This document shows, piece after piece, positions 1 through 64,000 of a DNA stretch of 64,000 nucleotides. The stretch spans positions 6,752,001 to 6,816,000 of the forward strand of contig OZ245838.1 of NCBI GenBank assembly GCA_965228735.1, in the 5' to 3' direction. How positions within the stretch are numbered: position 1 is the first letter of the stretch; the number at the start of each line of letters is the position of its first letter. The stretch comes from Planctomycetota bacterium. Its GTDB lineage: Bacteria > Planctomycetota > UBA1135 > UBA2386. The translations under genes were made by a program, and so were the position numbers. Under the pieces are notes generated by a model. The model saw only the letters and a program-made list of their open reading frames with translations, was not told the DNA's origin and ran no database searches.

Positions 1-1279
1 CCGCGCTCCAGGTGCCGCCCGGGGTGTAGACCTCGGCGCCGCTGATCGGCGCGGAGTTGGCTGCGCCCGTGATACTCGGAACGAAGATCCCGCCGCTCAT
101 GAGCACGCGGTCGTCGCCGAGCGTGACCTGGTTGTAGTGGTGTCCGGCGCGGCCCTGGCTCATGCTCGGACCGTTGGTCCAGCTGTTGCTGCCGGGGTTG
201 TAGAGCTGGACCGAAGTCGTGCTCATGGCCGAGACCGGAATGCCGAAGAAGAAGCCGACCTCGACGCCGCCGCTGACCATCACGAGGCCGTTGCTCAGCG
301 TCGTGAGGGCGGGCGCGAGGCGGTTGCCGCCGATCGCGGGCCCGCCGCTCCACTGGCCCGTCGCCGGGTCGTAGATCTCCGTCGACCGCAGCGTGTTGGT
401 GATCGCGCTCAGCACGTCGGCGAGCGTCGAAGTGCCGCCCGTGACCATCACGCGGCCGTCGGGCAGCCTCGTCGCCGCGTGCAGGATGCGCGGCGTGTTC
501 ATCGCACCCGTCGCGGAGTAGGTGTCCGTCGCCGGGTCGTAGATCTCGCACGAGTCGAGCACGCTGCCCGTGCTGTCGGCGCCGCCGATCAGCAGCACGC
601 GGCCGTCGTCGAGCCGGACCGGCAGGTGCAGCGCGCGCGCCGTCGTCATCGCGTTCCCCGGTCGCACCGCCATGCGGCGGAAGTCCCAGACCTCGGTCGT
701 CGCGAGCCCGACCGCGCTCGTCAACGTGCCCGAGCCGCCGCCAGCTACGATGAAGTCGCCGGCGCCCGCGTTGTTGTCGCGGTCGAAGAACCCGGCGCTG
801 AACGCGCGGGCATTGAGCAGCGAGTCGCGCGCGAGCAGGCCGGTGGCCGGCAGCGATGTCTGGGTCACGACGTCGTTGCTGATCTCGCCGACGATCGTCG
901 GGCCGCTCACCGGCAGCGTCAGCATCTGCCAGTGGAAGACGAGGTCGTCGAGGCTCGCGAGGTTCGGCAGCGCGAGGGAGTAGTTGCCCGAGCCGGCGCC
1001 CGTGAGGGTGAAGATCCACGCCGCGGACAGCTCGGTGCCGACCAGCACGGAGCGCGGATCCGCCGGATCGACCGCGGACAGCGCCGTCGGGCCGCCGGTG
1101 AACGACGCCATGATCACGGCGAGCGTGTTGGCCGTCGTGCCGTTGTAGGCCAGGTCCTGGCTGCTGCCGAGCGTGCCCGGCGTCGTCTTATCGAGGTCGA
1201 AATCGCCCTGGGCGACCGCCGGGAGAGCGAGCGCGAGCGCGAGCGGCAAGGTGAGGGCGGGGGGGAAGTTGCGGATCAT
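1..1279 (-). CDS. Secreted Kelch-repeat protein (3' end runs off the window)
   Basis: Not in the ORF track because there is no stop in the window. My translation from ATG at 1279 gives MIRNFPPALTLPLALALALPAVAQG (signal peptide), then Kelch units such as ARALHLPVRLDDGRVLLIGG...SCEIYDPATDTYSATGAMNTPRILHAATRLPDGRVMVTGG. Confidence 0.85.
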   Translation of the reverse strand, partial: MIRNFPPALTLPLALALALPAVAQGDFDLDKTTPGTLGSSQDLAYNGTTANTLAVIMASFTGGPTALSAVDPADPRSVLVGTELSAAWIFTLTGAGSGNYSLALPNLASLDDLVFHWQMLTLPVSGPTIVGEISNDVVTQTSLPATGLLARDSLLNARAFSAGFFDRDNNAGAGDFIVAGGGSGTLTSAVGLATTEVWDFRRMAVRPGNAMTTARALHLPVRLDDGRVLLIGGADSTGSVLDSCEIYDPATDTYSATGAMNTPRILHAATRLPDGRVMVTGGTSTLADVLSAITNTLRSTEIYDPATGQWSGGPAIGGNRLAPALTTLSNGLVMVSGGVEVGFFFGIPVSAMSTTSVQLYNPGSNSWTNGPSMSQGRAGHHYNQVTLGDDRVLMSGGIFVPSITGAANSAPISGAEVYTPGGTWSA

Positions 1280-1454
1280 GGGTGAGGTCAGGGTCCGGGC
1301 AGACCCGTACAGTATCCGAGATTCCCGCGGTCGGTGCGGCTCAAGTCGGCGGCTGGTCGTCCGAGAATGAGAACGGACCGGGCTTTCCCGAGCCGGCAGC
1401 CGTCGTTGGCGCCGGGCAGGACTCCGCCGCCCGCGGCTTTGCCGGGATGTCACG

Positions 1455-1961
1455 ATGGCCGAGGATTCGGTGCGACGGACGGAAGCGACCACGAGCCTGA
1501 ACGGCTACGGCTCCCGCGCGCCGGACGAGCACCGTTCGGGCAACCGCCGCGCCGCGCCGCCGGACGAGGTCGACGCGCCACCGAGCCGGGGCGCGGACAG
1601 CGTGGCCGTGCGCTCCGACTTCGTGGCCGCGCTGCGGCTGCTGCGGGAGCGGGTCCTGGCCAACACCCGGGACATGCTCGGGGTCGGCAGCGTCGCGGTG
1701 CCGAAATTCGCCGAGGTCGTCGGCGCGGAGACGACCGCGGCGTTCGTGTCGCGCCTCGTCTCCGACCAGAACCAGCTCGCGGCCCGCGGCGCGTCGGCCG
1801 CGCCGAGCGCCGTGCGCGTGGTCCTCAACGCGGCGTTCGAAGCCGGCAGTACGGAGGCCGCCGAGCTGCTCGCGGCCGTGCCCGACAGTGCCGCTGCGCA
1901 GGCCGCCGTGAGCGCGGCGCGCGCCGAGTTCGGGCGCCGCATCGCCGAACTCGATTCCTGA
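1455..1961 (+). CDS. Hypothetical protein, alanine-rich and helical
   Basis: 168-aa ORF with GC3-rich codons, ending 24 nt before ychJ. No family motif recognised. Confidence 0.6.
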   Translation: MAEDSVRRTEATTSLNGYGSRAPDEHRSGNRRAAPPDEVDAPPSRGADSVAVRSDFVAALRLLRERVLANTRDMLGVGSVAVPKFAEVVGAETTAAFVSRLVSDQNQLAARGASAAPSAVRVVLNAAFEAGSTEAAELLAAVPDSAAAQAAVSAARAEFGRRIAELDS

Positions 1962-1985
1962 CGCGTCGCTGGTTAGGTTCTGGGC

Positions 1986-2489
1986 ATGAAGTGCCCGTGC
2001 AGCTCCGGCAAGGAGTTCGGTGACTGTTGCGAACCGATCATCGAGCAGAAGCGGCAGGCCGTGACGGCCGAAGAGCTCATGCGTTCGCGCTACACCGCCT
2101 ACGCGCTGGGCAAGATCGAGTGGATCATCGAGAGCCAGTCGCCCGACGGCCGCGCGCACATCGACCGCAAGTCGACCGAGGAATGGTCGCGGCGGTCGAC
2201 GTGGCACGGCATGGCGATCCTCAACGTCGAGCAGGGCGGCGAGTCCGACACCGAGGGCTTCGTGGAGTTCAAGGCGAACTACACGATGGGCGGGGAAGAT
2301 GTCACGCATCACGAGGTCGCGAGCTTCCGCAAGGAGGACGACACGTGGTACTTCGTCGACGGCATCGAGGTGAAGCCGCGGCCCTACAAGCGCGTCGAAC
2401 GCAAGGTCGGGCCGAACGAGCCGTGCCCGTGCGGCTCGGGCAAGAAGTTCAAGAAGTGCTGTGGCAAGCCCGGCGTGCGGGCGTCCTGA
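1986..2489 (+). CDS. ychJ: YchJ/UPF0225 family protein with N- and C-terminal SEC-C motifs
   Basis: [40 protein letters not shown]-terminal [18 protein letters not shown]. Confidence 0.93.
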
Positions 2490-2689
2490 GGTCGCCATCG
2501 TCGCGCTCACGATCGATGCGTGCGGCGGCAAGCGCGACGATTCCGCAGTCGTCGGCACCCACGAGTTCGATGCCGAGGAGTCCGCGCTGCCGACCCTCGA
2601 GGAGTTGGTTTCTCGACGGCGACGTGCTGCGCCTCGAGATGTCGATTGGTCGGCTCGCGGTCGTCGCGTTCCGGAAGTGCCCGCAGTAG
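2490..2689 (+). pseudogene. Possible degraded lipoprotein remnant
   Basis: Two frames give protein-like fragments, VAIVALTIDACGGKRDDSAVVGTHEFD and FLDGDVLRLEMSIGRLAVVAFRK. They resemble the layout of the next lipoprotein, but there is no good start. Confidence 0.25.
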
Positions 2690-2862
2690 CGGGGCGACGG
2701 TGAGCCGGGCGTTCTTCCCGCCCGGAACGCGACAGCGCGCCGATCCCGCGGCTGCCCGATCGGCCGGAAATTCTGCCGGCTACCGGGGTGACACCTCCGG
2801 CACCGCGTCCCATGATCGAGACCGATCCCCCTGACTCACGTAAACCTGACCGGAGAACCTCG

Positions 2863-3216
2863 ATGCGCCGATTCGCCCTGCTGTTGCCCCTGCTCCTGCC
2901 GTTCGCTGCCTGCACGACCGAGGAGTCGCATCCGCTTGCCGGTCACTGGAACGAGCAGACCGGCACCGAGAAGAAGGGCATCACGATCAACTTCAGCACG
3001 AGCAAGGAGCACTGCTACCTGCACGGTGCGCCGCGCGAGGACGGCACGCACGATCACGACGACGGGCCCTACACGTTCGACGAAGCTACCGGTGCCATCT
3101 CGATCACGTTCGAGACGGCCGGTGAGTGGAAGGGCAAGCTCACTGAAGGCACGCTGTCCGTGAGTGCGGCCGACGGAAAGGCGATGACGTTCAAGGTGGG
3201 CGAGGCCGCGCACTAG
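2863..3216 (+). CDS. Small lipoprotein (beta-barrel/lipocalin-like)
   Basis: GGAGA RBS before ATG 2863; MRRFALLLPLLLPFAAC lipobox; LAGHW motif; His-rich THDHDDG loop. Confidence 0.75.
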   Translation: MRRFALLLPLLLPFAACTTEESHPLAGHWNEQTGTEKKGITINFSTSKEHCYLHGAPREDGTHDHDDGPYTFDEATGAISITFETAGEWKGKLTEGTLSVSAADGKAMTFKVGEAAH

Positions 3217-3302
3217 CCGTTGGGTGAACCCCGAAACCGACGATCTGGGGGCCTCGCTTTTGCCCGGGCAGACCCTATCGTTCGGAGCAACCCCAGCCCG
3301 AC

Positions 3303-3722
3303 ATGTCCGATCCGCACTCCAGCAAGCTCACCGAAGGCATCCGGATCCACGCGGCAGCGCAGTACCTGCCGCAGGAGTCGGAGCCGGAAAACCGTCGGTT
3401 CGTCTACGCCTACCGCATCACGATGACCAACGAGAGCGCGACCGGTTCGGTCCGCCTCGTGTCGCGCCACTGGCAGATCGTGGACAGCGAAGGTCGGCGC
3501 GAGGAAGTGCGCGGCCGCGGCGTCGTCGGCGAGTATCCGAAGCTCGCGGTCGGCGAGAACTACAGCTACGTGAGCTACTGCCCGCTCGCGACCAACTGGG
3601 GGACGATGGAAGGCAGCTACACGTTCGAGCGCGACGACGGTTCGCAGTTCGACGTCGCGATCGGTCGGTTCTTCCTCGTGCCGTCCGCGCCCGAGCTCGA
3701 GCTCGAGCAGCCGCAGGCGTAG
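3303..3722 (+). CDS. apaG: ApaG family protein
   Basis: YAYRITMTN, RHWQIVD, EVRGRGVVGEYP, GTMEGSY. Confidence 0.93.
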   Translation: MSDPHSSKLTEGIRIHAAAQYLPQESEPENRRFVYAYRITMTNESATGSVRLVSRHWQIVDSEGRREEVRGRGVVGEYPKLAVGENYSYVSYCPLATNWGTMEGSYTFERDDGSQFDVAIGRFFLVPSAPELELEQPQA

Positions 3723-3769
3723 CGGTCGATCGCCAGATGTCGTCGGGCGCCCGCTATCGCCGGGCGCGT

Positions 3770-5464
3770 CTAACGTCTGGCCTCGTCGCGCAACGCGATC
3801 AGGTCCTTCATCACGTTCTGCAGCTCGCCCGCGTTCTGCTGACCGCCCGCGCCGCTGAACGCGTCGTGCAGCTGCGCATAGAGCCGGTAGAGCTCGCGAT
3901 AGACCGCGACCGCCGCCTTCCGCGGGCGATAGACCGTGCTCTTCGTGCCCGTCATCCGGCGCTGCGCCGCGGCCACGCTGCGAAACCGCCCGCCCGCGAC
4001 CGCGCCGCAGATCGCCGCGCCGAGCGCGCACGACTCGGCGGAGCGGCTGACCTTCATCGGGCGGCCCGTCACGTCGGCGTAGATCTGCATCACGAGCGCG
4101 TTCTTCTCGGCGATGCCGCCGCAGTTCACGATCTCCTTGACCTTGACCCCGAACTCCTCGAACCGGCGGATGATCGTCAGCGCGCCGAACGCCGTCGCCT
4201 CGATCAGCGCGCGGTAGATCTCGGCGGCGGTCGTGTGCAGCGTCTGGCCGACGATCAGACCCGTGAGGTGCGGATCGACGAGCACCGTGCGGTTGCCGTT
4301 GTTCCAGTCGAGCGCGAGCAGCCCGCTCGCGCCGGGCGCGAGCTTGGCCGCGGCGCGCGTCAGGCGAACGTGCGGGTCGCCCGCACCCTTCGTCGCGCCG
4401 TTCGTCGCGAGGTGCTTCACGAACCAGTTGAAGATGTCGCCGACCGCCGACTGTCCGGCCTCGAGCCCGTAGGCGTCGGGCAGCACCGAGCCCGGCACGA
4501 TGCCGCAGAGCCCCGGGATGTCCGGCAGCCTCTCGTCGAGCGGCCACACCGTGATGTCGCACGTGCTCGTGCCGATGATCTTCACGAGCGTGCCCGGCTT
4601 CACGCCCGAGCCGATCGCGCCCATGTGCGCATCGAGCGCACCGACGGCGACCGGGATGCCTGCTGGCAAAGAGGCGGCGTTGGCCATCTCGGTCGTGAGG
4701 TGACCGGCGACACGGTCGGACGGCAGCACCGCGTCGCCGAACGTGTCGGCGAAGCGCGGCAGCTCCGCATCGAGTCGGCGCAGGAACGCCTTCTTCGGCA
4801 GCCCGCCCCAGTCCGGATGGAACATCGCCTTGTGTCCAGCAGCGCAGACGCTGCGCGCGAGCGACTTCGGCCTCGTGTTGCCCGTGAGGAAGCCCGGCAC
4901 GAAGTCGCACAGCTCGACCCAGCCCGCGGCCGCCTCGATCACGGCGGGAGCGGTGCGGCGACAGTGCAGCAGCTTGGACCAGTACCACTCGCTCGAGTAG
5001 GTGCCGCCGCACTTTCGCAGGTAGCCGTCCTTGCTGCGCGCGGCCTTCTGCGTGATCTCCGCGGCGGCGGCCGCCGACGTGTGATCGCGCCACAGCCACG
5101 CGTGCGCGGCGAGGTTCTTGTGGAACCGGCGCTGTGACGTCAGCGGCCGCCCGTCGGCGTCGACGGGCAGCGGCGTCGAACCCGTCGTGTCGACGCCGAT
5201 GCCGACGATCCGGTCGGGCTTGAAGCCGCGGCGACGCGCTGCCATGCGCACGGCGGCCTGCACCGCGCGTTGGTAGCCGGTCACGTAGTCGGCCGGGTTC
5301 TGCCGCGCGAGGTTGGGGTCCTTGTCGTCGAGCAGGATGCCGTGCTCGCCGCTCTCGTAGTCGTGGGTGGCGACCGCGACCTCGCTGCCGTCGTCGAGGT
5401 CGACGACCACGGCGCGCACGCTGTTGGTGCCGTAGTCGAGGCCGATGGCGTAGTCGTTCTGCAT
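3770..5464 (-). CDS. araB: Ribulokinase (FGGY family)
   Basis: Start at MQNDYAIGLDYGTNSVRA; GIGVDTTGSTP, YSSEWYWSK, CAAGHKAM, GLEAGQSAVGDIF, LALDWNNGNRT, RALIEATAFG. Confidence 0.9.
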   Translation of the reverse strand: MQNDYAIGLDYGTNSVRAVVVDLDDGSEVAVATHDYESGEHGILLDDKDPNLARQNPADYVTGYQRAVQAAVRMAARRRGFKPDRIVGIGVDTTGSTPLPVDADGRPLTSQRRFHKNLAAHAWLWRDHTSAAAAAEITQKAARSKDGYLRKCGGTYSSEWYWSKLLHCRRTAPAVIEAAAGWVELCDFVPGFLTGNTRPKSLARSVCAAGHKAMFHPDWGGLPKKAFLRRLDAELPRFADTFGDAVLPSDRVAGHLTTEMANAASLPAGIPVAVGALDAHMGAIGSGVKPGTLVKIIGTSTCDITVWPLDERLPDIPGLCGIVPGSVLPDAYGLEAGQSAVGDIFNWFVKHLATNGATKGAGDPHVRLTRAAAKLAPGASGLLALDWNNGNRTVLVDPHLTGLIVGQTLHTTAAEIYRALIEATAFGALTIIRRFEEFGVKVKEIVNCGGIAEKNALVMQIYADVTGRPMKVSRSAESCALGAAICGAVAGGRFRSVAAAQRRMTGTKSTVYRPRKAAVAVYRELYRLYAQLHDAFSGAGGQQNAGELQNVMKDLIALRDEARR

Positions 5465-5601
5465 GGGGCGCTCCGCAGTCCGGGCAACGGGAGCGCGTGG
5501 TCTAACCGTTCGCCGGCCCGCGGCAAAGGCCGCACCGGACGCGGCCCCGCCGGCAGGAGCCCGTTCTTGCCGCCGAAGGGGCGCCGAGCTAGCGTCGCCA
5601 C

Positions 5602-7131
5602 GTGCCCACGATCGCTCTCGGTGAACCCGTCCTGCCCCTGTCCGCGTTCGTCGCGATCGCACGCGGCGGCGCCAGGATCAAGCTCTCGCGCGACGTGCGC
5701 AGTCGGGTCAGGACCAGCCGCGAACAGGTCGAACGGGCGGTGGCCGGCGGCGCGACGATCTACGGGATCAACACCGGCTTCGGCAAGCTCGCGGGCGTGC
5801 GCATCCCCGACGAGCAGCTCGCGCAGCTGCAGCAGAACCTGCTGCTGAGCCACGCGACCGGCGTCGGCCAGCCGTTGCGCCCGGAGGTGAGCCGCCTCGC
5901 GTTCGCGCTGCGGATCCACAACCTCGCGATCGGCAACTCGGGCGTGCGGCTCGCGCTGCTCGAACAGGCGATGGCGTTGTTCGACAACGACCTGATCCCC
6001 GTGATTCCGTCCCAGGGCTCGGTCGGCGCGTCGGGCGATCTCGCGCCGCTGAGTCACATGGCGCTGCCGTTGATCGGGCGCGGTCAGGTGCACTTCGGCA
6101 AGAAGGTGATCTCGGGCAAGAAGGCGCTCGAGAAGATCGGTCGCGCGCCGCTCGAGCTCGCGGAGAAGGAAGGCCTCGCGCTCATCAACGGCACGCAGAT
6201 CATGACGGCGATCGGCTGCCTCGCGGTGCACGATGCGATGACGCTCGCGCGCGCGGCGGACATCGCGTGCGCGATGACGGTCGAGGCGTTGCGCGGCAGC
6301 GACCGACCGTTCGCGGCCCGGGTGCACGAGCTGCGGCCGCACACGGGGCAGATGGCGACGGCCGAGAACCTGCGCGCGCTGCTCGCCGGCAGCAAGATCA
6401 TGGTGAGTCACAAGGACTGCGAGAAGGTGCAGGACGCCTACTCGCTGCGGTGCGCGCCGCAGGTCCACGGCGCGAGCAAGGACGGCATCCGCTACGCGCT
6501 CGAGACGCTCGTGACCGAGGCCAATTCGGTGACCGACAACCCGCTCGTCTTCGACGGCGCGGACGTCGTCAGCGCCGGCAACTTCCACGGCCAGCCCGTG
6601 AGCCAGGCGCTCGACTACCTCGGCATCGCGGTGTCGACGCTCGCGAACATCAGCGAGCGCCGCATCGAACAACTCGTCAACCCGGACATCTCGGGCCTGC
6701 CGCCGTTCCTCGCGAAGCACCCGGGACTCGAGAGCGGCTTCATGATCCCGCAGGTCGTCGCCGCGTCGCTCGCGAGCGAGAACAAGTCGCTGGCGCACCC
6801 GGCGAGCGTCGACACGATCCCGACGTCGGCCAACCGCGAGGACCACGTGTCGATGGGGGTGACGGCCGCGCGGCACGCCGAAGCGATCGTGAGCAACGCG
6901 CAGAAGGTGCTCGGCATCGAGCTGTTGTGCGCCGCGCAGGGACTCGATCTCGGTGAGCAACTGCGGCCCGGTAAGGGCGTGCGGGCGGCGTATCAGGCGC
7001 TGCGCAAGCGCGTGAAGGGGCTCGAGGGCGACCGCTTCCTGGCGCCGGATCTCGCGGTTGCGGAGGAAGTCGTGCAGAGCGGGGAGCTCGTTGCCGCGGC
7101 GGAGAAGGCGGTCGGGGCGCTGGCGTTGTAG
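5602..7131 (+). CDS. hutH: Histidine ammonia-lyase
   Basis: YGINTGFG, SHATGVG, MIO-forming GSVGASGDLAPL, VQDAYSLRC, GNFHG, EDHVSMG. Confidence 0.96.
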   Translation: MPTIALGEPVLPLSAFVAIARGGARIKLSRDVRSRVRTSREQVERAVAGGATIYGINTGFGKLAGVRIPDEQLAQLQQNLLLSHATGVGQPLRPEVSRLAFALRIHNLAIGNSGVRLALLEQAMALFDNDLIPVIPSQGSVGASGDLAPLSHMALPLIGRGQVHFGKKVISGKKALEKIGRAPLELAEKEGLALINGTQIMTAIGCLAVHDAMTLARAADIACAMTVEALRGSDRPFAARVHELRPHTGQMATAENLRALLAGSKIMVSHKDCEKVQDAYSLRCAPQVHGASKDGIRYALETLVTEANSVTDNPLVFDGADVVSAGNFHGQPVSQALDYLGIAVSTLANISERRIEQLVNPDISGLPPFLAKHPGLESGFMIPQVVAASLASENKSLAHPASVDTIPTSANREDHVSMGVTAARHAEAIVSNAQKVLGIELLCAAQGLDLGEQLRPGKGVRAAYQALRKRVKGLEGDRFLAPDLAVAEEVVQSGELVAAAEKAVGALAL

Positions 7132-7258
7132 CGCCTCGGATGGGCGGGCGCCCCGGCTGCCCCGTGAGCGGGTAGGATGCCGGAGGTTTCGTGGACCCGT
7201 GTCCTGGGCAGCAGTCCGCTGCGCCGACCGGGCAATGGCGTTCGCGGCGGGTGAAGAG

Positions 7259-8527
7259 ATGAACGAACGATTCCTCGCGTTGATCGCGGTGTTGGCTGGC
7301 GTCCTTCCCGCGCAGCGGACCTGGAAGGTGAACTGCAACGGCGGGCCGGGTGTGGACTTCATCGACTTGCCGCCAGCTGTGGCGGCCGCGTCTCCCGGCG
7401 ACACGATCTTGGTGTATCACACGCCTGCAAGTTGTCCGACTGCTTCGAACTACACTGCCCCCCGAATCGACAAGGCCCTCGCTATCGTTGGCTTCATCAT
7501 GCCGGGGTCTCCGGGTAGCTCGACCCCAACGCGAGCGATTGTCGAGGGCGTGCTCGAGATCGGCCCACTGCCCGCCAACGCCAGTGTGACGGTCAGTAAC
7601 GTCTCAATCCTCCAACCGTCGATGTTGGCGTCGCCCATCGCTCATCATGGTATTCGAGTCCACGATTGTGTCGGGCGCGTCTTGCTTGAAGACATCTACT
7701 ATGGCGGCTTCGGGCTGACCAATTCCGTCATGGCGATCGAGCGCTGTGCCGACGTGACGCTCCGCGGCTGCCACTTCAGGCTCTCCGGCGAACCAGCGAC
7801 TTTCGTGGACTCGCGGGGACTTGTTACGTTCTCGCGCCTCGAGCAGCGTGGCCCCTTCTTCGGAGGCGCGCCGTACGCCTACACCGCAACCCGCGAGGCG
7901 CTGCTCGTGCGGCGTTCGGATGTCGCGGTGATCGGCAGCGTTCTCGACGGCGCGAACCGGGTGGCGAACTGGTTCCCGGCGCAGAACTGGGGGCCGCGTG
8001 CGGGGGCGGTTGTCGAAAGTGGCACGCTGTCCATCGGCCCGGCGACGTTGCTACGTGGCGGCTACGATGGCTTCGGTCAGACCTGGGGGTTCTACCTGCC
8101 GCAACCGAGTCAGGCGACGGTCTACGTCGACCCGCGCGCCACGCTCGACACCGTGCCGCTGTTGCCGACAACGACCCGCTGGATCCACGCGGCCTACCAC
8201 GACTGGCTCGTCGCCGGCGAGTCGTACAACGTCTCGGTCGCCGGCCCGCTCGGCAGTTGGGTGATGCTCGGCGTCGGTGCCCTGGCGCCACAGCCGGTGA
8301 ACGTCGGCTTCGGCATGCTCGCGCTCGACCCGGCCGGCGTCGCGGTCATGGGCCTGAAGCAGGCTGGCGGCTTCGGCTACGCGGACTGGACCGGAACGTG
8401 CCACGCGGCCGTGCCGGTCGGCTTCGCGCTCGGATTCCAGGCCGCGCTGCTGGCGCCGAACGGCGAGATCTCGATGTCGCTGCCGTCGCCGTTCACGGTG
8501 GGCTGGCCGCACGGCGTGCAGCCGTAG
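7259..8527 (+). CDS. Secreted protein with beta-helix-like body and the shared C-terminal module
   Basis: MNERFLALIAVLAGVLPAQ signal peptide; DFIDLPPAVAAASPGDTILV opening typical of parallel beta-helix proteins; C-terminal GMLALDP...GFALGFQAALL...SLPSPFTVG. Confidence 0.7.
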   Translation: MNERFLALIAVLAGVLPAQRTWKVNCNGGPGVDFIDLPPAVAAASPGDTILVYHTPASCPTASNYTAPRIDKALAIVGFIMPGSPGSSTPTRAIVEGVLEIGPLPANASVTVSNVSILQPSMLASPIAHHGIRVHDCVGRVLLEDIYYGGFGLTNSVMAIERCADVTLRGCHFRLSGEPATFVDSRGLVTFSRLEQRGPFFGGAPYAYTATREALLVRRSDVAVIGSVLDGANRVANWFPAQNWGPRAGAVVESGTLSIGPATLLRGGYDGFGQTWGFYLPQPSQATVYVDPRATLDTVPLLPTTTRWIHAAYHDWLVAGESYNVSVAGPLGSWVMLGVGALAPQPVNVGFGMLALDPAGVAVMGLKQAGGFGYADWTGTCHAAVPVGFALGFQAALLAPNGEISMSLPSPFTVGWPHGVQP

Positions 8528-8646
8528 ATCGCCGTTCACCGACGGTGGATGGACGGGTCGATCGACGAGGATCCGACACCGCCGGCCTCGAAACGGGCAG
8601 TTCTGGCCGAGACCACAGGTGGCATGGGTTTCGCTACACTGGGGGC

Positions 8647-9984
8647 ATGCTCCGAAACGCCAGCCTGGTCGCGCTCTGCTTCTCCGGGATCGCTGTCGCG
8701 CAGTCGCCGCAGTGGCGGTCGCTGCCGGCGGTCAACTCGTTTCCGTTGTCCGGCGCGGCGATCACCTACGACCACCAGCGCGATCGTGTCGTCCTGTTCG
8801 GCGGCGCGACCGGTCACCTGCAGACGTCCTACCTGACGGAGTTCGACGGTGCCACCTGGGCCGCGCCGAACTACGGCAGCACGGTCTTCCCGACGCCGCG
8901 CGCCGGTCATCGCGTCGCGTTCGACGGCCGCCGCGGCGAGACGCTCATGGTTGGCGGTGGCGACCTGGGGCCGATCTACTTCACCGACACCTGGGTCTGG
9001 AACGGGGAGACGTGGGCGGAGCGATTCCCGCAGCAGTCGCCCCCGGTGGTCTTCGGCGGCTTCTCGTTGACGTACGACGAACGGCGCGAAGTCATCGTGC
9101 TCTACTCGGGCACGTCGGTGTGGGAGTGGGACGGTGGCAACTGGACGCAGCGCACGCTCGCGACGCTGCCGCCGCCGCGGAGCTACCACGCGGCGGCGTA
9201 CGACAACGTCTTCGGCCGCTTGCTGATCCACGGCGGGCAGACGGTGCCGTGGTCGAGTTCGTGGCAGTCGGACACCTGGGCCTACGACGGTGCGAACTGG
9301 CAGCAGTTGTCCGCCAGCGGACCGGCTGCCAACTACCCGCAGATGGCGTTCGACCGCGAGCGCGAGGTGGCCGTCGTCATGGCCGGCCTCGGTCCCACGC
9401 ACGAGTTCTCCGTCGCGACCTCGACGTGGCTCGCTGGTCCGAACGCGCCGACCTTCGGCCACCTGACGTTCGATCGACAGCGCAACCGCATCGTGCTGGT
9501 CGAGCCGCACAGCGGCAACGCCGGCTCCAACCCGGGGTCGACCTACGTCTACGAGACGCCCGGTCTGGCCGTTGCGCAGCCCTACGGGATCGCGTGCGGC
9601 AGCCCGGCGCTGATCGCCGAGGCGGATCCGGGCGCGCGACCGGTGATCGGCAACACCCTGGCCGTGCAGCTCGACAACGTGCCCGGCTCGGTCGCGTTCA
9701 TGTGCTTTGGCTGGTCGAGTGACAGCGTCCTCGGTCTGACGCTGCCGTACCGAATGGACGCCTGGGGGCTGCCCGGGTGCTGGCTGCTGCAGAGCGATGA
9801 CGCGATTACGCTGCCCTGCACGATGACCGGTGCGGGCACCGCGCGCTTCGACTTCGCGCTGCCGAACGCAGCCGGGTTCGTCGGGCTGCCGTTCTTCCTG
9901 CAGCCATGGGCGCCAGCGCCGGGTCTGAATCCTGCCGGCGCCGCGATCGGCAACGGCGTCGCCGTGACGATCGGCGCGTTTTGA
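8647..9984 (+). CDS. Secreted Kelch-like beta-propeller protein with the shared C-terminal module
   Basis: MLRNASLVALCFSGIAVAQ signal peptide; repeats YDHQRDRVVLFGG / FDGRRGETLMVGG / DTWVWNGETW / DTWAYDGANW. Confidence 0.85.
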   Translation: MLRNASLVALCFSGIAVAQSPQWRSLPAVNSFPLSGAAITYDHQRDRVVLFGGATGHLQTSYLTEFDGATWAAPNYGSTVFPTPRAGHRVAFDGRRGETLMVGGGDLGPIYFTDTWVWNGETWAERFPQQSPPVVFGGFSLTYDERREVIVLYSGTSVWEWDGGNWTQRTLATLPPPRSYHAAAYDNVFGRLLIHGGQTVPWSSSWQSDTWAYDGANWQQLSASGPAANYPQMAFDREREVAVVMAGLGPTHEFSVATSTWLAGPNAPTFGHLTFDRQRNRIVLVEPHSGNAGSNPGSTYVYETPGLAVAQPYGIACGSPALIAEADPGARPVIGNTLAVQLDNVPGSVAFMCFGWSSDSVLGLTLPYRMDAWGLPGCWLLQSDDAITLPCTMTGAGTARFDFALPNAAGFVGLPFFLQPWAPAPGLNPAGAAIGNGVAVTIGAF

Positions 9985-10090
9985 CCGAACGGGGGACGAG
10001 CGCTGTCGCTACCCGGATAGCCGGTAGCGCAGGCGCTCCGGCACGCTCGCGGGATCGTGGTACGATTGCGCGCTCTCCCGGTCTCACGCC

Positions 10091-11863
10091 ATGGCCCACA
10101 ACCGATTCGCCGCGTCCGCGGCCGCCGCTCTCATCGGCCTTTCCGCACTGCCGGCGCTCGCCGCGCAGTGCACGATCCACGATCTCAACTCCGGCGCAGC
10201 GGGCACCTGGCCGCAGTTCATCGTGCCCGCGTTCGGTCAGCAGCTCTACATCAACGCCAACATCGGCGGTGCCGGATCCGAACTCTACCGCTGGAATCGG
10301 GCGACCGGCTTTCAGCTGCTCGACATCAACCCGGGCTCCAACAACAGCAATCCGCAGTCGCTCGCCGCGGCGTGCACGCCGGTCGGGCCGCGGGTGTTCC
10401 TGAGCGCGCGCGGTGCGACCGGGGGGCAGGAACTGTGGATGACGGACGGCTCGCCGGCCGGCACGGTGCGCGTGCGTGACATCCTCCCGGGCAACAGCAG
10501 CTCCAACCCGACGCACATGTTCGCGGGTCTGGATCGCGTGTTCTTCCAGGCCAACGACGGCACCAACGGGCGGGAGCTGTGGTCGTCGGATGGCACGACG
10601 GCCGGCACCCAGATGATCCTCGACATCAACCCGGGTTCGGGCAGCTCGCAGCCCGACTTCCTCGCGCTGCTCGGCGGGCGCCCGGTGTTCACCGCGTGGA
10701 CGCCGACCCTCGGCCGCGAACTCTACATCACCGACGGCACCGCCGCGGGCACGATCCTGCTCGCCGACATCCGGCCGGGTTCGAGCTCGTCGTCGATCTT
10801 CGAGGCCGTGGTCCTCGGCGATCGCGCCTACTTCGCGACCGACGATGGCGTCAACGGCTCCGAGCTGTGGGCGACCGACGGCACGCCGGCCGGGACCGCG
10901 ATGCTCGTCAACCTCGCGCAGAACGCGGGCAGCAGCAGCCCGCTCGAGCTCACGAAGAACGGCGACGAGCTGTTCTTCGTCGCGACCGACGGCTTCACGG
11001 GCCAGGAGCTCTACAAGACGGACGGCACGCCCGCCGGCACGGTGCTGGTGAAGGACGTTCGTCCCGGCGCGCTGTCGTCGCAGCCGCGCGACCTGATCGC
11101 GTCGAACGGGCTGGTGTTCTTCTCCGCCGATTCGGTCGGTGGGGCGGGCCGCGAGTTGTGGGTCAGCGACGGCACGAGCGCCGGCACGGTCGAGATCGAC
11201 ATCAACCCGGCGGGCAACTCGTTCCCGCAGTCGTTCGTGGCGGTCGGCACCGGGGTCTGTTTCGCCGCGACCGACGCGATGGGGAGCGAGCCGTGGTTCT
11301 CGGACGGGACGGTGGCGAACACGTTCCGCGTGTGTGACATCGACCCGGGGGCCGGCAGCAGCACGCCGCAGAACCTCATCGTCGCCGCCGGGCGCGTCTT
11401 CTTCCAGGCGTCCGATCCGGCGCTCGGCAACGAGGTGCACGAGATCACGACGCCCGGCGCGCTCGCAGAACGGCGCGGTCACGGCGCGTTGCCGAGTCAT
11501 CCGGAGCTCGTGAGTCGCGGCGGTCGTGCGCCCGTCCTCGGCACCACGGTCGACCTCGATTCGACCGGGCCGGCGACCGGGCTCGGGGTCCTCACCGTGG
11601 GGTTCGGCAAGCTGCCGCTGCCGGGCACGCCGGGTTTGACCGTCGGGGCGTGTGACTGGACCGGTGTCACGAACAACACGGCCGTGGTCGCGGTCCTCGG
11701 GTTCGGGCCGACGTTCTCCTACGCGTTCGCGATCCCGAACGTGCCGGGCTACACCGGGCTCGATCTCGCGTTCCAGACGGTGTGGCTCGTGTCGGGGCAG
11801 ACCCCGGCCGTCGAACCGTCGAACGGACTGCAGCTCGTCCTCGGTGGACCCGTGCCGATGTGA
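10091..11863 (+). CDS. Secreted ELWxxDGT-repeat protein with the shared C-terminal module
   Basis: Signal peptide ending ALAAQ; repeats ELWMTDGS, ELWSSDGT, ELYITDGT, ELWATDGT, ELYKTDGT, ELWVSDGT, EPWFSDGT, most followed by a DI(N/R)PG-like motif. Confidence 0.92.
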   Translation: MAHNRFAASAAAALIGLSALPALAAQCTIHDLNSGAAGTWPQFIVPAFGQQLYINANIGGAGSELYRWNRATGFQLLDINPGSNNSNPQSLAAACTPVGPRVFLSARGATGGQELWMTDGSPAGTVRVRDILPGNSSSNPTHMFAGLDRVFFQANDGTNGRELWSSDGTTAGTQMILDINPGSGSSQPDFLALLGGRPVFTAWTPTLGRELYITDGTAAGTILLADIRPGSSSSSIFEAVVLGDRAYFATDDGVNGSELWATDGTPAGTAMLVNLAQNAGSSSPLELTKNGDELFFVATDGFTGQELYKTDGTPAGTVLVKDVRPGALSSQPRDLIASNGLVFFSADSVGGAGRELWVSDGTSAGTVEIDINPAGNSFPQSFVAVGTGVCFAATDAMGSEPWFSDGTVANTFRVCDIDPGAGSSTPQNLIVAAGRVFFQASDPALGNEVHEITTPGALAERRGHGALPSHPELVSRGGRAPVLGTTVDLDSTGPATGLGVLTVGFGKLPLPGTPGLTVGACDWTGVTNNTAVVAVLGFGPTFSYAFAIPNVPGYTGLDLAFQTVWLVSGQTPAVEPSNGLQLVLGGPVPM

Positions 11864-11887
11864 CGGCCGGCGTGCCGGCTCTCGCGT

Positions 11888-11923
11888 GGCAGCCTTGCGG
11901 TTTGAACCAGGTTCCGTACGGCA
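11888..11923. repeat. REP-like repeat copy
   Basis: ggcagccttgcggtttgaaccaggttccgtacggca matches the right arm of the 36680-36802 hairpin with 2 mismatches. It lies in the intergenic space before hutU. Confidence 0.8.
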
Positions 11924-11953
11924 GCGCTCGAGCCACCGTCTATCGTTGCCGGG

Positions 11954-13603
11954 ATGCAGCAATCCGCGTCCTTCCAGGCCCCGCGTGGGACGACCCTCAA
12001 CTGCGCCAATTGGCAGATCGAGGCCGCCTACCGGATGATCCAGAACAACCTCGACAGCGAGGTCGCCGAGGATCCCGAACAGCTCATCGTCTACGGCGGG
12101 CTCGGCAAGGCGGCGCGCAATCACGAGGCGCTGAGCAAGATCCTCGCGACGCTCAAGCGCCTGCAGCCGGACGAGTCGATGCTCGTGCAGTCGGGCAAGT
12201 GCGTCGGCGTGCTGAAGACGCACCCGGACGCGCCGCGCGTGCTGATCGCCAACAGCAACCTCGTCGGCGACTGGGCCAACTGGGACGAGTTTCGGCGGCT
12301 CGACGCGCTCGGCCTGATGATGTACGGCCAGATGACCGCGGGCAGCTGGATCTACATCGGCAGCCAGGGCATCGTGCAGGGCACCTACGAGACGTTTGTC
12401 GCCGCGGGCAAACGTCACTTCGACGGCGACCTGCAGGGCACGCTCACGATCACGGCCGGGCTCGGCGGCATGGGCGGCGCGCAACCGCTCGCGATCACGA
12501 TGGCCGGCGGCGTGTGCCTCGCGGCCGACGTCGAGGGCTGGCGGATCGACAAGCGCCTCGAGACGAAGTACCTCGACGAGCGCATCGACGACCCGAAGCG
12601 GGCGCTCGAGGTCGCGCTGCAGAAGAAGGCGGAGGGCGTCGCGTGGTCGATCGGGGTCGCGTGCAACGCGACCGAGCTGCTCACCGTCGTGCGCGACAGC
12701 GGGCACGTTCCGGACCTGCTGACGGACCAGACGTCGGCGCACGACATGCTCATCGGCTACGTGCCCGATGGCATGACCGTCGCAGAGGCCAATGAACTGC
12801 GCGAGCGCGACCCGAAGGCCTACCTGAAGGAGTCGAGCCGGACCGTGGCGCGGCACGTGTCGCTGATGCTCGAACTGCAGGAGAAGGGCGCGATCACGTT
12901 CGACTACGGCAACAACATCCGCACCGAGGCGCGCGACGCGGGCGTGGCCGAGGCCTTCCGGATCAAGGGCTTCATCCCCGAGTACATCCGGCCGCTGTTC
13001 TGCTCGGGGCGCGGACCGTTCCGCTGGGTCGCGCTCAGCGGCAACCCGAAGGACATCGCGCGCACCGACGAGCTGGCGCTCGAGATGTTCCAGGACAACC
13101 CGGCGCTCGTGACGTGGATCGAGAAGGCCAAGGAGAAGATCGCGTTCCAGGGCCTGCCGTCGCGCATCCTTTGGCTCGGCTACGGTGAGCGCGCCCGGTT
13201 CGGCCTCGCGGTCAACGAGCTCGTGAAGCGGGGCGAGATCGAGGCGCCGGTCGTGTTCGGCCGCGATCACCTCGACTGCGGTTCGGTCGCGTCGCCCTAC
13301 CGCGAGACCGAGGCGATGAAGGACGGCAGCGACGCGGTCGCCGACTGGCCGCTGCTCAACGCGATGCTCGCCGTCGCGTCCGGCGCGACCTGGGTGTCGA
13401 TCCACCACGGCGGTGGCGTCGGCATGGGCAAGTCGATCCACGCGGGCCAGGTCACGGTCGCGGACGGCACCGAGGCCGCGGCCGCGCGCATCGGCCGGGT
13501 CTTCACCTGCGACCCCGGGATCGGGGTCATGCGGCACGCGGATGCCGGTTACGAGGACGCGCAGGCGTTCGCCGCGCAGGAGAACATCGACCTCGGCGGC
13601 TGA
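11954..13603 (+). CDS. hutU: Urocanate hydratase
   Basis: [80 protein letters not shown]. Confidence 0.97.
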
Positions 13604-13663
13604 GCCGGGTCGTTCGGGTCGCCCGGGCCGCCCAGACGCGCATTCCCGGCCGGCCGCTGCCGC

Positions 13664-13691
13664 GGTATACTTGGTATCATAAAGTAGATTT
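13664..13691 (+). promoter_or_regulatory. Putative promoter of the kinase/coiled-coil/actin operon
   Basis: AT-rich patch ggtatacttggtatcataaagtagattt with a TATCAT -10-like hexamer, about 170 nt upstream of 13856 in otherwise GC-rich DNA. Confidence 0.35.
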
Positions 13692-13855
13692 CCTGAGCGC
13701 CGTGTGCCCGTTTCATCGTTGCTACGGGCGATTCCGGCGGTCCACTTCCAGACCCGGCATCGAGCCCGGCGCGACTTGCCACAAGCGACAAGTCGACCCG
13801 TGGTATCGGTCGAAGAGTACAGCCGCGGCGGCGTTCCAGCTGCCGTTCCCACAGC

Positions 13856-14620
13856 ATGTTCCGTCGTCAGAAAGCCGAAGAGCGCGCCCCCGGCACCGAA
13901 GGTGATCTCGTCGTCGTCGTCGACGAGGCGGTCAACCCGTTCCTCGTGATGTTCCACGAGCCGGCGAGCTTCCGCGCCGAGCAGGTCCGCTCGCTGCGCA
14001 ATCGTCTCGTCGCGATGAACCCCGATGGCGAGCCGAAGACGCTCGTCGTGACATCCGCGGTGCGCAGCGAGGGCAAGTCGATCGGCGCGCTCAACCTGGC
14101 GATGGCGTTCTCCGAGCTCGAGTGGCAGAAGGTCGTCATCGTCGACGCCGACCTGCGGCGCCCGAGCTGTGAGAGCTACCTCAACCTCAACCGCGGGAAG
14201 GGCTTCTCCGACGTGCTGCTCGGCGACGCGACGCTCGATGAAGCGCTGCGACCGGCCGGCTTCCGGCACCTGCAGCTGCTCGGCGCCGGCACGCCCGTGA
14301 GCAACCCGGCCGAGGTGCTCGGAATCGGGCGCATCGACGGCCTGTTCCAGCGGCTGAAAGAACGCTTCCAATACATCGTGATCGACACGCCGCCCGTGCT
14401 GCCGTCGACCGACGCCGGCGTGCTGTCATCGCGCGCCGACGGCACGCTCGTCGTCGTGCAGCTCGAGCAGTCCCTCAAGGGCCAGACCAAGGACGCGATC
14501 CGGCTGCTGCAGGATCAGGGCGGCAACGTGCTCGGCACGTTCGTGAACGGCCTGCGCGGCCAGGACCCGGAGAGCGACAAGCGCCTGGCCTACGAGCCGC
14601 GCGAGATCGACGAGGACTGA
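13856..14620 (+). CDS. Stand-alone CpsD/CapB-like (BY-kinase / MinD-superfamily) P-loop protein
   Basis: AEQVRSLR, Walker A SAVRSEGKS, Walker A' VIVDADLRRP, Walker B YIVIDTPP. No C-terminal Tyr cluster. Confidence 0.85.
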   Translation: MFRRQKAEERAPGTEGDLVVVVDEAVNPFLVMFHEPASFRAEQVRSLRNRLVAMNPDGEPKTLVVTSAVRSEGKSIGALNLAMAFSELEWQKVVIVDADLRRPSCESYLNLNRGKGFSDVLLGDATLDEALRPAGFRHLQLLGAGTPVSNPAEVLGIGRIDGLFQRLKERFQYIVIDTPPVLPSTDAGVLSSRADGTLVVVQLEQSLKGQTKDAIRLLQDQGGNVLGTFVNGLRGQDPESDKRLAYEPREIDED

Positions 14621-14622
14621 TC

Positions 14623-15414
14623 GTGAAGCGCTTCAAGGAATCGCTGAAGGACGCCGTGCGCCAGATGGCGTATCGGACGTCCGTGGACAGCCTCAAGAAG
14701 CGCGGCGTCCAGCAGGTCAACGTGCTCGGCATGGACCGCATCGTCTCGCTCGTCGAGGCGGCGGTGCACAAGAGCCTCAAGAGCAGGCTCGTCGGCATGG
14801 AGCGCGAGGCGGTCGCGGATGCGACCAAGGCCGAGTTCGTGCGCCTGATGCGCAACAACGAGGATCTGCAGCGCGAGAAGAGCGAGATCGAGCAGCAGAA
14901 GGAGCGCGCGCAGGAAGAGGTCGACATCATGCGGCGCGAGATCGCGCAGCAGGAGCAGGCCCTCAAGACCCGGCTCGACGAGGGCGCGCTCGAGGTCGCG
15001 AGCCGCTACGAGGGCGAGAATGCCGTGATCGCGCAGAAGGTGGCGGACGTGATGCGTTCGCTCCAGAGCCAGGGCGGCCTCGCGGGGGCCGAGACCAAGG
15101 TCATCGAGCTCGTGATGGACATCGTCCAGGACGAGCGCAAGGAGGCCGAGGAGGCCCGGGCGGCGCTCCGCGACCGCGAGGTCGAGAACCTGCGGCGCCG
15201 GATCACCAAACTCAACGACTCGCTCGCGCAGACCGAACATCGGTTGCAGTCGGTGTCCGCGATGAAGAACATCGACGACGGCATCTCTTCGATCTACCGG
15301 GAGGTCCAGGGGCTCGACGCCTCGGACCAGCAGGCCGGCAAGAAGAAGGAGCTCATGTCCGAGATCTTCCGCGCCAACCTGGAGTTGCAGCAGAAGGTCA
15401 AGAGCCGGCAGTAG
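14623..15414 (+). CDS. Cytoplasmic coiled-coil protein
   Basis: GTG start 2 nt after the previous stop; E/K/Q/R-rich heptad stretches; no signal peptide or TM segment. Confidence 0.8.
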   Translation: MKRFKESLKDAVRQMAYRTSVDSLKKRGVQQVNVLGMDRIVSLVEAAVHKSLKSRLVGMEREAVADATKAEFVRLMRNNEDLQREKSEIEQQKERAQEEVDIMRREIAQQEQALKTRLDEGALEVASRYEGENAVIAQKVADVMRSLQSQGGLAGAETKVIELVMDIVQDERKEAEEARAALRDREVENLRRRITKLNDSLAQTEHRLQSVSAMKNIDDGISSIYREVQGLDASDQQAGKKKELMSEIFRANLELQQKVKSRQ

Positions 15415-15479
15415 GCCGCGGGCAGACGCACACGCAGTACAGGCAGCAGCAAGACAGCAGGAACGCAGTAGGGAACAAG

Positions 15480-16559
15480 ATGACGGAATCGCCCAAGAGC
15501 CCGGAGACCGATTCTCCGGAGAAGGACCATGGCGTCCTCTACATCGGGATGGACCTCGGCACGTCGCGCACTTCGGTGTCGGCGAGCAACGGCGTGCGCG
15601 AGACGGTGCACTCCGTGGTCGGCTACCCGAAGGACGTGGTCAGCAAGAAGCTGCTGAAGCGCGACGTGCTGTTCGGCGCCGAGGCGATGGAGAAGCGCCT
15701 GTCGCTCAAGATGTACAAGCCGCTCGAGAAGGGCGTTCTCAAGTACACGGGCGACGCGGAGAAGGACGCCGAGGCCAAGGCCAACCTCAAGGCCGCCGAG
15801 GATCTGATCGGGGAAGCGATCCGGCTCGCGAAGCCGCGCCAGGACGAGCTCGTCTACTGCGTGATCGGCTGCCCGGCCGAGGCCTCGATGAAGAACCGCG
15901 AGGCGATCATCGAGGCCGCGCGGTCGCACGTCGATTCGGTCATGCTCTGCAGCGAGCCGTTCGCCGTCGCCTACGGCCTCGACTGGCTCGAGGACGTGCT
16001 GGTCATCGACATCGGCGCGGGCACGACCGACCTCTGCCGCATGCACGGCACGATGCCGGAGGACGCCGACCAGGTCACGTTCGACGTTGCCGGCGACGCG
16101 GTCGACCAGGCGCTCGACGCCGAGATCGAGAAGAACTGCCCCGGCGCCCAGCGCACCGTGCAGATGGTCAAGGAGATCAAGGAGCGTTGGGGCTTCGTCG
16201 GGGACGCATCGGAGCGCGCGATGGTCTCCCTGCCCGTCAACGGCAAGCCGACCGAGTTCGACCTCACGGACTCGATCCAGACCGCCTGCAAGATCCTCGT
16301 CGACCCGATCGTCGGCGGCATCCACGAGCTGGTCAGCTCGTTCGACCCCGAGTTCCAGAACAAGCTGAAGAACCGCGTCCTCCTCGCGGGCGGCGGCTCA
16401 CTCCTCAAGGGCCTCGACTCGGCGATCGAACGCGCCCTGCAGGAACGCCTCGGCGGCGGCAAGGTCATCCGCATCGAAGAACCGATCTACGGCGGCGCCA
16501 ACGGCGCGCTGAAGATCGCGCATGACATGCCGGCTGACTACTGGGAACAACTCAAGTAG
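15480..16559 (+). CDS. mamK: MamK-like actin (MreB/MamK family)
   Basis: IGMDLGTSRT (phosphate 1), SVVGYPKDV, SEPFAVAYGLD, DIGAGTTDLC (phosphate 2), LLAGGGS (adenosine) and C-terminal MPADYWEQL, which matches the LPPQYWRQL end of MamK as I recall it rather than MreB. Confidence 0.85.
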   Translation: MTESPKSPETDSPEKDHGVLYIGMDLGTSRTSVSASNGVRETVHSVVGYPKDVVSKKLLKRDVLFGAEAMEKRLSLKMYKPLEKGVLKYTGDAEKDAEAKANLKAAEDLIGEAIRLAKPRQDELVYCVIGCPAEASMKNREAIIEAARSHVDSVMLCSEPFAVAYGLDWLEDVLVIDIGAGTTDLCRMHGTMPEDADQVTFDVAGDAVDQALDAEIEKNCPGAQRTVQMVKEIKERWGFVGDASERAMVSLPVNGKPTEFDLTDSIQTACKILVDPIVGGIHELVSSFDPEFQNKLKNRVLLAGGGSLLKGLDSAIERALQERLGGGKVIRIEEPIYGGANGALKIAHDMPADYWEQLK

Positions 16560-16735
16560 TCGGGCCACGCCGCAGCCGCACGCTGGACTGCGTCGGGACT
16601 TCGGTCGCTCGTGCTCAGCGGCCAGGAGGCCGCCTCCGCGCGGCTCCCTTGCCCTCCTTGCCAGCGCACGGCTGCGGCGCGGAGAACCGGTGCCGCGGCA
16701 CGGGCAGACTTGCGGCCTTCGGCCGCTCGTCTTGT

Positions 16736-16779
16736 CACGATGTCACGTGTGACATCGTGCCCGTACGGTACCTGGTTCA
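16736..16779. repeat. Palindrome plus partial REP-like copy
   Basis: cacgatgtcac-gt-gtgacatcgtg (11-bp arms, 16736-16759) is followed by ccgtacggtacctggttca (16761-16779), identical to part of the left arm at 36680. Confidence 0.7.
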
Positions 16780-16825
16780 TGCTGCCGGGTTTCGCCAGGA
16801 GGGGCTGATGTCGCCGGTGGCTGCG

Positions 16826-17545
16826 TCAGACTCCGAAGTGGGTTTGGAGGATGTCGCGGAGTTGGAAGAAGTCGGTGACTTCGTGGTTGGCCTTGGTTTG
16901 GCCTTCTTCCGTGCTGTAGCGGCCGCCGCGGCGGACTCGGACCGTGTGCCAGCCTTCGTTGTTGCAGGGGTCGATGTCGTGGGTGGGGTTGTCGCCGACG
17001 TAGAGGCAGCGGGCGGGCTCGAGCTTCATGTGTTCGAGCACGCGGCGGTAGAGCTTGGGGTTGGGCTTGCTGAAGCCGACCTGGTCCGTGAAGAAGATCG
17101 CGGAGGGGGTGAGGAACTCGAGGACCCCGAGGCGGACGACCTTCTCGGCCTGCTTGATCGTGATGCCGGCGGAGACGACACCGCGGACGAGCGGCTTGTC
17201 GGCGAGCCAGCGCAGGACCTCGTAGACGTCGTCCCAGACCTTGAGCTTGCTCCACTTGGTGTCGTGGTAGGCGCAGACGCCCGCGGCGACGATGACCGCG
17301 CGATTGTTGCCGTCCCAGGTCTCGTGGCCGAGGCGGTCGAGCACCTTGTCGAAGTGGCTGCCGTAGTTGCTCGAGAACTCGGCGATGACCTCCTGCAGCT
17401 CGCGCAGCGCCGCGTCGCGCTCGCAGCGCAGGCCCGCGCGTAGCATCGCGTCGATCGCGGCGCGACGGGCCTGATCGGCGAAGACCGACGTCGAGAACAG
17501 CGTGTCGTCGACGTCGAAGAAGATCGCGTCCAGGGCGGTGCTCAT
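16826..17545 (-). CDS. HAD-superfamily IA hydrolase, TIGR02253-like
   Basis: IFFDVDDTL motif I, SSNYGSHFD, IKQAEKVVRLG, KPNP motif III, YVGDNPTHDI motif IV. Confidence 0.88.
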   Translation of the reverse strand: MSTALDAIFFDVDDTLFSTSVFADQARRAAIDAMLRAGLRCERDAALRELQEVIAEFSSNYGSHFDKVLDRLGHETWDGNNRAVIVAAGVCAYHDTKWSKLKVWDDVYEVLRWLADKPLVRGVVSAGITIKQAEKVVRLGVLEFLTPSAIFFTDQVGFSKPNPKLYRRVLEHMKLEPARCLYVGDNPTHDIDPCNNEGWHTVRVRRGGRYSTEEGQTKANHEVTDFFQLRDILQTHFGV

Positions 17546-17621
17546 GGGCGTGCTCAGCTCCTTCGCGTGTCCGGTCCGGCGCTGGCGCGCGGGAAACACG
17601 CCGCGGGGGTCCTGCCTACGC

Positions 17622-17655
17622 AAAAGGCCGCGCCGATCGTAACCGGCGCGGCCTT
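17622..17655 (-). terminator. Intrinsic terminator after secretin 1
   Basis: Minus strand reads aaggccgcgccg-gttacgat-cggcgcggcc-tttt, about 45 nt after the stop at 17699. Confidence 0.75.
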
Positions 17656-17698
17656 CGGGGGGAACGGCTGGGCCGTTCCAATGGGGGGGCTTGTGGTG

Positions 17699-20287
17699 TT
17701 ACCGCCCGACGCTGTTCACGACGTCCGTGATCTGCGCACGCACCATGACCATCAGGCTCTTGTTCTCGTCCACCGAGCCCTCCTGCTTGAACAGGAACGA
17801 GATCAGCGGCAGGCGCGCGAGCAGCGGGACCTCGGCGCGACGCTCCTTGGTCAGCACCTGGCGCAGACCGCCGAGCAGCACCGTGCCGCCGTCCGGCACC
17901 TTGGCAGTGGTCGAGAAGTTCGTGACCACGAGGTTCGGCAGCTGCAGCGTGACCGGCAGCGTCGAACCCGCGAGCGACGTGGTGAACGTCGGGATCGGGC
18001 GGGTCAGTTCGGCGACCGTCGGGTTGAGGTTGAGGATGATGTACTTCCGGTCCTGCTGGATGACCGGCTGCACGTCGAGCACGATGCCGTCCTGGATCAC
18101 GTCGACCTTCGGGTCGGCGATGAACGCCGCCTGCGCGACCTCGACGTCGAAGTCGCGGACGTAGGCCGTCTGGTTGATCACGGCGACATGGCCGCGCTCG
18201 CGGTTGAGCACCGAGAGGATCTGGCTGTTGACCATCTCGACGTCCTGCTGCTTCTCGACGGCGCGCAGGATCACGTTGAGCTGCAGGTCGTCGAGCAGCG
18301 TCCAGCCGGCCGTCAGACCGCCGGTCGGCGACAGCGCGCGGCTCAGGTCGTTGGCGAAGTAGTTCTCCGTGCGGCCGCGGATGTCACCGTCGCCGCCGTC
18401 GTTGAAGAACGCACCCGCGAGCGGGTTGGCCGCCGGATCGCCCGTGCCGCCGTTGTCGAGGCCGCGCGACGCGTTCGACTGCAGGCCGTTGGTCACGTCG
18501 TCGAGCGGCACGACCGTGCCCTTGTTGCCCGAGCCGCCGAGGCCGCGGATGTCGATGCCGACCTCGCTCAGGAAGTTACGCGAGATCGTCAGGAACTTGC
18601 TGTCGATCGTGACGATCGGCGTCGCGAAGCGGCGCATGTCGTTGAGCACCGTCTCGACCTGGGCCTGCATCTCCGGCGTCGCGGTGACCGCGAGGAAGCC
18701 CGAGTCCTCGGCGCGGATCTCGACGCCGTCACCGTCCCAGTAGATCGGGTCGGTCGCCTCGCGAACGTTGGTCACGAGGTCGGCGATCTCGATGTAGGAG
18801 ACCGGGTCCTCGCCCTCGCCACCCGTGCGCGGCACGTCGTCGAAGCCGTCCTCACCCGGGATGTCGCGGATCTTCGGCGGCAGGAACTGCGTGCGCTGGA
18901 AGACCAGGTCGCTGACCGGGTAGATCTCGGTCGTCAGCGTGCCGGCGGCCTGCGACTTGTCGCCGATCAGGATGACGCCGTTCTTGACCGTCCACGCCAG
19001 GTTCTCCGTGCGGTCGGTCATGTGGTTGAGGAAGTCGCGCAGCGTGACCGAGCCGACGAGCTCGATCGCGAGCACCATCGACTCGGTGTCGATGATGTCG
19101 CGCGCTTCCGGCGTCACGATGATCTGCAGCTGCGTGCGCAGGCTCAGATTGCGGATCACGTCGAGGTAGGCGCCCGTGTCCTCCGTGTAGGTCAGCTTGC
19201 CGACCTGCATCGTGTTGACCTGGTCCCAGACCGCCTGGTCCATCGGGTCCATGACGGCCGTCGTCGAACGGCGCGCCTTGCGGCCGTTGGCCCGCGCCCA
19301 GACCGCGAGGTCCATCTCGAGCACCGCCGTCTGCGGCACCTTGAGCTCCTCGTCCGCCTCCAGCATGCGGCGGATCGCCCGCGCGCGCTGCAGGTAGTAC
19401 TGCTGGTTGCTGTCCTCACGCGCGGCCTTGACCGCGGCGTTGTGCATCTCGGACGCGATCACGCTCGACGGATCGACGTCCTTCGCGCGCGTCGCGAGTT
19501 CTTGCGCGTAGGCGAAGCGCTGGTTCTCGAACGCCTTCTGCGCTTCGAGGATCAGCGCATCGTGCTGATCGCGGCGGCGCTTCTCGGCGGCCTCGTTCTC
19601 GGCGCGCAGACGCTCGGCGAGGCGGGCGCTCTCGGCCTCCTGGCTCGCCTTGACCTGCTCGTCGTAGAGCCCCTGCATCTCGTCCGTCTTGGCCGTGACG
19701 CGCTGCGGCAGATCCTGCCAGTCGACGAGGTCCTTGAGCTCGATGACCTGCGCCGCGATGCGCAGCTCCTCGAGCGCGCCGGCGTAGTCCATCGTGGCCG
19801 CGAGCTCGTCGGCCTTCTGCAGCTGCATCTCGACGTTGGTGCGCGCGCGGTCTTCGCCGATCTGGCGCAGACGCGTCTGCTCCTCGGCGAAGCTCACGAC
19901 CGTGCCGACCGGCTCACCGAGCTCGGCCTGCACGCTGATCAGCAGCTCGGCGATCTCGGTGTTGCCGGGCGCCATGCTCACCGCCTTCTGCAGCTCGCGC
20001 TTGGCCGCTTCGAGCTGGCCGCGCGTGCGCAGGGATTGCGCGTTGCTGACGTATCGCTCGACGAGCACCGCGCGGCGCTGCGCGTCGACGCCCTGCGGGT
20101 CCTGCGCCGCGCCACCGGCATTGCCGCTGTTGGCCATGCCGGGGTTGCCGCCCGTGTCGCCGCCAGGGTTGTTGGCCGCGGGGGTCGGGTCCGCCGGCTG
20201 CGGGTCGGCCGGCGACATGGAGCAGGAAGCGCCGAGCAGTGCGGCGATCAAAGAGACAGCGAGAAGGCGCGATTGTTCGAGGGCCAT
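17699..20287 (-). CDS. Lipoprotein secretin (GspD/PilQ-like C-terminus) with helical/TPR-like N-terminus, paralogue 1
   Basis: Lipobox LLGASC; N3-like LAVTATPEMQAQVETVLNDMR; IVTIDSKFL; GIVLDVQPVI; TTAKVPDGGTVLLGGL; VPLLARLPLISFLF. Confidence 0.88.
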   Translation of the reverse strand: MALEQSRLLAVSLIAALLGASCSMSPADPQPADPTPAANNPGGDTGGNPGMANSGNAGGAAQDPQGVDAQRRAVLVERYVSNAQSLRTRGQLEAAKRELQKAVSMAPGNTEIAELLISVQAELGEPVGTVVSFAEEQTRLRQIGEDRARTNVEMQLQKADELAATMDYAGALEELRIAAQVIELKDLVDWQDLPQRVTAKTDEMQGLYDEQVKASQEAESARLAERLRAENEAAEKRRRDQHDALILEAQKAFENQRFAYAQELATRAKDVDPSSVIASEMHNAAVKAAREDSNQQYYLQRARAIRRMLEADEELKVPQTAVLEMDLAVWARANGRKARRSTTAVMDPMDQAVWDQVNTMQVGKLTYTEDTGAYLDVIRNLSLRTQLQIIVTPEARDIIDTESMVLAIELVGSVTLRDFLNHMTDRTENLAWTVKNGVILIGDKSQAAGTLTTEIYPVSDLVFQRTQFLPPKIRDIPGEDGFDDVPRTGGEGEDPVSYIEIADLVTNVREATDPIYWDGDGVEIRAEDSGFLAVTATPEMQAQVETVLNDMRRFATPIVTIDSKFLTISRNFLSEVGIDIRGLGGSGNKGTVVPLDDVTNGLQSNASRGLDNGGTGDPAANPLAGAFFNDGGDGDIRGRTENYFANDLSRALSPTGGLTAGWTLLDDLQLNVILRAVEKQQDVEMVNSQILSVLNRERGHVAVINQTAYVRDFDVEVAQAAFIADPKVDVIQDGIVLDVQPVIQQDRKYIILNLNPTVAELTRPIPTFTTSLAGSTLPVTLQLPNLVVTNFSTTAKVPDGGTVLLGGLRQVLTKERRAEVPLLARLPLISFLFKQEGSVDENKSLMVMVRAQITDVVNSVGR

Positions 20288-20678
20288 CGGGTCACTCGGT
20301 GCGTGCAGAAGGGCTGAAGGAGCTGCGTCGTTGCAGCTCCCGTGCCCACGTGTCGAGAGGGGCTGAGTGCCGGCACGTGGACGGGACGAAACGACCGCTA
20401 GCTGGGGGCAGGCGGCCGGGAGGGACCGGAAACCTATCTACGGCCAGGGACCGGTGCCAGCGCTTTTTCAAGGTTGGAAGTCGTTGGCAAGGCCGGCGCT
20501 GGGGCCGATTTGCGGGGCGGCGCGGTTGCCCCGGGGCAGCGTTGCGCCGGAGCCCATGCGGCCCGGGTCGCGACGGGCGGCCCGGGTTCGCCGAGGTGTC
20601 GCCGGAGGGGGCTCTGGCGGGCCATGCGGCGCTCTCGGCCAGGGCCGCGCGAGCGCGGGCCCGGTCCTTTCGGCCCGC

Positions 20679-22244
20679 TCAGCGGCCCGTCAGCTCGTCG
20701 AGGATCGCGCGCGAGCGGGGGTGGGCCTCGCAGACTGTTCGGTCGCGTCGGTCGCGCGCGTGTGGGTCGGCGCCCGCGGCCAGCAGCACGCGGACGACGG
20801 GCCGCGGATCGACGCTGCGCCCGCACTGGAACGCGTGGAACAACGGCGACGCTCCCGTCTTCTCGTCGGGTCGGTCGACGTCGGCGCCGGCGTCGAGCAG
20901 CGCGGCGACCGTCGCCGCGAACCCGGCCTTCGCCGCGAAGTGCAGCGCGGCGCGGCGCCAGTACGGGTGCACGCGGTCGGGGTCGGCGCCGCAGTCCAGC
21001 AGCGCGCGCACGTACTCGGCGTCGTCCTTCTGCGCGTGGTTGCCGGTGCAGCTCTGCCACTGCCAGCTGCTCCACGGGTCGGATTCGTAGTTCACGTCCG
21101 CGCCGTGCTCCAGCAGCAGCGGCGCGAGATCGCCGTCGAGCACCCAGCGGCCGCAGCCGACGCGGGTCGCGTCGGCGCCGCGATCGAGGAGTTGCCGCAG
21201 CAGCTCGGGGTCGGGGGCCTCGGCCGCGTGCCGCACGAGTTCGTGGCTGCGTTCGCCGACCGTGGCGCCGCGGTCGAGCAGAAGCGTTGCGGTCATCGGC
21301 TGGTCGTGCAGGACGGCATGGTAGAGCGGCGTCAGTCCGAGGATGTCGTCAGCCGGGTCGGGCGTCTCGAGCAGTTCGGGGTGGGCGTCGAGCCAGCGCG
21401 ACACGCCGATCCGATCGCCGAGGGTCGCGGCCGTGAAGATGTCGTCGCGCGCGCCGAGCTCGAACAGCAGCTCGGCCGCCGCGGTCTTGCGCTGCCGCAG
21501 CGCGCCGCACAGCGGGGTCGCGAGCGGGCCGCTCCAGTCGATCGAGGTCGCGGCCGCCGGATCGGCACCCGCTTCGACGAGAACGGCGATCACCTCGACC
21601 CGACCGCGCGTCGCCGCGAGGTAGAGCAGGCTCGGGCTGCCCCACGCAGGTTCCAGCAGTTGCGGTCGTTCGGCGAGTGCAGTGCGGATCGCGGCGACGT
21701 CGCCCTTCTTCGCGGCCTTGACCGCCGCGTCGTGGACCGGGTCCTTGCCGCAGCGATGGCGGTCGGGGTCGGGCGGGCCCGTCGGGTCCTCGTCGTTGAC
21801 GAACGCGGTCGCGAGCGGCCGCAGGGTCGCGTGGATCTCGTCGCGCAGATCATTCGATACGCCGGCCATTCGCAGCGCGCGTTCGAAGTGGCCGAGCCAG
21901 CGCTGCGCGTCGCGCGGCGCGATCCGCGCGTGGCGGTGGCGCAGCCGCAGCCCGGCGCGCGCGCGGTGGCGCGAGTAGAGCGGTTCGCCGCCGAACCACT
22001 CCTCGAAGAACATCACCTGGTTCTGCCGTTCGAGCGCCTGGTCGCGCCGGAACATCGGGCGCAGCACCGGGTCGTCGTGGATGCCGTCGTAGAGGCCCTG
22101 CACGATCCGAGCCACGGTCTCGCGGCCGCCGAGCCGGTCGAACAGCGCCGGGTCGGGGCGGAGCCGGTCGACCTGCAGGTGCAGGCCGCCGCGGTGGGCG
22201 AGGGTGGGGTGGGGGGCGTCACCCGCGGGGTGGGGTGGCATCAT
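20679..22244 (-). CDS. Group II truncated haemoglobin fused to ankyrin repeats
   Basis: LFDRLGG...LYDGIHDDPVLRPMF...WFGGEPLYS...LRLRH (proximal His)...AQRWL, followed by ankyrin repeats TPLCGA, TPLYHAV, AALHFAAKAG...LLDAGADVD, SPLFHA. GAGGT RBS before ATG 22244. Confidence 0.85.
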   Translation of the reverse strand: MMPPHPAGDAPHPTLAHRGGLHLQVDRLRPDPALFDRLGGRETVARIVQGLYDGIHDDPVLRPMFRRDQALERQNQVMFFEEWFGGEPLYSRHRARAGLRLRHRHARIAPRDAQRWLGHFERALRMAGVSNDLRDEIHATLRPLATAFVNDEDPTGPPDPDRHRCGKDPVHDAAVKAAKKGDVAAIRTALAERPQLLEPAWGSPSLLYLAATRGRVEVIAVLVEAGADPAAATSIDWSGPLATPLCGALRQRKTAAAELLFELGARDDIFTAATLGDRIGVSRWLDAHPELLETPDPADDILGLTPLYHAVLHDQPMTATLLLDRGATVGERSHELVRHAAEAPDPELLRQLLDRGADATRVGCGRWVLDGDLAPLLLEHGADVNYESDPWSSWQWQSCTGNHAQKDDAEYVRALLDCGADPDRVHPYWRRAALHFAAKAGFAATVAALLDAGADVDRPDEKTGASPLFHAFQCGRSVDPRPVVRVLLAAGADPHARDRRDRTVCEAHPRSRAILDELTGR

Positions 22245-22251
22245 GGCCACC

Positions 22252-23240
22252 TCACGAGGGGCCGATCACCGCGGTCGCGGCATCGGACAGGGCGGCGCCC
22301 AGCGCGTTGCCGGCCTGTGGATCGAGCACGAGCGCCTGCAGGTGCAGGGTCCAGCCGACGAGGGTGGGCGTCGGCGGAATCGTGACGGCGATGTCGGCGT
22401 GTCCCGCCGTGCCCTGAACGAACAGCATCACCTCCGGCGCGACCCGAAGCGTGCAACCGGGCAGGCCGAATGCACTGAGCTCGAGCGGGAGCGGCCCGAG
22501 GCCCGAGGACGTCGCGTCGGTGCCGAGCGCGACGATTGCCGCCGCGAGGGGCAGGTTGTCGATGCGAACGACGGCCGTCGCGCCGAGGCGCGGCGGCGCG
22601 CTGGCGGTGAGCGTCGCGCGCGGCAGGCTGCCGGCGCACCCGGCGCCCAACGTCTCGAACGACCCCGGACCGAGGATCGCCGCGCCCTCAGGATGTGGAA
22701 CCCATTGGCCGCGACGGAGATCGCCGTGTACTGCACGCCGGCGGGCAACGTCGGCACGGGGGTCAGCCACGTCAGGTTGCCCCACAGCGTGATGCTCCCG
22801 TCACTGCGGAGGCCGGCGGAGAAGCCGGACCCGGCGGCGACTCCGGTGTAGGTCAGGCCGGGCGGCAGGGCCGGGACGTCGCACTGGTGCGAGTGGTTGT
22901 ACCCCCACGCGAGCGCGACGCCGTCGCTGCGGATCGCGAGCGTGTGCCGGTAGCCCGCGGCCACGGTCGTGTAGGTCTGACCGGGCGGCAGCGGCGGCAC
23001 GAGGCATTGGCCCTCGCGGTTTCGGCCCCAGGCCACGAGCGTGCCATCGGGTCGCAGGGCGGCGGTGTGGAACCCGCCGGCCGCGATCGCCGTGAAGCTC
23101 TCGTCGAGCCACGCGTCGTTCGTGACGGTCTCGCCCCACGTGGCGAGGGTCTGGGCGGCGAGCCCGGATGCGAGGCCAGTTGCGAGGCCGGCTGCGAGGC
23201 ACGGCGCAAGAACTGCGGCTGCGGGGGCCCGCATCAGCAT
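22252..23240 (-). pseudogene. Secreted RCC1-repeat protein with the shared C-terminal module, frameshifted near 22690
   Basis: Signal peptide and about four RCC1 units (IAAGGFHTAALRPDGTLVAWGRN) in one frame. The C-terminal module (GSFETLGAGC...LHLQALVLDP...LSDA) lies in another frame ending at 22252. Confidence 0.75.
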
Positions 23241-23393
23241 CCGCCAACCCGGGCGGCGCAGCGGTGAGTGACATCCCATGTCGGGACATCGTAGCCGATC
23301 GTGGTCACTCCGTACACGACTCGGCCCGCCGGGTCCTCGGGGACGCGGCGGGCCGGGTTGGTGCGGCCCCATCGGTCGGGGCGACTCGGGTCG

Positions 23394-23948
23394 CTACTTC
23401 TTGGCGCCGAGGCCGCCGCCGAAGTTGATCTCTTCGAACTCGGCCTCGTTGGCGGCGTCCGCCGTGCGGGCGACGCTCTCGTAGAACACGCCGGGGTGCG
23501 GCTCGATGACGACCGGCATGAGCTTGCGCGTGCCGGGGTTCTTCGGGTCCGGGACGCGGCTCGCCGGGTCACTCGAGATGCGCTTCAGCTCCTTGGCGAC
23601 GTCCTCGATGTCGTGGAGCGGCTTCGGGCCGACCATCCACTTCACCTTGTAGTTCTCCATGACGAAGCGATACGGGCGGTCGTTGTTGGGGTTGAGGTCG
23701 TTCGGCCCCATGCCGTTCGGATACTTGGGAGAGCCCTGCGATTCGACGTAGATGCCCACGGAGAGCTGCTCCATCGGCTCGACCTGCGTCGACTGGCTGC
23801 CCTTGTCCTTCGGCAGGTAGGCGGGGAGCTTGGCTTCGAGCACTTTGAACTCGATGCAGAGGAAGAAAATGATCATCAGGAAGACGCAGTCGATCATCGG
23901 CGTCATGTCCGCCTTGGCTTCTTCCTGTGCGTCGTCGATGGCACTCAT
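23394..23948 (-). CDS. exbD: ExbD/TolR family protein 2
   Basis: DMTPMIDCVFLMIIFFL TM helix with the conserved Asp; starts immediately after the stop of the upstream exbD. Confidence 0.88.
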   Translation of the reverse strand: MSAIDDAQEEAKADMTPMIDCVFLMIIFFLCIEFKVLEAKLPAYLPKDKGSQSTQVEPMEQLSVGIYVESQGSPKYPNGMGPNDLNPNNDRPYRFVMENYKVKWMVGPKPLHDIEDVAKELKRISSDPASRVPDPKNPGTRKLMPVVIEPHPGVFYESVARTADAANEAEFEEINFGGGLGAKK

Positions 23949-24491
23949 CTACTTGCCCTCCAGCAGACTCTTGTTCTTCTCTTTGGTTTCCTTGTCCTCT
24001 TCGGACAGGGCGAGCTCGACCTTCCAGAACGCGATGTGCGGCTGGCTGCACTGCTTCATGATCTCGCCGATGTAGTGCCACTCGGTCCACTTGTCGGCGC
24101 GGATCAGGATCGGGTCGTCGATCAGCTTGACCATCTTGCCGCCGATGTCCTCGTCGACGATCTTGAGCTTGCCGGTCAGTTCGCCCTCGCGGCGGATGTT
24201 CTCGAGCAGGATGCGGATCTTGGTGTAGTCCTTGCCGTCGACGAGCGCGTCGTAGATCACTTCGCCCTCGAAGATCACCGAGCCGTTCTGCAGCACGTTG
24301 ATGATCGGCCGGTTCTCGGGCGGCTGGTCATCGGGCTCCTGGAACTCCGCGCGCGGCAGGATCAGGTCCTCGAGGTTCTTCTGGCTCAGGTCGATGACCA
24401 ACACGAAGAAGATCATCAACAGGAACACGCAATCGATCATGGGCGTCATGTCCATGTCGAGCTGCTCCTGAGCGACTTTTTGCATGTCCAT
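23949..24491 (-). CDS. exbD: ExbD/TolR family protein 1
   Basis: DMTPMIDCVFLLMIFFVL; ILIRADK; AGGAGG RBS. Confidence 0.92.
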   Translation of the reverse strand: MDMQKVAQEQLDMDMTPMIDCVFLLMIFFVLVIDLSQKNLEDLILPRAEFQEPDDQPPENRPIINVLQNGSVIFEGEVIYDALVDGKDYTKIRILLENIRREGELTGKLKIVDEDIGGKMVKLIDDPILIRADKWTEWHYIGEIMKQCSQPHIAFWKVELALSEEDKETKEKNKSLLEGK

Positions 24492-24603
24492 TGGTTCGCC
24501 TCCTTTGGCGGTAGGACTTCAGTAGGAGTTGGGAACGCGGACCGACGCCCGATGGTTCAACCCGCTGGCGCGCGGGTCGACTGCCGGGCGTCGATGCTGG
24601 CTC

Positions 24604-25332
24604 CTACTTGCGGAACCGCTCGAACAGGTCTTCCGTGACCGCGTTGATCTCGGTCGACGTGCGGATGACGCGGTTGCGCAGCGTGAAGAACGCGACGCCG
24701 ACCGGGATGGCGACCGTCAGACCGAACATGGTCGTGATGAGCGCCATCTTGATGCCGCCCGCGAGCTGTGCCGGCGACACCGAGCCGCCCGCGTCGGCGA
24801 TCTTGCCGAACGTGACGAACATGCCCGACACCGTGCCGAACAGACCCATCATCGGCGCGATGGCCGAGATCAGCGACAGCCAGCCGATCTTCTGGAACAG
24901 CTTGACCGACTCCTCGGTCTGCATTTCACGAACCGACGTCTGGATCGTCTCGTGCGGGTGGCCGAGCTTGGCCAGGCCGGCGCCGACGACGTTCGTCAGG
25001 TAGTTCTTCTCCTGCTCGCAGAGCTCGACGGCGTCCTGGAAGCTCTCGCCGTCGAACAGCGCTTCGAGCTCGTCGATCAGGTCCGGCGGCGCGAGCTTGT
25101 CGCGCTTGATCGTCATGAAGTTCTCGATGATCAGCGCGACGGCGACGATCGAGAGGACGATGATGAGGTAGCCGATCGGGCCGGCGTTGTCCCACTTGAA
25201 GACCTCGATGATCGGGCTCGAGGACTTGCTGCCCTCACCGCCTTCGGCTTCCTGGGCAAGCAGCGAGGTTGCCAGGACGAGCGGCGTGCCGACGGCAAGG
25301 AGACGAACGAAGGGCACTTGGTTCAGGATCAT
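24604..25332 (-). CDS. exbB: MotA/TolQ/ExbB proton-channel protein
   Basis: IAPMMGLFGTVSGM and LAGGIKMALITTMFGLTVAIP; N-terminal cleavable-looking signal peptide. Confidence 0.92.
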   Translation of the reverse strand: MILNQVPFVRLLAVGTPLVLATSLLAQEAEGGEGSKSSSPIIEVFKWDNAGPIGYLIIVLSIVAVALIIENFMTIKRDKLAPPDLIDELEALFDGESFQDAVELCEQEKNYLTNVVGAGLAKLGHPHETIQTSVREMQTEESVKLFQKIGWLSLISAIAPMMGLFGTVSGMFVTFGKIADAGGSVSPAQLAGGIKMALITTMFGLTVAIPVGVAFFTLRNRVIRTSTEINAVTEDLFERFRK

Positions 25333-25604
25333 GGTGACGCGATGGCTGCGTTCCGTTCACGCAGCAGTTCAGTTAGGGGAGAGGGGGATACGAACAGCGA
25401 GCCACCGGCGATCGGTCGGCCTGGGTTGGACCGGCGAGGGGCTGGACGCCGAGAGGCAAGAAGGGGGACACCCGAAAGGGGGGCCAGAGTTTGCGGCAGA
25501 AGGCCGGACTGGGGAAGTCCCTAGGGCAGAAACCTGGGGACGGAAAACGGGGTGGTGGCGCCGCGGGCGGCGCCACCCGATGGGGTGCGGACAGCCGCTC
25601 GGCG

Positions 25605-26777
25605 CTACTGCTCCAGGGCCGCTTTGGCCCTGCTGGCCCATTCGGTCCTGGGGTAGTGCTGGACGACCCGGCGGAAGTAGGCTTGCGCGCGCGCCTTGAA
25701 CTCGTCGCCCTCGCGCGCTTGCCCGAGCTCGAGCTGGCAGCGGCCGAGGAAGTAGTTCGCGCGGGCGCTGGTGTCGCCACCGAGCGAGTCCATGACCGCG
25801 GCGCGGGCGAGCGCGAGCTGGGCCTTGCGCAGCATGGCCGGCTCCTTGTTGCCGCCCATCGCCTTGAGGAAGACCGCCTGGCCCTCACCGGCCCACGCGG
25901 CCGCGGCGAGACCCATGTCCTTGCTCTGCGTCAGGCCGTGGAAGAACGACTCGGCCCGCTGGAAGTTCTCGTCGGTGAGGAAGGTCTCGCCCTCGCCGAT
26001 CTTGCTGAGCACCTGCAGTTGCTTCAGTTCTTCCTCGTCGCCGGGCGAGTTCTGCATCGCGCTCTCGGCGGCCGAGTGGGCCGTCTGGAACTGCGTGCGG
26101 GCTTCGCCGGTCTTGTTGTTGGACGCGAGCGTCAGGCCGAGCTCGTACTTGGCACGGGCACTCCACACCGACCCGAACGCTTCGGCGATGGCGCGATCAT
26201 CGAGGGTCTTGAGCACCGTCGCGGCGTCGTCGCCCTTCTGCGCGAGCCGCAGCGCGCGGCCCGCGAGCAGCAGCGCTTCGGGAACGCGCCAATGGTCGTT
26301 GTTGGCCGTGACCCACGCCTGCGCGCGCTCGGCGGCCGTGGCTGCCGCGCTCGCGTCCGTGATCGCGGCGACCGCCGCCTTGATCTGGAAGAACTCGCAG
26401 TCGGTCACGACGAGCGGGCGCTTCGCCGCGCTGGCCGCTTCGCCGAACATCTGCGTCGCGGTGTCGAAGTCGCCGCGCTCGAGCGCGGCGCGGCCGATGA
26501 TGAACGGCTCGGGCAGGTTGCCCCACTCGACGCTCGCGACCGTGCGGCCGGGGATCTCGACCTCTTCGCCACCCTTCTTGGTGGCCTTGACCGTCTCGCG
26601 CTTGAACTCGGTGATCTCGATGCCGCGCATCGTCGCGCCGTTCTTGCGCACGAGGACGTCGCTCTGCGCGGGCGCCGGCGTCACGAACACAGTGGCCGCG
26701 ATGGTGGCGGTCAGGAGGAGCTTCCTGGCAAGGACAGGCTTCCCGGCGAGGGGCTTCATGGTGTTGTCGGTTTGCAT
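25605..26777 (-). CDS. Exported TPR-like protein
   Basis: Start at MQTDNT or MKPL (26759); signal peptide ending TPAPAQ; helical repeats; C-terminal FRRVVQHYPRTEWASRA resembling BamD/CpoB-type TPR ends. Confidence 0.8.
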   Translation of the reverse strand: MQTDNTMKPLAGKPVLARKLLLTATIAATVFVTPAPAQSDVLVRKNGATMRGIEITEFKRETVKATKKGGEEVEIPGRTVASVEWGNLPEPFIIGRAALERGDFDTATQMFGEAASAAKRPLVVTDCEFFQIKAAVAAITDASAAATAAERAQAWVTANNDHWRVPEALLLAGRALRLAQKGDDAATVLKTLDDRAIAEAFGSVWSARAKYELGLTLASNNKTGEARTQFQTAHSAAESAMQNSPGDEEELKQLQVLSKIGEGETFLTDENFQRAESFFHGLTQSKDMGLAAAAWAGEGQAVFLKAMGGNKEPAMLRKAQLALARAAVMDSLGGDTSARANYFLGRCQLELGQAREGDEFKARAQAYFRRVVQHYPRTEWASRAKAALEQ

Positions 26778-26794
26778 CGTTCGGGTGCTCCGGA

Positions 26795-29650
26795 TCAGCG
26801 GTTGTAGAGGAACATGTTGAAGAGCTCCTGGCCCTTGCTGCCGAGGCTCTTGAGCGTCGCGAAGTCGTCGGTCGCGCGCGCCTTGCGGTAGAACTTCTGC
26901 GCGGTCTCCTCGTACTTGCTGTCCTTCTTCGCCGCCTGCTTGGCGAACCAGTAGCACTCCCAGTGGAAACGGTACCACTCGTAGCTGTACGGCTGGACCG
27001 CGGGGCGGAGCGCCCACTTGCGGTACTCGGTGTAGTACTTGAGGTAGGCCTCTTCGGCGCGGTCCAGTCCCGGCTCGCGGACACCCTGCCCGGTCGCGTT
27101 GAACTCGAACCAGCCGCCGAGGCAGCGCGAGATCTGGCGCTTGATCTCCCACTGCTCGGGGTTGGCCTCCTCGGCCTTCTCGAGCATCTCGAGCGCGACC
27201 GTGAACTTGCGCTGCTGCAGCAACGCCTCGCCGATCATCGGCCGGACCGTGAGGTCGACGACCTTCTGCGCGGCCGGGTCGGTGTCCTCGCCGTAGAGGT
27301 CGAGCGTCTTGCGCGCGATCTCGCCGACGCGCTGCCACTCACCGAGGGCCTCGAACGCGTTCATCGTGTTGACGAGCACGGCGATCTGCGGCTTGGGTGA
27401 GCTGTTGATGTAGTCGAGGCCGAGCGCGCTGAGCTTCTGCCGCACCTGCTCGAGCTGCTGGCGCGCGGCTTTCTGCGCGGTCTCGTCGTCCTTGCTGATC
27501 GCGGCCGTGAGCTCGTCGTCGAGCGACTTCTCCTGGTTGCGGTACTCGAGGAAGATCTCGGTCGCGAGGCGCGCGGCGCGCGTCTGGTCCTTCTGCTTGA
27601 GCGTCGCGTACATCTCCTCGGCGCGGTCGAGCTCGCCGATGTCGCAGAACAGGCGGCCGAGGTAGGCCGTCGCGATCGGGACGTTGGGGTTGCTCGGGTT
27701 GTTGGTCGAGAACGCCTTGAGCTTGGCGATCGCGTCCTGGTACTTGGTCGCGTCCTTCTCGATGTTGAGCTCCTCGTTGCCGCGCGCCTGGAAGTAGGCG
27801 AGCTGGGCCTCGAGCAGTTCGCCGCTCGCGAGCGCCGCTTCGCGGACCTGCTGCAGGCCAGCGTCGCGCGCGTCGATCTCGTTCTGCTTCGTGTACTCCC
27901 GGTACTCCTCGAGCGTCTTGATCGCCTGGTCGACGTTGCCGCCGAACGCCTCGGCCATCGCAACGCGCACCCGCGCGGTCTCGTACTGCGTGAAGTCCGG
28001 CGGCACCTGGCGGTACTGCTCGGCCGCGCGCTTGTAGTTCTTCTCCGTGAAGGCCGCGTTGCCCTCCTTGTAGAAGATCTTGCCCGCGCCGGCGATCGAG
28101 TAGGTCTTGATCAGGTTGGCGTACTGGTCGAAGACCGGATCGAGCAGCGGGTCGTTGTTGGTCTGGCGCTTGAGGCGGGTGATCGCGCGGTCGAGGCGGT
28201 CGGCAGCGTCGCCGGCCTGGTCCTCGTCGGTCGCGCCGAACTTCTCGAGTCCGGTGCCGAGCGCGATGATGGCCTCGAGGTTGCGCTCGCCGATCGCGAA
28301 CGCGGTGCCGAGCATGTCCCAGGCCTCGAGTCCGACCTCCTGCTCCTCCTGCGCGCTCATCACGGACAGCGCGCGACGCAGGCCCTGGATCGCGGCCTCG
28401 TAGTTGTCGTTCTGGAACTCGCCCTTGGCGATCTCGAACAGCATCTTGCCCGAGACCAGGCTCTGCTGGGCCTCGAGCATGTCGCGCATGGCCGACTTGG
28501 CCTTGATGCCGACGTAGTCGTTGGGGTGCTTGTTGTTGATGCGCTGCACCATCGCGATCGCCTCGGCGATCTTGCCCTGCTCGCCGGACTCGGCCTTGTA
28601 GCGCGCCTCCTCGAGCAGCATGAGGTGGCCCCAGCGCGGCGACACGACCTCGAACACCTCGAGGCCCTCCTGGCCGAACTTGGTCGCGAACTCGCGGAAC
28701 GACGCGAACAGCGCCGGGGTGTCCGGGCTGCCCTGCTCCGACAGCACCTCGGCGGTCTTGTAGAACACCTCCTGCGCCATCTCGTAGAGCAGCGCCTGGG
28801 TCTCGCCCGGCATGCCGGTGTCCGGCGCGTCCTTGAGGCTGGTCTGGATCTGATCGATCGTCGCCTGGTAGATGTCGATCGCGCCGTCGACGTCGCCGTT
28901 GACCTGGAAGCACTGCGCGATCTCGAACAGGCCGCGCAGACCGAGCGCGGTCTCCTCACCGTAGTCGAGGACCATCTCCTCGAGCTCGCCCACGGAGCGC
29001 TCGACGAGCACGTCGCGGTCCTGCTTGACCGCGCGCGCCTGCTCGCGCATGAGCACGCCCTTGCGCATCCAGAACAGGCCATACTCGATGTTCGTCCGCT
29101 CGTCCTTGCGGCGCTGCCCTTCGAGCTCCTCCATGACCTTGCTGCAGGCTTCGATGCCGGCGCGGAACGTGTCCGACGCCTCGCTCTCGAGCTGGCCCAC
29201 GGCCTCGGGGTTCTCCTCGCGCGCGATCTCGAGCTCCTGCAGCAGGAACTGACCGAACTCCTGCGAGGCGTCCGCGAGCGTGCCGCGCGCCTGCAGCAGG
29301 ACCTTGTCGTCGTTGCTGCGGCCGATCAGCTCCTTGGACTTCTCGATCGCTTCCTTGAACAGCGTGCGCTGGACCTCGCGGTCGGCGCGCAGCTTGGCGC
29401 CCTGGTAGCTGATCTGGACGCTGAGTTGGGCGATGCGGTCCTGTTCACCCGCGGCGCGATGCTCCGTCGCGAGGCGGTCGGCCTCGGACTTCGCGAGTTC
29501 GATGAAGCTCATCTTCTCCGCGAGCGCGCGGACGAAGTCGAGCTCGCGATCGAGCGAGTCCTGGGCCAGGAGGAGGGAGGACGAAACGCCGGTCAACGCC
29601 GGGCCGAGAAACGCCGTGAGAATGGCGAGTCGAATGCCGGTCACAAGCAA
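26795..29650 (-). CDS. Large exported TPR/alpha-solenoid protein (951 aa)
   Basis: N-terminal signal peptide; TPR-like units such as GLFEIAQCFQVNGDVDGAIDIYQ, LFEIAKGEFQNDNYEAAIQGLR, FYKEGNAAFTEKNYKRAAEQY. Confidence 0.85.
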   Translation of the reverse strand: MLVTGIRLAILTAFLGPALTGVSSSLLLAQDSLDRELDFVRALAEKMSFIELAKSEADRLATEHRAAGEQDRIAQLSVQISYQGAKLRADREVQRTLFKEAIEKSKELIGRSNDDKVLLQARGTLADASQEFGQFLLQELEIAREENPEAVGQLESEASDTFRAGIEACSKVMEELEGQRRKDERTNIEYGLFWMRKGVLMREQARAVKQDRDVLVERSVGELEEMVLDYGEETALGLRGLFEIAQCFQVNGDVDGAIDIYQATIDQIQTSLKDAPDTGMPGETQALLYEMAQEVFYKTAEVLSEQGSPDTPALFASFREFATKFGQEGLEVFEVVSPRWGHLMLLEEARYKAESGEQGKIAEAIAMVQRINNKHPNDYVGIKAKSAMRDMLEAQQSLVSGKMLFEIAKGEFQNDNYEAAIQGLRRALSVMSAQEEQEVGLEAWDMLGTAFAIGERNLEAIIALGTGLEKFGATDEDQAGDAADRLDRAITRLKRQTNNDPLLDPVFDQYANLIKTYSIAGAGKIFYKEGNAAFTEKNYKRAAEQYRQVPPDFTQYETARVRVAMAEAFGGNVDQAIKTLEEYREYTKQNEIDARDAGLQQVREAALASGELLEAQLAYFQARGNEELNIEKDATKYQDAIAKLKAFSTNNPSNPNVPIATAYLGRLFCDIGELDRAEEMYATLKQKDQTRAARLATEIFLEYRNQEKSLDDELTAAISKDDETAQKAARQQLEQVRQKLSALGLDYINSSPKPQIAVLVNTMNAFEALGEWQRVGEIARKTLDLYGEDTDPAAQKVVDLTVRPMIGEALLQQRKFTVALEMLEKAEEANPEQWEIKRQISRCLGGWFEFNATGQGVREPGLDRAEEAYLKYYTEYRKWALRPAVQPYSYEWYRFHWECYWFAKQAAKKDSKYEETAQKFYRKARATDDFATLKSLGSKGQELFNMFLYNR

Positions 29651-29864
29651 CTCCGGATCGGGGACTGAAAGTCGTCGCGCGCAGTCGTTACCCGGAATGA
29701 GGTAACGAGTTACGGCTATACGAGGGCGGGTCTCGGAGGGGCCGCCAAGAGGCCCGCCGGGGAGGGAGAACGAAGGACTATAGCGACTCGTTCACTCGTT
29801 CCAACGATTAACGACCCCACCGGACGACCCGTCCTTGCCCGATCCGGGCTTCGGCCGCCAATGC

Positions 29865-29898
29865 AAAACGGCCGGCCCCGCGTCGCGGGGCCGGCCGT
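29865..29898 (-). terminator. Intrinsic terminator after secretin 2
   Basis: Inverted repeat acggccggccccgcg-t-cgcggggccggccgt; followed by a T-run on the minus strand, about 50 nt after the stop at 29951. Confidence 0.75.
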
Positions 29899-29950
29899 CG
29901 GAATTGGCCGTCTCGGGATCGGCCGTCTCGGTTGCCGATGGGGGCGGCGC

Positions 29951-32599
29951 TCAGCGCGCGCTCGTCATCAGCACTTCGCCGCTCGGCGTCGTGACCGCGC
30001 GCGGCTCGTGCTCTTCCATGAGGATGATCTTGGCGCGGATCAGGATCAGGATCTTGCGGTTCTGGACCGACGTGCCCTGACGGCTGAAGAGCCAGCTCAG
30101 GCCCGGCAGGCTGCCGAGCAGCGGCACCGTCGAGCGCAGGTTCTGCTTCTCGCTGAGGCGCATGCCGCCGAGCATCATCGTGCCGCCATCGGGCATCGTG
30201 ACCGTCGTGCGGACGCGCTGCAGTGTGACTTCGGGCAGCTGGATCGAGATCGGCTGGCCGACGCCGAGCGTCGTCGTGAACGTCGGGATCGGCAGCTGCA
30301 GCGACATGACCGTCGGGCGCAGCTCCATCGTGATGAAGCGCAGGTCGCTGTCGACCACGGGGCGGACGTCGAGGGCGACGCCGTCGTGGACCGTGCCGAT
30401 GACCGGGTTGGCCACCGCGGCCGCCTGCGCGATTTCGACCTCGAAGTCGCGGATGTAGCTGATGTTCCGCAGGTGGTGCATCGAGGCGCGCGAGTTGTTG
30501 TAGATCAGCAGGCGCGGGGCCTCGATCTGCTCGCTGCGCTCCTGCTTCGCCACGGCGCGCAGCACGATCTCGACCTCGGTGTCGTCGAGGAACGCGTACT
30601 GGAGCGCGAGGCCGCCGGAGTTCTCGAGGCCGCCGTTGCGGCCGCCGAGCGTGCTGTCGTAGAGGCCCTCGGTGCGGGCCATGAGGTCACCGTCGAGGCC
30701 GTCGTCGAGGAAGACGCCCGGCTCGGTGCCGGTGCCGACGAGGCCCGGGGTCGCGGCGTTCTGCTGCTGGCGCGGGCCGAACTCGTCGAAGCCGGCGTTC
30801 GTGCGGATGCCGTTCTTCTCGAGGCCGCGGCCGGCGAGACCTTCGGACGACTGGTTGCCCAGGCCGCGCAGGTCGATGCCGAGGTCCTCGAGGAACTGGT
30901 CCTCGACCTTGAGGAAGCGCGACTCGACGTCGACCTGGATGCCGACGTGGCGGCGCAGCTCGTTGAGCAGGCGGTCGATCTCCATGTGCGCCTCACGATC
31001 GGCGCGGATGTAGAGGATGCCGCTCAGCAGGTTCATCGTGAACGGGTTGCTGTCCCACTTCTCGGGCGCGACCGTCGCGGTCAGCAGCTCCATGAGACGG
31101 CCTTCGTCGACGACCGATGGCATCGGGTCTTCGTCGACCTCGGGGAACAGCGGCAGGTCGTCGCCCGGCACCGGCAGGCGCAGGTCGGGACCCGGGTTGC
31201 TGCGCACGCCCTGGATCAGGTCGGAGACCATGTAGGGCTGCAGGTAGAGCAGGCCGATCGCGTTCTCCGGGCTGACGAGGTGGACCATGCCGTCGCGCAC
31301 GCGGTAGGCGACGCCGGTCTGCGACTGGATCGCGCGCATGGCGTCCGACACCGAACGGTTCGGCAGGCGGAAGTCCTCGAGCGTCGTCTGCTCGGCGGGC
31401 ATGTCGCGGACTTCCTGCGTCACGAAGAACGTCACGCCCGTCAGGCCGGCGTAGTAGCTCGCCCAGTCGTCGACCGTCGCGCTCGAGAAGTTGTGCTCGA
31501 GGCGGGTCTCGTTGAGGATGCGCGCGATCTCGCGGTTCTCCGGCGTGTCGAGCGCGGCCGGCGGGGTGTAGCTCGCGGCGGTCCGCTGCGACACGTTCGC
31601 CCAACGCGTCGGATCGAACACGACCGAGTCGACCTGCGGCAGGTTGCTGTGCTGCAGCTCGAGGAACGTCTTGTTCCACTCGGTGCGCCAGCGCTCGCGC
31701 GCGGTCTCCATCGCCGTCGCGTGGCGCGCGCGGTCCGCGAGGTCACGCAGCGACATCGCCGTCGGGTTCGTCGGGTCGCGCAGCAGCGCTTCGTCGACGT
31801 AGTTGAGCGAGCGCTCGTACTGACCCGACTGGAACGCCAGGTTGGCCTCGTCGAGGATGCGCTGGACCGCGAGCTCCTTGGCCGCGCGGGCCTCGGTCTC
31901 CTGCTTGCGCAGCTCGGCGGCCGACTGCTCTTCGCGGCGCTTGATCTCGTTGACCTGCGCCTCCTGCTGGGCGTCCTGCGCGCGCGCGAGCAGCATCTCG
32001 GCGCGGCGCTTGAGCTGGTCGTTCTCCTGCGCGTAGAGCGAGTACTGCATCACCGTCACGGCGCGCTGGAAGTGATCGATCGCGCGGCCGTAGGCCTTGG
32101 TCTCGAGCATCGCTTCGCCGAGCTGCAGCTCCTTCTCCACGAGGGCGCGCTCACGCTCGAGGCGCACGCGATCCATGATGATCGCTTCGTCGAGCGCGTT
32201 GCCGACGCGGACGCCGGTGCCGGCATCGCCGAGGATGTCGTTGCAGCGGCGCAGGATGTCGCGGGCCTCTTCGTTGTTGTTGTCGAGCTCGAGCGCGTAG
32301 GCCGCCTCGTTGCGGGCGTCTTCGAAGAGCCGCAGCTCGAACGAACGGCGCGCACTCTCGACCGCCTTCTGCGCCTGCACCTGCGCGCGGCCCTGGCCCT
32401 GACCTTGCGGGTCTTGCGGGGTCGCCGCGGCCGAGGTCATGGCACTGGTGTCGGCCGAATCGTCAGCCGGTTCGGTGAGGGCGGTGGCGTCGTTGTCGTT
32501 CGGCGTGAGGCCGCCGAAGTGCGCCGGCGAACCGGAGCACGCTGCCAGGGCGAGCAGCGCGAGGAAGCCATTCGAGCGCAGGGTCTGAACCTTGATCAT
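29951..32599 (-). CDS. Lipoprotein secretin with helical/TPR-like N-terminus, paralogue 2
   Basis: Start MIKVQTL; lipobox LALAAC; LYIRADREAHMEIDRLLNELR; QVDVESRFL; GVALDVRPVV; TTVTMPDGGTMMLGG; VPLLGSLPGLSWLF. Confidence 0.88.
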   Translation of the reverse strand: MIKVQTLRSNGFLALLALAACSGSPAHFGGLTPNDNDATALTEPADDSADTSAMTSAAATPQDPQGQGQGRAQVQAQKAVESARRSFELRLFEDARNEAAYALELDNNNEEARDILRRCNDILGDAGTGVRVGNALDEAIIMDRVRLERERALVEKELQLGEAMLETKAYGRAIDHFQRAVTVMQYSLYAQENDQLKRRAEMLLARAQDAQQEAQVNEIKRREEQSAAELRKQETEARAAKELAVQRILDEANLAFQSGQYERSLNYVDEALLRDPTNPTAMSLRDLADRARHATAMETARERWRTEWNKTFLELQHSNLPQVDSVVFDPTRWANVSQRTAASYTPPAALDTPENREIARILNETRLEHNFSSATVDDWASYYAGLTGVTFFVTQEVRDMPAEQTTLEDFRLPNRSVSDAMRAIQSQTGVAYRVRDGMVHLVSPENAIGLLYLQPYMVSDLIQGVRSNPGPDLRLPVPGDDLPLFPEVDEDPMPSVVDEGRLMELLTATVAPEKWDSNPFTMNLLSGILYIRADREAHMEIDRLLNELRRHVGIQVDVESRFLKVEDQFLEDLGIDLRGLGNQSSEGLAGRGLEKNGIRTNAGFDEFGPRQQQNAATPGLVGTGTEPGVFLDDGLDGDLMARTEGLYDSTLGGRNGGLENSGGLALQYAFLDDTEVEIVLRAVAKQERSEQIEAPRLLIYNNSRASMHHLRNISYIRDFEVEIAQAAAVANPVIGTVHDGVALDVRPVVDSDLRFITMELRPTVMSLQLPIPTFTTTLGVGQPISIQLPEVTLQRVRTTVTMPDGGTMMLGGMRLSEKQNLRSTVPLLGSLPGLSWLFSRQGTSVQNRKILILIRAKIILMEEHEPRAVTTPSGEVLMTSAR

Positions 32600-32946
32600 G
32601 CTGAATGCCTGCAATGAGGACGTACAGGGAGAGGGGGTGCGGCTGGGCGGTGCCGCGCGAGACCGACTCGACGCGGGTGCGACGACGACGGCGCGAGAGG
32701 GAAAAGAACGAGTCGTCAGCGACACATCGGGACGTCGTCCTGCATGCCACAGGACCGGCGTGCTCGAGAGGCAGAGCTGGCGACACGGGATCCGGACGAT
32801 CCCGTAGATGACTCGCCGGGAGGGGAGAGTGGGCGGGACGGTAGCCAGCCCGGAAGGGGTGGTCAAGGTTGCTTTCGCCCGCTGGCGCCGGATCTTGCGG
32901 CGGGCTCGCGGCCCGGGTGGGGCCCGCCTGGCGACCCGCGGTGGCG

Positions 32947-33771
32947 CTACTTCGGCGGCACTTCCGGTCGGCCGAGTATGCGATTCACGCGCTTGATGTC
33001 CTCCCAGGTCTCGCGCTTCCGCGACGGCTCGCGCAGGAGGTATGCCGGATGCCAGGTCACGACGACCGGCACCCCGCGGTAGTCGAGTTCCTGACCGCGC
33101 AAGCGGGTGGCCGATTCCTTGCGGCCGAGGAGGTTTTGCGCGGCGATCCGGCCGAGGCAGACGATCGCCTGCGGGCGGACGAGCTCGACCTGTTCTTGCA
33201 GATACGGCAGGCAGGCTGCGACTTCGTCAGGCTGGGGCTCGCGATTGTTCGGTGGACGGCATTTGTTGATGTTCGCGATGTAGACCTCGTCGCGGCCGAA
33301 CCCCATCGCATTGGCGATGATCTTGTCGAGCAGCTGACCGGCCGCGCCGACGAACGGCCGCCCCGTGCGGTCCTCGTTCGCGCCCGGCGCCTCGCCGACG
33401 AACATCACGGGCGCGCCGATCGCGCCTTCGCCGAAGACCACGTTGGTGCGGTGCTCGCACAGCTTGCACTGCTCGCACGAAAGCGCCCGGGTCTTGAGCG
33501 CGGCGAGCGGATCGGCGGTTGCGGGAGACGGGTCGGCGGTGGGGGCGGGGGCGCTGGTCGGGTTCGCCGCTGCGACCGGTGGCGACTTGCGCGAGCTCGC
33601 CGGTCGCGGCGCGGTGGCCGGCGATGCCGCGGCAGGTTGCCCGACTTGCGCCGCCGGTTGCCGGGCCGGCGCCGCCGGTGCGGCTCGCTGCACGGGCAGC
33701 GTGAGTTCGCTGCCGTAGGCCTGCTGCAACCGTTCGAGGTGGAGCGTCAGGTGATCGCGGTGGACCGCCAT
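32947..33771 (-). CDS. Family-4 uracil-DNA glycosylase with Pro/Ala-rich N-terminal linker
   Basis: CEQCKLC, VMFVGEAPGANED, GRPFVGAAGQLL, NINKCRPPNNR, TWHPAYLLR. Confidence 0.93.
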   Translation of the reverse strand: MAVHRDHLTLHLERLQQAYGSELTLPVQRAAPAAPARQPAAQVGQPAAASPATAPRPASSRKSPPVAAANPTSAPAPTADPSPATADPLAALKTRALSCEQCKLCEHRTNVVFGEGAIGAPVMFVGEAPGANEDRTGRPFVGAAGQLLDKIIANAMGFGRDEVYIANINKCRPPNNREPQPDEVAACLPYLQEQVELVRPQAIVCLGRIAAQNLLGRKESATRLRGQELDYRGVPVVVTWHPAYLLREPSRKRETWEDIKRVNRILGRPEVPPK

Positions 33772-33846
33772 GGTCCCCGTTGTAGCGGTCGGTGGCGCAA
33801 CGACGGTCGAAATACTGCGCTTGCCCCGGGGTATCTTGCACCTGCC

Positions 33847-35091
33847 ATGGCCGCTCCCCTCATGTCCGCTCGCCGTTCTCTCATCGCGCCTGCCGCCGCC
33901 GGTCTCGCGCTCGTGCTCGCCATCCCGAGCTGCTCGGTCGGCTCGAGCTCGATGCGCGCGACGTTCGCCGATCCCGAGCTCGGCCAGGTCTACATGCGCA
34001 CGCTCGATTCGCACCGGATCGCGGTCGCGTTCTATCGCGACGGTCGGCTCGACGGCGCGGCGCGCGCGTACCGGCTCGCGGATCACAGCTGGGCCAGCGA
34101 CTGGCTGCAGTCCCGCGAAGCGGTCGATCCACCGGAGCTGCCCGTCTGGCGCCAGACGCTCGGTCGGATGCAGCGACTCGCGGACGCGCGCGGGGCGGAT
34201 CCGCGCGAGCTGCTGCGGCTGGCCGGCGACCAGCCGTTCTCCGACGCGCGGCGCGATTGCGTGCTGGCCTGGGTCGACCACGATCCGGAACGTGCGGCGA
34301 CGATCGTCGACGACATCGATGCGGCCGGGGTCGGTCGTGCGACGGGCACCGAGCTCGTCGAGCTCGCGCTGCGGGCGCCGCAGGGCGACGCGCGACTGAG
34401 CCGTTGGATGGCGGCGCTCGCCGCGGGCAACGATCGCGACGGGTGCAAGCTCGTCATCGCGGCGCCGGGCGCCGGGCCGGAGACCGCGCGCACGACGTTG
34501 CGCGAGCTCGACGAGTTCTCGAGTTCGGTGCGGGCCGTGCTGTTCGAGGCGGCTGTTCCGCGGCTCGCGGCGCCGCTGTCGCATGCGGATCGCGACCTGC
34601 TCGTGCGGGCCGTCGACCGGCTGCCGAGCAGCGCCGAGGCGCCCGCAATCCTGCGCGTGTTCGAAACTCCGGCCATGGCCGACGCCGCCCTCGGGCGCGC
34701 CGTGCTGGGCGCGATCGAGGACTTTCGGAGTTCGGACCGGCTCGACGTGATGCTCGCGGCGGCCCGGTGCGCGCGCGGCGACCGCGCCGGGGCCGATGCG
34801 ATCGGTGACGCGATCGACGAGCTGCCGAGCCGCGACCGCTGGCCGGGGGCGGCGGTGCTGCTCGAAGAAGGCGCGGACTCCGAGCTCGTCGTCGCGCTGC
34901 TGCGCGCGGCGCACACGCTGCCGACGCGGGACCGCGCGAGCCTCGTCGAGGCCGCGCTGCGGCAGGCGCACTGGGACGATCGCATCGCGGTCGCGGCGCA
35001 GGCGGCGGTGGCCGACGTGTCCGGGCGTGATCGGCGCAACGAATTGCGGCAGGCCGTCGAGGCGCGCGCGAGTCGCAGCGGACGGCAATAG
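33847..35091 (+). CDS. Putative lipoprotein with alpha-helical repeats
   Basis: GLALVLAIPSC lipobox-like signal; recurring units LDEFSSSVR / VDRLPSSAE / IEDFRSSDR / IDELPSRDR / AHTLPTRDR. Confidence 0.7.
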   Translation: MAAPLMSARRSLIAPAAAGLALVLAIPSCSVGSSSMRATFADPELGQVYMRTLDSHRIAVAFYRDGRLDGAARAYRLADHSWASDWLQSREAVDPPELPVWRQTLGRMQRLADARGADPRELLRLAGDQPFSDARRDCVLAWVDHDPERAATIVDDIDAAGVGRATGTELVELALRAPQGDARLSRWMAALAAGNDRDGCKLVIAAPGAGPETARTTLRELDEFSSSVRAVLFEAAVPRLAAPLSHADRDLLVRAVDRLPSSAEAPAILRVFETPAMADAALGRAVLGAIEDFRSSDRLDVMLAAARCARGDRAGADAIGDAIDELPSRDRWPGAAVLLEEGADSELVVALLRAAHTLPTRDRASLVEAALRQAHWDDRIAVAAQAAVADVSGRDRRNELRQAVEARASRSGRQ

Positions 35092-35119
35092 CGCGCCGCG
35101 TCGAGGTAAGATCGCGGGC

Positions 35120-36685
35120 ATGGGAAGCTGCCTCCACTCCGCCTCGTTCGCCATCACGGCCCTCATCGCGGCCCCGCTCGCCGCGCAATCGGTGCTCGTC
35201 GGCCCGAGCGTGCTCGATCTGCAGCGGTCGTACCACGTCGGCATCTACGAGCTGAAGATCGAGGTGCCGTCGGGCGCGCTGCGCGTCGTCGCCGAGCACG
35301 GCGACCTCGACTTCACGGCCGCCGGCACCATGACGGGGTCGCTCGACATCTGGGAGTGGAACGCCCAGGGCGGCACGTTCACGCCCAACGAGATGATCGC
35401 GGGCAACTACGGCGTCGGACCGTCCGGGATGATCGAGGTCGATCTCGACCCGAGCAACCCCGGCACCGACGTCCTGCAGATGTTCATCGCCCCCGACGGT
35501 GACGTGATGCACATCAGCCGCTACGACCTCGACCCCGAGGCGTTCGGCATCTTCGCCGTCGCGAAGTCGACGGGGCAGTCCAACGCGTCGATGAACGGCG
35601 ACTACAACTTCTACGGCCAGGGCATCTCGATCGCCGGTGGGGTGGTCGAGACCTACGCGGACTGGGGGGTCGCGACGTTCGACGGCGCGGGCAACGCGAC
35701 GATCAACGGCACGTCGATGGAGGTGGCGAGCAACGGCACCGTCACGACGGGCACGAACACGGGCACGGTGCCCTACGCGGTCGCGCCGGACGGCGAGCTC
35801 GTGCTCGACGGCATTCCGGGCGGGCTGTCGCCGACGGGGGAACTGCTGTTCCTCGCGGATGGCTCGACGACGAATCCCGAGGTGGGGCTCGTTCTCGGGG
35901 TGCGCGTCGGCGGCAACTACGACCTCAACGATCTCGCGGGCAAGTACAGCCTGACCGGGATGAGCGTCGAACTCGGCACGTCGCCGTCGCAGCCGTTGAC
36001 GGTCACCGACGTCGGCGAACTCGTGATCACGGCGTCGAGTCCGACGAGCGGCACGTGGTCGGCGGAGGGGATCACCGTCGACGGCAATGCGTTCGGACTG
36101 TCGTTCGGCACCCTTTCCGCGAGCGGCCCGGTGCAGCTCGCACCGAACGGCGTCGCGACGCTGAGCTTCCCCACGACCGGCTTCATCGAACTCGCGTTCT
36201 CCGACTCGGGGCGCTACGCCGCCGGTCGCATCGACGGCAACGACACCAACCTGTTCTTCGCCGTGCGGTCGTGCCCGTGCGAACCGTTCGGCACCGACAC
36301 GGCGGGCAGCGGCGGCATCGCGCCGGAGCTCGGCATGCGCACGTTCCCGACGCTCGGCAACAGCAACTGGAGCTTCGCGATCGATCGCGGTCTCGGCTCG
36401 GCGCCGGCCATCCTGCCGATCGCGTTCGCGGGTTCGCCGGCCGGCCTGCCGCTGTCGGGCGGTCTGCTCTGGCTCGACCCGACCCGGGTCGCGGCCAACC
36501 CGTTCGTGGTGCTCTCCGGCCCGGCCGGCGTCCCCGGTGCCGGCGCGGTCGACGTCACGATCGCGATCCCCGCGACCCCGAGCTTCGAAGGCGTCGACCT
36601 CTTCGCCCAGGCCCTCGTCCTCGATCCCGGCGCCCCCCAGACCGTCAGCTTCAGCCGCGCCCTGGCCGTCGAGTTCTGCCGCTGA
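35120..36685 (+). CDS. Secreted protein with three internal beta-rich repeats and the shared C-terminal module
   Basis: Signal peptide ending APLAAQ; repeats LQRSYHV..GDLDF / MNGDYNF..GVATF / LAGKYSL..GELVI; C-terminal IAIPATPSFEGVDLFAQALVLDP. Confidence 0.82.
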   Translation: MGSCLHSASFAITALIAAPLAAQSVLVGPSVLDLQRSYHVGIYELKIEVPSGALRVVAEHGDLDFTAAGTMTGSLDIWEWNAQGGTFTPNEMIAGNYGVGPSGMIEVDLDPSNPGTDVLQMFIAPDGDVMHISRYDLDPEAFGIFAVAKSTGQSNASMNGDYNFYGQGISIAGGVVETYADWGVATFDGAGNATINGTSMEVASNGTVTTGTNTGTVPYAVAPDGELVLDGIPGGLSPTGELLFLADGSTTNPEVGLVLGVRVGGNYDLNDLAGKYSLTGMSVELGTSPSQPLTVTDVGELVITASSPTSGTWSAEGITVDGNAFGLSFGTLSASGPVQLAPNGVATLSFPTTGFIELAFSDSGRYAAGRIDGNDTNLFFAVRSCPCEPFGTDTAGSGGIAPELGMRTFPTLGNSNWSFAIDRGLGSAPAILPIAFAGSPAGLPLSGGLLWLDPTRVAANPFVVLSGPAGVPGAGAVDVTIAIPATPSFEGVDLFAQALVLDPGAPQTVSFSRALAVEFCR

Positions 36686-36802
36686 AGTGTGCCGTACGGT
36701 ACCTGGTTCAAACCGCAAGGTTGCCCGCGGCCCCCCGCCGGAGGCGGGGGGCCGCGGGCAACCTTGCGGTTTGAACCAGGTACCGTACGGCACACTTCAG
36801 CG
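36680..36802. repeat. Perfect 60-bp inverted repeat with a GGA loop (REP doublet / MITE-like)
   Basis: 36680-36739 is the exact reverse complement of 36743-36802. Confidence 0.95.
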
Positions 36803-36822
36803 CCGGTTGGGGGCGGCCTCGC

Positions 36823-36856
36823 GTGGCGGATTTGAAACGGGTTCGGTACCGCCACC
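36823..36856. repeat. REP-like repeat copy (variant B)
   Basis: gtggcggatttgaaacgggttcggtaccgccacc, near-identical to 48353-48386; terminal gtggcgg/ccgccac stem. Confidence 0.85.
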
Positions 36857-36880
36857 GGTTACGCTGCGGGCCCCTCTGAT

Positions 36881-39745
36881 ATGAACGATACGCCGGACAC
36901 TGTCGCGGCCGGCGCCCCGGTATGGCCGTTGTGGCTCTCGCTCGGTGCGCTGCTCGGGCTCGCGTTGATCGTCTTCCTGCCGGCTGCGCTCGACGCGCGG
37001 TTCGTCAACCTGGACGATCCGTTCTTCTTCGGGCCGACGTCCGTGTTTCGCACGGGTGGTCTCGCGATCGCGCTCGAGCAACCCATCGCCAACGCGTACC
37101 TGCCGGTCGCGCACGGTTCGCTGTGGTTCGACTACTGGCTGTTCGCGAACGCGCCGACCGGCCCGCACGTCGTCGCCGTGCTGCTGCACGGGCTCGTCGG
37201 TGTCGTGCTCGCGCGACTGTTCGGCGCGCTCTCGGTTCGGCCCGTGCCGGCCCACCTCGCCGCCGCCCTGTTCGTCGTGCATCCCGCGCTCGCCGAGTCG
37301 GTGACGTGGGTGTCGGGGCGGAAGGATCTGCTCGCTGGTCTGTTCGGCTTCCTCGCGCTGCTCTTCGTCGTGCGCCACGCGCAGCGGGGTGGCGGCTGGC
37401 GGTTGCTCGTCGTCGCGGTGTGCACCGCGCTCGCGATGTACTCGAAGGCGACGGCGGTCGTGTTGCCGCTGCTCGCGGTCTTGTTCACCTGGGTCACGGC
37501 GACCGGCCCGCGTCGCTTCCTCGCGCCCGCGCTGATGCTCGTCGTCGTGCTGCCGATCGCGCTGCATCACCAGAGCATCGCGGCGGCCGAGGGGACGCTC
37601 GCGAGCGGCAGCTTCGGCGAACGCGCGCAGCAGGTGCCCGGCGCCTTCGCGCACTATCTGCTCACCGCGATCTGGCCGCTGCACCTCAACGTGCTCTACC
37701 CCGAGATCCAGACGCTCGAACTCTTCGTCGAACGGCTCTGGCTCGGTCTGCTCACGGTCGTCGCGGTGCTCGTTGGCGCTGTCGTGCTGCTGCTCGCGAA
37801 GGGTCGGGCGTCGAGGCTCGTGGGCATCGGCCTGCTCGCGTTCGCGGTCGCGCTGCTGCCGTTCAACACGGCCTGGCCGGCGTCGTCGATCGCGGCGGCG
37901 GATCGATACCTGCACCTCGCGCTGCCGGGGCTCGCGCTCGGCTTCGCCCTGCTGCTCACCCGCGGCGTCGGCGGCAGCCGAACGCGCCCGATCGGTGCCG
38001 CTGCCATTGCCGTTCTGCTGCTGCCGCTCGGATATCTCGCCCAACAGCGCGCCGACGACTTCACGACGACGGAGAAGCTGTGGCGGAGCAGTCTGGCCGA
38101 GGACCCCGACAACGCGGTCGCGCACTTCAACCTCGCGAGCGAACTCCTCGGCCGTGGCGTCGTCGACGCCGAAGGGCTCATCGCGATCGAGACCGAACTG
38201 CAGGCTGCCGTCGACGCCGCGCGGTATCCGATCCACGAACTGCGGGCTGCGCGTCTGCTCCGGGTCCTCGCACTGCGGCAGGGTGACTACGAAGCCGCGG
38301 CCGAACACGCTCGCACCGCCGTGCGGGCTGCCGGAGAACAGCTCGAACGCGAGGTCACGCCGCAGCGTCGCGAGCAGGCCGAGTCGTTGCTCGTCGAGAC
38401 GCTGCTCGAGTCGTTCGAAGCGCTGCGCCTCGCGGGCTACGACGTCGCGGCGCGGACCAACTGGGTGACCGCGAAGGAACTCGTGCCCGAGCACCCCGAG
38501 GTCGTCGCGTTCGGTTCGTTGCTCGAGCTCGGCACGGCCGTCGAAGAGCTCGTCGGTCGCACGAGCGACGCCGCGGCGGTGACGACGCTGGCGATCGATG
38601 CGGTGCCCGTGCAGGCCGCGATTACCGCGCTCGAGACGGCGCTCACGGCCCACCCGGAACACCCGTCGTTGCTCTTCGCACTCGCCTCGTGGCATCGGGC
38701 GTGCGGCGAGACGCTGCCGGCGTTGCGCTACTACAAGAAGGCCGAGAAGGGTGCCCCCGACCGCGTCGACTCGTTCCGCGAGGCCGCGCGCATGCTGCGC
38801 GAACAGGGCCTCTACACGGAGGCGATCAAGCACGCGCAGAACGGGTTGCAGGGCCGTGAGGACCCGGCTCTGCGGCAGGAGTGGGCGCTGTCGTTGATCG
38901 GTCTCGGCCGACTCGACGAGGCGGTCATGCAGCTCGAGGCCTACCTGCGCGCGCGGCCCACCGACGAGGACACGAAGAAGATCCTCGCGAGCGTGCTCGT
39001 CGGGCGGGCGCTCGTGCGGCTCAACGAGGCCGCGGGCACGGTCGAAGGCCACAAGGAAGCGCTGCGCATCATCGACCAGGTGCTCGAGCTCAACCCCAAC
39101 GAGCAGAAGGCGCACCTCGTACTCGGTCGCATCGCGCGCGAGAACGGTCAGTACCTGCGCGCGGTCCAATACTACGACCGCGCGTACGAGCTGCTGCCGA
39201 CCTACGCCGATGCGCGGCTCGGACTCGCCGAGGCGCTGCGTGATCTCGGCATGGAGCGCATGCTCCGAAAGGACGATCCGGGCGCGGCCGAGGCGTGGCT
39301 GCGCTGCCTCGAGGTCGCGCCGAAGAACTTCGACAAGGCGGCGCTGACCCTGCAGCTCAAGGGGCTGTGGCGGCGCTGTGAGAACCGCGGCATCGAGTTC
39401 CTCAAGGCCGGCGACAAGGACGCCGCGATCGCCGAGTTCCGCCGCTGCCTGCAGGTCGATCCCGAACAGCACTGGATCAGCTGGCTGCTCGCGAACGCGC
39501 TGCGCGACCGCCCCGACGTCGATCTCGCGGAGCTCGAACGGCTCTGCCGCCAAGCCGTCGACTGGCAGCGCAAGCACGAGCTCGACAGCAGTCGCCAGAC
39601 CTACCTGCTCGCCGACACGCTCGCGCGCCGCGGCAACCCGCAGGGCGCGCGCGACCTCGCGCGCGCGTGGCTCGAGGATGATCGCAACGATCGCGAGGCC
39701 GCCGATCCCGCCGCGCTCGGCGCGCTCGAGATCCTCGCGCAGTGA
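36881..39745 (+). CDS. TMTC-like multi-TM GT-C glycosyltransferase with C-terminal TPR repeats
   Basis: FVNLDD first-loop acidic motif, LFVVHPALAESVTWVSGRKDLL, YSKATAVVLP, ADRYLHL, followed by many TPRs. Confidence 0.85.
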   Translation: MNDTPDTVAAGAPVWPLWLSLGALLGLALIVFLPAALDARFVNLDDPFFFGPTSVFRTGGLAIALEQPIANAYLPVAHGSLWFDYWLFANAPTGPHVVAVLLHGLVGVVLARLFGALSVRPVPAHLAAALFVVHPALAESVTWVSGRKDLLAGLFGFLALLFVVRHAQRGGGWRLLVVAVCTALAMYSKATAVVLPLLAVLFTWVTATGPRRFLAPALMLVVVLPIALHHQSIAAAEGTLASGSFGERAQQVPGAFAHYLLTAIWPLHLNVLYPEIQTLELFVERLWLGLLTVVAVLVGAVVLLLAKGRASRLVGIGLLAFAVALLPFNTAWPASSIAAADRYLHLALPGLALGFALLLTRGVGGSRTRPIGAAAIAVLLLPLGYLAQQRADDFTTTEKLWRSSLAEDPDNAVAHFNLASELLGRGVVDAEGLIAIETELQAAVDAARYPIHELRAARLLRVLALRQGDYEAAAEHARTAVRAAGEQLEREVTPQRREQAESLLVETLLESFEALRLAGYDVAARTNWVTAKELVPEHPEVVAFGSLLELGTAVEELVGRTSDAAAVTTLAIDAVPVQAAITALETALTAHPEHPSLLFALASWHRACGETLPALRYYKKAEKGAPDRVDSFREAARMLREQGLYTEAIKHAQNGLQGREDPALRQEWALSLIGLGRLDEAVMQLEAYLRARPTDEDTKKILASVLVGRALVRLNEAAGTVEGHKEALRIIDQVLELNPNEQKAHLVLGRIARENGQYLRAVQYYDRAYELLPTYADARLGLAEALRDLGMERMLRKDDPGAAEAWLRCLEVAPKNFDKAALTLQLKGLWRRCENRGIEFLKAGDKDAAIAEFRRCLQVDPEQHWISWLLANALRDRPDVDLAELERLCRQAVDWQRKHELDSSRQTYLLADTLARRGNPQGARDLARAWLEDDRNDREAADPAALGALEILAQ

Positions 39746-39749
39746 CGGG

Positions 39750-41075
39750 ATGAAGCGGTCGCGTGCATGGCTCGGCGCCTCCGCGGTCGCGGTCGGGTCG
39801 AGCCTCGGTCTCGCGTGGTGGCTCACGCGGCCCGTGCCCGAGCTGCGCTGCATCGTCGAATGGGAGAGCTCAGGCGCTCCCGTCGACGGTGATGCCACGT
39901 TGTTCTGGCGCTGCACTCATCCCGAGCCGGAGGAGCACGAACAACGGATTCACCTGCAGAACGGCACGGCGACGGTCGCGATCCCGTTCGCATCGCCGCC
40001 CGCGTTCCACCGCGCCGAGCTGCGGCTCGGTCGGCTCGAGGTTCGCGGTGGGCCGGCCATCGGAACGGACTGGCTGTCGGCGAGCGAACTGCCGCGCATG
40101 ACGTTCACGATCCGGCGAGGCGACCCGGGCTCGCACGCCGAACTCGCAGCCGAGCTGACGCGACTCCGCGGGCTCGCGGACGACCTGCGCGGCGGTCGGA
40201 CCCGATCGCTGTCGCCCGCCGAACGCGACCTGGTCCTGCAGTTCGGCCGGCGTTTCCACCTCGAGAGCGCCATTGACACGAGCGCGGACGAGCTCGTCGC
40301 CGCTGTGCTGGTCGCCGGTCAGGTCAACCCGCAGACGCGCGTGCGCATCGACAACGGCATCGTCCGCGAAGCGCTGGAGCGCAGCTCCGAGAGTCGTCGC
40401 CTCGACGTCGCTCGCGCGCTCGTCCACCTCGCGAACGCCGACTGGCAGACGAACGTCGGCATGGGTGACTTCGTGCGCAACCGCGACCCTGGCCTCGCCG
40501 GCCCGTTCGCCGATGTCATGACCGAGTGGGGCGTCCGGGCCAACAACTCGACGCTCGACTACGGCGGTTTGCTGCAGGACGCGGACTCCGCATGGCAGCG
40601 GTTTCAGCGCAACGCTGCGCGCCCGTCGCTGCGAGCGCACATCCTGCAGTGGGCGCGCCATCGCGGCATCGAGTGGGGCGCCGACGCGGTGCGCGTACTC
40701 GTGGAGCTCTACGTCGAGGGCCTCGATCGCCGGCAGGTCGCGCCCCCAATCACGGTCGACAACCGCACCGTCGAAGGCCGCGTCCACGGCCTGCAGTTCG
40801 AACTCGCGCGCACGCTCGCCGAACACGCCGCGACGTTGCCCGAGTCTGCGCGCGCGGCGCTCGCGACCGACCTGCAACTCGCGCAGCACATCGGTCCGCT
40901 GACGTCGATCGCGACGGTCCGCCCGTTCCTCCCGCAGGACATCGACCTCTCGGACCTCGCGACCCGCTATTGGCAGTCGGACGACCAGCGCGCGCGACGC
41001 GCGATCGAAGCGCTCGCACTGAGCGGCGTCCCGAAGATCGTCGCCACGCTCGCTCCCGGTCTGCGCGAGCTCTGA
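39750..41075 (+). CDS. Hypothetical protein with N-terminal membrane anchor
   Basis: ATG 4 nt after the previous stop; MKRSRAWLGASAVAVGSSLGLAWWL. Confidence 0.65.
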   Translation: MKRSRAWLGASAVAVGSSLGLAWWLTRPVPELRCIVEWESSGAPVDGDATLFWRCTHPEPEEHEQRIHLQNGTATVAIPFASPPAFHRAELRLGRLEVRGGPAIGTDWLSASELPRMTFTIRRGDPGSHAELAAELTRLRGLADDLRGGRTRSLSPAERDLVLQFGRRFHLESAIDTSADELVAAVLVAGQVNPQTRVRIDNGIVREALERSSESRRLDVARALVHLANADWQTNVGMGDFVRNRDPGLAGPFADVMTEWGVRANNSTLDYGGLLQDADSAWQRFQRNAARPSLRAHILQWARHRGIEWGADAVRVLVELYVEGLDRRQVAPPITVDNRTVEGRVHGLQFELARTLAEHAATLPESARAALATDLQLAQHIGPLTSIATVRPFLPQDIDLSDLATRYWQSDDQRARRAIEALALSGVPKIVATLAPGLREL

Positions 41076-41259
41076 CCAGCCGGGCCGACGTTCCCACGGC
41101 GTCGTTGCGCCACGGCGTGCGAGTTGTTACCTTCTCTCCACTGTCGCCGGTCAGCGGCAGCGCGCGCCTCTCGGCGGCCGGTCAGCCTCCCGTCGCGCGC
41201 CTCAATCGGTCAGCACAAGTCTCGTTCCGGCGTCCCGATGGCGACGCGGGGGGTAATTC

Positions 41260-41919
41260 GTGGCACGTAAGGCAAGTGACATGGTGATGCTGTTGCGTTC
41301 GCGCGGCAGCGGGGGGCGGCGCAAGAAGTCCAGCGGGCTGCTCGGCAAGGTCGGCGGCGCGATCGGACAACTGCTCGGCGGCTCCAAGTCGCGCAGCTCG
41401 AGCCGCAGCGTTCGCGGCGGTTCGGGCGGGCTCGCCGCGATGGTGCCCGGCTGGATCGCGATCGGCCTGGCGCTGCTCTGCTTCGGCTCCGGCTACGTCG
41501 TCCGCGGCTACGTGGCGCCGCCCGCGCCGGCGGACGGGGGCGCGGGCCTGCAGGCCAATTCGCGCGGCGAAGGCAACCCGGTGGCGCCGGGCGTGATCGA
41601 GGTCGACACCGCGCCGCTCGCCAACCAGGCGTTCTTCGTCGCGGCCTACGACCAGCTGGGGCCCGAAGAAGCCAAGTCGCGGGCCGTCGCGCTGAGCCGC
41701 TGGCTGCGGGACATGGGACTAGAAAAGGCCAAGCCCTACCGCTTCACGTCGGACAAGGGCACGTTCTGGTTCGTCGTCGTCTACTACTACGGTCAGCGCG
41801 AATACCAGGACACCCGCCAGCAGCTGTTGAACCTGCCGCAGGACCCGCCGGATCCGGTGTTCGTCGCGGTGAGGCAGAACGAACCCAACTGGCCGCCGCC
41901 GTTCGACATCCAGCGCTGA
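41260..41919 (+). CDS. Single-pass membrane protein with a basic cytoplasmic N-terminus
   Basis: Basic Gly/Ser-rich N-terminus, TM WIAIGLALLCFGSGYVV, compact alpha/beta C-terminal domain, possibly SPOR-like. Confidence 0.7.
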   Translation: MARKASDMVMLLRSRGSGGRRKKSSGLLGKVGGAIGQLLGGSKSRSSSRSVRGGSGGLAAMVPGWIAIGLALLCFGSGYVVRGYVAPPAPADGGAGLQANSRGEGNPVAPGVIEVDTAPLANQAFFVAAYDQLGPEEAKSRAVALSRWLRDMGLEKAKPYRFTSDKGTFWFVVVYYYGQREYQDTRQQLLNLPQDPPDPVFVAVRQNEPNWPPPFDIQR

Positions 41920-42112
41920 ACCGCAGTGCCGCCGGTGGCCCCCGACCCGGCGGTCTTTTCAGGTTTGGGGCGTTTCGGGGTGGCCGGGGTCGGGCTCGAT
42001 CCGCTAGACTCCTCGCCCCATTTTCCGCCTCGCGGGGGATGGCTCTGGTTCCATCGATCGCGGCCGGCGGGTCGCGGCCAGAGCTGCTCCAGCGGGCCGG
42101 CACGAGGACATC

Positions 42113-42319
42113 ATGACGATTCACAGAAGCTTGCAGCTCTCCGGCGCCTCCGCGGGCCAGCGCAACGTGTGGACCCGCGTCGAGCGGCTCGCCGCGCTCA
42201 AGAAGCTCGGCGAATGGAGCGAAGGCGACGCGGTCGAGGGGTTGCGCAAGGTGCGCACGCGCTTCAAGGCGAAGGGCAAGAAGAAGAAGGCCGCCGCGGC
42301 CGACGACAAGGAGAAGTAG
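42113..42319 (+). CDS. PVC-superphylum small basic protein (TIGR04137-like)
   Basis: MTIHRSL...RNVWTRVERL..L...GEWSEG...GLRKV plus a Lys-rich tail; GAGG RBS. Confidence 0.85.
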   Translation: MTIHRSLQLSGASAGQRNVWTRVERLAALKKLGEWSEGDAVEGLRKVRTRFKAKGKKKKAAAADDKEK

Positions 42320-42380
42320 CGGCCCTCGATCGGGGCCTCGTCGCGACGGCGGGCCCGTTCCGTTCCCCCGTCCGACTGTC

Positions 42381-43538
42381 GTGACCGATCCAAGTCCAGG
42401 TCCGCTGAGCGAGCGCGTTCAGGCCATCGAGCCGAGCGGCATCCGCCGCATGTTCGAGCTCATGGCGTCGATGCAGGACCCGATCAACCTGTCGATCGGG
42501 CAACCGCACTACGAGGTGCCGCCGCTGCTCGCCGAAGCCGCGCAGCGCGCGATCCGTGACGGCCACAACCGCTACACGGTCACGCAGGGGCTGCCCGAGC
42601 TCAACGCGATCGTGCTCGATCGCACGGCGGAGATGCATGGCCGGCGCCCCGAGACGAGCCTGATCACGGCCGGCGTGTCCGGTGGACTCGTGCTGACGTT
42701 CCAGTCGATGCTCGACCCGGGGGACGAGATCCTGCTGCCCGACCCCGGGTTCGTGATGTATCGCCACCTCGCGACCACGTGCGGGGCGAAGGTGCGGTAC
42801 TACAGCCTCTACCCGGACCGGTCGGGCGAGCGCTTCCGCGTCGACCTCGACGAGATCGAACGGTTGTGCACGGAGCGCACGAAGATCGTGTTCGTGAACT
42901 CGCCGAGCAACCCGACGGGCGGCGTGCTCAGCAAGGCCGAGGTCGAGGGCATCTGCGCGATCGCCAACCGCCGCGGGCTCTACGTCGTCAGCGACGAGAT
43001 CTACGACTTCTTCACCTACATCGACGAGTACGTCTCGCCCGTGAGCTTCGCCGACCGTTGCATCCAGCTCGGTGGTTGGAGCAAGACGTATGCGGTGCCG
43101 GGCTGGCGCGTGGGGTGGGCGACGGGACCGGCCGAAGTGCTCGACGCGATGAAGACGCTGCAGCAGTTCTCGTTCGTCTGCACCCCAGCACCGTTCCAGA
43201 AGGCGCTCGTCGAGGCGATGCCGCAGCTCGACATGACGCCGTATCGCGCGGACTACATCCAAAAGCGCGGTCGCCTCACCGAGACGCTGCATCCAGCCTA
43301 CAAGCTGCGTGCGCCGGACGGTTCGTTCTACGCGTTCCCCGAGCTGCCGCTCGCGCCGGGCGGCAAGCACACGAGCGGCGACTTCCTCGACGCGGCGATC
43401 GAGAACAATCTGCTCGTCGTGCTCGGCAGGACGTTCTCGGCGCGCGACACCCACTTCCGGCTCTCGTTCGCCGCCGACGACGAGACGCTCGATCGCGGCA
43501 TCGCGGTGCTCAACCAACTCGCCGAGCGGTTCGCCTGA
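42381..43538 (+). CDS. PLP-dependent aminotransferase class I/II
   Basis: INLSIGQP, YTVTQGLPEL, NSPSNPTG, SDEIY, SKTYAVPGWRVG. Confidence 0.93.
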   Translation: MTDPSPGPLSERVQAIEPSGIRRMFELMASMQDPINLSIGQPHYEVPPLLAEAAQRAIRDGHNRYTVTQGLPELNAIVLDRTAEMHGRRPETSLITAGVSGGLVLTFQSMLDPGDEILLPDPGFVMYRHLATTCGAKVRYYSLYPDRSGERFRVDLDEIERLCTERTKIVFVNSPSNPTGGVLSKAEVEGICAIANRRGLYVVSDEIYDFFTYIDEYVSPVSFADRCIQLGGWSKTYAVPGWRVGWATGPAEVLDAMKTLQQFSFVCTPAPFQKALVEAMPQLDMTPYRADYIQKRGRLTETLHPAYKLRAPDGSFYAFPELPLAPGGKHTSGDFLDAAIENNLLVVLGRTFSARDTHFRLSFAADDETLDRGIAVLNQLAERFA

Positions 43539-43581
43539 TCCCGGACCCGATCGACCCCGGACCCGATTCGCCGAGCCTCCC

Positions 43582-44370
43582 ATGACCGCCGGTCCGACCA
43601 CCCGCGCCCGGGCGCCCGTCGTCGAGATCTTCGCCTCCCTGCAGGGTGAAGGCCGCTTCGTCGGCCGACCGACCGTGTTCGTTCGCACCGCGACGTGTCC
43701 GCTGCGGTGCCTCTACTGCGACACGCCGGAGAGCTACACGGCGCCCGCGAACGCCGCGGTGACCGTCGCCGGCGAGGTTGGCGACGAGCCCAACCCGATG
43801 ACCGCGGCGCGGGTGGTCGAGCTCGCGGAACTCGCCGGGCACGAGCCGATCGTGAGCCTCACTGGCGGCGAACCGCTCGTGTTTCCCGAGTTCGCCCACG
43901 ACCTCGGCATGGGGTTGCACGACCGCGGTGTCCGCCTGCACCTCGAGACGGCGGCGGTCCACCCCGAAGCGCTCGAGCGGTGCATCGACGTGATCGATCA
44001 CGTGAGCGCCGACTACAAGTTGCCCGAGACGCTCGGCGCGCCGAACGGTGATCCCGAGTTCGGGCCCGATGGGGACTACGCGGACCGCCACGTGCAGTGC
44101 TACGAGATCGCGGCGCGCGCCGGGGTGTCGCTCGACGTCAAGCTCGTGCTGACGCCCGAGTGCACGCCGGCGTCGTTCGAGCGGGCGCTGGCCCGGCTCG
44201 AGCCGTTGCGGCCGGCGCTCACGCTCATCCTGCAGCCGGTGACGCCGTTCGGCGCCGTTCGCTCGCGGGTCTCCTCCGAGTCGCTGCGCGAGTTCGTTGC
44301 GGCGGCGCAGCGCCAGAACTTCCAGTTCCGCGTGTTGCCGCAGGTGCACAAGCTGCTTGGCCTCCCGTAG
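43582..44370 (+). CDS. queE: 7-carboxy-7-deazaguanine synthase (radical SAM)
   Basis: EIFASLQGEG, FVRTATCPLRCLYCDT, SLTGGEP, LHLET, RVLPQVHK. Confidence 0.88.
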   Translation: MTAGPTTRARAPVVEIFASLQGEGRFVGRPTVFVRTATCPLRCLYCDTPESYTAPANAAVTVAGEVGDEPNPMTAARVVELAELAGHEPIVSLTGGEPLVFPEFAHDLGMGLHDRGVRLHLETAAVHPEALERCIDVIDHVSADYKLPETLGAPNGDPEFGPDGDYADRHVQCYEIAARAGVSLDVKLVLTPECTPASFERALARLEPLRPALTLILQPVTPFGAVRSRVSSESLREFVAAAQRQNFQFRVLPQVHKLLGLP

Positions 44371-44539
44371 CGCGTCCGTCGCACGGGCACGATCGGCGCG
44401 GCGCGATGGCGGCGAGGGGCGGCCGGCGTAGCGTCCCATATCGGGAGTCCGCGGCCCGGCGCGGAGTTCGGGTCCCGTGCCGCTCGTTACTCCGGCTCGA
44501 GGGCCGACTATCCCTTCGGTCCCGACCTCCCGATCCTCG

Positions 44540-46144
44540 ATGATCGCCCTGCCAATGCCTGACCGTCTCCGCCAGCGTGCGTTGCCGCAGTTTCTGCTGC
44601 TCGCGATCGCCGTCGTCGGCTCGCTGCCGCTCTCGGCCCAAGGGCCGGTGTATCGTGAGCGCTGGGGCTATATGCACCTCGAGCGCCGCCGCGCGCAGTT
44701 GTTCGACGAACTCGAGGAGTGCGACGTCAAGGTCCGGCGCCGGGTCACCGAGATCTTCGCGCGGCCCTACGACGGTCGGCCGTTCCTGCCCGTCGCCGAA
44801 GCGCTCGCGCTCGCGCGTGGCGTCGAGGCGGACGCGGCGTTCATCCTGCGCACCGCGCTCGCGGTGTTCCTGCTGCCGGAGATCGTCGATCCCGAATCGA
44901 CCAACGAGCAGTGTCAGTCGCTCAACGCGTCGCTGTATCTGCCGTTCTCCGTCGAGTCGCCGGGCGAGCTCGCGTTCGTGGCCACGGTGCACGACGGCAA
45001 GGGCGAGAAGCTGTTCGAGCAGGTCGTGACGAAGAACGCCGACATCAACGGCCTGCGGCGCGCGCGGCCCGCGGTGATCGTGCCCGGCGCGGACCTGCCG
45101 AACGGGACGTTCACGTTGACCGTGCGCACGCTCGTCGACGGCGTCGAGCCGACCGCGAAGGATCCGGTCCTGCGGCATCGATTCCACGTGCTGCGCGGCT
45201 ACCAGAAGCGCGCCGAGGCCGCGATGACGCGGACGCGCGAAGTGCACTCGGAGCTGCCGGCGCGGGAACGCGGCCTGTTGCTCGGGCTCACGGCCGAGGT
45301 GTCGCGGGCGTATCAGGGCGTCGCGTTCCCCGGTGAGAGTCCGGCCTGGCTCGATCTCGAACGCACGGAGCGGGCCCTCGCGAACCTTTCGGCCGGCAAG
45401 CACGTGCTGCACGGCATGACGGGCGACGTGCCGATCCAGCTGCCGGTCGGCGACGATGGCGACGGTGACGCAGGCAGCAACGGTCCGCCGCTCGCGGCCC
45501 TGTTGCGGATCCACGCCGGCAATCGGTTCGCGGCGGATCCGCAGGCCGAACGCGAGGCCCGGCCGCTCGCCGTGATCGTCGCCGGGTTGCCGACGTTGGA
45601 CGCGGCTTCCGTCCGGCCGTCGTCGCCGCCGACCGGGCTGCCGCGGTCGACCGCGCTCGCGCTCCCCGACCTCGGTGCCGAGGCCGGCGACGGGTTCGAC
45701 GTCGCGTTCCTCGAGTCGCCCGGTGGCGGCCGCGACTACTTCCGGGCGCTGCCGGCCGCCCTCGCGGAGCTGCGCGGGATCCTCGGTTCGAGCGATCGGC
45801 CCGTCGTGCTGATCGCCGAGCGCGAGGCCGCGACCGTCGCGGGCCTCGCCATCGCGCGACTCGACGAAATCGTCGATGGGGTGCTGCTGATCGGATCGGG
45901 CGGCCTGCCCGGCAATGCGATCGACGCGCTCGACGATCTCACGGTCGGCTATGCCGTGCTCGGGGGCTACCCGGCGACCGATGCGATCGATAGCACGCTG
46001 CGCTACGTCGAGCTGCAGCGGAAGGCCGGAAAAGAACGCGCCGTCACCAAGGTCGCGTCCGATCGGCCCGCGTGGCCGTTCGCGCTCGCGGGTCACCGCG
46101 CGACGATCGCGGGCTTCGTCGCGCGCGTCGTCGGCGGGCGGTAG
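44540..46144 (+). CDS. Exported hypothetical protein with a degenerate alpha/beta-hydrolase-like C-terminus
   Basis: Signal peptide ending LPLSAQ; PLAVIVAG...RPVVLIAEREAA...DGVLLIGSG follows hydrolase strand order but lacks GxSxG. Confidence 0.65.
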   Translation: MIALPMPDRLRQRALPQFLLLAIAVVGSLPLSAQGPVYRERWGYMHLERRRAQLFDELEECDVKVRRRVTEIFARPYDGRPFLPVAEALALARGVEADAAFILRTALAVFLLPEIVDPESTNEQCQSLNASLYLPFSVESPGELAFVATVHDGKGEKLFEQVVTKNADINGLRRARPAVIVPGADLPNGTFTLTVRTLVDGVEPTAKDPVLRHRFHVLRGYQKRAEAAMTRTREVHSELPARERGLLLGLTAEVSRAYQGVAFPGESPAWLDLERTERALANLSAGKHVLHGMTGDVPIQLPVGDDGDGDAGSNGPPLAALLRIHAGNRFAADPQAEREARPLAVIVAGLPTLDAASVRPSSPPTGLPRSTALALPDLGAEAGDGFDVAFLESPGGGRDYFRALPAALAELRGILGSSDRPVVLIAEREAATVAGLAIARLDEIVDGVLLIGSGGLPGNAIDALDDLTVGYAVLGGYPATDAIDSTLRYVELQRKAGKERAVTKVASDRPAWPFALAGHRATIAGFVARVVGGR

Positions 46145-46159
46145 GGAACCTCTACGCCA

Positions 46160-46648
46160 CTAGAACTCGGCGGTGTCGTCCGGCAGGTGCCGGCGCACGA
46201 TTGCGACGAGGTCGCGCGGCTTCACCGGTTTCTCGATCCAGTCGCCGGGCAGCAGGTCGCTGTCCGACAGGTTGGCGGCGGCCTGGCTGTTGCCCGACAC
46301 CACGATGATGGGTAGCGCGGTGTGGCCGTTCTTGCGCAACCGGCGGATGACGTCCGGGCCGGACACCGTCGGCAGGTTCATGTCGAGAACGACCGCGGTC
46401 GGCACGCGCTGGTCGAGACGGTTGAGCGCCTGCAGGCCGTCGCTCGCGACTTCGACTTCGTGCCCGTCGCGCGCGAGCGCGCGGGCGAACACCTCGGCCG
46501 TGAGCGGTTCGTCCTCGACGATGAGGATGCGGGTCGTGCGCTCGACGCACTCCGGCACGCGAACGGACTGGGTCTGCGGCCGTTCGTCGGCGCCCGATCG
46601 CGAGCGTCGATTCGGCTGGGTGGCCGGTTTGGGCGGGGTGAGGATCAT
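46160..46648 (-). CDS. Single-domain response regulator (CheY-like); true start may be downstream
   Basis: RILIVEDE, VVLDMNLP, PIIVVSG, IEKP. Confidence 0.88.
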   Translation of the reverse strand: MILTPPKPATQPNRRSRSGADERPQTQSVRVPECVERTTRILIVEDEPLTAEVFARALARDGHEVEVASDGLQALNRLDQRVPTAVVLDMNLPTVSGPDVIRRLRKNGHTALPIIVVSGNSQAAANLSDSDLLPGDWIEKPVKPRDLVAIVRRHLPDDTAEF

Positions 46649-46722
46649 AGGCTGCTCCGCCGGTCCTATCGGCGGCAGCGGGCCTCGGAGTTAGCGATTC
46701 GGTAGTGCGGGATTCGCCCGGG

Positions 46723-47343
46723 TCAGCGCGTCGACCGCGCGCAGAGCACGAGCGTCTGGTCGCTGACGAAGCGCCGGAGCGGTGCGAACGCCAGGGCGGT
46801 GAGGCCGGCGGCCGCGAGGTCGCTCAGCAGTTCCGCCCGCCGGATCGCGGATCGGCCCGACCGGCGCTTGCCGAGCACCCGTCGCACGCGGCGGCGCAGG
46901 TGTTGCAGACTGCGCGCATCGAAGAAGGACACGACGATCGGGCCGTTCGTGACCCGCGCGAGCTCGCGCAGGATGTCGATTCGTTCGACACCTGTCGGAA
47001 TGTGCTGCAGCAGCCGATGGCACAGAGCGCCCGCGAACGCGTCATCGCGGAACGGCAGCGCGTGCACGCTCGCGCACGCGCGCGGCAGCTCGGCCGCGGC
47101 AGCGCGCACCATCTCCGGGTCACGGTCGACGAGCACGCCGGGGCCCGGCAGCTCGTTCGTCATGCGGCCGGCACCGCTCGGCGCGTCGAGCCACGGCCCC
47201 TCGCGATACTCGGCCTGGGCCAGCAGCCGCCGCAGCGCGTCCCGTTCGCGGCGATCCGTGCCGGCGCCGCTGCCGGTCTGGAACCGCCGGTCGCGGTAGC
47301 GCACGGCGTAGCCGGCCTCGCGTTCGTAGGGGGTCTCGGGCAC
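46723..47343 (-). CDS. Class I SAM-dependent methyltransferase
   Basis: WLDAPSGAGR, DRDPEMV, LPFRDDAF, RLLQHI, LRELARV. Confidence 0.85.
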   Translation of the reverse strand: MPETPYEREAGYAVRYRDRRFQTGSGAGTDRRERDALRRLLAQAEYREGPWLDAPSGAGRMTNELPGPGVLVDRDPEMVRAAAAELPRACASVHALPFRDDAFAGALCHRLLQHIPTGVERIDILRELARVTNGPIVVSFFDARSLQHLRRRVRRVLGKRRSGRSAIRRAELLSDLAAAGLTALAFAPLRRFVSDQTLVLCARSTR

Positions 47344-47416
47344 GGCCGGACCATACCGCGCAGGTCCCGTTCAGTCGCTCTGCGGAAATGCCGATGCCGT
47401 GGGAGAGGTAGTTGGC

Positions 47417-47710
47417 ATGAGCGACCCGAAGCAGAATACGAACGCCACGTCCGCGGACCTGCGGGAGTTCGAGCGCGTCGACTTCGCGCAGCCGGTGAGC
47501 CTGCAGATCGACGGCGCGATCGCGGGCACGGGCGAGAACATCAGCCTGCAGGGCGTCTACTTCACGACGGCCCAACCCGTCGCGGTGCAGGTCAAGATCG
47601 AGGACGGCTCGGTCGTGCAGGGTGAACTCGTGCGCGCCGAATCGCTCGGCGACGGCCGCGTCGGCATCGCGGTCCGCTTCGCCGAGCCGGTCGCCGGTCT
47701 GGTCGACTGA
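47417..47710 (+). CDS. Stand-alone PilZ-domain protein
   Basis: REFER (RxxxR) and NISLQG ([DN]xSxxG); C-terminal GIAVRF. Confidence 0.85.
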   Translation: MSDPKQNTNATSADLREFERVDFAQPVSLQIDGAIAGTGENISLQGVYFTTAQPVAVQVKIEDGSVVQGELVRAESLGDGRVGIAVRFAEPVAGLVD

Positions 47711-47738
47711 TCCCCGGCCGCGGGCTACCATCGCGCTC

Positions 47739-48230
47739 ATGAACCTGCGCGATCAGTTCAAGAAGGCCAAGATCATCTCGGACAAGGACCAAAAACGCCT
47801 GGCCCACGAGGCCCGCGTCGAACGTTCGAAGAAGGGTCACAAGCAGATCGAGCAGGAGCAGCAGCAGCGCAAGGGCGAGGTCGAGCAGCTGCAGAAGCAG
47901 GACCGCGAGCGCACGCGTCGCGAGCAGGAGCGCCTCGACAAGGAGCGCAAGGCGCGCGAAGAACGTACCGCGGCCCTCGCGCTGCTCCAGGAAGCGAAGA
48001 AGCCCGGCCCGGGCGCGGTGAAGTTCTACTTCGCGACCGCCGACGGCGCGCTGCCGTGGCTCGAGCTCTCGCCGCGCGAAGCGCAAGAGGTGCGCGCGGG
48101 CGCGCTGTGCGTCATGCGCACGGGCCCGGGCAGCTCACACGTCTACGGCCTGCTCGGCGTCGAGCAGGCGCGCCGCGTCGCGAAGCAGGTGCCCGAGGCG
48201 GTCGCGTTCGCGCCAAAGGGCGTGCTGTAG
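47739..48230 (+). CDS. DUF2058-like protein
   Basis: MNLRDQFKKAKIIS N-terminus, charged coiled coil, then KFYFAT...LELSP...VRAGAL. Confidence 0.7.
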   Translation: MNLRDQFKKAKIISDKDQKRLAHEARVERSKKGHKQIEQEQQQRKGEVEQLQKQDRERTRREQERLDKERKAREERTAALALLQEAKKPGPGAVKFYFATADGALPWLELSPREAQEVRAGALCVMRTGPGSSHVYGLLGVEQARRVAKQVPEAVAFAPKGVL

Positions 48231-48386
48231 CTGGCGGCACCGAACCCGTTTCGAATCCGCCACCCCGAATCCGCCACCCGGGCTCACCCGCGAGCGCGGC
48301 CGCCAGCGCCGGTAGGGGGCCCGGTAGGGGGCCCAGTAGGGGACAATGGTGTGTGGCGGTTTCGAAACGGGTTCGGTACCGCCACC
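48230..48386. repeat. Inverted pair of REP-like units with an internal GTAG-containing tandem repeat
   Basis: 48230-48263 and 48353-48386 are inverted copies (31/34). The spacer holds ccggtagggggc x2 plus ccagtagggg (48309-48342). Lies between convergent genes. Confidence 0.88.
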
Positions 48387-48398
48387 TGATCGCTGGGG

Positions 48399-50489
<2,091 letters not shown>

Positions 50490-50637
50490 GGCGGGATCTT
50501 GCCCGTCGGATCCGGGGGTTGCCACCGCTGCTTCCGCTTGCGCCCCGGGCGTGGGGACGGCATACTCCTGGCCTTGTTGAGACCCGGTCTCAAGAGTAAG
50601 GCCGCCGGTCGAACTCGGGCCACCAATCCAGAATCCC

Positions 50638-50955
50638 GTGAACGTGCACTCCCGATCCCAGCTCGAGCCCGCCGGCGTGGCGGACGCAGTCAGTGCCAGC
50701 CCGCTGCCCCGTGCGCGCCGGCGCGACACCGTCGTGGTGACCGAAGTGCTCGGCGGTGACGCGCTCGCGGACCGACTCGCGGCGTCCGGGTTCTGGCCCG
50801 GCGCGGAGGTCGTCGTGCTCGGCGCCGCGCCGCTCGGGGATCCGTTGCTCGTGGCGTTGCACGGCTACCGCGTGGCGCTGCGGCGCGGCGAGGCCGAGCG
50901 CGTTCTCGTGCGACCGGCCGCCGCCACCAACGACTCCGGTGGGGCACCCGCGTGA
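50638..50955 (+). CDS. feoA: Ferrous iron transport protein A
   Basis: RLAASGFWPGAEV...APLGDPL...VALRRGEA; overlaps the feoB start by GTGA. Confidence 0.9.
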   Translation: MNVHSRSQLEPAGVADAVSASPLPRARRRDTVVVTEVLGGDALADRLAASGFWPGAEVVVLGAAPLGDPLLVALHGYRVALRRGEAERVLVRPAAATNDSGGAPA

Positions 50956-52955
50956 CCGACGCTCCCGCCGCTGCCAGCAAGCCCCGGGTCGTTGCGATCG
51001 TCGGACGCGCCAACGTCGGCAAGACCTCGGTCACGATGTTGCTGTCCGGCGCCGTGATGCGGCCGGTGAACTTCCCCGGCACGTCGGTCGAACGCGTCGA
51101 GGTGCCGCTGCGCCACGCGGACGTCGACCTGCAGCTCGTCGACTTGCCAGGGATCGCCGCGCTCGATGCGGCGAGCCCCGACGAGCAGGTCGCCGTCGAC
51201 TATCTGCGCGGCCGGAATCAGCGCGGCCAGAGTCGGCCCGATCAGGGTCCGCCTGATCAGGGGCCGGGCGACGCGACGACCACCGCGCCGGACGTGCTCT
51301 GCGCCGTGCTCGACGCGACCAAGCTGCCCGTCGAACTGCGCCTGCTGCAGCAGCTCCGCGAGCTCGGCAGGCCGCTCGTCGTCGCGCTCACCAAGACCGA
51401 CCTCGCGGCGGCCGAGAACAATCCGGTCGACGCCGACCGGCTGCAGCGCGCCCTCGGTCTGCCGCTCGTCGTCGTCGACGGTCGCACGGGCCAGGGTGTG
51501 GCCGGGTTGCGCGATCTGCTCGCGAGCGACGCGGCGCTCGAGCTCCCGACCCGGCCGGCCACGGCCGAGGCGGAGCCCAGCACCGCGGCCCGCACGTTCG
51601 GGCAGTCGCCGCGGCAGCGCACGCGCTCCGACAAGATCGACGCGTTCCTGCTGCACCCGGTCCTCGGTCCGCTCGTGCTCGTCGCGGTGCTGCTCGCCGC
51701 GTTCCAGACCGTGTTCTTCGTCGCCGAGCCGTTCATGGCCTTTGTCGAGACCGGCCAGGGCTACGTCGTCGATTGGCTCGAGGGCGCGCTGTCGCCCGGC
51801 TGGCTGCAGAGCTTCCTCGTGGACGGGATCGTCAGCGGGCTCGGCACCGTGCTCTTGTTCGTGCCGCAGATCGCGCTGCTCATCGCGCTCGTCGGCATCC
51901 TCGAAGCCTCGGGCTACATGGCGCGCGCCGTGTTCCTGCTCGACCGCCTGCTGCGCAAGGTCGGCCTCACGGGCAAGAGCTTCGTGCCGCTGTCGAGCAG
52001 CTTCGCGTGCGCGATCCCCGCGATCATGGCGACGCGCATCATCACGGACGAACGCGACCGGCTCGCGACGATCGCGGTCGCGCCGCTGATGTCGTGCTCG
52101 GCGCGGCTGCCCGTCTACGTCGTGCTGCTCGCCGCGTTCTTCCCGGCGCACCAGGCCGGCCTGCTGCTCTTCCTGCTGTATCTGCTCGGCATCATCGCCG
52201 CGTTCGTCGTCGCGTTCCTGCTGCGGAGGACGATGCTCAAAGGCGGCGCGTCGATCCTCGCGATGGAGATGCCGGCGTATCACATGCCGCGAATGCGGCT
52301 GCTCGGGCGGCACGTCTGGGGTTCGGTCCGCGAGTTCCTGCGCACCGCCGGCACGGTGATCCTCGCCGCGACCGTGATCGTCTGGCTGCTCGGCTACTTC
52401 CCGCGGCCCGCCGAGATCGGACAGCGCTTCGACGAGCAGCGCGCGGCCGCGCCGGCCGGCGAGGCGGGTGACGAATTGCGGGCCCAGCTCGACGCGCAGG
52501 AGTCGGCCGCGTATCTCGAACAGAGCTACCTGGCCTCGATCGGCCGCACCGTGCAGCCGGTCTTCGCGCCCGCGGGCTTCGACTGGCGCATGACGGTCGG
52601 CATCCTCGCCGCGTTCCCCGCGCGCGAGCTCGTCGTCCCGACGCTCGGCACGCTCTACAGCCTCGGCGACGTCGAGGCCGAGACCGACGCGAGCTCGGAG
52701 TCCGTGGCGCGCCTGCGCACCGCGATGCGGGCCAGCAAGAACGAGGACGGCACGCCCGCGATGTCGGGCCTCGTCGCGCTCGCGGCGATGGCGTTCTTCG
52801 CGCTGTGCAGCCAGTGCGCGTCGACGTTGGCCGCGATCCGCCGCGAGACGCACGGCTGGTTCTGGCCGGTGTTCACGTTCTGCTACATGACCGGCCTGGC
52901 GTGGGTGGTCGCCGTGGGGATCTTCCAGATCGGTCGATTGCTCGGGTTCGGGTAA
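50952..52955 (+). CDS. feoB: Ferrous iron transport protein B
   Basis: G1 GRANVGKT, NFPGTSVE, DLPG; LEASGYMAR, FACAIPAIMATR, MSCSARLPVY, MEMPAYH. Confidence 0.95.
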   Translation: MTDAPAAASKPRVVAIVGRANVGKTSVTMLLSGAVMRPVNFPGTSVERVEVPLRHADVDLQLVDLPGIAALDAASPDEQVAVDYLRGRNQRGQSRPDQGPPDQGPGDATTTAPDVLCAVLDATKLPVELRLLQQLRELGRPLVVALTKTDLAAAENNPVDADRLQRALGLPLVVVDGRTGQGVAGLRDLLASDAALELPTRPATAEAEPSTAARTFGQSPRQRTRSDKIDAFLLHPVLGPLVLVAVLLAAFQTVFFVAEPFMAFVETGQGYVVDWLEGALSPGWLQSFLVDGIVSGLGTVLLFVPQIALLIALVGILEASGYMARAVFLLDRLLRKVGLTGKSFVPLSSSFACAIPAIMATRIITDERDRLATIAVAPLMSCSARLPVYVVLLAAFFPAHQAGLLLFLLYLLGIIAAFVVAFLLRRTMLKGGASILAMEMPAYHMPRMRLLGRHVWGSVREFLRTAGTVILAATVIVWLLGYFPRPAEIGQRFDEQRAAAPAGEAGDELRAQLDAQESAAYLEQSYLASIGRTVQPVFAPAGFDWRMTVGILAAFPARELVVPTLGTLYSLGDVEAETDASSESVARLRTAMRASKNEDGTPAMSGLVALAAMAFFALCSQCASTLAAIRRETHGWFWPVFTFCYMTGLAWVVAVGIFQIGRLLGFG

Positions 52956-52959
52956 GCCG

Positions 52960-55494
52960 CTACCTGCCCGACTTGCCGGTGACGTTGGCCGGCAACGTGA
53001 GCTTCACCTCGTGCTCGTTCTGGTTGGCCGGGATCGCGGCCACGAGCCGGGTCTTGCTGCCTTGCGGCAGGATCTCGATCTCGGCATCTGGCGCCGGGTC
53101 GAACACGAGCCGGCCGTTCGCGTCCGTCTGTTTGCGCGAGCCGCCGCTCTCGCTGCGGCAGTAGCACGGCAGCAGCGCGGCCGGGGTCACGCCGTCGGCC
53201 TGCAGCAACGTCACGACGAGTCGACGGCGCGTGAAGTGGAACTCGCGTGCGTAGTCCTGGCCGCTCGTGAGCTCGAACTCCTCGGCGCCCTGGATCCGCA
53301 AGCCCGGGCCGGCCACGAAGTCGCCAACGATGACGGCCGCGCGATACGTGCCCGGGATCAGACCCGGTGCTTCGAACGTCCCGTCCGCGGCGACGGCGAA
53401 CTGCCCGAACGTGGCGCCGGCGCCGCGGCGGAAGTCGATGCGCGCGGCGGTCGGAGGCGCGCCGTTCACGAACACGCGGCCGCGGACGGTTGCCGGCGCG
53501 ATCGCGCGCACGTCGATCTCGGCGCTGCTCTGCTGATCCGCTCGGACCTCGATCCTCGGGATCTGAACGTCGAGGTCGACGCCGGCGCCCGAGCTGCCGT
53601 GGCTGCGGCGATACCGATGGTGGTGCGAGATCTCGAGCCGATAGTTGCCGGGCGCGATGTGGGGGATCGCGAACGCGCCTTCGGAATCGACCTGGACCTG
53701 GACCGAGGGCTCGCCGTCCGGCACGGAGTCGATGCGGTGGCAGCTCACCCGCAGGTGGGTCGGATCGAGCTCGGCGAACAGCACCTGCCCCGCGATGCCG
53801 CCCGCGGGCGGCAGGACGATGACCAGCGGCTGCCCGGTCGGGAACTGTGCGGGGTCGACGATGACCGGCCGATGCGGGCCGCTCGCGCGCACGAGCAGGC
53901 TGGTTTGGTCGGGCGGCACGAAGACCACAGCGCTGCCGGTCGCATCGGTCGTCGCTCGGCTCACGAGTTCGTGGGCGCGGAAGCTCGCGTTCGTCGACCA
54001 GCTGTTGGTGCTGCCGCGTTCGGCGAGCCAGGTGTCGGCGGTGAATGACCGTGTCCCCTTGCGCACGAGTTCGATCTTGGATCCTGCAATCGGCGTTCCG
54101 TCCGGGTTGGTGACCTGGACGGTGCCCGGTGTCAGCCGCTCGACCTCGACGCGCATCGGCGGCGCGCCGCCGTCCGGCACCTCGAACTCGATGGGCTCGG
54201 AGCACGCGAGGCTCGCGTCGAGCGGCACGATGCGCAGGTAGTTCTTGCCGCGCCACACCCGATCCACCGTGACGCGGCCGTGCTCGTGCGTGCCGCTGAG
54301 CCGCAGGTTGCGCTCCCGGCTCGAACGCGCGGATGCGCTGTAGCACTGCACGGCGTAGCGCGTGACCGGTGCGCGGCTCTCGCGCTCGACGACCTCGAGT
54401 TCGAGTGCGAGCGCCCGACGCATGTCGATCCGCACGTCGCGCGTACCCCAGTCGTAGAAACGTTCGTCGGGCGGCGGCGGTTCGCACGGGCCGGGGTTGG
54501 AGATCCTGAGCCGGACCGGTTGCGGCTCGGCGTCCACGGCGTGAATGACGAAGGTGCCGTCCTTCTTGGATCGACCCGCCGCCATCCGCCCCGAGCGATT
54601 GAGGTCGGCCTCGACGGTGACGCCTTGGACCGGCGCTCCGCGTTCGTCGACGACGATGCCGGAGATCGACGGCATGCGCCGCACGATCACGACCAGCGGT
54701 TCCGAGCCCGACTCGGTGACGGTCACCTGATTCGGCCTCACGAGTCGGATCCCGCGGGAGCTGACGTCGATGGGCCAGGTCCCGGGCGGGATCGGCACGC
54801 GAACGACGAAGTCGCCGTTCTCGTTGCTCGAGCCGTAGCGGACGTCGTTCGCGGCCATGCCCTCCGTGAGGGGCAGGGGCAAGTCTTCGAGCGCGACCGC
54901 CACCCGCGATACCGGCGCGCCACGCTCGTCGACGACGCGGCCGCGCACCTCGTAGCCGGTGGGCAGTTCGATATCGCCGAGGTCGAGGATCTGTCCCCGT
55001 TCGATGCGGCTCCAGCGACCGGTGCGCGGCACCCGTCCCTCGCCCTGGACGTCGAGCGCGAACTGCATGCCGGACGGCGGTTCGAACGCGAAGTCGAACA
55101 CGCCGTCGTCACCCGTGACGATCGGTTCGGGGTCCTGCCACGGCACGTCACCTTGCAGCGCCATCCGCGTCGCGTTGCCGCCCCAGGCATCGAACGTCGC
55201 CGTGCACCCGGCGAGCGGCTGGCCGCGTTCGTCGACGCACCGCCCGCGCACGTGCGCGCGGTCGTCGACCCAGCCGGGCCTCCGCTGCGAGGGTTCGACC
55301 GCTTCCCGATCGGCGACCGGCGCTGCCGCGACGAGTGCGCCGGTCGCAGGGGCCGCATTCGTCGTCACATCCGCCGGTGCGCGCGGCGCGGGCTCGACCG
55401 CGTGCGCGTCGCCGCGCAGCAGCCAGATCGCGACGATCGCGATGGCGACCAGCGCGAGGACCGCGACGGCCGGCCCCTGCCGTGACTCGAGCAT
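52960..55494 (-). CDS. Membrane-anchored protein with repeated carboxypeptidase-regulatory-like (Ig-fold) domains
   Basis: N-terminal TM; repeated VRGRCVDERGQPL / VRGRVVDERGAPV / ISGIVVDERGAPV and TD.xG motifs. Confidence 0.82.
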   Translation of the reverse strand: MLESRQGPAVAVLALVAIAIVAIWLLRGDAHAVEPAPRAPADVTTNAAPATGALVAAAPVADREAVEPSQRRPGWVDDRAHVRGRCVDERGQPLAGCTATFDAWGGNATRMALQGDVPWQDPEPIVTGDDGVFDFAFEPPSGMQFALDVQGEGRVPRTGRWSRIERGQILDLGDIELPTGYEVRGRVVDERGAPVSRVAVALEDLPLPLTEGMAANDVRYGSSNENGDFVVRVPIPPGTWPIDVSSRGIRLVRPNQVTVTESGSEPLVVIVRRMPSISGIVVDERGAPVQGVTVEADLNRSGRMAAGRSKKDGTFVIHAVDAEPQPVRLRISNPGPCEPPPPDERFYDWGTRDVRIDMRRALALELEVVERESRAPVTRYAVQCYSASARSSRERNLRLSGTHEHGRVTVDRVWRGKNYLRIVPLDASLACSEPIEFEVPDGGAPPMRVEVERLTPGTVQVTNPDGTPIAGSKIELVRKGTRSFTADTWLAERGSTNSWSTNASFRAHELVSRATTDATGSAVVFVPPDQTSLLVRASGPHRPVIVDPAQFPTGQPLVIVLPPAGGIAGQVLFAELDPTHLRVSCHRIDSVPDGEPSVQVQVDSEGAFAIPHIAPGNYRLEISHHHRYRRSHGSSGAGVDLDVQIPRIEVRADQQSSAEIDVRAIAPATVRGRVFVNGAPPTAARIDFRRGAGATFGQFAVAADGTFEAPGLIPGTYRAAVIVGDFVAGPGLRIQGAEEFELTSGQDYAREFHFTRRRLVVTLLQADGVTPAALLPCYCRSESGGSRKQTDANGRLVFDPAPDAEIEILPQGSKTRLVAAIPANQNEHEVKLTLPANVTGKSGR

Positions 55495-55601
55495 GAAGCC
55501 CGATGCTACCGGGTTCGCGGGCGCGCGGTCAGGCCCGCGCCCGCGGCGTCGATCAGGCCGGCCCTATCGAGCGGGCCCGATCGAGCGGGTCGGATCGACC
55601 G

Positions 55602-56108
55602 CTACGTGCCGACGGTCGCGAGGCCACCGTCCGTGGCGATCGCGGTCGAGCTGCCGATCTGCTGCATGATGATCTGGTTGTACCACTGGAACCCGATCAG
55701 TCCCGGATCGTTCGGGATCGTGATCGTGTAGACCGGCGCGTTGCCGCCGTGCGGCGGGCAGCCGTTGCTCGTCGTCGAGACGAACGTGCCGAGGTCGGCG
55801 CCGACCAGCAGGTCGAAGCCCTGCGGGAACGAGTAGGGCAGCGGCAGGCCGGCCCAGCTCGTGTTCGAGAAGCCGTAGACGAGCACGGCCTGCCAGAACG
55901 TGAGCTGCAGCGTGCAGATGAAGGGCGGGTTGTTGTAGTCGACGCTGATCGTGAACGACGAGCCGATCTGCGGCGTGCCGGTCACGTCCAGGATCGGGTC
56001 GTGCGGGGTGCCGCTGCCGGAGCCGAACCTGGTGAAGCTGGCGGTCTGGGCGGTTGCCGAAACGGCGAGGAGGATGGTGGAGAGCAGCGCGAGAAGAGCG
56101 TGGCGCAT
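55602..56108 (-). CDS. Secreted protein consisting only of the shared C-terminal module
   Basis: AAGGA RBS; MRHALLALLSTILLAVSATAQ signal peptide, then SFTRFGSG...GTPQIGS...WAGLPLP...TIPNDPGLIGFQWYNQ...TDGGLATVG. Confidence 0.8.
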   Translation of the reverse strand: MRHALLALLSTILLAVSATAQTASFTRFGSGSGTPHDPILDVTGTPQIGSSFTISVDYNNPPFICTLQLTFWQAVLVYGFSNTSWAGLPLPYSFPQGFDLLVGADLGTFVSTTSNGCPPHGGNAPVYTITIPNDPGLIGFQWYNQIIMQQIGSSTAIATDGGLATVGT

Positions 56109-56300
56109 CGTGGTGTCCTTGGTTGGTGCCTCGGTCGCCCGAGGGGTGGAAACAGGGGGTGGGTAGAATAGGCGAGTCCCGGGGCGAGGGTCATCGAGCT
56201 TGGCAAACATCCTCGCTCCGATTCGCCTGGGCGCAGCGCCGAACGTGCTGCCCCGGGGGCCGAACGCGGCCGTGGCGTTCGACGGCGGGGCAGCGGCGGG

Positions 56301-56597
56301 TCAGTCGAGGTCGAAGATGTTCGGCGGCCGCTCGTCCTTGTCCTTCTTGGCCTCGTCCTTCGCGCGCTTCAGTTCGCGTTCGAGGTGATCGGCCGCCTTG
56401 TCCTCGCGGTTCTGCGCGGACGAGAACAGGTCGGTCAGCCGATCGCTCTCGTGCTTGTGCGCGTCGAGCAGCGTGTCGAGATCCTGCCCGCCCTTCTGCT
56501 CGTCGGGCCGGACGGCGCGGGCCTTGCCCGAGCGCGTGTCGACCTCGACCGACTTGCCGCAGCACGGGCAGGCAAAGGTGAACACCGACTTCTTCAT
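56301..56597 (-). CDS. Small CPCC zinc-ribbon-like protein with a charged helical tail
   Basis: MKKSVFTFACPCCGKSVEVDTRSG, then a D/E/K-rich helix ending PPNIFDLD. Confidence 0.72.
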   Translation of the reverse strand: MKKSVFTFACPCCGKSVEVDTRSGKARAVRPDEQKGGQDLDTLLDAHKHESDRLTDLFSSAQNREDKAADHLERELKRAKDEAKKDKDERPPNIFDLD

Positions 56598-56791
56598 GGC
56601 GCGCCAATCTAGCGCCACTACCCGGCCGGCCCAACGCGACCCGGCGCGGGCCGGATCGGGAAGTTCCCGGGCGCCCGTTCGTCGGAGGGTCGCCGGGGCA
56701 GCGTGACTGCGGTATCCTGCGGCGCGAAAGGCCGTCGCGACCGGCGGTTCTGACTCCGCTGCCAGCCCGAAGCCAACCGCCGCGCCGCGCC

Positions 56792-57514
56792 GTGACCGCC
56801 GAGAAAAAGCCCGTTGTCGAGGGAACCCAGGCCGCGGCTCCGCGTCTGCTGGAGGGGTCCACGCGTGGGCTGAAACGGCAGAGCCTCGGATCTCCGGGGT
56901 CCCTGCCGGGCGGCCCCGCGGACGATCCGGTCGCCGATCCCGCGCGCGAGCTCATGCTCGCAGCGCAGGCCGGGGACCGCGAAGCGTTCCGCGGCCTCGT
57001 GGAGATGTTTCAAGATCGAGTGATGCGACTGATGGTGTCAGTGTTGCGCTGTGAACGGACGATGGCCGAGGACCTCACGCAAGAGGTCTTCCTGCGCGTC
57101 TACAAGGGCCTGCCGTCGTTCGACGGCCAGGTCCGCTTCCACACCTGGCTGCACACGATCGGCATGAACGTCGCGATCAGCGAGTATCGCAAGGGCCGCG
57201 CGCAGAAGCGCAACCGGCCGACGGTGTCGCTCGATGCGCCGGTGGCGGCGACCGAGGACTTCTATCTCGCGCCCGAGGGCCGCGAGGTCGATCCGGCCGA
57301 ACGGGCGCATCAGACCGAATTCCTCGCGCGCGTGCGTGAGTGCGTCGCGGAGTTGCCCGAGGAGTTCCGCACGGCCGTGGTGATGCGCGACATGGAGTCG
57401 CTGTCCTACGACGAGATCGCCGAGGTGCTCGACGTGCCCGCCGGCACTGTGCGATCGCGGATCCACCGCGGTCGCCTCATGCTGCAGCAGATGCTCAAGG
57501 AGTTCGTCCAGTGA
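56792..57514 (+). CDS. ECF sigma-70 factor (RpoE/SigW-like)
   Basis: GDREAF, AEDLTQEVFLRVY, FHTWLHTI, LSYDEIAEVL..PAGTVRSRIHRGR. Confidence 0.93.
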   Translation: MTAEKKPVVEGTQAAAPRLLEGSTRGLKRQSLGSPGSLPGGPADDPVADPARELMLAAQAGDREAFRGLVEMFQDRVMRLMVSVLRCERTMAEDLTQEVFLRVYKGLPSFDGQVRFHTWLHTIGMNVAISEYRKGRAQKRNRPTVSLDAPVAATEDFYLAPEGREVDPAERAHQTEFLARVRECVAELPEEFRTAVVMRDMESLSYDEIAEVLDVPAGTVRSRIHRGRLMLQQMLKEFVQ

Positions 57515-59841
57515 CCAGTCGCCATGACAGCGGTGGTGCTGGCAGCCGTGACCGCGCCCCCGACGAACGGCTCGCCGCCTACGTCGACGACGCGATGACG
57601 GAGCGCGAGCGGGCGCGATTCGAGGGCGAACTGCGCGTCAATCCGCAACTCAAGGCCGACCTCGAGGACTACGAGCGGACGGTGCGGAGCGTGCGTTCGG
57701 CGCTCCAGGCGGAGACGGCCAAGGTCGACCTCGCGGATCGCATCTTCGACGCGATCGACCGCGAGCCGGCCGCGCCCGTGGCGTTGGCGAACGAGAACCA
57801 GCGCGGGTATCGCCTGTTCGTCAGCATGGCGGCGGCCGCGGCGCTGCTCGTGCTCGCGGTATGGGTCAACTCGCTGCCGATGGACCTCGCGCCGGAGTCC
57901 GCGATGGTCGCGCAGGGTGACGCGGCGGAGCCGGCGACCGAGTCGGCGGCCGGACGGAACAAGGACGTGGGCCTGCTGCTCGACGAGGATGCGCCCGGCG
58001 ACCTGTCGCTGGCGCCGGGCGAGTCTTCGCGTGCGCCGACGAAGACCGAGTTCGACCTGCAAGAGTCCGAGGCCGAAGAGGGCGGCGAAGAGCCGCGCAA
58101 CGCCGAACGGCGCTTCGACGAAGAGCAGTGGTCGACGGCGGTCGGGCTCGGTGGTGGGGCCGGCGGCGTCGACAAGAAGGGCAGCGAGTCGCCGCGGGGG
58201 CAGCCGCGCCTGTTCCGGCTCGGGACGGGTGACGAGACGCGCGCGGCCGAGGGGCGCAAGGAGCTGCAGCAGGCGCGCGAGCTCGAGGCGAACGAACCCG
58301 CGGCGGCCGCCGATCCGAGCGCGCCCGTTCCGGATGCCGGGGTCAGCAACCTCGGAGCGGATCCGCAGGCGAAGCCGAAGCGGGCTGGCGAGAAGTCGGC
58401 CGATCCGGGCATGGTGGCGCAGTACGCATCGCCCAACGCCAAGAACGTGCCGGCCGAAGGCGCCGACGGCGCTCCGGTGGATCGGGCGCGGGCGCCGGGC
58501 GCGGAGTCGGAGTCTGGTGAACCGAAGTCCGGTGAAGTGGCGTTGGCCGAGCGCAAACGAGCGTCGGCGCAAGCGCTTCGTGACGCGGGCGAGCGCACCG
58601 ACCTGCCGCAGCCGAACCAGCAGCAGGTGAACCCGGAGCAGGTGAACCCGGAACAGGTGGATCCGGAGCAGCTGCGGCGGGCGCAGTCCACCAAGCCGGC
58701 GCCAGCTCGCCGGGCGGAGGTCGTTCGGGAAACGTTGGACGAAACGACGACGCAACTCGAGGGCCGCAACCGCAGCCTCGACGGCAAGGCCGGTGATGGC
58801 GCGACCGGCAACCCGGCGTCGCCGACGGGTAGCGCCGCCGGTAGCGAGCTCGCGGACGATGGCGGGCGCGATCCGGCGACCGGCTCGGACGACTTCTTCC
58901 TCGGGAGCCGGCGGGATCGCGCGTTGCCGCGGCCTGAGCTCGCGACGTTGCCGTTCCTGCAGGTGACTCGCACGGTGCGCGCTGCTGCCGAACAGGCGCG
59001 CCCGGAGGCGGCCGGCGAAGCCGTCGTCGACCCAACCGAGAAGCGTGGCGGCAAGAAGCGTGGCGCCGAGAAGCGTGGCGGCAAGTCGTCGAGCGGCGAC
59101 GTCGCGAAGCGGGCCGACGACGAGAACAACCCAAGGCGGGCTCGGCGCGTCGTCGGACCGGGCGGCACGCCGCCGCCGGGAGCTGGTACGGGCGGTCCCG
59201 GAGCCGGTGGTCCGGGCGCTGGGCGAGCGGCTGGGCCGGCTACCCCTGGGCCGGCCGGCCCCGCGACGGGTGGCCCGTCCACGCCCGGTCCGGCAGCGCC
59301 GGCTCCGGCCGCGCCGAGCGGTCCGCCGACGACTCGATTCGGAGCGCGGGGCGGCGCGGTTGGCGCGCGCCTCGAAGCGCTGTCGCTGTTCTTCGACCGC
59401 GAGTTCCCGCGCGCGAGCGCGACGATGGGCGAGCCGGCGGTCGAGCTGCCCGTGGCGCGGTTCCGAGACCTGCAGTTCGAGGACATCACGACCGCGGTGA
59501 TGGCGACCGAGCGGCTGGCGCGGCAGCGTGCGGGCAACGAGGGTCGGGCTCAGCCGGCCGGAACGAGCGAGCGCTACTGGCTCGTCGCGGGGCCGACCCG
59601 CAGCGTGCGACGACTCATGCAGGACGTCGCCAAGGCGGCGCAGCAGACCGACGCGTTGCTCGGCACCGGTGAAGTGGCCGTGCCGCTGCCGGCCAGGAAG
59701 GTCGCGGACGGTGAGAACGACAGCGGCAAGGATCGCGATGCGACCGGCGTCGTCGGCGGTTTCATCGGCGAGGCCGCGAAGGGCGACGCGGACCGGATGC
59801 AGCTCGTGCTGCGTTTCCGGGTCGTGACCGTGCCGAAGTAG
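57511..59841 (+). CDS. Putative anti-sigma factor with a very long low-complexity extracytoplasmic region
   Basis: GTG start overlaps the sigma stop (GTGA); ERLAAYVDDAMTERERARFE anti-sigma-type N-terminus; TM MAAAAALLVLAVWV. Confidence 0.78.
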   Translation: MTSRHDSGGAGSRDRAPDERLAAYVDDAMTERERARFEGELRVNPQLKADLEDYERTVRSVRSALQAETAKVDLADRIFDAIDREPAAPVALANENQRGYRLFVSMAAAAALLVLAVWVNSLPMDLAPESAMVAQGDAAEPATESAAGRNKDVGLLLDEDAPGDLSLAPGESSRAPTKTEFDLQESEAEEGGEEPRNAERRFDEEQWSTAVGLGGGAGGVDKKGSESPRGQPRLFRLGTGDETRAAEGRKELQQARELEANEPAAAADPSAPVPDAGVSNLGADPQAKPKRAGEKSADPGMVAQYASPNAKNVPAEGADGAPVDRARAPGAESESGEPKSGEVALAERKRASAQALRDAGERTDLPQPNQQQVNPEQVNPEQVDPEQLRRAQSTKPAPARRAEVVRETLDETTTQLEGRNRSLDGKAGDGATGNPASPTGSAAGSELADDGGRDPATGSDDFFLGSRRDRALPRPELATLPFLQVTRTVRAAAEQARPEAAGEAVVDPTEKRGGKKRGAEKRGGKSSSGDVAKRADDENNPRRARRVVGPGGTPPPGAGTGGPGAGGPGAGRAAGPATPGPAGPATGGPSTPGPAAPAPAAPSGPPTTRFGARGGAVGARLEALSLFFDREFPRASATMGEPAVELPVARFRDLQFEDITTAVMATERLARQRAGNEGRAQPAGTSERYWLVAGPTRSVRRLMQDVAKAAQQTDALLGTGEVAVPLPARKVADGENDSGKDRDATGVVGGFIGEAAKGDADRMQLVLRFRVVTVPK

Positions 59842-59882
59842 CGGCGCGGGTATCGCGCGCGCGATTCGGGTAGAAATCGTTC

Positions 59883-61187
59883 TTGCCCACGAGCAACGAG
59901 TCCGCCGCGCGCCCGCCCGAACAGGATTGGCGGCAGAACTTCCACGCCGTCTGGCCCGCGCTCTTCGCGACCTCGATGGGGCTCATGGCGGTGCTGCCGA
60001 TGCTGCCGCTCTACATCGAGGAGCGGTTCGGCATCACGGATCCCGAGGAGCTGACGTTCTGGGCCGGCGCGATCTACGGCGTCGCACCGCTCACGGCCGC
60101 GATCCTCGGGCCGCTCTGGGGCGCGCTCGGCGATCGCGTCGGCAAGAAGCCGATGGCGATCCGCGCCAACCTCGCGATTGCCGCGACGACGGCGCTCATG
60201 CCGCTCGCGGAGACGCCGATCTGGCTGCTGCTCGCGCGTGTCCTGCAGGGCGCCTTCGCCGGCTACGTCGCGCCGTCGATGGCGCTCGTCTCGCAGCGCG
60301 CGCCGCGGCACCTGCACGGCACGGTGATCGCGCGGCTGCAGGTCGCGATGGCGGCGGGCACGTTCCTCGGGCCGTTCCTCGGCGCGGAGCTCGCGTTCTA
60401 CTTCGGGCGCGCCTCGATCTTCTGGATGACGAGCCTGTTCACCGCGATCGCCGGGGTGCAGCTGTGGTTGCGCGCGCACGACAGCGGACCGAGCAGGCCG
60501 CCCGAGGACTCGTTCGTGCGCGGGCTCACGACGTCGGTCGGCGCGTTGCTGCGCAACAAGGTGTTCACCTACCTGCTGCTGCTCGTGCTGCTGCTGCGGC
60601 TCGGGCAGAACATGCTCGAACCCTACGTCTCGCTGCTGATCCGCAAGCTCGGCGCGCCCGACTGGATCCTGCCGCTGAGCGAGACGCCGGCGCACGCGGT
60701 CGATCGCACGATCGGCGTCGCGTTCGGCCTGCTCGCCGTTTCGCAGCTGTTGTTCACGCCGCTCTGGGGGCGGGGTGCGGATCGCTACGGGCCGCTGCGC
60801 TGCCTCTATTTCCTCGCGCTGTTCCTCGGCAGCGTGCTCCTGGCTACGGCCTTCGTGTCCACGACGAACGAGTTCCTGCTGCTGCGCTTCGGCGCCGCCG
60901 CGACGATGGCGGGCTCGATGACGCTCGCGTATGCCGCCGTGAGCAAGCGCGTGCTCGAGAAGCGCCGCGCGCTCGCGTTCTCGCTCGTGCAGAGCTGCAT
61001 GCAGCTCGGGTTCGCGCTCGGGCCGCAGCTCGGCGGCATGGTCGCGATCGCGGGCGCGGGAACGGAGCCGAACTACCGGCGCGCGTTCCTCGTCGCGGCC
61101 GGACTGTGCTTCGTCGCCGCGGTCGGCATGTTCTTCCTGCGGCGGCTCCCGCCGACCCCGGTCGACGACGACGTCGATGCCGACTAA
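59883..61187 (+). CDS. MFS transporter (DHA1/MdtG-like)
   Basis: PLWGALGDRVGKK and PLWGRGADRYG motif A; ARVLQGAFAG; about 12 hydrophobic segments. Confidence 0.9.
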   Translation: MPTSNESAARPPEQDWRQNFHAVWPALFATSMGLMAVLPMLPLYIEERFGITDPEELTFWAGAIYGVAPLTAAILGPLWGALGDRVGKKPMAIRANLAIAATTALMPLAETPIWLLLARVLQGAFAGYVAPSMALVSQRAPRHLHGTVIARLQVAMAAGTFLGPFLGAELAFYFGRASIFWMTSLFTAIAGVQLWLRAHDSGPSRPPEDSFVRGLTTSVGALLRNKVFTYLLLLVLLLRLGQNMLEPYVSLLIRKLGAPDWILPLSETPAHAVDRTIGVAFGLLAVSQLLFTPLWGRGADRYGPLRCLYFLALFLGSVLLATAFVSTTNEFLLLRFGAAATMAGSMTLAYAAVSKRVLEKRRALAFSLVQSCMQLGFALGPQLGGMVAIAGAGTEPNYRRAFLVAAGLCFVAAVGMFFLRRLPPTPVDDDVDAD

Positions 61188-61198
61188 CGTCTCCGGCG

Positions 61199-61927
61199 AT
61201 GTGTCTGCTGCTCGTGCTGCGTGACTACTTCCCCGAGCATCCGCTCGTGATCGGCGGCAACCGCGACGAGAGCACGACGCGCAAGGCCGCGCCGCCGGGG
61301 CTGTTCGACGGCGAGCAGCGTCGCATCCTGTCGCCGCGCGATCGCGTCGCGGGCGGCACGTGGCTCGCGATCAACGACCGCGGTGAGTTCGCGGGCATCA
61401 CCAATCGCAAGGGCACGGCGACCCTGCCGGAAGCGCCGTCGCGCGGCCACCTGCCGCACCTCGCGCTCGATCGCGAATCGCTCGCGGCCGGCATCGAGGC
61501 CGTGGAGGAGCGTGTTGCTGCAACGCCACACTCCGGCTTCCAGCTCGTCGTCGCCGATCGCGAGCGCCTCGTCGTTCTGCAGAACGGCGAGGCCGGCCTC
61601 GTGCGAACGGAGTGGACCGAGCCCGTCCTGCTGATCACGAACGAGCACGGCCCGGGCGAACTGACCCCACGACGGCTCGCGGATGCGATCCGCCCCGAGC
61701 CGGTCGTCGACCGCCAGCTCGATGCCCTCGTCCCGCTGCTGAGTGACCGCGGCGGCGCGGGCGAGCACGAGATCAGCAAGCACGGCGAACGTTACGCCAC
61801 CGTATCAAGTTCGCTGATCGCGGTGCCGGCCACGGATCCCACCGACCTCCGCTGGCGCTACGCGGCGGGACCGCCCGATGTCACGCGGTATCGCAACTAC
61901 GGCAACCTCGGCACCCGCCTGAAGTGA
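61199..61927 (+). CDS. NRDE/TANGO2 family protein
   Basis: MCLL start, GGNRDE, RDRVAGGTWLAIN..G.FAGITN, SRGHL, YATVSSS. Confidence 0.9.
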   Translation: MCLLLVLRDYFPEHPLVIGGNRDESTTRKAAPPGLFDGEQRRILSPRDRVAGGTWLAINDRGEFAGITNRKGTATLPEAPSRGHLPHLALDRESLAAGIEAVEERVAATPHSGFQLVVADRERLVVLQNGEAGLVRTEWTEPVLLITNEHGPGELTPRRLADAIRPEPVVDRQLDALVPLLSDRGGAGEHEISKHGERYATVSSSLIAVPATDPTDLRWRYAAGPPDVTRYRNYGNLGTRLK

Positions 61928-61957
61928 ACAGCTGGCGGTACCGCCAGCTGTTCACTT
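61922..61957. repeat. Perfect 36-bp palindrome joining two convergent genes
   Basis: aagtgaacagctggcggt|accgccagctgttcactt; it contains both stop codons. Confidence 0.92.
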
Positions 61958-63547
61958 GGCCAGCTCGGTGAGGTTGGCCTGGGCGTCGGACTTGGCCTTC
62001 GTCGCGAGTTCGCGCGCGGTGGCCGTGGCGCTGCTGTCGGCGAGGACCTTGTCGGCGAGTTCGATCGCGCGATGGTAGAGCTGCCTGGCTTCCGCGAGGT
62101 TGACCTCGTTCGGCAGGTGGTAGTGCAGGATCACGCCGAGGTCGTTCGTGAGCTGGGGTGACGTCGGTTCGATGTCGAGCGCGCGGCGGTAGGCGTCGAG
62201 CGCGCCGGCGAAGTCCTTGGTCTCGCGGCAGAGGAACGCGCGGTTGTTCCACGCGTCCGCCGTGTTGTAGAGCAGCGCGATCACGTGGTTGAGGTCGCGG
62301 CTGTGCTCGATCTTGCCGCGCTGGTAGGCGCGGTCCGCGAGGAAGCGCACGATCGCGGCGATGCGGCCGCGCATCTCGGCAGAGAGGCCTTTCACGACGC
62401 CGGCGAAGGCGACGGCCGAACTCGACGCGTAGCTCGCGGCGTGCGCCTCGGCCGCGTCGTGGTCCTCGAGCTCGTAGGCCGCGAGCGCGGCGTAGTAGTG
62501 CGCGTTCACGTACTCGGGGTTGAGGCTCAACACGCCTTCGAACGCGGTGCGCGCGGCCTGCCAGTCCTGCCCCTCGAAGATCGCGATGCCCTCGTAGAAC
62601 TGCAGCGTCGCGGCCTTCTGCGGGGAACTGCCCGCACGGGCCGAATACCGCTCCCGAACGCGCCGATAGGTGTCGCGCCGCTGCTGCCACGACAGGCCCT
62701 GCTGGATCGCCTGGTGGTCGACGAAGCCGTCATTCGGGTCGATCGCGAGGGCGGCGAGCCAGTGACGACGCGCGTCGGCCGTGCGCTTCTCCAGCTCGGC
62801 GATGCGCGCGAGCATCACGTGCGGATGGGCCCGGGTCGGATCGAGCTCGGCCGCCTTCTCGTAGGCGGATGTCGCGCCGACGCGTTCGCGCGCGATCTCG
62901 CCGAGCAGGTCGGCCTCGGCCTGACCCTGCAGCGTGCCCTTGCCGTGCAGCTCGAGCAGTCGCCGCAGGCGATCCATCGCGATGCGACCGAGCAGGATGT
63001 GCGCGCCGGCTCGGTCCGGGTGCCGCCGCACCGCGATCTCGGCCTGCCGCACCGCGGCCTCCCAGTCACCGAGCAGGTAGCGCGCCTGCGCCAGGATGAG
63101 CCGGCTGTCCTCGTGATCGGGCGCGATCGCGAGCACCTGCTCCGCGATCTTCGCGGCCTCGGCGTAGTCGGACAGCGGATCGATCGCGCCGCGGTCGCGC
63201 TCGCCCTTGAGCAGGTAGGTGCGCGCGAGCATCGCCGGCACCTCGACCGCGTCGGGGAACGTCGACTGCCCCTGGTCGAGCAGGTTGATCGCGTCGGCGT
63301 AGTTGCCGCTGCGCCCGAGGCACCGCCCGGCGTTCACGATCCACTCGGCGTTGTGCGGCTGGCGCTCGACGAGCTGCAGGAACGCCTCGGCTGCTGCGGC
63401 GAAGTCACCGCGGTTCTCGGCGCCGAACGCCTGTTCCCGCAGGGTCGCCGGCGTGGGGTCCTGGGCGACCGCCGGCGCCGCCAGCGCCAGCGCCGCGAAT
63501 GCGAGCAGCGCCGCGGCGGTTCTGGCGGCGGTAGGGGTGGTTCTCAT
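61952..63547 (-). CDS. Exported TPR-repeat protein
   Basis: Signal peptide ending APAVAQ; TPRs AYEKAAELDP, FEGVLSLNP, DAWNNRAFL, YRRALDIEP. Confidence 0.87.
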   Translation of the reverse strand: MRTTPTAARTAAALLAFAALALAAPAVAQDPTPATLREQAFGAENRGDFAAAAEAFLQLVERQPHNAEWIVNAGRCLGRSGNYADAINLLDQGQSTFPDAVEVPAMLARTYLLKGERDRGAIDPLSDYAEAAKIAEQVLAIAPDHEDSRLILAQARYLLGDWEAAVRQAEIAVRRHPDRAGAHILLGRIAMDRLRRLLELHGKGTLQGQAEADLLGEIARERVGATSAYEKAAELDPTRAHPHVMLARIAELEKRTADARRHWLAALAIDPNDGFVDHQAIQQGLSWQQRRDTYRRVRERYSARAGSSPQKAATLQFYEGIAIFEGQDWQAARTAFEGVLSLNPEYVNAHYYAALAAYELEDHDAAEAHAASYASSSAVAFAGVVKGLSAEMRGRIAAIVRFLADRAYQRGKIEHSRDLNHVIALLYNTADAWNNRAFLCRETKDFAGALDAYRRALDIEPTSPQLTNDLGVILHYHLPNEVNLAEARQLYHRAIELADKVLADSSATATARELATKAKSDAQANLTELAK

Positions 63548-63549
63548 GC

Positions 63550-64000
63550 CTACTGGCCTTGCAACAACTGTTCCGCAGCCCGCAGGTGTCGCCGGGCGCC
63601 GGGTCGACGGGCGCCCGGGTAATGGCTCATGCTCTGCTCGGCCGCGGCCTTGGCCGCCTTGGCGTCCTTGCTGCGCTTCAGGTGCCACAGCGCGAGGTTC
63701 TCGTAGCAGTCGCCGATCGCCTCGTCGAGGTTCTGACGTTCGTTGCGATCCTCGGGCGGGTCGTCCGCCATCTGCGCCTTGCCGTCGGCGATGGCCGACT
63801 CGAGCAGGGCCTTCATCTCGTCCCAGTCGCGCTCGAGGTGGTAGATCGCGATCAGCGCGCAGTCGTTGCGCAGCCGCACGTTCGTCGGGTCGAGCTGCTG
63901 CGCGCGGCGGTACGCCTTGTAGCTCTGCTCGTACATCTCCTGCGCTTCCTTCAGCTTGCCCTGGCGCTCGAGCTGGTTGCCGTAGTCGCGCGCGAACAGG
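63550..64000 (-). CDS. TPR-repeat protein (5' end outside the window)
   Basis: The frame stays open to the window edge; AYRRAQQLDPTNVRLRND; the stop lies 2 nt before the next start. Resembles the C-terminus of the downstream TPR gene. Confidence 0.8.
   Translation of the reverse strand, partial: LFARDYGNQLERQGKLKEAQEMYEQSYKAYRRAQQLDPTNVRLRNDCALIAIYHLERDWDEMKALLESAIADGKAQMADDPPEDRNERQNLDEAIGDCYENLALWHLKRSKDAKAAKAAAEQSMSHYPGARRPGARRHLRAAEQLLQGQ

Follow-up and report, generated by a model that had tools for sequence, protein, structure and literature searches.

In magnetotactic bacteria, an adaptor gene is located directly upstream of mamK, according to the available part of the source (PMC10653835). 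Saltatorellin of Saltatorellus ferox Poly30 was named in a 2019 preprint, the available text of which reports filaments in E. coli and M. gryphiswaldense (10.1101/817700), and it is mentioned once in the accessible text of a 2024 paper (PMC11032199). The actin type is therefore already known. No driver other than saltatorellin has been proposed for the amoeba-like shape change of these bacteria, and its partners are undescribed in searchable papers. Likewise, we found no paper on a coiled-coil partner or a kinase beside this actin in the searchable literature, outside which lie subscription journals and bioRxiv supplements. Here, we analyzed a locus in which a MamK-family actin is preceded by a conserved coiled-coil partner and by a kinase whose relatives reside in polysaccharide export loci.

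Results

Gene arrangement and assignment of the actin

The window, that is, the whole stretch of 64,000 nucleotides analyzed here, comes from a planctomycete genome of one contig (G000; 7.19 Mb, 69% G+C, 93% complete). The first gene (13856..14620, +) encodes a stand-alone BY-kinase catalytic domain of the CapB/CpsD type with 254 aa, the second (14623..15414, +) a coiled-coil protein of 263 aa with a GTG start, and the third (15480..16559, +) a MamK-family actin of 359 aa, probably of the saltatorellin type, with intact nucleotide-binding motifs. The ORF coordinates gave gaps of 2 nt between kinase and coiled-coil gene and 65 nt between coiled-coil gene and actin, all three ORFs being on the + strand, as stated in the original prediction. 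Neither a sigma-70 promoter nor a terminator above chance was found at the triad. The locus sits on the main contig and had no plasmid match, and its named homologues were mostly labelled Planctomycetota.

The actin passed the NCBIfam MamK model (NF040964; 409.9 bits, cut-off 400) and stayed below the cut-offs of the BeeR (NF053558; 206 bits, cut-off 530) and MreB (TIGR00904; 54 bits, cut-off 366) models, and its best PDB match was MamK (E 3e-72). The expected MamK-type signatures were all present in the sequence (SVVGYPKDV, SEPFAVAYGLD and the C-terminal PADYWEQLK). In a 42-row alignment, D25-G27, S158-E159-P160, D177-G179-G181 and G304-G306 were invariant, and the actin ATPase motifs, including xEPx of connect-1 and DxGxG of phosphate-2 as defined in the available part of PMC10653835, were found. 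By analogy with its relative in the 2019 preprint, the protein likely forms ATP-driven filaments. Identity with Mad28 was rejected, since D177 is kept where Mad28 has Ser for Asp in phosphate-2.

We then placed the actin in an IQ-TREE tree of 33 rows, the deep nodes of which are weak; other tree runs were similar. The actin grouped with planctomycete sequences far from MreB, in line with the distinction drawn beforehand, and BeeR formed a separate clade. It also fell outside a 7-row clade (support 98/97) holding P0211, which is near PDB MamK (Magnetospirillum-like), and P0151, which is named MamK; the labels of the remaining rows of that clade are presumptive. The genome encodes an mreB over the cut-off at G000:306027, followed by mreC, mreD, PBP2 and rodA as read by eye, and, as had been noted, neither mreC nor mreD lies beside the window actin. 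Judged from its sequence, the third gene is a MamK-family actin and not MreB. Of 251 genomes sampled from the phylum, ~85 had a match to this actin at E<=1e-80 (hand count); the actin of locus L125 was 78% identical to it.

The reverse primer of the saltatorellin preprint differed by two mismatches from the last 20 nt of the actin gene, with 0 matches in 100 shuffles, and matched exactly in another locus (L116; 68% identical). The sole match of the forward primer was an unrelated gene. Given the C-terminal primer match, the window actin is probably saltatorellin.

Since the actin score lies above the MamK cut-off, the triad might be taken for a part or relic of a magnetosome system. However, models of MamA, MamB, MamM and MamI gave scores under the cut-off or no match in this 93% complete genome, and magnetochrome gave no match, with a positive control lacking for MamI and for magnetochrome. 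The CDF and LemA genes that were found are generic and scattered across the genome, and by these models the signature set mamABIKMQ was not present. Moreover, the actin lies outside the clade with Magnetospirillum-like MamK and is present in about a third of the sampled genomes. The magnetosome reading is thus largely refuted and we regard it as extremely improbable. The absence of magnetosome genes claimed at the outset was borne out, with no cluster in the single-contig genome in a search for MamA, MamB, MamM, MamI and magnetochrome; the organelle cargo proposed for the filament module was not found.

The coiled-coil protein and its conservation beside the actin

The coiled-coil protein matched no Pfam or NCBIfam family; it is predicted to be all-helical (pLDDT 82) and has 297 homologues of near length. 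It splits into a head (residues ~5-80; 14635..14862, +), a stalk and a tail (residues ~185-260; 15175..15402, +). To follow the gene, we used 60 actin loci chosen to span families from the phylum-wide list of actin matches, 55 of which belong to the close clade. Of the 60 loci, 45 had a homologue upstream of the actin and on its strand (45 of the 55 close-clade loci), the other 10 close-clade loci having no same-strand partner. A homologue was likewise upstream in 43 of 47 separately scanned loci, partly overlapping the 60, and two of the four misses lay at contig ends; the partner was tail-only in 14 of these 47 MamK-type loci. Elsewhere, 20 of 20 loci holding other genes of the partner family had no actin within ~6 kb. 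These counts agree with the expectation that the coiled-coil neighbour is conserved, and the gene is a real partner of the actin that is described in no paper we found. By its linkage, the protein is likely a dedicated adaptor of the actin, and we consider it very probable that the two form a working pair.

Several side observations concern this family and its relatives. In a sister family (L190:5547-6596, L113-L118 and similar), the adaptor head is missing or replaced. One unlinked copy has, by eye, a GGDEF-like segment at its start, and an FHA-like domain is present in P0301. Other MamK-like actins (P0123, P0128-P0130, P0132-P0135, P0137, P0139, P0141, P0142 and P0148) have N-terminal extensions of 350-900 aa starting in a conserved coiled-coil segment; these extensions proved unrelated. 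No adaptor-actin fusion was seen among 150 representatives. P0164 (768 aa) looks like FtsZ fused to MamK, each scoring over its cut-off (TIGR00065 for FtsZ), and may be an assembly artefact.

The layout of head, stalk and actin-specific tail resembles that of ParR, and the pair could accordingly segregate DNA like ParM/ParR, with the head binding DNA and the tail binding actin. We consider this very unlikely. No family of direct repeats was found upstream of the operon, the locus is on the main contig, and searches with the head against Pfam, PDB sequences and folds, the last aligning only the coiled coil, returned no DNA-binding family. A Foldseek search of the adaptor gave no match at E<=0.001 and returned generic coiled coils only, a VIA fold search reached a best Z of 6.0 by aligning residues 58-105 only, which is coiled coil, and Atlas matches were all under 0.9. 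The head had nothing significant against Pfam and PDB profiles, and a search for longer head homologues gave one match among 7994 candidates scored.

Other neighbours of the triad

Downstream of the actin, two genes point towards the triad from the opposite strand, one for a HAD protein (16826-17623, −) and one for a secretin (17699-20287, −). The original prediction had the triad converging on a secretin/ExbBD cluster one gene away; this holds for the HAD and secretin genes, but not for the ExbD-ExbD-ExbB/TolQ genes, which are further off (23394-25332, −) and separated from the secretin gene by unrelated genes. HAD and secretin genes followed the actin in 4 of the 60 loci, all of the window's own family. 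Among close triad loci they did so in 25 of 28, and among tail-only loci in 0 of 14. In L040, L082 and L084, all-against-all clustering pointed to genes of the secretin family close to the actin, which BLAST at 1e-5 did not confirm. The supposed coupling to the secretin/ExbBD cluster therefore amounts to own-family synteny, and a link to an Agl/Glt-like motor found no support.

As further observations, the region 17699-32866 (−) contains two secretin-like genes (862 and 971 aa), two TPR-like genes, one ExbB/TolQ gene and two ExbD genes. The first secretin abuts exbD in the relatives L031, L032 and L034, whereas an ankyrin-like gene of 523 aa (20679-22250) and others intervene in the window. 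Between the converging actin and HAD genes is an inverted repeat (16736-16759) whose 11-bp arms match perfectly and are 2 nt apart. Upstream of the triad is the urocanate hydratase gene hutU (11954-13603), which was not kept as a neighbour in the 60 loci.

A second actin system sharing the adaptor head

A profile of the head (residues 5-80) matched exactly two ORFs in the six-frame translated genome, each directly upstream of an actin. The second ORF (G000:737.7-738.6 kb) ends ~90 nt ahead of the gene at G000:738737 for an actin of the volactin family (PF25216; 273 bits, cut-off 35), and the two genes make up a second actin system at G000:C1:737680-739780 (L140:7680-9780). The phosphate-2 site of this actin reads SFGGG, with Ser for Asp as described for Mad28 in the available part of PMC10653835, the comparison being with that description.

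Volactin-type genes were found in 95 of the 251 sampled genomes. As for their partners, 30 volactin loci were cut at 1.5 kb; the head profile matched 21 of them, whereas the tail profile, found in partners of MamK-type actins, matched none. Among 62 further matches, taken from the best 150 of 200, 41 preceded a volactin gene by no more than 3.5 kb. At their end, the volactin partners have a conserved tail of their own. Because the tail is confined to partners of MamK-type actins and the head is common to the volactin partners, we infer that the tail may be the actin-binding part that picks the actin, while the head would bind a shared anchor. The families f15 and f25 keep the head, with a volactin gene in 0 of 12 and 0 of 5, respectively; therefore, the two adaptors are not obligate partners.

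Identity of the kinase and its linkage to the actin

In the kinase, the Walker A GK (73-74), A' DxDxR (97-101) and B DxxP (177-180), following the BY-kinase definitions in the available part of PMC4007543, were intact. It passed TIGR01007 (114.8, cut-off 108.05), and its best PDB match was CapAB (E 5e-31). The best-scoring family was the XrtA-associated TIGR03018, albeit below the cut-off (142.6 against 230.65); export-resident planctomycete relatives also remained under it (158 and 172). The scores against MinD (TIGR01969; 34.7, cut-off 201.75) and ParA (18.5, cut-off 180) were far too low. Of the predicted ATPase, the BY-kinase part was thus retained and the MinD/ParA part was not. The C-terminal tyrosine cluster is absent, with one Tyr in the last 30 residues. 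The same segment held 0-2 Tyr in 16 of 18 actin-linked kinases compared to 3-7 in 6 of 7 export-resident ones, which argues against a classical export autokinase.

The kinase was linked to the actin in 23 genomes of 9 families, co-oriented in 6 and divergent in 17, and ~62 of the 85 actin-bearing genomes had no listed linked kinase. The claim that both neighbours are conserved beside the actin therefore stood for the adaptor, but not for the kinase. All 21 kinase matches at E<1e-90 were within 2.5 kb of an actin, as were 2 of the next 18; since the profile was built from actin-linked copies, the top ranks are circular. The window kinase was the only BY-kinase found in the source genome, and in 9 of the 23 linked genomes the linked kinase was the only match. 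In family f2, the orthologous kinase lies away from both actin and export locus, indicating that adjacency is dispensable. Separately, the second kinase copy of family f63 (L192, L193, L202, L203 and L205) has a basic helical tail and lies mostly between acyl-CoA dehydrogenase-like and aroA-like genes, as read by eye.

The scarcity of linkage could mean that only actin and adaptor form the module, the kinase being an ordinary polysaccharide kinase that acts from afar and was placed here by inherited gene order or a shared promoter. The unrelated positions of the kinase gene in f2 and f63 (13 of the 20 next-closest copies) fit this explanation. Nevertheless, adjacency outlasted an inversion by which the kinase came to lie 2 nt ahead of the adaptor, and other neighbours such as HAD and secretin were not kept beyond the family. 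We consider this explanation unlikely.

Relation of the kinase to polysaccharide export

Twenty next-closest kinases were fetched, of which 7 reside in wza/co-polymerase/O-ligase export loci; near the other 13, such genes were not seen. The source genome itself has an exosortase-type polysaccharide locus (G000:C1:996067-1011947; L141, L212) that contains wza-like, 541-aa co-polymerase, TIGR03097 ligase (over cut-off), glycosyltransferase-like, exosortase-like, 1351-aa and response-regulator-like genes and no kinase. Nineteen of 20 such loci of this lineage had no kinase in the fetched stretch, two of these being incomplete. A TIGR03007-like match was obtained in 31 of 31 genomes tested, in no case over the cut-off. 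No co-polymerase adjoins the window kinase, and two Wzz-type genes without an intact kinase domain were located elsewhere (G000:996961 and 4625556). The latter (G000:C1:4625556-4627772) encodes a 739-aa Wzc-like protein whose C-terminal domain has no Walker A GK by eye and which is likely a pseudokinase fusion.

What is new is that relatives of the kinase are in exosortase-type polysaccharide loci and that the matching locus of its own genome is kinase-less. Since it is also the only BY-kinase found there, the kinase likely left the export locus and serves it from afar; that it serves the co-polymerase at this distance seems to us somewhat probable. Pneumococcal CpsD reportedly links the synthesis of capsule to the cell cycle (PMC4574921). 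Export could be tied to the filament physically or through regulation, but this is rather doubtful.

Alternatively, the kinase may have left the polysaccharide system for good and regulate the filament, either by phosphorylating adaptor or actin or as a MinD-like positioning ATPase. That it adjoins the actin in either orientation across 23 genomes of 9 families and has lost the tyrosine cluster would agree with such a role; so would f63, where one copy stayed by the actin and the duplicate moved away, and genome G094, which carries an export-resident kinase in addition to the actin-linked one. However, the MinD scores do not suggest a positioning ATPase, and the co-polymerases would be left kinase-less in 9 of the 23 genomes. 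With regard to a substrate, adaptor Tyr225 was present in 10 of 16 kinase-linked and 12 of 26 unlinked loci, a conservation short of a fixed substrate, and Tyr17 and Tyr129 occurred hardly, if at all, outside the own family. The idea of a fixed phospho-Tyr site in the adaptor was therefore unsupported, and regulation of the filament by the kinase appears somewhat unlikely.

Discussion

We propose, tentatively and with a confidence a little short of probable, that the triad comprises a MamK-family actin, its dedicated adaptor and a displaced export kinase tying export to the filament. The actin, whose family is established by its model score, would polymerise as its relative does in the 2019 preprint. 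The adaptor tail, given its linkage and the domain split, would bind this actin, and the head, shared with the volactin-type adaptor, would bind a common anchor via the coiled-coil stalk. The kinase, considering the origin of its gene and the kinase-less locus, would dock on the membrane co-polymerase encoded at 0.997 Mb; it would be co-expressed with the filament genes and might cause matrix or capsule to be exported where the filament reshapes the cell.

More speculatively, and unlikely as a whole, deep-branching Planctomycetota may possess a modular two-actin skeleton, in which one adaptor family with swappable tails plugs MamK-type and volactin-type filaments into a common anchor and the MamK-type filament, through a polysaccharide kinase that it has captured, steers where matrix is exported. 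If true, such a skeleton could explain how these cells shift shape and put out pseudopod-like extensions. The conserved adaptor with its defined tail, the sister adaptor for the second actin and the kinase of probable export origin offer three experimental entry points. The triad also bears on the origin of MamK and its adaptors before magnetosomes.

Compared with known systems, the kinase has the Walker A, A' and B motifs of stand-alone CapB/CpsD BY-kinases and of the XrtA-associated TIGR03018 kinases that go with the TIGR03007 co-polymerase, and its relatives occupy the same locus type. It differs in lacking the tyrosine cluster and in its sub-cut-off TIGR03018 score, and, unlike export-resident kinases, it is ~1.4 Mb from the co-polymerase gene, assuming a circular contig, and adjoins an actin. 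VolA of Haloferax volcanii (PF25216; PMC10869688, as far as its available text goes) belongs to the family of the second actin of the source genome, the partner of which shares the head of the window adaptor; that second system is bacterial and differs from the triad in actin family and partner tail. MamK with its adaptors MamJ, LimJ and Mg-1g50 (PDB 5jyg/5ljv; available part of PMC10653835) resembles the triad in actin family, motifs and an adaptor gene directly upstream, whereas magnetosome genes are absent here and the actin is on a separate branch. The window adaptor is a predicted coiled coil. BeeR of Verrucomicrobiota is also a MamK-related actin in non-magnetotactic PVC bacteria, but it has an N-terminal extension of 30-50 residues, against ~18 in the window actin (available part of PMC11929497), and belongs to a separate clade whose model the window actin does not reach (206 bits, cut-off 530). 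Finally, the available text of the saltatorellin preprint does not contain the words "operon", "synteny" or "kinase", and partners are undescribed in it; saltatorellin, too, is MamK-like and, in addition to MreB, the second actin of a planctomycete from a deep branch, and its primer-encoded C-terminal YWEQLK is the same as that of the window actin (10.1101/817700).

Follow-up and report, generated by a model that had tools for sequence, protein, structure and literature searches.

Twin secretins beside TPR proteins and a TolQR-like motor in Planctomycetota: a conserved gene block and a possible pilus-derived import channel

Many Planctomycetota families carry a gene block in which two lipoprotein secretins flank TPR proteins and an ExbB/ExbD-type motor, the order of these genes being conserved across the phylum beyond chance. 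The explanation advanced here, tentatively, is that the two secretins form a channel which derives from a pilus system and is coupled to a proton motor, with the import of surface-bound polymers into the periplasm as its likely role and the polymer substrate as its weakest step. That motor and secretins are physically coupled, irrespective of what is carried, is slightly more likely than not, judging only by gene order and co-occurrence. The original prediction for this DNA, a PMF-driven trans-envelope machine, holds with respect to the conserved linkage, the proton-path residues and the lack of an ATPase or platform gene in 125 loci, while its independence from ATPases is not supported and the pilus ancestry of the block had been missed.

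The window, that is, the whole stretch of 64,000 nucleotides that was analysed (G000:C1:6752001-6816000), forms part of the 7.19-Mb source genome, G000. All of the genes expected were found in the place and order predicted on the minus strand, being, in the direction of transcription, secretin A, TPR-L, TPR-s, exbB, exbD, exbD, two inserted genes and secretin B. Counted from the first letter of the window, the features are as follows.

29951..32599, minus strand: secretin A, an 882-aa lipoprotein (PF00263, E 1.4e-24; lipobox LAAC)
29868..29898, minus strand: terminator-like hairpin 3' of secretin A (15-bp arms; z -4.3; then UUUU)
26795..29650, minus strand: TPR-L, 951 aa, with a predicted cleavable signal peptide read from the sequence (TPR Pfam matches; position conserved)
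25605..26777, minus strand: TPR-s, about 390 aa, a five-strand domain and a TPR solenoid, predicted to be periplasmic (model and TPR superhelix matches)
24604..25332, minus strand: ExbB/TolQ-like proton channel subunit (PF01618, E 2.8e-25; GTV and ALxTT threonines)
23949..24491, minus strand: ExbD/TolR-like subunit 1, with TPMID aspartate (PF02472, E 3.5e-14)
23394..23948, minus strand: ExbD/TolR-like subunit 2, with TPMID aspartate (PF02472, E 6.3e-14)
22252..23372, minus strand: inserted RCC1-repeat gene, start at 23372 or 23295, frameshifted near 22690 (RCC1_2 match; frame change)
20679..22250, minus strand: inserted truncated-globin/ankyrin gene (PF01152 and Ank matches)
17699..20287, minus strand: secretin B, an 862-aa lipoprotein (PF00263, E 1.3e-22; lipobox GASC)
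17624..17655, minus strand: terminator-like hairpin 3' of secretin B (12-bp arms; z -4.7; then UUUU)
16826..17599, minus strand: HAD hydrolase, TIGR02253-like (3' of secretin B in most loci)

The RCC1-repeat and globin/ankyrin genes are peculiar to G000, being absent from the same place in all other loci compared, and stand outside the conserved block, whereas the HAD gene follows a secretin in 55 adjacencies among these loci. TPR-s measures 390 aa from its ATG and 400 aa from an in-frame codon upstream. The hairpins after both secretins were matched in strength by 0 of 200 shuffles and are followed by four U; a stricter scan requiring five T does not list them. Together with gaps of about 280-360 bases they argue for several transcripts, in agreement with the earlier view that each secretin has its own terminator and that the genes form a cluster rather than one operon. 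Eight short exact contigs from RNA runs (151-306 bases, depth 3-7) lie over exbB, both exbD genes and both secretins; they stem from two runs of one sample, with none listed over a control stretch, and were not counted as evidence because the runs were found using these genes and may contain DNA.

Secretin machines are normally powered by cytoplasmic ATPases, and the statement that the 64 kb hold no such ATPase, platform protein, pilin, TonB or TonB-dependent receptor was upheld by family and pilin-motif searches. Whole-genome family searches placed no T2SSE, T2SSF, TonB_C or TonB-receptor match inside the window, the nearest T2SSF match lying 22 kb before its start and the two TonB_C and three TonB-receptor matches of G000 elsewhere in the genome; the pilin N-terminal motif does not occur in any of the six frames of the window.

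Both flanking proteins belong to the secretin superfamily, with PF00263 above its cut-off for A and B and the C-terminal secretin domain preceded by an N3-like domain, the latter and the fold having been checked by model and fold search for secretin B. Secretin A likewise consists of a helical N-terminus and a C-terminal secretin domain, and the two proteins are 29% identical over 868 residues. The model of secretin B (117 sequences; pLDDT 83, pTM 0.56) contains a disordered tether, helical hairpins and a long coiled coil at 68-340 and the secretin domain at 558-854, with residues 348-450 appearing N0/STN-like and 452-555 N3-like, names read from secondary structure; the best matches of its fold are BfpB, PilQ, InvG and GspD. 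Type IVa pilMNOPQ and T2SS secretins have this fold in common with A and B, and a PilM domain is encoded in relatives, but A and B differ from them in the helical N-terminus, the lipobox, the pairing, scores below all PilQ, GspD, MshL and SctC cut-offs, and the lack of an ATPase, platform or pilin gene at the locus. Their PF00263 scores (87-91 bits for A, 81-84 for B) also lie below those of the five other secretins of G000 (129-147 bits), which include canonical ones, one belonging to a pilMNOQ operon and another with no ATPase gene beside it. Assignment to the Amuc_1098 family (NF042912) was rejected at 45.5 and 75.4 bits against a cut-off of 750, the best stretch being C-terminal. In a FastTree phylogeny of 316 columns, which was not used to order events, A and B form separate clades in a large group around G000 and elsewhere pair by lineage.

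The motor was predicted to be one TolQ-like and two TolR-like subunits, and this is what the genes encode, with the proton-path residues of ExbB and both ExbDs intact. Across the compared loci the transmembrane aspartate of ExbD is found in 123 of 161 sequences, the remaining 38 being unmatched by the pattern, and both threonine motifs of ExbB in 47 of 61, as befits an ExbBD/TolQR proton motor. The best NCBIfam matches are TolQ, TolR and, weakly, YbgF/CpoB. TPR-s, whose family is present in 251 of 301 phylum genomes, was modelled (pLDDT 91) as a five-strand domain followed by a TPR solenoid; its fold searches return generic TPR superhelices only, beside TPR or hypothetical clusters, mostly from Planctomycetota, in the ESM Atlas. 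Since the N-termini of TPR-L, TPR-s and ExbB are read as cleavable signal peptides, the block appears to encode no membrane-anchored TonB or TolA. One TolQ-like and two TolR-like subunits with TPR proteins are also the architecture of the Myxococcus AglRQS motor. The block has ExbB/TolQ and ExbD/TolR with proton-path residues in common with Ton, Tol-Pal and AglRQS-Glt, but no TonB, TolA, TonB receptor, TolB, Pal or Glt gene lies at the locus, and the partner of the motor appears to be a secretin.

Gene order was compared in 87 genomes by fetching 20-kb regions and calling genes with our own script. In 59 of the 87 genomes (44 of 65 families) no more than 12 kb separate a secretin from TPR-s and exbD on the same strand, and the TPR-motor genes stand between two secretins in 48 genomes (34 families); these counts come from chosen rather than random genomes, many of the first 40 having both secretins on one contig and the later ones being taken one per family, and they leave out L051-L057 and loci fetched for paralogues, while genes may be missed at the borders of the 20-kb regions and at contig ends. 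A search with the last 333 residues of secretin B gives matches in 227 of the 301 genomes of the phylum at E 1e-25. The linkage that the original prediction had proposed to examine is conserved in most of the families, though in 21 of the 65 the modules lie separately. In family f13, TPR-L/TPR-s/exbB/exbD/exbD occur without a nearby secretin (L118-L120), the secretins, of 1400-1650 aa, being located elsewhere (L118-L120, L138-L142); in f40, pilM-pilO-X-secretin occur without TPR or motor genes (L103, L104, L106) in genomes in which TPR-s was not found; and in f17 all pieces are separate. A single secretin and no TPR-s characterise f40, f11, f49 and f74. The motor without secretin in f13 and the secretin without motor in f40 indicate that neither module needs the other as a neighbour. 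Other neighbours vary: an operon for a MamK-like actin lies directly next to the block in 11 of 11 genomes of f1, the family of G000, and in no other family, and envelope-modifying genes such as glycosyltransferases and a Thr-type sulfatase-like gene occur beside it. The latter, inside the block in 15 loci, was considered as a sign of a sulfated-glycan substrate and ruled out by its nucleophile, which is Thr, not Cys or Ser, in 13 of 13 readable cases.

Upstream of secretin A, relatives of G000 retain genes that point to descent of the block from a type IV filament-like locus, an origin that had been missed. Genes for pilM-N, a pilO-position protein and/or an FN3 protein (X) lie 5' of secretin A in 46 of 87 genomes and 40 of 65 families. 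The upstream PilM-N proteins score 224-248 bits against Amuc_1101_fam (curated cut-off 650), and the top hits of a profile made from the pilO-position family are Amuc_1100 structures (6LAD, E 2e-7, 256 positions), with 8 of 33 members matching NF038287, weakly; the X proteins match FN3 only, none of 38 matching the Amuc_1099 model. Cluster-linked PilMs form a clade of their own with support 0.94, made up of 32 linked rows and a single unlinked one; a linked but highly divergent PilM-like row, L075, falls outside it. The linked PilM-N and Amuc_1100-like genes, present beside the secretin in relatives, are absent in G000, all three of whose PilMs lie outside the linked clade; the linked PilMs of the nearest relatives sit on long branches. 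Full-length matches to X are lacking in 25 genomes of G000's family and in f3, f6, f7 and f10, while X has one in 4/4 genomes of f2, 2/2 of f5, 2/2 of f8 and 14/24 of f9. Since the linked clade excludes the G000 PilMs and X is unmatched, the family of G000 has lost the alignment module and kept the secretins, TPR proteins and motor. The PilM at G000:1411210 was considered as the displaced linked PilM and rejected as a separate paralogue, since G031, G061 and G214 carry both it and the linked PilM. The part that was lost is the one on which the pilus ATPase docks.

In Akkermansia, the MUL1 locus, which we take to hold TPR and ExbB/ExbD genes, is separate from the MUL2 locus, unlike the arrangement in the Planctomycetota block. 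MUL1 (mul1A = amuc_0544) is needed for mucin transport according to 10.1101/2025.02.20.639370; together with MUL2, which includes amuc_1099-1102, it mediates mucin transport, periplasmic glycan accumulation depends on the mul genes, and aquatic Akkermansiaceae show no MUL1 synteny (PMC13174399). Like MUL2/Amuc_1098-1102 (PMC5332112, PMC13174399), the planctomycete relatives have a PilM-N fusion, Amuc_1101-like in their case, an Amuc_1100 homologue, a third gene and a large secretin in a row, and no ATPase is found at the locus. The relatives' block differs in having two secretins, both far below the Amuc_1098 cut-off, a third gene of FN3 type without Amuc_1099 match, no Amuc_1102-like pilin seen, and built-in TPR and motor genes, G000 itself being without pilM-N/O/X.

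The foremost rival explanation, possible though on the whole unlikely, is an ordinary T4P/T2SS-like system, driven by ATP, that uses the twin secretins as its pore and has its ATPase, platform and pilins encoded elsewhere, the TPR-motor block being co-located but mechanically separate or only accessory. No PilB, PilT or PilC was detected by tblastn in the 125 fetched loci and the window, the controls giving 12 and 4 matches in the G000 genome itself. Elsewhere G000 encodes 15 T2SSE matches, 13 T2SSF matches and 13 pilin-like genes, with orphan loci lacking a secretin (PilB-PilT-PilB, PilB-PilT-PilC-pilin and PilC) and a secretin-less cluster (G000:1399582-1414788) of an FHA gene, pilM-N, pilO, a 904-aa TPR protein and pilin-like genes. 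Independence from ATPases is thus not supported. The orphan loci and this cluster favour an ordinary pilus pore, as do the ancestral pilM-N/pilO/X/secretin order and the 21 of 65 families with unlinked modules, but the canonical secretins of G000 could serve the orphan loci, and the linked PilM-N/O/X were lost in G000's family with the secretins still beside the motor genes. Of 56 genomes with A/B-type secretins, as typed from the secretin tree, 43 also have the secretin-less pilin cluster, compared with 1 of 24 other genomes; this figure is confounded, as five A/B genomes were the source of the profile. In three families (G071, G110, G072) the cluster is found no more than about 15 kb from the block. 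Against this, nesting of the motor genes between two secretins in 34 families would be hard to keep without shared function. Profiling against PilB/GspE, suggested earlier as a check, proved uninformative, these being present in 296 of 301 genomes; the five without them all belong to f47 and have neither the cluster secretin nor a genuine TPR-s, but decide nothing because f47 members with PilB lack both equally. Given the accompanying pilin cluster and near-universal PilB/GspE, a pilus might still pass through these secretins.

For the coupled channel, the question of how force would reach the pore had been answered by TPR proteins alone, which co-occurrence and in-block copies render less likely than a TonB-like transducer whose gene lies in trans. 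When G000 was scanned for motifs, two unlinked proteins (3922590-3924110 and 3926596-3928110) emerged in which a PWxxxSxxxH anchor is joined by an acidic, proline-rich linker to a squalene-cyclase-like barrel; they thus have the single S-x3-H anchor, long linker and globular C-terminal domain of a TonB/TolA-like transducer. Among 39 ORFs of 30 loci, 35 retain S-x3-H, and two genomes have members of this barrel-headed family within the TPR-motor block itself: G038, with two copies between the secretins (L043), and G168 (L123). Presence of the family tracks the motor block, as marked by TPR-s, in 276 of 301 genomes, both being present in 237, both missing in 39 and one of them missing in 25, where the 39 come from some ten families and so do not count as independent cases, the presence lists were collated by hand, and some TPR-only discordant genomes carry unrelated 1120-aa proteins. 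PilB/GspE is kept in 37 of the 39. The barrel-headed SxxxH protein is likely the missing force transducer and would bind the motor in trans. Comparable loci in PVC bacteria encode vWA-headed transducers with an SHLS-type anchor beside TPR-tolQ-tolR-tolR genes, according to PMC12204202, and are alike in the TPR gene, the one tolQ, the two different tolR genes and the TonB-like SHLS-type transducer. The planctomycete block differs in having two TPR genes and flanking secretins, the word 'secretin' being absent from that paper, and in having no vWA gene (no vWA match among the 9 downstream genes scanned of 23 listed), the candidate transducer ending in a squalene-cyclase-like barrel and being mostly unlinked.

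The coupled channel might work as follows. Secretins A and B would form a lipid-anchored pore, perhaps mixed, with long helical N-termini extending into the periplasm, and ExbB and the two different ExbDs would make up a 5:2 rotary motor, on which the unlinked SxxxH-anchored barrel protein would dock like TonB or TolA. TPR-L and TPR-s would bridge transducer and secretin, gating the pore or pulling substrate through, and a pilus or pseudopilus from an ATPase encoded elsewhere may still capture substrate. The import role is drawn from the homology of the ancestral module to MUL2 (PMC13174399, PMC5332112, PMC12418764 and 10.1101/2025.02.20.639370), and from crateriform structures, which, according to PMC5394234, join both membranes and bear dextran-binding fibres, the uptake mechanism being called unknown.

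It is improbable that the secretins instead serve as press-stud anchors of the crateriform structures, with the Tol-like motor driving assembly, positioning or outer-membrane upkeep. The TolQ, TolR and YbgF/CpoB matches, the long helical periplasmic N-termini, the envelope-modifying neighbours and the fastening of inner to outer membrane by crateriform structures (PMC5394234) speak for such tethering. It is countered by the complete secretin domain, by family f13, which keeps the motor block apart from the secretins, and by the absence of any recognised TolA, TolB or Pal in the compared loci. Even less probable is proton-powered export of proteins or polymers through the secretins, like the type IX system: secretins are mostly export pores, and G000 has many secreted-looking proteins with a common C-terminal tail, but the block encodes no substrate or protease, and MUL2, which holds the nearest homologues with experimental data, is linked to uptake. 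An Agl-Glt-like surface motility motor with secretins as its outer-membrane anchor, to which the AglRQS-like subunit set, the abutting actin operon and the gliding raised for PVC TPR-tolQ-tolR-tolR loci (PMC12204202) would lend themselves, is very improbable, as no Glt-like genes were recognised among the recurring neighbours in the loci and the actin operon adjoins the block in f1 only.

In its fullest form, the coupled channel would be a hetero-oligomeric secretin pore driven by PMF through an ExbB5-ExbD1-ExbD2 motor, a barrel-headed arm and TPR bridges, without a secretion ATPase and with the pilus alignment complex shed in G000's family, and would be the planctomycete crateriform uptake structure; this version is doubtful. 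The secretin module and the motor module each have described kin, and searches of the open-access full-text literature gave no publication in which a secretin is connected with an ExbBD/TolQR motor; coupling without an ATPase, which is possible if unlikely, would, once shown, be categorically new. A secretin worked by an ExbBD-type motor would join two transport paradigms. The two mucin-uptake loci of Akkermansia may, as the comparison suggests, be halves of one older PVC machine, and the block offers candidate genes for the make-up of crateriform structures as well as for the planctomycete import of intact polysaccharides, described as proceeding by an 'unknown mechanism' (PMC11131199; PMC5394234).

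Four genes or operons flanking or interrupting the block are placed as follows in the window.

13856-16559, plus strand: three-gene operon encoding a ParA/CpsD-like P-loop protein, a coiled-coil protein and a MamK-family actin
16826-17599, minus strand: HAD hydrolase, 3' of secretin B
22252-23372, minus strand: gene for an RCC1-repeat surface protein; its reading frame shifts near 22690
32947-33440, minus strand: uracil-DNA glycosylase, 5' of the block

Both the HAD hydrolase (55 adjacencies) and the uracil-DNA glycosylase (30 loci) recur phylum-wide, and no tie to the proposed secretin channel and its proton motor is apparent for either. The actin gene scores 409.9 bits against NF040964 (cut-off 400), and its operon is convergent with the HAD gene in all 11 genomes examined of the source genome's own family, f1, as well as at five named MAG loci; among the loci compared, it is absent from this position in other families.

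Within the block, the RCC1 frameshift is found with identical letters in one contig of sequencing run X4, which perhaps represents the source sample. At 15 loci (range L058-L080), a sulfatase-fold/TPR gene lies in the block 5' of secretin B, with threonine at its nucleophile position.

Related secretins of families f13 and f98 measure 1350-1650 aa (L138-L142, L107) and are mostly preceded by a gene pair encoding proteins of about 1100 aa and 310-420 aa, the smaller being a PPIase in L107. Three secretins stand in tandem after pilM-N/pilO in L099 (genome G050), and neither a secretin nor a T2SSE ATPase match was found in the single-contig, 3.9-Mb genome G161. The source genome also carries a pilin cluster containing neither secretin nor ATPase, of a type kept in 44 of 80 genomes.

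G000:C1:1399582-1414788 (L135), minus strand: FHA gene, pilM-N, pilO, 904-aa TPR protein, pilin-like genes and 1735-aa PilX/GspK-like protein

Candidate force transducers of the motor are TonB-like proteins combining an SxxxH anchor with a squalene-cyclase-like barrel head, a family present in 248 of 301 genomes and frequently in tandem pairs.

G000:C1:3922590-3928110: TonB-like proteins, source genome
L043:9479-12889 and L123:7413-9110: TonB-like proteins inside the TPR-motor block of G038 and G168
G000:C1:954213-962106 (L157), plus strand: second TPR-exbB-exbD operon, source genome

In this second operon, the motor genes are followed by that of a 1210-aa PD40 propeller protein, whose C-terminus is the same cyclase-like barrel that forms the heads of the TonB-like family.
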